From a virus (Duplodnaviria; Caudoviricetes), in the IMG/VR virus record IMGVR_UViG_3300022179_000741, positions 1 to 24,678 of that record: a stretch of DNA of 24,678 nt; one strand, 5' to 3'. Numbering within the stretch: the first letter of the stretch is position 1; each line of letters starts with the position of its first letter. The notes below the pieces were generated by a model. The model made no database searches. It was given only the letters and a program-made list of their open reading frames with translations, and had not been told where the DNA came from. A program made the position numbers and the translations under genes. Shown here piece after piece: positions 1 to 24,678 of this stretch.

Positions 1-182
1 ATCCCAGCTCGGTTGCAGTAGCTGGCAACCAGAAGCAGGGTGCGCATCATGCCTTCGGTCAGGCTTTTGTCCGTAGCCGCTCGGATCGGGATGACGGCGA
101 GCTTCCTCTGATCCGGTGCCGGCTCCTTCTCCTTGATCCGCGGCTTCTTGGGCAGCGTGAACTGCACGATGTTGTCAGGCAT
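1..182 (-). CDS. N-terminus of a putative phage replication initiator (HTH-type), truncated by window edge
   Basis: Manual translation MPDNIVQFTLPKKPRIKEKEPAPDQRKLAVIPIRAATDKSLTEGMMRTLLLVASYCNRAG...; the D-x-x-L-T...L...SY-x-N-x-x-G pattern resembles N-terminal HTH domains of phage replication initiators. Alternative TTG start at 191 overlaps the upstream stop. Confidence 0.6.
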   Translation of the reverse strand, partial: MPDNIVQFTLPKKPRIKEKEPAPDQRKLAVIPIRAATDKSLTEGMMRTLLLVASYCNRAG

Positions 183-187
183 CGCGC

Positions 188-304
188 TCAATTCCAATCT
201 GCCTCATCCTCGCCAGCAATCAGCGCAATCCAGATCCCCATCGCCGCAAGTCCGACCAGGCCGCCGATGGTGATCAGCAGCACACCAAACAGTGCGATCG
301 CCAT
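188..304 (-). CDS. small single-pass membrane protein (38 aa)
   Basis: MAIALFGVLLITIGGLVGLAAMGIWIALIAGEDEADWN*; TGATG overlap with the upstream gene; below the ORF-track length cutoff. Confidence 0.7.
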   Translation of the reverse strand: MAIALFGVLLITIGGLVGLAAMGIWIALIAGEDEADWN

Positions 305-504
305 CACGGCCACCGCAGATGTGAGGTCAGCTTCCTGACGTGCTGGTCAGGCGTCAGACGGCCCGAATGATTCCTGTACGGACTCTCAGAGCGCTTCTCA
401 ACGCAAGGCTTACAGATCCACCTGGCAGTGCTCTTGCCGCGCTTGTAGACGCCGCCATCGAGCTCTCGGGTGCATTGGCAGCTGGTGCAGAACTTGGTCG
501 TCAT
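304..504 (-). CDS. small zinc-ribbon protein
   Basis: CTSC...CKPC cysteine pairs; start and stop overlap both neighbours. Confidence 0.75.
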   Translation of the reverse strand: MTTKFCTSCQCTRELDGGVYKRGKSTARWICKPCVEKRSESPYRNHSGRLTPDQHVRKLTSHLRWP

Positions 505-698
505 AGCAGCCCCTTGATGCGCTTGATCTCCCAGCCTGTCGCGTCATGGATCTGCAGAATGCGCTCGGCAGACACCGGCATACCCGAGCGCATCTTCGAC
601 AGCGAGCTCGGCGGCACGCCCAGGTACCGCGCCAGGGCCACGTCGTTCTTGAGATTGAACTTGCGCTTCAATGTGTCCAACAGCTTGTGTGTTTTCAT
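501..698 (-). CDS. Cro/XRE-like helix-turn-helix protein (65 aa)
   Basis: MKTHKLLDTLK...NDVALARYLGVPPSSLSKMRSG is a typical HTH; ATG at 698 overlaps the upstream stop (ATGA). Confidence 0.8.
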   Translation of the reverse strand: MKTHKLLDTLKRKFNLKNDVALARYLGVPPSSLSKMRSGMPVSAERILQIHDATGWEIKRIKGLL

Positions 699-943
699 TT
701 TTTGTATCTCCTGACCATCTCGTTTCGCAGCTTTGTTCTTGCCTCGGTGCCGCGCTGCTGTTCGACACCGTTTAGGTAATCCAGCTTGGTGATCCTGGGC
801 TTCCTCGCCTTGTCCGGCAGCTTCAAAGCCCAGCGCACCTCGCACTCAAAACGCCAGGCCTCGCTGTAGGTGCAGAGCTCCACGCCGTCGACCATCACAG
901 TCTTTGCCGGCGGGTGAGGGCGCTCGCAATGCGGACACGTCAC
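695..943 (-). CDS. hypothetical phage protein
   Basis: 82 aa ORF (GTG start) in a chain of overlapping genes; N-terminal CxxC. Confidence 0.7.
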   Translation of the reverse strand: MTCPHCERPHPPAKTVMVDGVELCTYSEAWRFECEVRWALKLPDKARKPRITKLDYLNGVEQQRGTEARTKLRNEMVRRYKK

Positions 944-1143
944 TTGATCCTGCGAACCTTGGCCGCAGCTGCAGCCTTCTGCTCGCGCAGCATTCGACGA
1001 AACTTCTTAGCTAGATTGGTCTTCTCTGCAGACGTGTACTTCCACTCTGGATTCCAGACCGAGGGCGTGTCGTCAGTGACGACCTTCTTTGCCTTGCGCT
1101 TCTTCTCAGGCATCACCGGCATCAGCAATCTGTTTTGGTTCAT
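940..1143 (-). CDS. small basic hypothetical protein
   Basis: AAGGA RBS upstream; stop overlaps the next start; Lys/Arg-rich. Confidence 0.7.
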   Translation of the reverse strand: MNQNRLLMPVMPEKKRKAKKVVTDDTPSVWNPEWKYTSAEKTNLAKKFRRMLREQKAAAAAKVRRIK

Positions 1144-1155
1144 TGACTTTTCCTT

Positions 1156-1488
1156 TCAAACTTTCCAAAGACTCATACCCTTCCCGAAGTTGTCAGGCCG
1201 CGGCACGTTGCGCATCTGCACCTGACCCTTCGCCATCATCTTTCGCAGGACGCTGTAGAGCCCTTCCTTGTTGATCTCGATGTCGGCCTCGCAGACATGC
1301 TCAAAGAGCTCCTGGGTCGACAGCTCGCCCACATCGCTCAAGGTTTCGATCACCAGCTTGCGCAGGTCAGTGCGCACCGGCTTTGCAGCCTTGCCGTTCA
1401 GACCCATGTTGATGACCAGCCTGCCGCCGGTCTTCTTGAGCACCGTGCGCTCACCCTGCAGCTGCTTGACCACCCAGTGCCAGCTCAT
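1156..1488 (-). CDS. putative winged-helix DNA-binding protein
   Basis: Start MSWHW at 1488 (ATGA overlap); LSTQELFEHV...INKEGLYSVLRKMMAKGQV fits a wHTH pattern. Confidence 0.65.
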   Translation of the reverse strand: MSWHWVVKQLQGERTVLKKTGGRLVINMGLNGKAAKPVRTDLRKLVIETLSDVGELSTQELFEHVCEADIEINKEGLYSVLRKMMAKGQVQMRNVPRPDNFGKGMSLWKV

Positions 1489-1805
1489 TTCAGCTGGTCG
1501 CGCATCATCGGAATAAAGTCCTTCAACTGCAGGCACACCCGCCACGGCTGCCCATTGCGCCTGTACGCCAGCACCGGGATCTCCCCAGCCTCGGCGCAGG
1601 CCTCCACTTGTTCGCTCCATTTGTCCACCTGTAATCGTTCTTGTCGTTTCACTTCGATGCGGAACTGCTGCACGGTCAGGTCGTCAGCACCGTCGCGGGC
1701 CTGGCCCAGGTTGCGCTTGACCACAAACCCGAGCTCGTCAGAGAGCAGGGCAGCGAGCTCTCGCTCACCAGCTGCGCCCTTGTTGCGCTTGCCCCTGCCG
1801 TTCAT
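1485..1805 (-). CDS. Holliday junction resolvase-like PD-(D/E)xK nuclease (Hjc-like)
   Basis: RNKGAAGERELA...GADDL...IEVKR...PVLAYRRN motifs. Confidence 0.85.
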   Translation of the reverse strand: MNGRGKRNKGAAGERELAALLSDELGFVVKRNLGQARDGADDLTVQQFRIEVKRQERLQVDKWSEQVEACAEAGEIPVLAYRRNGQPWRVCLQLKDFIPMMRDQLK

Positions 1806-1993
1806 GCACTGCCCAGCAACCGCTTCAGCCGGTTCTCAGCGGTCTCGTAGCGCTTGCCGTAGGCCTCGACGATCAGCTCCTCGAGGATCGACGTGCGGCT
1901 GCGGCGCTGCTCGTCTGCAGCCAGGTCAAGCAGCTGCCTGACCTCTGGCCGCATACGCATCAGAAACATCCGGTAATGCTGGGTTGAACTCAT
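1802..1993 (-). CDS. ribbon-helix-helix (Arc/CopG-like) regulator
   Basis: FLMRMRPEVRQLLDLAADEQRRSRTSILEELI; GGAG RBS before the ATG at 1993; first gene of the leftward operon. Confidence 0.8.
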   Translation of the reverse strand: MSSTQHYRMFLMRMRPEVRQLLDLAADEQRRSRTSILEELIVEAYGKRYETAENRLKRLLGSA

Positions 1994-2024
1994 CTGTAAA
2001 GTCTCCAAACGGTACGATTGCGCG

Positions 2025-2053
2025 AAGATATATCGATTCTGACGACTTCGCAA
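2025..2053 (-). promoter_or_regulatory. putative leftward sigma70 promoter
   Basis: Minus strand TTGCGA-17 bp-TATCTT upstream of the RHH gene. Confidence 0.5.
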
Positions 2054-2098
2054 CGCTTGTCAGAATGGATACACAACGAAAAAGATACGTTTGGGTAC

Positions 2099-2127
2099 TT
2101 GACAGGTATTTCTTGGCGATATATTTT
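2099..2127 (+). promoter_or_regulatory. putative rightward sigma70 promoter
   Basis: TTGACA-17 bp-TATTTT, followed by an AGGAGG RBS before the recombinase. Confidence 0.7.
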
Positions 2128-2175
2128 TCGCCTTACTGCATCGCGCAGCACCCTACCGCTTAACAGGAGGATCAA

Positions 2176-2856
2176 ATGGCACCGCATCAAGGCAAGTTCG
2201 TTGCGTACTACCGCGTATCGACCGACCGTCAAGGTCAGTCAGGCCTTGGCATCGAAGCACAGCAGGAAGCAGTGCGTACATTTCTCAATGGTGGCCGCTG
2301 GTCAGTGATCGGCGAGTTCACCGAGATCGAATCCGGTACCCGTAAGCGCTTAAAAGACCGCCCCATGCTGAAGGCAGCGCTCGAGCTCGCCCGCAAGCAG
2401 AAGGCCACGCTAGTGGTCGCCAAGCTCGACCGCCTGGCACGCGACGTTCAGTTCATCTCAACGCTGTTGAACGGCAAGGTTCAGTTTGTCTGCGCCGACA
2501 TGCCGCAGGCCGACCGCACGTTTCTGCAGATGGTCAGCGTGTTTTCTGAGTACGAAGCAAAGCGGATTTCTGAGCGCACCAAGGACGCGCTGGGCGCATT
2601 GAAGCGCCAGGGCAAGAAGCTCGGCAGCCCGACGCCTGAGATCGGCAGCGCCGAGGGCGTCAAGGTCATCCAGGCCAAGGCCGACGCCTACGCAGACAAG
2701 GTCGGCCCGATCGTGCGCGACATCATCCGCAAGTCCGGCGCTGACACCCTGCGCGACATCGCCGCAGCGCTGACAGCTCGCGGCATCGAGACCCCCCGCG
2801 GCAACAATGACTGGCACCCCAGCCAGGTATCGAACTTGCTCAAAAGGATCAAGTGA
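2176..2856 (+). CDS. serine recombinase (resolvase/invertase catalytic domain plus short C-terminal DNA-binding domain)
   Basis: YYRVSTDRQ (catalytic Ser), LVVAKLDRLARD, EYEAKRISERTK, C-terminal TLRDIAAALTARGIETPRG...WHPSQV. Confidence 0.93.
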   Translation: MAPHQGKFVAYYRVSTDRQGQSGLGIEAQQEAVRTFLNGGRWSVIGEFTEIESGTRKRLKDRPMLKAALELARKQKATLVVAKLDRLARDVQFISTLLNGKVQFVCADMPQADRTFLQMVSVFSEYEAKRISERTKDALGALKRQGKKLGSPTPEIGSAEGVKVIQAKADAYADKVGPIVRDIIRKSGADTLRDIAAALTARGIETPRGNNDWHPSQVSNLLKRIK

Positions 2857-3071
2857 TGGGCGAGCTCAAACCTTTCCTAGTGATCGGCGGGTTGCTCGCC
2901 ACAACCCTGCTGATCGGCTACCTGGTTCGCCGGTACGAGAAGAACAATCAGCAACCGCTTGATGAGACACAGGTAAAAAATCTGCAGCTGATGGCTCAAG
3001 ACATGCGCAACACTAGGGCGCAAAAAAATAAGCTGATTGAACAGCACTTTGATGACGATATTTCTCGGTGA
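2856..3071 (+). CDS. small membrane-anchored protein
   Basis: N-terminal TM segment FLVIGGLLATTLLIGYLV followed by RR; TGATG overlap with the recombinase stop. Confidence 0.7.
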   Translation: MGELKPFLVIGGLLATTLLIGYLVRRYEKNNQQPLDETQVKNLQLMAQDMRNTRAQKNKLIEQHFDDDISR

Positions 3072-3077
3072 TATAGT
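3049..3077 (+). promoter_or_regulatory. putative internal sigma70 promoter
   Basis: TTGATG-17 bp-TATAGT; shares TATTTCTYGGYGATATA with the promoter at 2099. Confidence 0.55.
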
Positions 3078-3117
3078 GATAAAAAATACAGTACGAATAC
3101 TATAAGGATATTAATCA

Positions 3118-3450
3118 ATGACTTACCAGCCTGTTAAGCCGCTAGACGGCATGAAAGACCTAGATCGCAAGACCGTGGCTAAGTATTTCAACCGGGTTGG
3201 CCGCGGGCTCAACTGTCGGCTTGATGTGCCAATTTTGGTCATTGATGACGTGAAATGGGCAGCCAAGATCTTCAATGAGCTCTCCAAAGAGCTGACCAAG
3301 ATCGCCTGGGAAGATGAGCGAACCGACATCTGGCGCATCCTTGAGGCCAGGTACTCAATGGAGGCCGCCAAGCGCGAACTTCATCATCGCAACGAGAAAA
3401 AAGTAGGTAAGGCCGAGTTTAAGAAACTCACCGACAACCCCTACAGGTAG
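3118..3450 (+). CDS. hypothetical protein (110 aa), moron-like
   Basis: TAAGGA RBS, AT-rich leader, own promoter upstream and hairpin downstream. Confidence 0.8.
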   Translation: MTYQPVKPLDGMKDLDRKTVAKYFNRVGRGLNCRLDVPILVIDDVKWAAKIFNELSKELTKIAWEDERTDIWRILEARYSMEAAKRELHHRNEKKVGKAEFKKLTDNPYR

Positions 3451-3454
3451 TAGG

Positions 3455-3482
3455 TCAAACGGAAATCACCGTTTGAATTTTT
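3455..3482 (+). terminator. putative intrinsic terminator (or operator palindrome)
   Basis: TCAAACGG-aaatca-CCGTTTGA followed by ATTTTT. Confidence 0.55.
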
Positions 3483-3516
3483 ATAATTGCTTTAATGACA
3501 ACGGAAGGGGTAAAAA

Positions 3517-3807
3517 ATGGTGCCAAAACATGACACTACACGGGCAGAATCCCGCGCATATGTGTATTCCGACTTTCCAAGCCGGAACAACTACATATGG
3601 GGTTTGTCGCATAATTTGTATTCCGAAAATTGCGGCGACAAACACAAGACTCTTGCAGCGCAACACGACTCTCTGACCCCCTGGTCAGACCACCGCATCC
3701 AAGCAATTCTCAGACCTGAACGCCGGCAGGCGATCGCCGAAGCGCTGTTCGAGGTGATCCTTTTCGCCCTGTTCGGGGCGATGCTGGTATTCGCTTATTT
3801 CAGCTAG
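3517..3807 (+). CDS. hypothetical protein with C-terminal transmembrane helix
   Basis: GGAAGGGG RBS-like sequence; C-terminal LFEVILFALFGAMLVFAYFS. The start is uncertain because the 5' half overlaps structured repeats. Confidence 0.5.
   Translation: MVPKHDTTRAESRAYVYSDFPSRNNYIWGLSHNLYSENCGDKHKTLAAQHDSLTPWSDHRIQAILRPERRQAIAEALFEVILFALFGAMLVFAYFS
3604..3631 (+). other. degenerate dif-like (XerC/D) site
   Basis: TTGTCGCATAA-TTTGTA-TTCCGAAAATT versus E. coli dif GGTGCGCATAA-TGTATA-TTATGTTAAAT; good XerC arm, poor XerD arm (6/11). Confidence 0.35.
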
Positions 3808-3816
3808 GAGGCGGCC

Positions 3817-4128
3817 ATGCAGACCGCCACCTTGGGTCGCGCCCTGCGCGACGCCCAGCTGACTCTTTTTGAGCACAGAGACACAGAGTTCCTAGAACGC
3901 TGTCGAGCACTAGCCGTTGAGATCGCCCGCCAACAAGGCACGGTGTGCATCAACGACATAAGAGCACAGCTGCGCTTGCCCGCTGAGACACACCCGTCCG
4001 TCCTGGGCGCGGTTTTCAGGTCAAAAAAATTCACGGCTGTCGGCTTCACCGAGGCCACCCACAAGGCCGCTCACGCCCGCGTCGTGCGCGTCTATCAACT
4101 CGCCGAGGAGGAGAACAATGGCAGGTAA
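3817..4128 (+). CDS. conserved-looking phage protein, probable winged helix
   Basis: AGGAGG RBS; GTVCINDIR...HPSVLGAVFR...HARVVRVY. Confidence 0.8.
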   Translation: MQTATLGRALRDAQLTLFEHRDTEFLERCRALAVEIARQQGTVCINDIRAQLRLPAETHPSVLGAVFRSKKFTAVGFTEATHKAAHARVVRVYQLAEEENNGR

Positions 4129-5074
4129 AAAAACCCCGGACACCATGCTGTCCTGCAGCCGGCTGCCGGCAGTCATGGGGCTGTCTAAGTACAGCACACC
4201 GAACGACGAACTCGAGGTCAGCATCAACGCCATCAAAGGCCAAGACCGCGACAATAAGCAGAATGAATCGATGGCCTGGGGCGACCGGCTTGAAGCCGTC
4301 ATCCTGCGCGAGGCAGCCGAGCGCCTGCAGCTGGCTGACCTGGTCACAGAGCACGACCAAGCCCGCTTCCACGAAAGCCTGCCGCTGTGCTGCAGCCTGG
4401 ACGGCACCGGCGACGGCCACGGCCAGATCCTTACCACCGACCCTGACCGCGGGATCTACGTCATCGGGCAGGACAGCATCCGGCTGGACGGCGTCGGAAT
4501 TCTTGAGGCCAAGCTGACCGCAGTGCAACCCGAGGATGCGCCTGCCCTGTACCGTGGCCCGATACAGCTGCAAGGTCAGATGGATATTTGTTCGTCTAAA
4601 TGGGGCGCACTTTGCGTCTTGTACCAAGGTACAGCACTGCGTGTCTTCCTCTTTGCGCCGCATCAACAAACGGTGCAAACGATCGCCCAAATAGCGACAG
4701 CCTTCCAGGCAAAGCTCGACACCTTTAAGGCGACTGGCGAGATCGATTACTACCCACCATTAAACAGCGACGATGCCGACCGGATGTACCCGGTCGCGAC
4801 TGACACCGTCGTGCAGCTGGACATCGAGGCCGAGCTGTTGGCAGCAAAAATTGTCGACGCCAAGAACCGGGCAATCACCGCCGAGAAAGATCGTGCCGAA
4901 GCAGAGACCGAGCTCAAGACGATGCTTGGCAATGCAGGCAAAGCGATCGCCGGCAAGTACGAAATCAAATGGCCGATGCGCAGCTTCAAAGCACAGCCAC
5001 AAAAAATTGTGCCGGCAAAGGAGGCGTACTCAATCCGGCAGTCAACCCTATCAGTTAAGGAGGCAACAGCATGA
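4118..5074 (+). CDS. YqaJ/lambda-exonuclease family recombination nuclease
   Basis: SCSRLPAVMGLSKYSTP, WGDRLE, SLDG, LEAK and QLQGQM motifs; lies upstream of RecT. Confidence 0.9.
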   Translation: MAGKKTPDTMLSCSRLPAVMGLSKYSTPNDELEVSINAIKGQDRDNKQNESMAWGDRLEAVILREAAERLQLADLVTEHDQARFHESLPLCCSLDGTGDGHGQILTTDPDRGIYVIGQDSIRLDGVGILEAKLTAVQPEDAPALYRGPIQLQGQMDICSSKWGALCVLYQGTALRVFLFAPHQQTVQTIAQIATAFQAKLDTFKATGEIDYYPPLNSDDADRMYPVATDTVVQLDIEAELLAAKIVDAKNRAITAEKDRAEAETELKTMLGNAGKAIAGKYEIKWPMRSFKAQPQKIVPAKEAYSIRQSTLSVKEATA

Positions 5075-5259
5075 CACGCGAACTAACCAATCTCGAGAAG
5101 GCACACGACCGCGCTGTTGTTGCTCTGCTCAACACCATCCCAAAATGCAGCGAAGAAGAAGCGCTCGAGATCGTCGAGTCGTTTACCGCGCTGGTTCTGT
5201 ACACCATCGAAGCATTCCTACCGGAGGGCGAGAAGCATGACGCAACTGACTACAACTAA
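5071..5259 (+). CDS. small acidic hypothetical protein
   Basis: TAAGGAGG RBS; ATGA overlap. Confidence 0.75.
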   Translation: MTRELTNLEKAHDRAVVALLNTIPKCSEEEALEIVESFTALVLYTIEAFLPEGEKHDATDYN

Positions 5260-6247
5260 TCGCCAAGGCTTTGCGCCCGCCACGATGGGCGAGGCGATGG
5301 AGTTTTCAAAAATGCTGGCCGAGTCCAGCATGGTGCCGCGTGCCTACCAGGGCAAGCCGCAGGACATCATGGTCTGCGTGCAATGGGGCTATGAGCTGGG
5401 TCTCGCACCCATGCAGGCGCTGCAGAACATTGCCGTCATCAACGGCAAGCCGAGCGTCTACGGTGACGCCATGATGGCCCTGGTGCAGGCCTCTCCGGTC
5501 TGCGAGGGCATCGATGAGCACATCGAAAACGAAGGCACGCCGAACCCGGTGGCAGTCTGTATCGCCAAGCGCAAAGGTCGCAACCCGGTGATCGCCAGGT
5601 TCTCGGTCGAGGATGCCAAGCGGGCAGGGCTGTGGGGCAAGCAGGGGCCGTGGCAGGCGTACCCAAAGCGGATGCTTCAGATGAGAGCTCGAGGCTTTGC
5701 CCTGCGCGACGCCTTCCCTGACGTGCTCAAGGGTCTGATCACCGCCGAGGAGGCAGCTGACTTCCCGGAGGAGGCCAAGCCGCGGGAGAGGGATGTCACC
5801 CCGGCCAAGCCGGCGAACCCGCTCGATGCAATCGCGCCGCCACCGTCGCTGCCGGAGCCCGAGCTCGAGCCCGAGCCGCTGCCGCAGCCGATCGAGATCG
5901 AGCTCATCCATGTCGATTCGCCGAACGATTCTGCCGAATCTGCAGAACAGGTTGCAGAACTTGTTGTGTTAGGCGACTGGCCGCTGATGGTGCCTGGCAA
6001 GGAGCAGCCGTTCAGCGTCCACGCCAGCCAGCAGGAATGGCAGCAGGCCTATGAAGATCTAGCCGACAAGACCGCCAAGGCCGGCAAGCGACCAGCTCGG
6101 GAGCGAATGACCATCCTGAAGGAGCTGCGCGAGGTTAATGAGCTGCAGCTGAAGCGGATCAACAGCATTGACCGGGTGCGCCACACGCAGTCGTACAGCG
6201 GCAGGATCAACGCGCTGGGTGCCGCAGTACCTGCCGATGAGAAGTAA
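5237..6247 (+). CDS. recT: RecT-family single-strand annealing protein with C-terminal extension
   Basis: GYELGLAPMQALQNIAVINGKPS, AKRAGLW..GPWQAYPKRML..RA..FALRDAFPDVLKG; start MTQLT at 5237. Confidence 0.85.
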   Translation: MTQLTTTNRQGFAPATMGEAMEFSKMLAESSMVPRAYQGKPQDIMVCVQWGYELGLAPMQALQNIAVINGKPSVYGDAMMALVQASPVCEGIDEHIENEGTPNPVAVCIAKRKGRNPVIARFSVEDAKRAGLWGKQGPWQAYPKRMLQMRARGFALRDAFPDVLKGLITAEEAADFPEEAKPRERDVTPAKPANPLDAIAPPPSLPEPELEPEPLPQPIEIELIHVDSPNDSAESAEQVAELVVLGDWPLMVPGKEQPFSVHASQQEWQQAYEDLADKTAKAGKRPARERMTILKELREVNELQLKRINSIDRVRHTQSYSGRINALGAAVPADEK

Positions 6248-6272
6248 AAAAAACCCCGGCACACGCCGGGGG
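6246..6272 (-). terminator. intrinsic terminator of the late (minus-strand) operon
   Basis: Minus strand CCCCGGC-gtgt-GCCGGGG followed by T8, at the point where the two operons converge. Confidence 0.85.
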
Positions 6273-6311
6273 AAGCAACCCACTAGGCCGCGATAGGCAG
6301 GAGTGGCCTTC

Positions 6312-6794
6312 CTAGCGGGTCGCGGGGAGCCTCAAGGCTTGGTATTGCTTGACGCATTGGGCGAGGCTGGCGCGGAGCTCGTCGGCTCGGGCAGCTTCCC
6401 TTGCAAGAAATTCTGCATCCTCTCGAGAAAGCGAGTTTCCAGTGCAGACGCAGGCGGGGCATCCAGCGCTGGCGGTACTGGACACGGCACTTGCCTGGGT
6501 GGTGCGCTCGGGGCGCTTGCGCAGGCTGTCAGCAAGACTGGCAGCGCGAGCACTAATCGATCGAATCTCATCATCCTTCTCCTGTCTCAAATGGTCTGCC
6601 TGGGCCTGCAGCTGCTGCTCCTTCTCACGCGCCGCAGCGACTGCCTTGGCGTGCTCCTCGGCCAGCTTCGCCTTCTCCCGATCCCAGGCCTGCTGGATCT
6701 CAGCGCGACCCGCTGACGCACCCTTGAAGTACCCGGCACCGCCAGCAAAGGCGGCGACCAGGACGACCGCGGCACCGGTATAGAGAAGATTCAT
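6312..6794 (-). CDS. Rz: i-spanin (Rz-like)
   Basis: N-terminal TM, long coiled coil, C-terminal Cys residues; last gene of the lysis cassette. Confidence 0.85.
   Translation of the reverse strand: MNLLYTGAAVVLVAAFAGGAGYFKGASAGRAEIQQAWDREKAKLAEEHAKAVAAAREKEQQLQAQADHLRQEKDDEIRSISARAASLADSLRKRPERTTQASAVSSTASAGCPACVCTGNSLSREDAEFLAREAARADELRASLAQCVKQYQALRLPATR
6332..6574 (-). CDS. Rz1: o-spanin lipoprotein (Rz1-like) embedded in Rz
   Basis: Lipobox LTAC, Pro-rich mature part, nested in another frame of Rz, AGGAG/AAGG RBS. Confidence 0.85.
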   Translation of the reverse strand: MMRFDRLVLALPVLLTACASAPSAPPRQVPCPVPPALDAPPASALETRFLERMQNFLQGKLPEPTSSAPASPNASSNTKP

Positions 6795-6985
6795 TTGGCT
6801 GGTACTGCCTTACCTTCGAGCTTCTTGTGTACCTTCACCTCGCGGCAGACCTCTTTCTCTTTGCCGGCCTTGTCCTTCTCCATCCGGCAAACCTTCTTCA
6901 TCTCACCGCCAGCATGGACGTTGAAGGCCAGCATCAGGCTGGCGACTGCGGTGACTACCATGCGAATCAAAATCAAAGTGTTCAT
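6791..6985 (-). CDS. small secreted/periplasmic basic protein
   Basis: Signal peptide ending VHA|G; Lys/Glu-rich mature part with 2 Cys; GAGGAGG RBS. Confidence 0.75.
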   Translation of the reverse strand: MNTLILIRMVVTAVASLMLAFNVHAGGEMKKVCRMEKDKAGKEKEVCREVKVHKKLEGKAVPAK

Positions 6986-6996
6986 CTCACACCTCC

Positions 6997-7425
6997 TCAG
7001 ATCTCAGGTTCAGGAGCCGGCGGCGGTGCCTTCTTGCCACCGAATCCGGTCACAACGGGAGCAGCGTCGAGCTGCGGTTCCATGCGCACAGGCGCATGAG
7101 TTGGTGCCGGAGCCTTGGGTGCAGGCGGCGGCGGGTCAGTCCAGTCGCTGGCCTTCGACACACCAGGCGGCGGGTCGATCAGCTTGGCGACACCATCCTT
7201 GCCCTTGATGGCCAGTAGGGTCGCGAGCGCCCCGAGGATGTACTTGCTCATGTCCGACAGCAGCATGAAGAACTGCTTGTCGGCAGGCGCGATGCCGGTC
7301 ATGGGCTGGGTCACAAACACAACCGAGTACATCGACAGCGTGCTCATCATCAGCAGCACCACGCAGAACGTCGCGCCGATGATCAGCTTGATGACCGAAT
7401 CAATTTGGTCAGGAGTCCATTTCAT
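6997..7425 (-). CDS. two-TM membrane protein with Pro-rich tail (holin candidate)
   Basis: Two hydrophobic segments; located within the lysis cassette. Confidence 0.7.
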   Translation of the reverse strand: MKWTPDQIDSVIKLIIGATFCVVLLMMSTLSMYSVVFVTQPMTGIAPADKQFFMLLSDMSKYILGALATLLAIKGKDGVAKLIDPPPGVSKASDWTDPPPPAPKAPAPTHAPVRMEPQLDAAPVVTGFGGKKAPPPAPEPEI

Positions 7426-7616
7426 TTTTGTTCCTCCGGCTTGAAGTCAGCAGCTGGCACCAGCTGGTCGGGGCAGGTGCCGGTCATGGCACAGGTCGGG
7501 CGCTGGCACTCAGGCTTGGCCCAGTTCTTGTTGTCCTGGCAGGGATACCTGAAGCGGTCTTCGCAGGCACCGATCGTGATGCCGATCAGCAGGGCGATGG
7601 CTAGAGCTCTCAGCAT
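7422..7616 (-). CDS. Cys-rich small lipoprotein
   Basis: MLRALAIALLIGITIGA|CEDRFRYPCQD...CQRPTCAMTGTC; ATG at 7616 overlaps the endolysin stop (TGATG); AGGGAGG RBS. Confidence 0.75.
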   Translation of the reverse strand: MLRALAIALLIGITIGACEDRFRYPCQDNKNWAKPECQRPTCAMTGTCPDQLVPAADFKPEEQK

Positions 7617-8272
7617 CAGTGGCCTCCCTGCATGATCGACAGCGCGTGCTTGTAGTGCTTGATGCGGTCGTTCAGTCCGATCGTGCCGCCGTTGATGCGC
7701 TTGGTCAGCGTCAGGATGTCGCCGGTGTCTGCCCACTGGTTCAGCTTGTTGGTTTCCCAAAACCAGCAGGCCGACTGCGCTGCACCCTCAAACGTAGCTA
7801 GGTACTCAGGCACGTCGTCGATGCTCATCTCCAGGCTGTCAGCGAATGCCTGATAATTTGACCGACCAGTGAGCTGGATAAGACCGCGGCCACAGAAGCG
7901 CCAACCGTCACCACTAGACTCATCGCCATTACCCATGCGACCGGCATAGACGCGGTTTGCAATAGCCTCTTGGCGGCTCGGGCGGCGACAGTAGTCTTCA
8001 GCAATCTCATCAGTCGAAAAGTATTTGGGGAAGATCCGGCGCAGGGTGGCCGGCTTGTAGTTCAGGTTTTCTTTCAGCACCATGAAGTTGCCAGACTCAT
8101 GGGCGCACTGCGCGACAAAGGCAGCGATGCGGGTGGGCGTGTTGATCTCGTAGTCATCCAGCAGGGTCGACCCGCCGAGCTCATCCTGCGGTGCCGCCAG
8201 CGCCTCATGCCAGTGGTGGGCATAAGGGTTGCGCGGGATCATTTGCTTCAGCTGCGACAGTGTCAACATCAT
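7616..8272 (-). CDS. endolysin, glycoside hydrolase family 19
   Basis: AAFVAQCAHESG, GRGLIQLTGRSNY, SACWFW and RINGG motifs. Confidence 0.93.
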   Translation of the reverse strand: MMLTLSQLKQMIPRNPYAHHWHEALAAPQDELGGSTLLDDYEINTPTRIAAFVAQCAHESGNFMVLKENLNYKPATLRRIFPKYFSTDEIAEDYCRRPSRQEAIANRVYAGRMGNGDESSGDGWRFCGRGLIQLTGRSNYQAFADSLEMSIDDVPEYLATFEGAAQSACWFWETNKLNQWADTGDILTLTKRINGGTIGLNDRIKHYKHALSIMQGGH

Positions 8273-8586
8273 TCGCTCCTAATGGTTTCTTGACGCCGCT
8301 CCTCTAAGATTTGACGCCTCAATTCTTTCATCTTCTTTACCTCATGCACCGCAGCCTGGGTCGCGAACCACATGTCGTAGTACATGAAGGACAGCACCGG
8401 CATGACGATGAAAAACATCAGCACCACAGCCATGACCGTAGCGATCAATGACCAAGGTACATTCTCATCGTCGCGCTTTTGATCACCAGCCACATTAGAC
8501 CCACTGCCCACAGAATTACGAACACGACTGCCCCAATCCATACCAGCCGGCTTTTGAGTCGATTTATTGCCCGCCTTCGTCGCCAT
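8269..8586 (-). CDS. single-TM membrane protein overlapping the upstream gene
   Basis: TM WSLIATVMAVVLMFFIVMPVLSFMYY plus C-terminal coiled coil; ATGA overlap with the endolysin; start uncertain. Confidence 0.65.
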   Translation of the reverse strand: MATKAGNKSTQKPAGMDWGSRVRNSVGSGSNVAGDQKRDDENVPWSLIATVMAVVLMFFIVMPVLSFMYYDMWFATQAAVHEVKKMKELRRQILEERRQETIRSE

Positions 8587-9143
8587 CGAGCCGCCTGGAT
8601 CTTTCTAGTCTCTGCTGCTAACGCATCTGCCTGCTCGTTCTGGATGTCAGTCCACGCCTTCTCAAAAAGGCTCCACACTGAGCCAAGCTCACTCGGCGTA
8701 TTGAACACCATCTGTTCTCGCACCTGCGCCAGCATCTCGTTCAGCTTGCTCTCAAGCCGGATGCGCTCCAGCGCCCTGCGACCTACCGACAAATCGCCTC
8801 GGTAAACTTCCTTTGCTGCCGCCTCGCTCTGCACATATATCTTTGCGAGCGCTTCGTACTGGTCGATGAAGTTGCCAAGGTTTGACCAGATGTCGTTCAG
8901 CACATCATCCGGCGTGGCCTTCGCCACCTCCTGCACACGCTTGACCTCTTCCTGGTACTGCTTCGTCTGCTCTTTACTCGGGCTGACGATCTTGTTGTAC
9001 TGCTCCTTCAGGTCTTTCAGTACGTCACTGACATCCCCGCTGGTCGACTTGATCTGCTTGTAGAGCTCGACACCTTTCTTGGCCAGGTCGATTGCCGTGG
9101 TACATGCCTTGTAGGCCGCGGCAATGGTGATCGGGTCAAGCAC
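8445..9143 (-). CDS. coiled-coil protein with C-terminal TM anchor
   Basis: 232 aa ORF, helical, Arg cluster followed by a hydrophobic C-terminal segment. Confidence 0.8.
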   Translation of the reverse strand: MLDPITIAAAYKACTTAIDLAKKGVELYKQIKSTSGDVSDVLKDLKEQYNKIVSPSKEQTKQYQEEVKRVQEVAKATPDDVLNDIWSNLGNFIDQYEALAKIYVQSEAAAKEVYRGDLSVGRRALERIRLESKLNEMLAQVREQMVFNTPSELGSVWSLFEKAWTDIQNEQADALAAETRKIQAARWRRRRAINRLKSRLVWIGAVVFVILWAVGLMWLVIKSATMRMYLGH

Positions 9144-9144
9144 A

Positions 9145-9426
9145 TCAGAACAGGTGGAGCTGCTTCTTCATGCTGATGATCTCTTCACGCAAAGCATGGT
9201 TGTTTTCCTCGCACTTGCGGTTCTGCTCTTCGACCGCAGCCAGCCGCTGCGACAGCCGCTCAACCTCATCGCGCAGCATCTGAATGACCTGCTGAGTCGC
9301 GGCATCTGTCGTGTTGTTTATGCGCCCCTCGCGGTTGTCGGCCAGTACCTTGCGCCACATGGCATAAGCACCAGCAACAGCAGCTCCAACGCCGACACCC
9401 AGATTGGTCAACCAGTTCTCCATCAT
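9145..9426 (-). CDS. N-terminal TM plus coiled-coil protein (holin/antiholin-like)
   Basis: LGVGVGAAVAGAYAMW then heptad repeats; GGAG RBS. Confidence 0.75.
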   Translation of the reverse strand: MMENWLTNLGVGVGAAVAGAYAMWRKVLADNREGRINNTTDAATQQVIQMLRDEVERLSQRLAAVEEQNRKCEENNHALREEIISMKKQLHLF

Positions 9427-9434
9427 TCACTCCA

Positions 9435-9878
9435 TCAAGCAGGGCGCACAAGGCAGCCGTCAAACCTGGTCGTGTCGGCAGCAGCAAGCGTGTTCACAGA
9501 GCTGCCTGTCGCGTGGTATGCAGCCACCTCAACGTAGTCGGTACTACCGTTCAGGTAGACCAAACCGCTGGCCACAGATACCGGGCCAGTAAACGATCCT
9601 GTCGTGTAGCTTCCGCACTTAACCTGCGAGCCGTTCTTTGTGATGTAGCAGAGCGGGTTGGTTGTGCTACCAGTGAACTGCACGCTTGCGTTGATCTGGT
9701 AGTACCCAGCGACAGTCGGCGTAAACCGCGAGCTGGCGAAGTTGCTGTTGGTGTCAAAATCTTCAACCGCAAAATTGACCTTAGTAATCGCAGCCGTAGG
9801 TATAGACGTGCTCGCATTGGCATACGCACTAAATGCAGGAGCGTTCGGCATGTTCCCTAGTTTCTGTGACTTGCCCAT
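9435..9878 (-). CDS. C1q/TNF-like domain protein, putative short receptor-binding protein
   Basis: PAFSAY...VNF..EDFDTNSNF..SRFTPTVAGYYQINASV...YLNGSTDYVEV; AAGGAG RBS. Confidence 0.75.
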   Translation of the reverse strand: MGKSQKLGNMPNAPAFSAYANASTSIPTAAITKVNFAVEDFDTNSNFASSRFTPTVAGYYQINASVQFTGSTTNPLCYITKNGSQVKCGSYTTGSFTGPVSVASGLVYLNGSTDYVEVAAYHATGSSVNTLAAADTTRFDGCLVRPA

Positions 9879-9940
9879 CTGGGGCTCCTTTCTTCTGTAG
9901 TCTTTTTCTTGAGCCCCATCGGGGCGGTTGGTAATTGGAC

Positions 9941-10384
9941 TTACACTGTCGGCAGCTCCGGCCAGGTGATCTCAAACGGGAAGCCAGCCTGCGCGGTCAG
10001 ATCCCGCAGCGCCTGGCGGTAAGCCAGCCACGCCTCGCGGTTGACCGGCGCGTCAGCCAGCTGTGTCCAGTCCGACTCGGACAGCCTGCGGTTGCGCTCG
10101 GCTCGGATCGAGGCCGACTGCTGCGCGTCCACTGCAGCCTTCGCCTCGTCGCTCATGTCCACCAGGGCAAACTTGGTGAACCACTTGCCGTTGATCTCCT
10201 CGACGCCATCGCGTGCCACGGTCTGGTACCGGCCTGCGCTCGGCGTCGGCCCGTTCAGCACCGGGTCGGCGTCGAAGCCATCCAGCAGCTCAACCGTCAG
10301 CTGTTGAGGAAAACTAGTGTTCGGATGAGCAGCGCGAAACTCGCTCTCTGTCATCACTTGCCCTGTTCTAAGTCTGATTTCCAT
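9941..10384 (-). CDS. tail fibre assembly chaperone-like protein
   Basis: IRAERNRRLSESDWTQLAD...W..YRQALRDL...FP..ITWP; start MEIRL at 10384 with GAGGA RBS. Confidence 0.85.
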   Translation of the reverse strand: MEIRLRTGQVMTESEFRAAHPNTSFPQQLTVELLDGFDADPVLNGPTPSAGRYQTVARDGVEEINGKWFTKFALVDMSDEAKAAVDAQQSASIRAERNRRLSESDWTQLADAPVNREAWLAYRQALRDLTAQAGFPFEITWPELPTV

Positions 10385-10392
10385 GATTGTCC

Positions 10393-12300
10393 TCAAGCAA
10401 TAGCTAAGAAGATGAATGTTCCACCGCTTTGGTTAATTTGCACTGGCGCTGTGCTGCTAATCTGAAATCCAGAGTTCACAGGGTCAATATAGTCTGTGTT
10501 GGTCACTTCAGCCGCAGTCGAGTTCAGAAGCAGGTAAGGGTCGTTACCACTAATAATCCCTCTAGCAGTATCCCAAACGTACCAATCGCCCGTTGAGCTT
10601 GTGCGCTTAATAAGAACAAATCTAGCGCCAGCAGTAAAGCCACAGTCAATCGTTAGCGTCGTTCCTGTACCTGTGTAACTACCTACTTTGGATACGCCTG
10701 CAACAGTAGCGAATAGGTAAGTAACGTAGGTGTCGTTAAGGTTGTTTGCTCTTGATCCAGTGCCGACGCTAAATACCGTTGACGTTGGTGCTGTAGATGT
10801 CCAAAACCCGGCGTTTGTGGCTTCAGCATCTGTTTGGTTTAGGAACAAATACTTATTTGTGCCGCTAAACAACGTATGCCATACAATCCAATCTGAGTTA
10901 GTGGCTGAGTTTCGTTTCTTGCGAATCATCAATTCAGGTACTACACCTAGACCGTGATTTATTGTATGTCCTGATGCTGTTCCTGTATCACACACCACAT
11001 CAAAGAAGCCGGGAGCGCGTCTAAACATTTGATAAGAGCGTTTGGAACTATTTCCATCGTCGCTTGCTCTTACTTGCGTATTACTAGTAAATATGCCACC
11101 AGACTGCGTTGATTCAGCACTTGTTGCATTACTTTCTAAAAATTTATCTGCACCACGCAATCTGTCCATCCAATACCATTGGATAGTTCCAGCCAAATTT
11201 TGACCTTCAAATAGAAAATCTACAGGAAAATTGGATGTTTGAAGTGCATCAACACCAGTAAAAGTAGTGGGAACAAACACACTCGTTCCACTCGTCGGCG
11301 TTTTCATCGGGCGACGGATGGCGATGTAGATGTAGGTGGTCGTTGGGTTTTCAAAACCGTTTACAAGCTCAAATCCTGTAGCCGTTGGGCAAACATATTT
11401 AGTAGTGAAAACATTTTCTGCCGCAGATGTGTTTGCATACAGAGTATTCATCCCTGTTTGCGAAAACCCTCTCATGTTGTCTGCAATCCACCAATTTCCT
11501 GTTGGCGTACTTCCGCTTGCTGCTTTCCATATCACCAACTGAGGCTCATACCCCAACGTCACCGTCGCATTACCGCTTCCATCAGTTGTAAACGACCCAC
11601 AACTAATCACATTGTCCGTACCAGACGCGCCAAAGCCTCCAGCGTCGTGAGCGAATAGGTAGGCAACGTAGGTTTCGTTATTGACGTTTGAATTGCCACC
11701 AACAGTAAATTGCGTAGATGTGGGTGCCGTGTCTCCCCAACTGGCAGACGTAGTGGTTTCTGAATTGGTTCCATTTAATCGTAAGTCTTTCGTTGCCCCA
11801 ATAGACCGATGATAAACAAACCAATTACCGGCGTAGCTTAAAGATTTTGCGATTATGCAGCCCGGCACACTACCCAACGAATGGGAAATGGCTCTAGGAC
11901 TTGTCCCGTTACCTGTCCACGTCACAATGTCAAAGAACTTTTCTTGCTCGCGGAATGTCCATGAGACTAAATTATTTGAAGATGTATTTATTGCAGCATT
12001 TGAACCTATTGAAAAACCATTTGTGTTAAATGCAGTAAGTCCAGTCGCAATAGTGCTTTGAGCATCAGTTACATTTGAAAAAATAGCCTTTGTTGTTCCT
12101 CTAGCCGTATCATATAAATTATGGCTAAATGTTGTTGATCGATCTTTAAACCAAACTAACCCTCCTTTAGTAGAAAGGTCGATATTATTAGTAATGGTTT
12201 GTGATGCCCCAGTACCCGTGTAAAGGTATGTCGAGAATACGTCCTCGATGTATTGAGGAACAGCCGCCGCAGCAGCACCTAAGAGCTTATTAGTTAGCAT
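10393..12300 (-). CDS. tail-fibre-associated repeat protein (adhesin-like, six ~100-aa repeats)
   Basis: Repeats of the form YTGxG...GxxP.LVxxK...W...RG...L..N.T.AE; low GC; lies between the fibre and the chaperone. Confidence 0.8.
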   Translation of the reverse strand: MLTNKLLGAAAAAVPQYIEDVFSTYLYTGTGASQTITNNIDLSTKGGLVWFKDRSTTFSHNLYDTARGTTKAIFSNVTDAQSTIATGLTAFNTNGFSIGSNAAINTSSNNLVSWTFREQEKFFDIVTWTGNGTSPRAISHSLGSVPGCIIAKSLSYAGNWFVYHRSIGATKDLRLNGTNSETTTSASWGDTAPTSTQFTVGGNSNVNNETYVAYLFAHDAGGFGASGTDNVISCGSFTTDGSGNATVTLGYEPQLVIWKAASGSTPTGNWWIADNMRGFSQTGMNTLYANTSAAENVFTTKYVCPTATGFELVNGFENPTTTYIYIAIRRPMKTPTSGTSVFVPTTFTGVDALQTSNFPVDFLFEGQNLAGTIQWYWMDRLRGADKFLESNATSAESTQSGGIFTSNTQVRASDDGNSSKRSYQMFRRAPGFFDVVCDTGTASGHTINHGLGVVPELMIRKKRNSATNSDWIVWHTLFSGTNKYLFLNQTDAEATNAGFWTSTAPTSTVFSVGTGSRANNLNDTYVTYLFATVAGVSKVGSYTGTGTTLTIDCGFTAGARFVLIKRTSSTGDWYVWDTARGIISGNDPYLLLNSTAAEVTNTDYIDPVNSGFQISSTAPVQINQSGGTFIFLAIA

Positions 12301-14435
12301 CAGTTATTTCCTACTCGCGCACCGTAAACCTGACCGCCAACTTTCCACAGCACGATTACCGTATAACCTGTGGTATTTAACGTAGGCGCAGAACCAGAGT
12401 CTGTTTTCCACGAAACGCCAGATGTACCAAAGGTCGTGTCAGTCCACGTTAGTGTGTAGGCTGAACCATCGTCCACCATCAGCGTCACGGCCTCACCGTT
12501 GGCGAAGTTCGTCGCCTTGGGTGTCCGGTTAGCACCGAGCGTGATGAGCTGGATTGAGCCGTTGCCAGGATCGATCTCAAAGGCCGCGCCGTCGGTGATG
12601 GTGAAGATGTCCTCGAGGATCGTGCCGGTGATTGCCGGGTCGGTCAGCGTCTTGTTCGACAGCGTTTCAGTACCGCTCGGCGTCACATAGTCTGTGCCAG
12701 CCACAGCTGCGGCTATCACACCGCTCGAGGCCTTCAGCACGCCAGTTGTCGTCGCCCGCTTGATGGTCTTACCACCGGTGCCAGAGAACAGCGCGATCTC
12801 GTTGTCGACGCTCGACGATTGACCGGCCACGTCGCCAGTGCCAGGGAACGTCTGCCCACCGTTGAAAGTGATGTTGCCGGTCATCGTGCCGCCGGTTGTC
12901 GGCAGAGCTCCGACATCTGCAGCAGTCACCGAGGCGACTGCCTTGAACGTCAGGATGCGCACTTCGTCATCCAGCGTCAGCGCGGTGGTGAAGGTGATCG
13001 TCGAGCCGTTGGTCGCGGTGATCTCGTCGCTGTACAGCAGCGCACCGTTGACCCAGACGTAAGTGAAGCCGACACGGTAGCCACCGGTAAACGTGTAGCT
13101 GGTCTGGCCTGCTGTTGCCTTGAAGCTCTTCTCGACGGTCAGATCCGGCAGGGTCGGCAGCGCCTGCCAGGCCGAGCCGGTGTATACCCGCATCTCGTTG
13201 GCCGCGCTGTTGAAGTACAGCGCACCGGTCAGCAGCGCATTGCCGTCGTTGTCCAGCGTCGGGTTGCTGGTCTTCGCGCCCAGGTATCGATCGTCGAAAG
13301 AGTCATAGCTTGCAGCTGCGGCAGTTGCCGAGCTCGCTGCAGCGGTTTCGCTTGCAGCAGCTGCGGTCGCACTGTTGGATGCATTGGTCGCGCTAGTGCT
13401 TGCCGAGCTCGCAGAGTTGGCTGCGTTGGTCGCACTGGTTGATGCGTTGCTCGCCGATGTCGAGGCCGACGATGCCGAGCTGGAGGCGTTGCTGGCCGAC
13501 GTGCTGGCAGAGCTCGCGCTGTTCGACGCATTGGTCGCCGATGTTGCCGCAGCGGTTGCGCTGTTGCCGGCGTTGGTTGCCGCCGTGCTAGCAGTCGTTG
13601 CCGCGCTCGAGGCTGTCGAGGCAGAGCTCGCGGCATTGGTTGCCGACGTTGATGCGTTAGACGCTGCAGTGCTTGCAGTGCTGGCCGAGCTCGAAGCATT
13701 GGATGCCGAGGTCGAAGCGTTTGATGCGCTAGTTGCTGCAGCGGATGCAGAGGAGGCCGCGTTGCTAGCTGAAGTCGAAGCAGCGGCAGCATCCACCAGC
13801 AGCGTCCACTTGGCGCTATCGGTGTTGGTGTTGATCGGCTGCGAACCGGTCGAGGTATGCTGGACGATACACTGCCAGATGTTGTTGTTGGTGGTGTCCT
13901 TGACGATGTCTCGGACGTAGTACAGCGTGCTCGCCGCCCAGTTGCCGCGGTTGGTGCCAAGCGTGTCAGCGATAGCAGGGTTGCCGTTGGCATCGAAGCC
14001 GAGTGCTTTGTTCGCACGCAGTGCTGCTCGAGGCAGGATCATGTTGATCGTGGTCGGGTCGGTCTGTGGTGCAGACAGCGCACGCGCCAGACCCTCGGCA
14101 TTCTGCTGCGCAAAGATCGTTTGCTGATCCAGCTCGTCGTTTAGCGTGTTGGCGAAGAAGTCGCCACCGGTCACAAAGTCCGTGGTGCGCTGGATCGTCC
14201 GGTTGCCGACGATGGCGATCTGCGTCGCACCGGTCGGCGATGCGGTCAGCGTCACGCTGCCGGTGCCGTTGCTGTTGATCGTCACCGTGTAGTCGGTGGT
14301 CAGCGTCAGCAGCGCGTCGTCCTTGTAGACCGATATGTCGGTCGCCGCCAGGATCTCGAACGTGAACGCATACGGGCCTGTGCCTGAAGCGGCAAAGACC
14401 ACACGCCTTGTCACATTGTTAATTGGTACGCCCAT
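12300..14435 (-). CDS. main tail fibre protein (T7 gp17-like N-terminal anchor)
   Basis: N-terminal YAFTFEIL...LTLTTDYTV...LNDELDQQTIFAQQ; Ala/Ser/Thr stalk; SYDSFDDRYLGAK..PT.DNDG.AL..GALYFN motif. Confidence 0.9.
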   Translation of the reverse strand: MGVPINNVTRRVVFAASGTGPYAFTFEILAATDISVYKDDALLTLTTDYTVTINSNGTGSVTLTASPTGATQIAIVGNRTIQRTTDFVTGGDFFANTLNDELDQQTIFAQQNAEGLARALSAPQTDPTTINMILPRAALRANKALGFDANGNPAIADTLGTNRGNWAASTLYYVRDIVKDTTNNNIWQCIVQHTSTGSQPINTNTDSAKWTLLVDAAAASTSASNAASSASAAATSASNASTSASNASSSASTASTAASNASTSATNAASSASTASSAATTASTAATNAGNSATAAATSATNASNSASSASTSASNASSSASSASTSASNASTSATNAANSASSASTSATNASNSATAAAASETAAASSATAAAASYDSFDDRYLGAKTSNPTLDNDGNALLTGALYFNSAANEMRVYTGSAWQALPTLPDLTVEKSFKATAGQTSYTFTGGYRVGFTYVWVNGALLYSDEITATNGSTITFTTALTLDDEVRILTFKAVASVTAADVGALPTTGGTMTGNITFNGGQTFPGTGDVAGQSSSVDNEIALFSGTGGKTIKRATTTGVLKASSGVIAAAVAGTDYVTPSGTETLSNKTLTDPAITGTILEDIFTITDGAAFEIDPGNGSIQLITLGANRTPKATNFANGEAVTLMVDDGSAYTLTWTDTTFGTSGVSWKTDSGSAPTLNTTGYTVIVLWKVGGQVYGARVGNN
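13310..13790 (-). repeat. degenerate coding repeat, Ala/Ser/Thr/Asn heptads (e.g. ASTSASN) of the fibre stalk
   Basis: About 160 codons of A/S/T/N with 7-residue periodicity. Confidence 0.85.
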
Positions 14436-14464
14436 GTCTCAATCCTTCCAATTGGTAATTGTAC

Positions 14465-17443
14465 TCACTGCTTGTACGAACCGCGTAGTTGTTTTCTCTC
14501 TTGCTCGATCTCAAGGCGCTCTTGAATGGCGGCACCGTAATCACTGTTGAGCAGCAAGGTTTTCCTTGCCGCCTCCATAAATTTGTTGTCAATCATCTTG
14601 ATGGTTTCTTGCTGATAATATTTATCAAGCATCAAAAAATCGGGTTGTTTTGCTTGGTGTACCAGCGCTTCTTGGACATTCATGCCGCCGATTTGAATGT
14701 CTTGCGCATAGATCCGCAGCAGTTCGTTGTATTCCTTTGTGTCAAGTTTTACGGTGGCACCGACACCCTGATTATTCGTCTGGCTGATTGCCCTTGCCGG
14801 CATGGCCAGCGGCATTCCAAGCGAGATCAACATGCGGTCGACTTCCTGCATCTTTGACTCAGACGTGCGGATACCAGTAAAGCCCAGCCAAGGCCGAGCC
14901 GGGTCGAGCTCTGGCTCAACCTCTGCCCAACGATTCAACCGGTCTGGCAGATCACCAGACAGCCCAGGCGTGCGCGAGCGCCAGCGCAGATAACCCTCGT
15001 ACCAACCCTTAACGCCGGTCGGCATGTCCGGTGGCGCAGTAATATCCTTTTTGCTGCCGTCAATGTATCGCTCAATGCCAGCCTGGAATGAGCTCCATGC
15101 ACCTATTGGCGAGCCGCCAATAACATAGCCAGACACGTTTCCAGCAATCTGATTGATCACGTCCTTCATTGATTGCTTGGGATTTGGGATGCTGTTCCCA
15201 AGTGTGCCAACCATGCCGCCCAGCGTCTGCATAAACGGCGACTGTCCGATGTATTGGTACAGGCCAAACAGACCGCCGAGACCGATTTGGGCAATCATGT
15301 CTTGGTCGTCTTCATACCGCGCATATTCAACGAAGTCGGCAGACATGGCGAACGGCGCAGCAATCGGATCAAACCCACGCATACTGATATACAGCTTGCC
15401 ATTCTTACCAACTGATGGATCCATGTTTGGAATATTCTCAAGATATTCCTTAAACTCGTCATCCCATTCACCAGCATTCAACACGAACGAATAAGGCCGC
15501 CAGCCATCGCGTAGATAAACTTTGCGCAACTCTGAATTACCAGGGCCGCCACCAGTGATTCGACCGTCAACAGCCAGCGAGGTCATCGCAATCATCGCGG
15601 TGCTGCCAAGGCCAAACTTAGCAAGCGCCAGATCACGTTGCGCACCACCAGCCTTTATGTCCTTCCACCATTGCTGCGACAACGGAGCAAACCAACTGTG
15701 CTGCAAACCCTCAGAAATCAACCAGGTCGGCGTGCGTACAAATGGCATCGTGGTCTTAGTCAGCACGTTGACGTTTGAGACCTCTTGCACCTTGGCGGCA
15801 AACCCGTCGAGCTCCCGCGTGTACGTCAGCATCTTGGCAAAGTCTTCTGCCGCTGCGTCCATAAAATCTGGTGGGTTGTTCATGCTGTCGATAATGCGTT
15901 GACTGGCCATACTGCTCGCAGTAGCCTCATCAACACCATCTGTCAGCAGCTGGTTTTCATAGCGAACCCCATCACGATAGGCCTGCGCATTGACCTCAAA
16001 TTTGTAGGCAAGCGCCTTGAATGCCTCGTCCTGGGATTGAATGACTCGACCAGGCACCGCCACAAACTTTGACCACAGGGTTAAGCCAGCTGCTGTCTTG
16101 CCCTCAAACCCGTATTCGGCAGCATCCAGACCAGCTGCGCCGCCGCGAGTTTCTAGCTTGGTGGCAGCCGCAGCGCCAATCCGATCATCCAGCGTCTTGC
16201 CTGTCTTGAGCGCTTCCCATCCCAAACGCATCGCGTCTTTGCTGCTCTGAACGTAGCCAGCAAACCCAGCAAATGCCTCACCCATGAACACGCGATCAGG
16301 GTTAGCGCCAGGCAACAGTTGCCGCGCTCCACCAATTGCTCCAGCTGTGAAGCGGGTAAAAGGCTGCAACAGCGCAAATGAGCTGTTGCTAATGAAGTTG
16401 ACAGTTGGCGTCGCAGTCCAAGAAAGCAGCCCGTTAACCCAAGTGGACAACCACAAATCTTTGACAAATCCAACCTTGGACAGCTTGTCGATCAGCTTTG
16501 CCTTTGCCGAGTTATCGACTAGGGACGCGATGCCTTCGGCTGCCTGCCGGATGTTTTCATCAATGTTTGGATCATCAAGCAAAGTCCTGATTGATTTCAT
16601 GTCCATAGCCGAAATGCTTGTCCGGCTTTGGTTCAATACGGCAAGCGCCTGCGCTGGCGCAACCTGAATATCCTTGGCTGCCTGGCCAACATGGACGGTC
16701 ACCGCCCACTGCTCTAGAAACTTGCGCTGCAGCTCCTTGTCGCCCGGGGTCTTTAGCAGTGCCTCAGTAACCGTGTTGAGCTCCCTAACGTGCAAAGGAA
16801 AGGCAAGCGAAGCGCGGCGCACTTCAAAGGGCAGGTCGCCGTAGCGGTCTGCAATAGCGCGAATCTGAGCTGTGTATTCCGGCCCCATGCCTTCACGCGC
16901 AACCCGCTCTTCAATTTCAGCAAAAGTAATGCGTTGGTAATCAATGCCAGCGTTCTTCAATACCGCTTCGGTGTATTGAGCAACGCTTTGCTCGTCGTAC
17001 AAATCAAGGTTGAATGGCTGCTCCGGCGGCTTGCCGGCACCTTTTGCTGTCGCCGCATCTGCCTGCAATGTCTGCGGGGAGGGTGGCTCAACCGCAGCCT
17101 TCGGCATCTTGACAGCAGGCTTTGGCGCGGCTGCTTTAGGGGCGGCTGGGTTTGCCGCAGCAGGAGCAGGTGCCGGGGCGGCTGCTTCGGCGGCTGCAGC
17201 TGGAGGCGGCGACTCTGGTGCAGCCTTCATGGCGTCCAGCATGTCCAGCTGTTTCTTGCCGCGTACCGCCTTGCCGCCTTTTAGGACTTCTTTTAGAGCA
17301 GATCCGACCCCGGCAACCTGGACAGATTCAAACTCATCGACCGGCTCAACCAATGTCGATGGCGCTTCTTGCGGCGTCTTGTCTAGCGGAAGCGAACTAT
17401 CGACCAGCTGATCTAGGCGCTTGTTTAGGGGATCGATGGCCAT
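14465..17443 (-). CDS. large internal virion (ejection) protein
   Basis: 992 aa, helical, immediately upstream of the tail fibre as in podovirus gene order; Pro/Ala-rich N-terminus. Confidence 0.75.
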   Translation of the reverse strand: MAIDPLNKRLDQLVDSSLPLDKTPQEAPSTLVEPVDEFESVQVAGVGSALKEVLKGGKAVRGKKQLDMLDAMKAAPESPPPAAAAEAAAPAPAPAAANPAAPKAAAPKPAVKMPKAAVEPPSPQTLQADAATAKGAGKPPEQPFNLDLYDEQSVAQYTEAVLKNAGIDYQRITFAEIEERVAREGMGPEYTAQIRAIADRYGDLPFEVRRASLAFPLHVRELNTVTEALLKTPGDKELQRKFLEQWAVTVHVGQAAKDIQVAPAQALAVLNQSRTSISAMDMKSIRTLLDDPNIDENIRQAAEGIASLVDNSAKAKLIDKLSKVGFVKDLWLSTWVNGLLSWTATPTVNFISNSSFALLQPFTRFTAGAIGGARQLLPGANPDRVFMGEAFAGFAGYVQSSKDAMRLGWEALKTGKTLDDRIGAAAATKLETRGGAAGLDAAEYGFEGKTAAGLTLWSKFVAVPGRVIQSQDEAFKALAYKFEVNAQAYRDGVRYENQLLTDGVDEATASSMASQRIIDSMNNPPDFMDAAAEDFAKMLTYTRELDGFAAKVQEVSNVNVLTKTTMPFVRTPTWLISEGLQHSWFAPLSQQWWKDIKAGGAQRDLALAKFGLGSTAMIAMTSLAVDGRITGGGPGNSELRKVYLRDGWRPYSFVLNAGEWDDEFKEYLENIPNMDPSVGKNGKLYISMRGFDPIAAPFAMSADFVEYARYEDDQDMIAQIGLGGLFGLYQYIGQSPFMQTLGGMVGTLGNSIPNPKQSMKDVINQIAGNVSGYVIGGSPIGAWSSFQAGIERYIDGSKKDITAPPDMPTGVKGWYEGYLRWRSRTPGLSGDLPDRLNRWAEVEPELDPARPWLGFTGIRTSESKMQEVDRMLISLGMPLAMPARAISQTNNQGVGATVKLDTKEYNELLRIYAQDIQIGGMNVQEALVHQAKQPDFLMLDKYYQQETIKMIDNKFMEAARKTLLLNSDYGAAIQERLEIEQERKQLRGSYKQ

Positions 17444-17697
17444 TACGTCTGTTCCTTGTTCTGTTCAATCGGCACCTGTTCCGGCGTAGCAGTCGGCACT
17501 TGGGCTGTCGCGGTCTGGGTAGCAGCCGGCTGCGGAGCTTGGTGCAGATCCGCAAAATTGAATGGCTTCAAGTTCTGCAGCGCTGCCTGGTCAAGCTCAA
17601 AGGAATCAGGAATGTCCTCCGGCTCCCGGTCGAACAGCGACTGATTTGGGAACTGCTGCAGGAAATCTTCTTCGTTTAGCGTGACTTCTTTTTTCAT
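17443..17697 (-). CDS. small acidic protein, coupled to the upstream GP88-like gene
   Basis: GGAG RBS; ATGA overlap upstream and TAATG overlap downstream; Asp/Glu-rich with a Q/T/A/P tail. Confidence 0.75.
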   Translation of the reverse strand: MKKEVTLNEEDFLQQFPNQSLFDREPEDIPDSFELDQAALQNLKPFNFADLHQAPQPAATQTATAQVPTATPEQVPIEQNKEQT

Positions 17698-19514
17698 TTG
17701 GGCTCTCCAAGCGGCTGATAGTCATTCGTCAACGTGATCTGACCTGTGCCTTGCTTGGCAATCGTAACATCCCTGTTGCCGTAAACCGGCTTCCCGCTCT
17801 CATCCCTGACCTGCTTGCCCTTAACCTTTTGGATCTGCGGGTCGAAGTGGACAAAGAATCCGTTGGAGTCTTTTGCTGCACTAACTTCTTTGCGCGTATT
17901 CGCCTTGTTGCGTAGACCAACGATGACGCCATCAGCACCAGGCGGCTGGATGTCGAGCGGCCTGAAGTCATAGGTGTCGCCATCGATGACCTTGTAGATT
18001 TTGCCGGTCTCTTCATCGATCACACGCTCTGGCAGGATTGACTTGTGGCTAAACGCCATTGCGACATTAGACCCAGAATCCAAGCGGCGGCGCATCTGCT
18101 TCCAGTTCTGGTTCGGGTTGTTGATCGATTCTTTCAGGCCGTTGTACCCAGCAGGCTGCGACACACCCGTCGAAGAGTAGGTGTAGTGATGGTTCGGTGC
18201 GATCGGATTCGTGTTGTTCTTGGTGTAGTCGTAGAACGTCACATCTGGATTGCCCTTGATGATCTTCTCGTATACACGCGGGTTGACGTCAGACAGCACG
18301 TTTAAGCGAATCGCAAGGTGGTTGCCGTTCTGTGCTGCCTTGATCTTCAACGCGGTAATTTCGTCGTTGAGCTTGATCGCAAAGTTTTCAGGGTCGCGCA
18401 TGAATGCCTGCGTCAGCTCAAAGCTGCGCATACGCGGGCCTTTGAGTGCATTCAGATCAGCGCCACCACCCATGAAGAAGTAGCCACCAGAAGTCTTGCC
18501 CAGGCAGTCACCAGCGCAAGATGCTGAGTTCGGGCAGGTTGTGAACTTGCCCTCTTTGAATGCTGGCGAAAGTGCCAGACCAGCGCTCTCGACGTTGCGG
18601 CCATCCGGCAGCGTGATCGGCTCGCCGCCTTCCACACCTTTCTCAGTCTTGAGCAGCTTGCCGTTGGTTGTCAGCAGCGGCTTAGTCTTGCCTGCTGAGT
18701 TGGTGCCAAGCCACTTGGCCAGTACCTGGTTGGCCTGCTTGGTTCGCTCAATGCGTGCCGGCTGGTCGAGCGTAGTGAAGTTGGCGATCGCATTGTCGAA
18801 GCCACCGGACAATGTGTTGATGCTCGGCTGTACCTTGATCGGCTCGTTGAAGACCTTGATGTCCGGCGCTGCTTTCATCAAGCCGCCGGTCTTGGCCATA
18901 TAATCCTCGGCCATCTTGCCGGCAACTGGTGCGAGCTCAGTGCCGAGAGCTTTTGCGCCCTTGAGGCCAGCTTTGGCTACGTCAACATAGCCACCAGGCG
19001 CAGCAACTTCCCCAATCGATTCGTATGGATTTTGTCCGCCGGCAACGGTGCCGACGTTTTCATCCAGCCACTTCCTAATCTCTTCGGTCTTTGGCAGGAT
19101 GGTCTGCTCTTCCATGCCACGCAGGAAAGCATCCAGCACACTCTCGCCGGCACCGCGTCTGAAGATCTCTTTCACACCATAGGCCAGCGACTCGATGTCA
19201 CCAGGCAGGCCGACAAAGCCTTGTGTCATGCCTTTGACCGTCGCAGCGCCCATGTCGAGCATTGCCCCTAGAGGCTTTTCAAGACCACCGGCAGCCTCCG
19301 ACTGCGCCTTGGTAACGCCACCGCGGCCAAAGCGTGGCTCCGGTACTCCAGCTGGGCCGCCAGCACCTGTCGGCGCTTCAGGCTCACCAGTAACCACAAC
19401 CTCCGGCAGGCGACCAGTATCAGCAGCAGCCAGCTGCATACCGTCAATAGACTCTGCGGGATACTTTGCCGCCAGCAGGTCGTTTATGTATTCCTGTTCA
19501 ATCAATGAACGCAT
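17694..19514 (-). CDS. putative internal virion protein with C-terminal GP88-like (radical-SAM-like) domain
   Basis: N-terminal ~220 aa are Gly/Ala-rich and amphipathic; C-terminal motifs CPNSASCAGDCLG, IRLNVLSD, FYDYTK, NVAMAF, VIDGDTYDFRPLD, IVGLRNK. Confidence 0.75.
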   Translation of the reverse strand: MRSLIEQEYINDLLAAKYPAESIDGMQLAAADTGRLPEVVVTGEPEAPTGAGGPAGVPEPRFGRGGVTKAQSEAAGGLEKPLGAMLDMGAATVKGMTQGFVGLPGDIESLAYGVKEIFRRGAGESVLDAFLRGMEEQTILPKTEEIRKWLDENVGTVAGGQNPYESIGEVAAPGGYVDVAKAGLKGAKALGTELAPVAGKMAEDYMAKTGGLMKAAPDIKVFNEPIKVQPSINTLSGGFDNAIANFTTLDQPARIERTKQANQVLAKWLGTNSAGKTKPLLTTNGKLLKTEKGVEGGEPITLPDGRNVESAGLALSPAFKEGKFTTCPNSASCAGDCLGKTSGGYFFMGGGADLNALKGPRMRSFELTQAFMRDPENFAIKLNDEITALKIKAAQNGNHLAIRLNVLSDVNPRVYEKIIKGNPDVTFYDYTKNNTNPIAPNHHYTYSSTGVSQPAGYNGLKESINNPNQNWKQMRRRLDSGSNVAMAFSHKSILPERVIDEETGKIYKVIDGDTYDFRPLDIQPPGADGVIVGLRNKANTRKEVSAAKDSNGFFVHFDPQIQKVKGKQVRDESGKPVYGNRDVTIAKQGTGQITLTNDYQPLGEPK

Positions 19515-19515
19515 G

Positions 19516-21333
19516 TCATTCTTTCAGAATATTGATCAGCTTCTCAATGCGTTTCAGTTCGTCTTTCGTAAACACCACAACCTTTATTGGCAGTATGTCT
19601 TTCTTTCTCTTTGCCTCAAGCGCCATCAAATCTGCCATGCTCGTATTTGCATTGATCGTCACGTTGACGCCAAACTCTTCTTTCGCTTTTGCCGATATTT
19701 TTTCTAGCTTTGCTTGAGCGTCTTTTTTGCGATCAATTGCAACATCATTTTCCCTAAACCCTTTTGTTACTTGGTTGGCTATTCCTTCGTAGTCAACCCC
19801 CGTCCTTTTTTCTGGCGGCAGCGCTCTTTGCTTGTCTTGCTCAATGCGCACAAGATCGTCAAACCGCTGCTTAAGTTTTTCATGCTTAACAAACTCAGAT
19901 GATTTTGGATCGAAAGCACTGGTTAGGTTGTCTGGCACCCCAGAGAATCGACGCAATGTTTGCTCTGCAGCCGCAATCTGCGGCTTTTCAGTTGAGTAAA
20001 TAAATTCTTGCAGCTCGTTTAATTGCGCTGGGTTGATTTGCCCACGATTGAAATAAGGCAGCAATTGCCCAGGGTCTGTAATTCGATTGTTTTTAATTTC
20101 ATCTTTTAAGCGCATTCTTACCAACGGATCGCCTTTATTGTCTTTGTCATCCTTCAAGAATTTGTCGAGCTGATCCATTGTTCCCGCCAAAGGAACCATT
20201 TGAGCCTCAAGCGCACGCCTTTGAGCCGGGCCTGCTCTGTGCCATTCCGCATATAGCTCAACCAACCTTCTGTCTTTTAATTTCTTCTCCTCTTCTTGTT
20301 TTTGCCTTCTGTTGCTTTCAACGTCAACAGACTGCTGAGTAAAAGAATTTAGAATCTTAACAAATGAATCCGGGTCATTTTGTTTGATGTATTGGATGAT
20401 GGGGCTAACTCGTCCAAGATCGCCCGCAATAATCTTGTTTCGAGTCCCCTCATAATCACCCATTAAATTCGGGTCAGAGACAATGTGAACAAGCACAACA
20501 TTTTTTCTGACTTCGCGGAGTTGGGTTTCAAACTTTTCGGAATATTCTTTTTGAAACGCAAGGCCACCATGAGTTAACGCTGTTGAGGCAACAAAATTGC
20601 GAACTACATTTACATAATCTTCAACACTTCTTTGCTGGCCATTTTCATCAACCCAAAAACCTTGTTCTATTTTTGCTTGCAGTAAACGCAATTGCTCGTT
20701 AAAGCCAAGGTCAAATGTTATGAGCCGCTGTTCTTTTTCGCGCTTGAGCTGAACCTCGTATGCTTTGTTTAGGACGGTTGATCCGTGCGTTTTGATGGTT
20801 GCGGCAACCTTGAGCGCTGCGTCTGGATCTGCCTTGGCAACGACCTTTTGAAAACTTCCGGCAAGTGCGGCGATCTTGTTTTCAACATCGCTCGATTGCA
20901 ATTCGTTGTTCTCAACTTGCACCAACATTTTTCCAAGCTCATTGCTGGCGTGAAGAATAAAGTGGCCGGCGAGCTCTTCTGATCTTGCTTTGCGAACGGC
21001 AGCATTAAAAAAGCTAGGGAAGTCTCCTGACACTTTTCCAATGCCGCCGCCCAAACCAACTACAACGCCATCACGCGCCAGTTGTAAATCAATGTCGGTT
21101 ACTGGATTATTTGCAACCCAATCTAACCCTTCTTTTGTACGCAGCTCGGCAGAGTATTTGTTGATGCTCGTGGCCATCCGGTCGAGGATCTGCGCATACA
21201 CGTTGCTGACATTTGCTTCAGCGCGGGCAGCGGTCATGTAGTCGACCTCGGTCGGCACGACCTGCTGCATCGGCACACCGCCGGCACCGCGCAGCTGTAC
21301 TTGTCCTTCTGTCAGTCGCGTCGCCATCGTCAT
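19516..21333 (-). CDS. internal virion (ejection) protein, T7 gp15-position
   Basis: 605 aa helical protein following the gp14-like gene; mostly low GC. Confidence 0.7.
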   Translation of the reverse strand: MTMATRLTEGQVQLRGAGGVPMQQVVPTEVDYMTAARAEANVSNVYAQILDRMATSINKYSAELRTKEGLDWVANNPVTDIDLQLARDGVVVGLGGGIGKVSGDFPSFFNAAVRKARSEELAGHFILHASNELGKMLVQVENNELQSSDVENKIAALAGSFQKVVAKADPDAALKVAATIKTHGSTVLNKAYEVQLKREKEQRLITFDLGFNEQLRLLQAKIEQGFWVDENGQQRSVEDYVNVVRNFVASTALTHGGLAFQKEYSEKFETQLREVRKNVVLVHIVSDPNLMGDYEGTRNKIIAGDLGRVSPIIQYIKQNDPDSFVKILNSFTQQSVDVESNRRQKQEEEKKLKDRRLVELYAEWHRAGPAQRRALEAQMVPLAGTMDQLDKFLKDDKDNKGDPLVRMRLKDEIKNNRITDPGQLLPYFNRGQINPAQLNELQEFIYSTEKPQIAAAEQTLRRFSGVPDNLTSAFDPKSSEFVKHEKLKQRFDDLVRIEQDKQRALPPEKRTGVDYEGIANQVTKGFRENDVAIDRKKDAQAKLEKISAKAKEEFGVNVTINANTSMADLMALEAKRKKDILPIKVVVFTKDELKRIEKLINILKE

Positions 21334-21950
21334 TTACCTTTCTTGCCTGTATCGCCGAAGTACCGCTCGCCAAAATTGACTGCAGCAGTTGCTAGCGTTG
21401 CGTTACTTAGAAGCCCACCTGTCGTGCGAGCTGCACCGCCAGCCTGTTCGTACTGCGCACCCTGGCGCTCTGCGGTGAACAGGTTCAGCATGTTCTGGTA
21501 CTCGGTCGACTGCACCAATGCGGTCGCGTCTTCGTAGCCCATGATGCGAGCCGTCAGTGCATTCAGGTCGGTGATGCCCACGTCAAACATGGTTGCTCTG
21601 ACGTTTTCGTTTTGCACGGCCTGCACACTGCCTTCGCCCAGCACCACACCGTTTGCAGCAGCTCGAGCGCGAATCGCAGCGTTGGTCGCACGCATATTTT
21701 TCAGCAGCGTGTTGCCAGCGATCTGGTAGTTCTGCGACTCCATCTGCGACTTCTTGAGCGTGCGACCTGCCTGGATGGCGGCATACATCTCTGCCATGTC
21801 GGCACGCACCTCGGCCACAGCGAGGTTGTCGCGTGCTTGCAGCAAATAGCCGGTCTGCTGCTGAATGCCAGCAGCGAGCTGCATCTGCGATTGCGCATAG
21901 CTGGTAAGAAACCCAGCGCCTGCGACAAGTTGTCCTGGTGTAATGGCCAT
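21330..21950 (-). CDS. internal virion protein, T7 gp14-like position
   Basis: Ala/Gln-rich, ARAAANGV...GS motif; directly downstream of the nozzle gene. Confidence 0.75.
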   Translation of the reverse strand: MAITPGQLVAGAGFLTSYAQSQMQLAAGIQQQTGYLLQARDNLAVAEVRADMAEMYAAIQAGRTLKKSQMESQNYQIAGNTLLKNMRATNAAIRARAAANGVVLGEGSVQAVQNENVRATMFDVGITDLNALTARIMGYEDATALVQSTEYQNMLNLFTAERQGAQYEQAGGAARTTGGLLSNATLATAAVNFGERYFGDTGKKGK

Positions 21951-21952
21951 CG

Positions 21953-23941
21953 TCAGGTTCCCGAATAAACAGCGACTCGGTAATCAAGGCCGAGCAGATT
22001 CATCTTCAGCGGCAGACTCTGCGTCACTTCGATCGCCTGCTCGCGGCTGTAGCCGAGGATGCCGTTGACGCGCTTGATGCCGGTGAACGTCGGCACCGGG
22101 TCATCCAGCAGCGGGTTGTCCATCAATCTAAAAGCCACTTCCTGCGCGTTGAGCAGGCAGTGCTGCGTGTCGTCCAGCACCGCGCTGATCTCAACGATGC
22201 GCTTCTTGAACGACACACGGCTGCCGGTCTGCAGCTTGATCTCCACCGGCATCGTCTTGGCATAGACCGTAAACGGCAGGCCGACTTCGTAGCTGGTGGT
22301 CGATTCACGATCAAACGTCACCGCGCCACCAGCGCTCACAGTTTCATTACTTTGCGGCACACCATCAGTGATGACGTTCAGCGCTTTGCCGACGTGCGGC
22401 AGACCAGAACCGACACCACCAGCCGAGCCACCAGTAAATGCGCAGTCGGTATACAGATCGTCCTTGAACTGCTCAATAAAGTACCGGGTTGTGCTATTGA
22501 ACACGCGCTTGGTCACGACGTAGATCTGCGTCACGTCGACACCAACATCCATGAAATCACCGTCGGTGATGTACTCGCTTGGTGACGTGATCTGCTGACT
22601 ACGCATGATCGAGAACACCGCCATCGTGCCGTCGCTGGTGTTGGTCATCATCAGCAGGTCGGCTTCCTCGGTGCTGGCAGCACGACGCAAGGCGATGCGC
22701 TGCGGGCCTTTCAACAGATGGCCTGCAAGCAGCGAGATGCGTTGAGTGATATAGGTCAGCTGCGTGTCAGAGAAGACGAACTCATTAAGCGACTTGCCCT
22801 GGCGCTGGATGTAGATCGAGCCAGACTCAACCGACTGCACCCGCGTGCCAGGCTTGATGCCGTTGCGGCTGACGTTCTTAAAGGTAAACGTCAGCGGTGT
22901 CACCGGATCGGTACCTTGCTGCGGAACGACGAACTCACCGCCGGTCGTAAACACTTGGAAGTCACGCGACGAAATGATGTCCGTGATTACGTTCAGGTCA
23001 TTGGTGTCGAGGGTCGCCTCGACTGCGTCATCGTCCAGCGATTCGCTTGGCACGAAATCGAAGAACAGATTGATCTTTGAGCCCCAGATGGTCGACGGGC
23101 GAGACTTGCTGCCGCCAAAGTACAGCCGACCTTCATGGAACGTCACTGACCGCGGCCAGCCCTTGCCAGAGCTCCACACGTCCTCGTAGCCGGTCTCGAG
23201 CTCCCAGCTGCCGTTGGCAACCGCTGCGGTGTTGAAAAACGGGTATTCGGTGATGGCGTCGACCGATGTGGCAGAGTTGAACCGAACGATCTTTGCTCGA
23301 CCCTGTGGGCTGGCATTGATGTACTGGTTGACATGGCCGCTGCTAAACACCGAGGCCGATGCGGTAATCGTGATGTTGCCGGCCACGGCAGACGGCGTGA
23401 TCGTGCCGGACGGGTTGCTTGCCGACAACGTGAAGGCGTACTTCGGGATGCTGTCAAACGTAATCGTGCTGGCCGTCCAGCTGGCATCGTTTGCGCCGCG
23501 CACAATCTTGGTCGGCTGCAGATCTGGGTGAACGACAATCAGGGTGTCAGCAGACTGTGTCCAGCACATGTCATCGACAATGCTGCTGCCGATGCTAGTC
23601 GTCAGATAGTTGTTGCCGCTGCTGTTGATGTTGGCCACCACAGCGCCGTTCTTGATGACATACATGCGGTTGTGCGTGAAGCACAGCATATAAGAGTCAT
23701 CGACCGAGAACTGAAACGGCACCAGGCGCACGCCATTGCCGGCAGACGCGGTGCTACTGTTGGGCAGCTCAAGGATGTGTTTCAAGCCTGGCCGGCGTCG
23801 CAGTCCACCTTGCGGCTGGATCAGCACGTTGGTCGCCTTGGCCAGCGCGTTTGGATAGGACTGCAGGTCAACCCGCGCACGGAGCAGCGGGTCGAGCTCG
23901 CCCGTGCTGAAGTTGGTCGCGAAGTCGACGAAGCGCGGCAT
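21953..23941 (-). CDS. tail tubular protein B / nozzle (T7 gp12/P22 gp10-like)
   Basis: Start MPRFVDFATNFSTGELDP at 23941; QGGLRRRPG, TQSAD and GWPRSVTFHEGRLYFGG motifs. Confidence 0.9.
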   Translation of the reverse strand: MPRFVDFATNFSTGELDPLLRARVDLQSYPNALAKATNVLIQPQGGLRRRPGLKHILELPNSSTASAGNGVRLVPFQFSVDDSYMLCFTHNRMYVIKNGAVVANINSSGNNYLTTSIGSSIVDDMCWTQSADTLIVVHPDLQPTKIVRGANDASWTASTITFDSIPKYAFTLSASNPSGTITPSAVAGNITITASASVFSSGHVNQYINASPQGRAKIVRFNSATSVDAITEYPFFNTAAVANGSWELETGYEDVWSSGKGWPRSVTFHEGRLYFGGSKSRPSTIWGSKINLFFDFVPSESLDDDAVEATLDTNDLNVITDIISSRDFQVFTTGGEFVVPQQGTDPVTPLTFTFKNVSRNGIKPGTRVQSVESGSIYIQRQGKSLNEFVFSDTQLTYITQRISLLAGHLLKGPQRIALRRAASTEEADLLMMTNTSDGTMAVFSIMRSQQITSPSEYITDGDFMDVGVDVTQIYVVTKRVFNSTTRYFIEQFKDDLYTDCAFTGGSAGGVGSGLPHVGKALNVITDGVPQSNETVSAGGAVTFDRESTTSYEVGLPFTVYAKTMPVEIKLQTGSRVSFKKRIVEISAVLDDTQHCLLNAQEVAFRLMDNPLLDDPVPTFTGIKRVNGILGYSREQAIEVTQSLPLKMNLLGLDYRVAVYSGT

Positions 23942-24555
23942 CAGTTTCTCACCGCGATCAGGGTGTAGTCTTCCATCGCACGGGTCGGCTGACCCTGCGC
24001 ATCGATGTTCATAGCCGTGCGTAAGAAGCCGCCGCGGCCATTCTCGGACGGGTCGCCCACTGCCTTGCGCTCCCAGCGCAGCGACTTGTCCTGTTGTTCG
24101 GTGATCGGCTCGGCCAGATGCCAAGCCATCATGTACTTCATCAGCTGGGTGAAATACTGCGGCCAGGCGAACTCACCGACGCTGTACTGGTAGTCGATGA
24201 ACACGGCCTCAATATTGGTCAGCAGCTGGTCGCCTTGGATCTCCCAGTCTTTCTGCACTGAAGCGCCTGGGCTGGCGGTGTCATAAACAGCACGCGGGCC
24301 GGCCAGGCGATCACCCGGCAGCTGATAGGCGTATTTCCAGACCGATGTCGGCGCTGTCAGCAGGCGAGCGAGCTGCACCTTCTTGGTGTTGAAACTCCAC
24401 GGGTACATCACCAGCGTGGAGTCGCGGATGTCTGGGTACAGACGGTCGCAGACCGAGCTCTCGTCGGTGCCATCATTGAACGACGTGATGGCCTTTGCGC
24501 CAATCAGGAGCAGGGCATCTGAACAAATTGTGATCCCGGTATCACCCGCTGCCAT
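23941..24555 (-). CDS. tail tubular protein A / head-tail adaptor (T7 gp11-like)
   Basis: ICSDALLLIGAKAITSF, YPWSF and WKYAYQLP.D motifs; GAGG RBS. Confidence 0.88.
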   Translation of the reverse strand: MAAGDTGITICSDALLLIGAKAITSFNDGTDESSVCDRLYPDIRDSTLVMYPWSFNTKKVQLARLLTAPTSVWKYAYQLPGDRLAGPRAVYDTASPGASVQKDWEIQGDQLLTNIEAVFIDYQYSVGEFAWPQYFTQLMKYMMAWHLAEPITEQQDKSLRWERKAVGDPSENGRGGFLRTAMNIDAQGQPTRAMEDYTLIAVRN

Positions 24556-24575
24556 CGCAACCTCTTAATGTGAGA

Positions 24576-24607
24576 AGGGGCCGATCCCTTGAAAGAGACC
24601 AGCCCCT
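24576..24607 (-). terminator. stem-loop, probable leaky terminator after capsid-region genes
   Basis: Minus strand AGGGGCTGGTCTCT-ttca-AGGGATCGGCCCCT (with G-U pairs) followed by a weak U-tract. Confidence 0.6.
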
Positions 24608-24628
24608 GGTGCTACTGTTGACTGCCGG

Positions 24629-24678
24629 TTAGTCGCCGTCGGTAGCCGACAGAGTTGTGCCGTCAGTCACGTCGATTT
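24629..24678 (-). CDS. 3' end of an upstream structural gene (truncated by window edge)
   Basis: Reads ...IDVTDGTTLSATDGD*; its position before the hairpin and adaptor suggests a capsid-associated protein. Confidence 0.55.
   Translation of the reverse strand, partial: IDVTDGTTLSATDGD

Follow-up and report, generated by a model that had tools for sequence, protein, structure and literature searches.

A GP88-family, radical-SAM-like domain as exchangeable cargo on a putative ejection protein of a MEP301-like podophage

The stretch of DNA that we analyzed, hereafter the window, is 24,678 nucleotides long (IMG/VR record IMGVR_UViG_3300022179_000741; completeness ~74%). Its structural block is encoded on the minus strand and runs in the order tail adaptor (tail tubular protein A, family match; 23941..24555), tail nozzle (tail tubular protein B; 21953..23938), a 206-aa ORF (21330..21950), a 605-aa ORF (19516..21333), a 606-aa gene (17694..19514), an 84-aa ORF (17443..17697), a 992-aa gene (14465..17443) and a tail fiber (family match; 12300..14435), with which the block ends. 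The closest cultured phage is Methylophilales phage MEP301, whose nozzle is 59% identical and whose gene order is shared; judged by these comparisons, the virus is a MEP301-like podophage. As in MEP301, the window also contains a serine recombinase, a YqaJ nuclease and RecT (2176-6247, plus strand), a set that may be a sign of a temperate lifestyle. GC content is 43-47% at 19500-21000 and 10500-12500 versus ~57% elsewhere, and these stretches cover the putative 605-aa ejection gene and a DUF7483 tail gene.

It had been proposed that the 606-aa gene is placed between ejection-protein genes. Downstream this is borne out by family match, as the 992-aa protein matches phrog_6651 ("internal virion protein") as well as internal virion protein D of cultured podophages, and is thus a D-like ejection protein. 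Upstream, family searches with the 605-aa and 206-aa ORFs gave no match; both are likely ejection proteins by position, the smaller one a small ejection protein, and the larger is conserved beside the slot described below.

The 606-aa protein consists of an N-terminal region that we refer to as the carrier (aa 1-225; 18840..19514, minus strand), which has no transmembrane-grade segment, and of a GP88 cargo domain (aa 226-606; 17697..18839, minus strand). Gly and Ala make up 29% of residues 1-225 versus 17% of the rest of the protein, in keeping with the predicted enrichment, although the region is a conserved domain rather than plain low-complexity sequence. We found no Pfam, PHROG or NCBIfam match for it. 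Its conserved helix ends at GLMKAAP (18864..18884, minus strand), where similarity to differently loaded relatives is lost.

All motifs originally listed for the globular domain were recovered: CPNSASCAGDC at aa 327 (nt 18536-18504), IRLNVLSD at 402, FYDYTK at 427, NVAMAF at 483, VIDGD at 509, DFR at 516 and IVGL at 531. Membership of the GP88 family was confirmed by PF17338, which matched aa 284-538 (17901-18665; E 7.4e-15, 55.9 bits against a gathering cut-off of 24.4, profile positions 7-219 of 230), and by phrog_1617 (E 8.4e-30). The protein has exactly three cysteines, C327-x5-C333-x3-C337 (18504..18536, minus strand), which are predicted [4Fe-4S] ligands and are invariant in 84/84 aligned homologues; four neighboring proteins have no cysteine. 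The same spacing was seen in 217 of 226 sequences, and x5-7 followed by x3 in 70 of 78 genome ORFs. Other conserved residues of the domain are N-x-K-L-x-K, R403, K432 and R518.

GP88 does not have the canonical CX3CX2C or CXnCX2C spacing, and the radical-SAM cysteine motif variants given in the available text of a recent survey all end in X2C (PMC9477430). The fold supported the suggested relation to radical-SAM enzymes at modest Z. A model of aa 223-606 (mean pLDDT 95) contains a partial (beta/alpha) barrel, and C327, C333 and C337 sit after model strand E85-90, placing the cysteine loop behind the first barrel strand. In an exhaustive VIA structure search, radical-SAM enzymes filled the top 20 of the 50 best rows (spore photoproduct lyase (SPL), Z 6.1; PFL-AE, 6.0; NifB, 5.9; QueE, 5.7; viperin, 5.3), the best unrelated row being at 4.5; a second structure comparison agreed. 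Because scores were nearly tied from rank 1 to ~15, all Z were below 8 and Foldseek against the PDB gave no match at E<=0.001, the first rank of SPL (4fhc; rmsd 5.0, 190 aligned residues, 8% identity) says little about the substrate. Such Z values alone may reflect a common arrangement, so that our argument rests on the ranking and on the position of the cysteine loop. We rejected the assignment of GP88 as an SPL orthologue because of the low identity and tied Z; in addition, no SPL profile in Pfam or NCBIfam matched, and the additional catalytic cysteine, the H donor in SPL, is absent. A PDB sequence search with GP88 gave no match, and PADLOC matched neither GP88 nor the small gene behind it. 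A feature search tied GP88 to DUF7227 (0.90) and weakly to DUF5131 (0.75), the latter being included in RadicalSAM.org according to the available text of its description (PMC9477430). Judged from the model, the GP88 domain likely works like a radical-SAM enzyme, though its cysteine spacing departs from the canonical motif.

The original prediction had also held that the N-terminus might carry interchangeable C-termini, and homologues of the carrier do bear differing ones. The DNA of one relative, L010, is 95% identical to window positions 23953-19279, loses similarity through the cargo and the small gene, and regains it at 17446; its protein shares aa 1-217 (56%) with the window protein and then diverges into another cargo. 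(In L010 a 138-aa, HNH-like ORF, recognized by eye, is also inserted between adaptor and nozzle; L010:2370-2786.) The third gene past the nozzle is therefore a variable slot. Sampled as every locus reaching that gene, it comprised 74 loci with 63 distinct proteins of 149-982 aa, including carrier-only relatives of 149-250 aa and carriers with cargos of 150-750 aa. A carrier profile, partly built from these same proteins, matched 65 of 73 slot proteins; MEP301 gp25 (161 aa), which was outside the profile, fills the slot and matched at E 1.3e-5. A tblastn search with the carrier found no cultured phage, nor was a cultured phage with a carrier-GP88 fusion found. Among 80 nozzle-fetched loci, 55 reached the slot: 19 had the carrier only, 15 a glycosylase-like cargo, 11 another cargo, 8 were cut off and 2 had GP88, a tally in which duplicates are kept and both GP88 slots are near-copies of the window. 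Other slot cargos included ART-PolyVal, zeta kinase, an HExxH domain (by eye) and one unnamed domain. On a tree of the upstream 600-aa protein (fast method, 64 rows, long-branch warnings), cargo class changed 19 times versus a minimum of 3, and GP88 changed 8 times. These results demonstrate that the carrier is polymorphic and that its cargo is exchanged among relatives.

An unnamed domain of ~450 aa with the motif EE.QSDWHQ is the slot cargo in L058:4909-6396, L060 and L069; it also occurs in polyvalent proteins and in 23 of 148 GP88 homologues, and its sole match is a partial one to phrog_7348. We rejected the reading of that "endolysin" family as a lysozyme cargo, as the match covers part of a 2564-position profile.

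The commonest alternative cargo matched DUF7178, weakly to strongly. Its model (pLDDT 91) aligned to the OGG2 glycosylase 3n0u over 197 residues (Z 11.8, rmsd 3.8), and the top 23 structure rows were all of the HhH-GPD fold, with PUGT (8z2m) at Z 7.2. A conserved Lys (54 of 60 sequences) and an invariant Asp (60 of 60) agree with the glycosylase assignment, the catalytic role of these columns being taken from the motif and not from superposition. With this domain, Foldseek against the PDB gave no match at E<=0.001, a PDB sequence search gave none, and a compact DUF7178-like query matched no cultured phage. A glycosylase-like protein is encoded as gp40 of Roseobacter phage CRP-738, two genes past the portal. 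When the window's own record was searched for DUF7178, no match was obtained, and the controls were silent as well. DUF7178-like domains (L014:5735-6664, L261-L340) model as OGG2/HhH-GPD glycosylases and comprise several divergent subtypes; L015-L017 look like one such subtype by eye and are below the profile threshold.

The relation between the two cargos was examined in giant LPD38 proteins. We fetched 80 giants by their C-terminal 600 aa, and hence without selection on GP88, although the seed was taken from proteins with GP88, so that the share of GP88 among them is inflated. After 11 giants shorter than 2200 aa (nine with neither domain, two with GP88) were dropped, 41 of the 69 remaining carried the glycosylase, 21 GP88, 7 neither and none both. 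On well-supported branches, GP88 underwent 8 or more changes (63 giants after duplicate removal), and in 8 independent pairs, drawn from a quick tree, the glycosylase moved opposite to GP88 in 7.7 (sign test, p ~0.008). Across all proteins gathered, which fall into three architectures, GP88 was present in 275, the glycosylase in 68 and both in none; the corresponding counts in 342 loci, with duplicates, fragments and GP88-selected loci included, were 126, 68 and 0. Portal-fetched loci gave 7 with GP88, 7 with the glycosylase, 0 with both and 66 with neither, too few for testing. In 7/7 sister pairs, GP88 or the glycosylase directly follows the same conserved N-terminal block, so that cassette replacement could give part of the exclusion. 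Tandem cargo is nonetheless possible, since ART rides with either domain (19/21 GP88 giants, 37/41 glycosylase giants), as does an unnamed domain. The original prediction left the target of GP88 open; its exchange for a domain of glycosylase fold narrows that target towards DNA bases.

Three of the seven giants with neither domain (L276, L339, L340) carry ParB-like domains, one strong and two weak, and the ParB-like domain is possibly a third alternative cargo in giants. A further domain of L340 is L5 gp82-like, from a family that adjoins GP88 in HMO-2011. Separately, on one IMG/VR contig of 44,837 bases the structural module occurs twice (L012 and L013), the cargo being GP88 in one copy and the glycosylase in the other; the contig is probably a chimeric assembly of two strains.

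A phmmer search of a 50%-cluster library returned 1203 cluster representatives of GP88 homologues at E<=0.001. Among the best 150 of these 1203, 77 were at least 1000 aa and 34 at least 2000 aa long. The original statement that GP88 is usually a stand-alone gene thus holds for most cultured phages and fails for the present clade, which is mostly fused. Scanning 56 homologues, picked mostly for length, revealed ART-PolyVal in 22, LPD38 in 10, InPase in 2, zeta in 1 and DUF7178 in 0. The clade occurs in three settings: the podophage slot, a position beside or between portal and capsid genes (covering two portal families), and LPD38 proteins of 2600-3900 aa. An LPD38 giant was detected by proteomics in phi24B virions and proposed to be an ejection protein, according to the available text of that report (10.64898/2026.04.10.717836); for the phage group of the window, our literature search found no virion proteomics. 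On sequence grounds, GP88 is predicted to be a recurrent virion cargo.

In cultured phages, stand-alone GP88 is mostly 240-270 aa long and located at genome ends. It is the first gene of HMO-2011, the second of Lo5R7ANS and the third of both HTVC115P and HTVC024P, all cultured podophages, with ranks that depend on possibly arbitrary record starts. We found it in 238 records of mycobacteriophages as well as in marine podophages, and among the mycobacteriophage matches listed it lies ~2-2.7 kb from the right end, which we take to be the early region. In the cultured jumbo phage Tunturi_5, GP88 is fused to InPase and adjoins an ART/GNAT polyvalent protein (L099:5350-11229, gp272-273), making this phage a candidate for virion proteomics. 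From these placements of GP88, we infer action at the start of infection.

We propose the following sequence of events. The N-terminal carrier would get the protein packed into the head and ejected with the genome, and we consider this packaging and ejection quite likely. After passage, the host would reload the [4Fe-4S] cluster, SAM would be bound and a radical formed, which seems reasonably likely. This requires a reductant, and the cluster, being oxygen-sensitive, has to outlast the passage or be assembled anew. A DNA base as the substrate is slightly favored. The altered base would reside on the phage's own genome, as a result of extracellular damage or as a host-defense adduct, and would be reversed in place, as SPL does, allowing the first transcription to proceed; in sister phages the same job would be done by excision with the OGG2-like glycosylase/lyase. 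A precedent is gp53 of phage M6, an SPL-like radical enzyme whose substrate is DNA according to the available text (PMC8989533). The weakest steps are survival or reloading of the cluster and the identity of the base. Furthermore, 19 of the 55 slots without cargo and 11 with another cargo imply that this task can be omitted or is carried out elsewhere. As a whole, the idea that a radical enzyme is delivered by the virion and reverses the alteration of a base on the incoming phage genome is a tentative proposal that falls short of an even chance.

The small gene behind GP88, overlooked in the original prediction, bears on this proposal. Its 84-aa ORF (17443..17697, minus strand) overlaps the GP88 stop codon, has a GGAG that resembles a ribosome-binding site, and encodes the motif L.xEDF.QQF(P/H)N...P.W. 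The family of this partner comprises 46 distinct proteins of 47-100 aa, located 3' of GP88 in two gene contexts, the podophage and the portal settings. Its profile matched 65 of 126 GP88 loci, 0 of 216 other loci and 1 of 76 cellular-genome loci. Such an association could point to an injected toxin with its immunity protein, in which GP88 harms host DNA or a host nucleotide, in the service of takeover or competition, and the small gene neutralizes it in the producer. This would agree with the layout of MuF toxins, which, in the available text, combine a carrier with or without a variable C-terminus and a small downstream ORF (PMC5576092); in addition, zeta kinase and ART cargos are effector types, and the glycosylase/lyase could cut host DNA too. 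However, the partner motif is fused in frame behind GP88 in 12 homologues (two of them weak), the profile had no match in any giant or cultured stand-alone GP88 locus scanned, and the partner is absent behind all 12 glycosylase cargos that we examined, 10 of them leading directly into a long gene. We therefore consider a toxin unlikely. The in-frame fusions suggest that the partner is a detached piece of the enzyme, and judged from these sequences it is most likely a C-terminal piece, acting as a cap or regulator.

Somewhat less likely again is an injected counter-defense enzyme acting on a small molecule, by which a nucleotide, an immune signal or SAM would be destroyed or diverted in a viperin-like manner; SAM lyase of T3 is an analogue for the destruction of SAM. 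Viperin, QueE and PFL-AE are within ~1 Z unit of SPL, the residues N-x-K-L-x-K, R403, K432 and R518 could bind phosphates, GP88 co-occurs with InPase and ART, and its stand-alone genes lie at genome ends. Nevertheless, this explanation does not account for the recurrent swap with a DNA glycosylase fold, and we reason that a metabolite pool is hard to empty with a slow radical enzyme packaged in a few copies.

It is improbable that GP88 works on DNA in the producing cell, by base modification or quality control before packaging or while it proceeds, and that it is tethered to head or ejection parts without having to be active after injection. Such an activity would sidestep the passage of an Fe-S cluster through the tail and would suit the GP88 genes that adjoin portals; furthermore, HhH-fold and radical-SAM enzymes both hypermodify phage DNA, as described in the available text of PMC8989533 and in line with the PUGT match (Z 7.2). 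Against it, stand-alone homologues are among the first and not the late genes, and family scans of the window, a record that is ~74% complete, revealed no base-modification genes. Least probable is a mechanical exclusion in which unrelated cassettes vie for one recombination slot and the function of GP88 is unrelated to DNA bases, since several other domains stack in tandem with either cargo and the two never occur together (275 GP88 and 68 glycosylase proteins), even though both follow the same block in the sister pairs and the podophage slot accepts unrelated cargos.

Rescue of a base on the incoming genome is thus the reading that we prefer. In its broader form, many uncultured phages would inject a base-rescue enzyme with their genome, either GP88, as a new branch of iron-sulfur radical enzymes with a detachable cap peptide, or an OGG2-like glycosylase, and damage acquired in the virion or a host-placed adduct would be reversed before phage expression, which is more tentative still. 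None of the results open to computation contradicted the original prediction. If true, the proposal would describe the first virion-delivered radical-SAM enzyme that we could find and would assign a function to both GP88 and DUF7178; an oxygen-sensitive radical enzyme would be an unexpected virion cargo. The GP88 family is large and functionally uncharacterized, and its recurrent one-for-one swap with a glycosylase-fold domain offers a concrete, testable substrate class, and cultured phages with stand-alone GP88 make a substrate test practical. In addition, the carrier, found both unloaded and with cargos of 150-750 aa, lends itself as a model of the loading and ejection of passenger enzymes by podophages. 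Among the papers listed by our literature search, within the scope of open-access main texts, we found no account of what GP88 or DUF7178 does, no virion radical-SAM enzyme and no description of such a cargo, such a carrier or the exchange reported here.

That virion proteins can bear varying enzymatic cargo is already known from polyvalent proteins and MuF toxins. Like the family of the window protein, polyvalent proteins place unrelated enzymatic domains on proteins that are encoded by virion genes and predicted to be injected, as outlined in the main text of PMC5512222, which does not mention GP88, radical SAM, Fe-S or glycosylase. The window protein is likewise encoded among virion genes, and GP88 homologues carry the hallmark domains ART-PolyVal (22/56), LPD38 (10/56) and InPase (2/56). 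Polyvalent proteins have several unrelated enzymatic domains per chain, as do these homologues, whereas the window protein has one cargo. MuF toxins similarly combine a virion domain conserved at the N-terminus with a variable C-terminus, exist in short and extended forms and have a small downstream ORF, according to the main text of PMC5576092, in which the words "radical" and "glycosylase" are absent. The carrier shares the variable C-terminus and the short forms; in contrast, it lies in a podophage ejection block, its partner can be fused, and aa 1-225 match no MuF or other domain in Pfam or PHROG. SPL (4fhc) and, in the available text of PMC8989533, M6 gp53 use the radical-SAM fold on DNA bases, as we propose for GP88, but neither is virion cargo; compared with SPL, GP88 is 8% identical, has non-canonical cysteine spacing and lacks a fourth conserved cysteine. 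MEP301 (MW452941) shares the structural gene order, and its gp25 is a carrier only, without cargo or partner. Finally, the window protein has a full match to the GP88 domain of PF17338/phrog_1617, to which its clade adds the fusion to a virion protein, an N-terminal helical extension and the partner.
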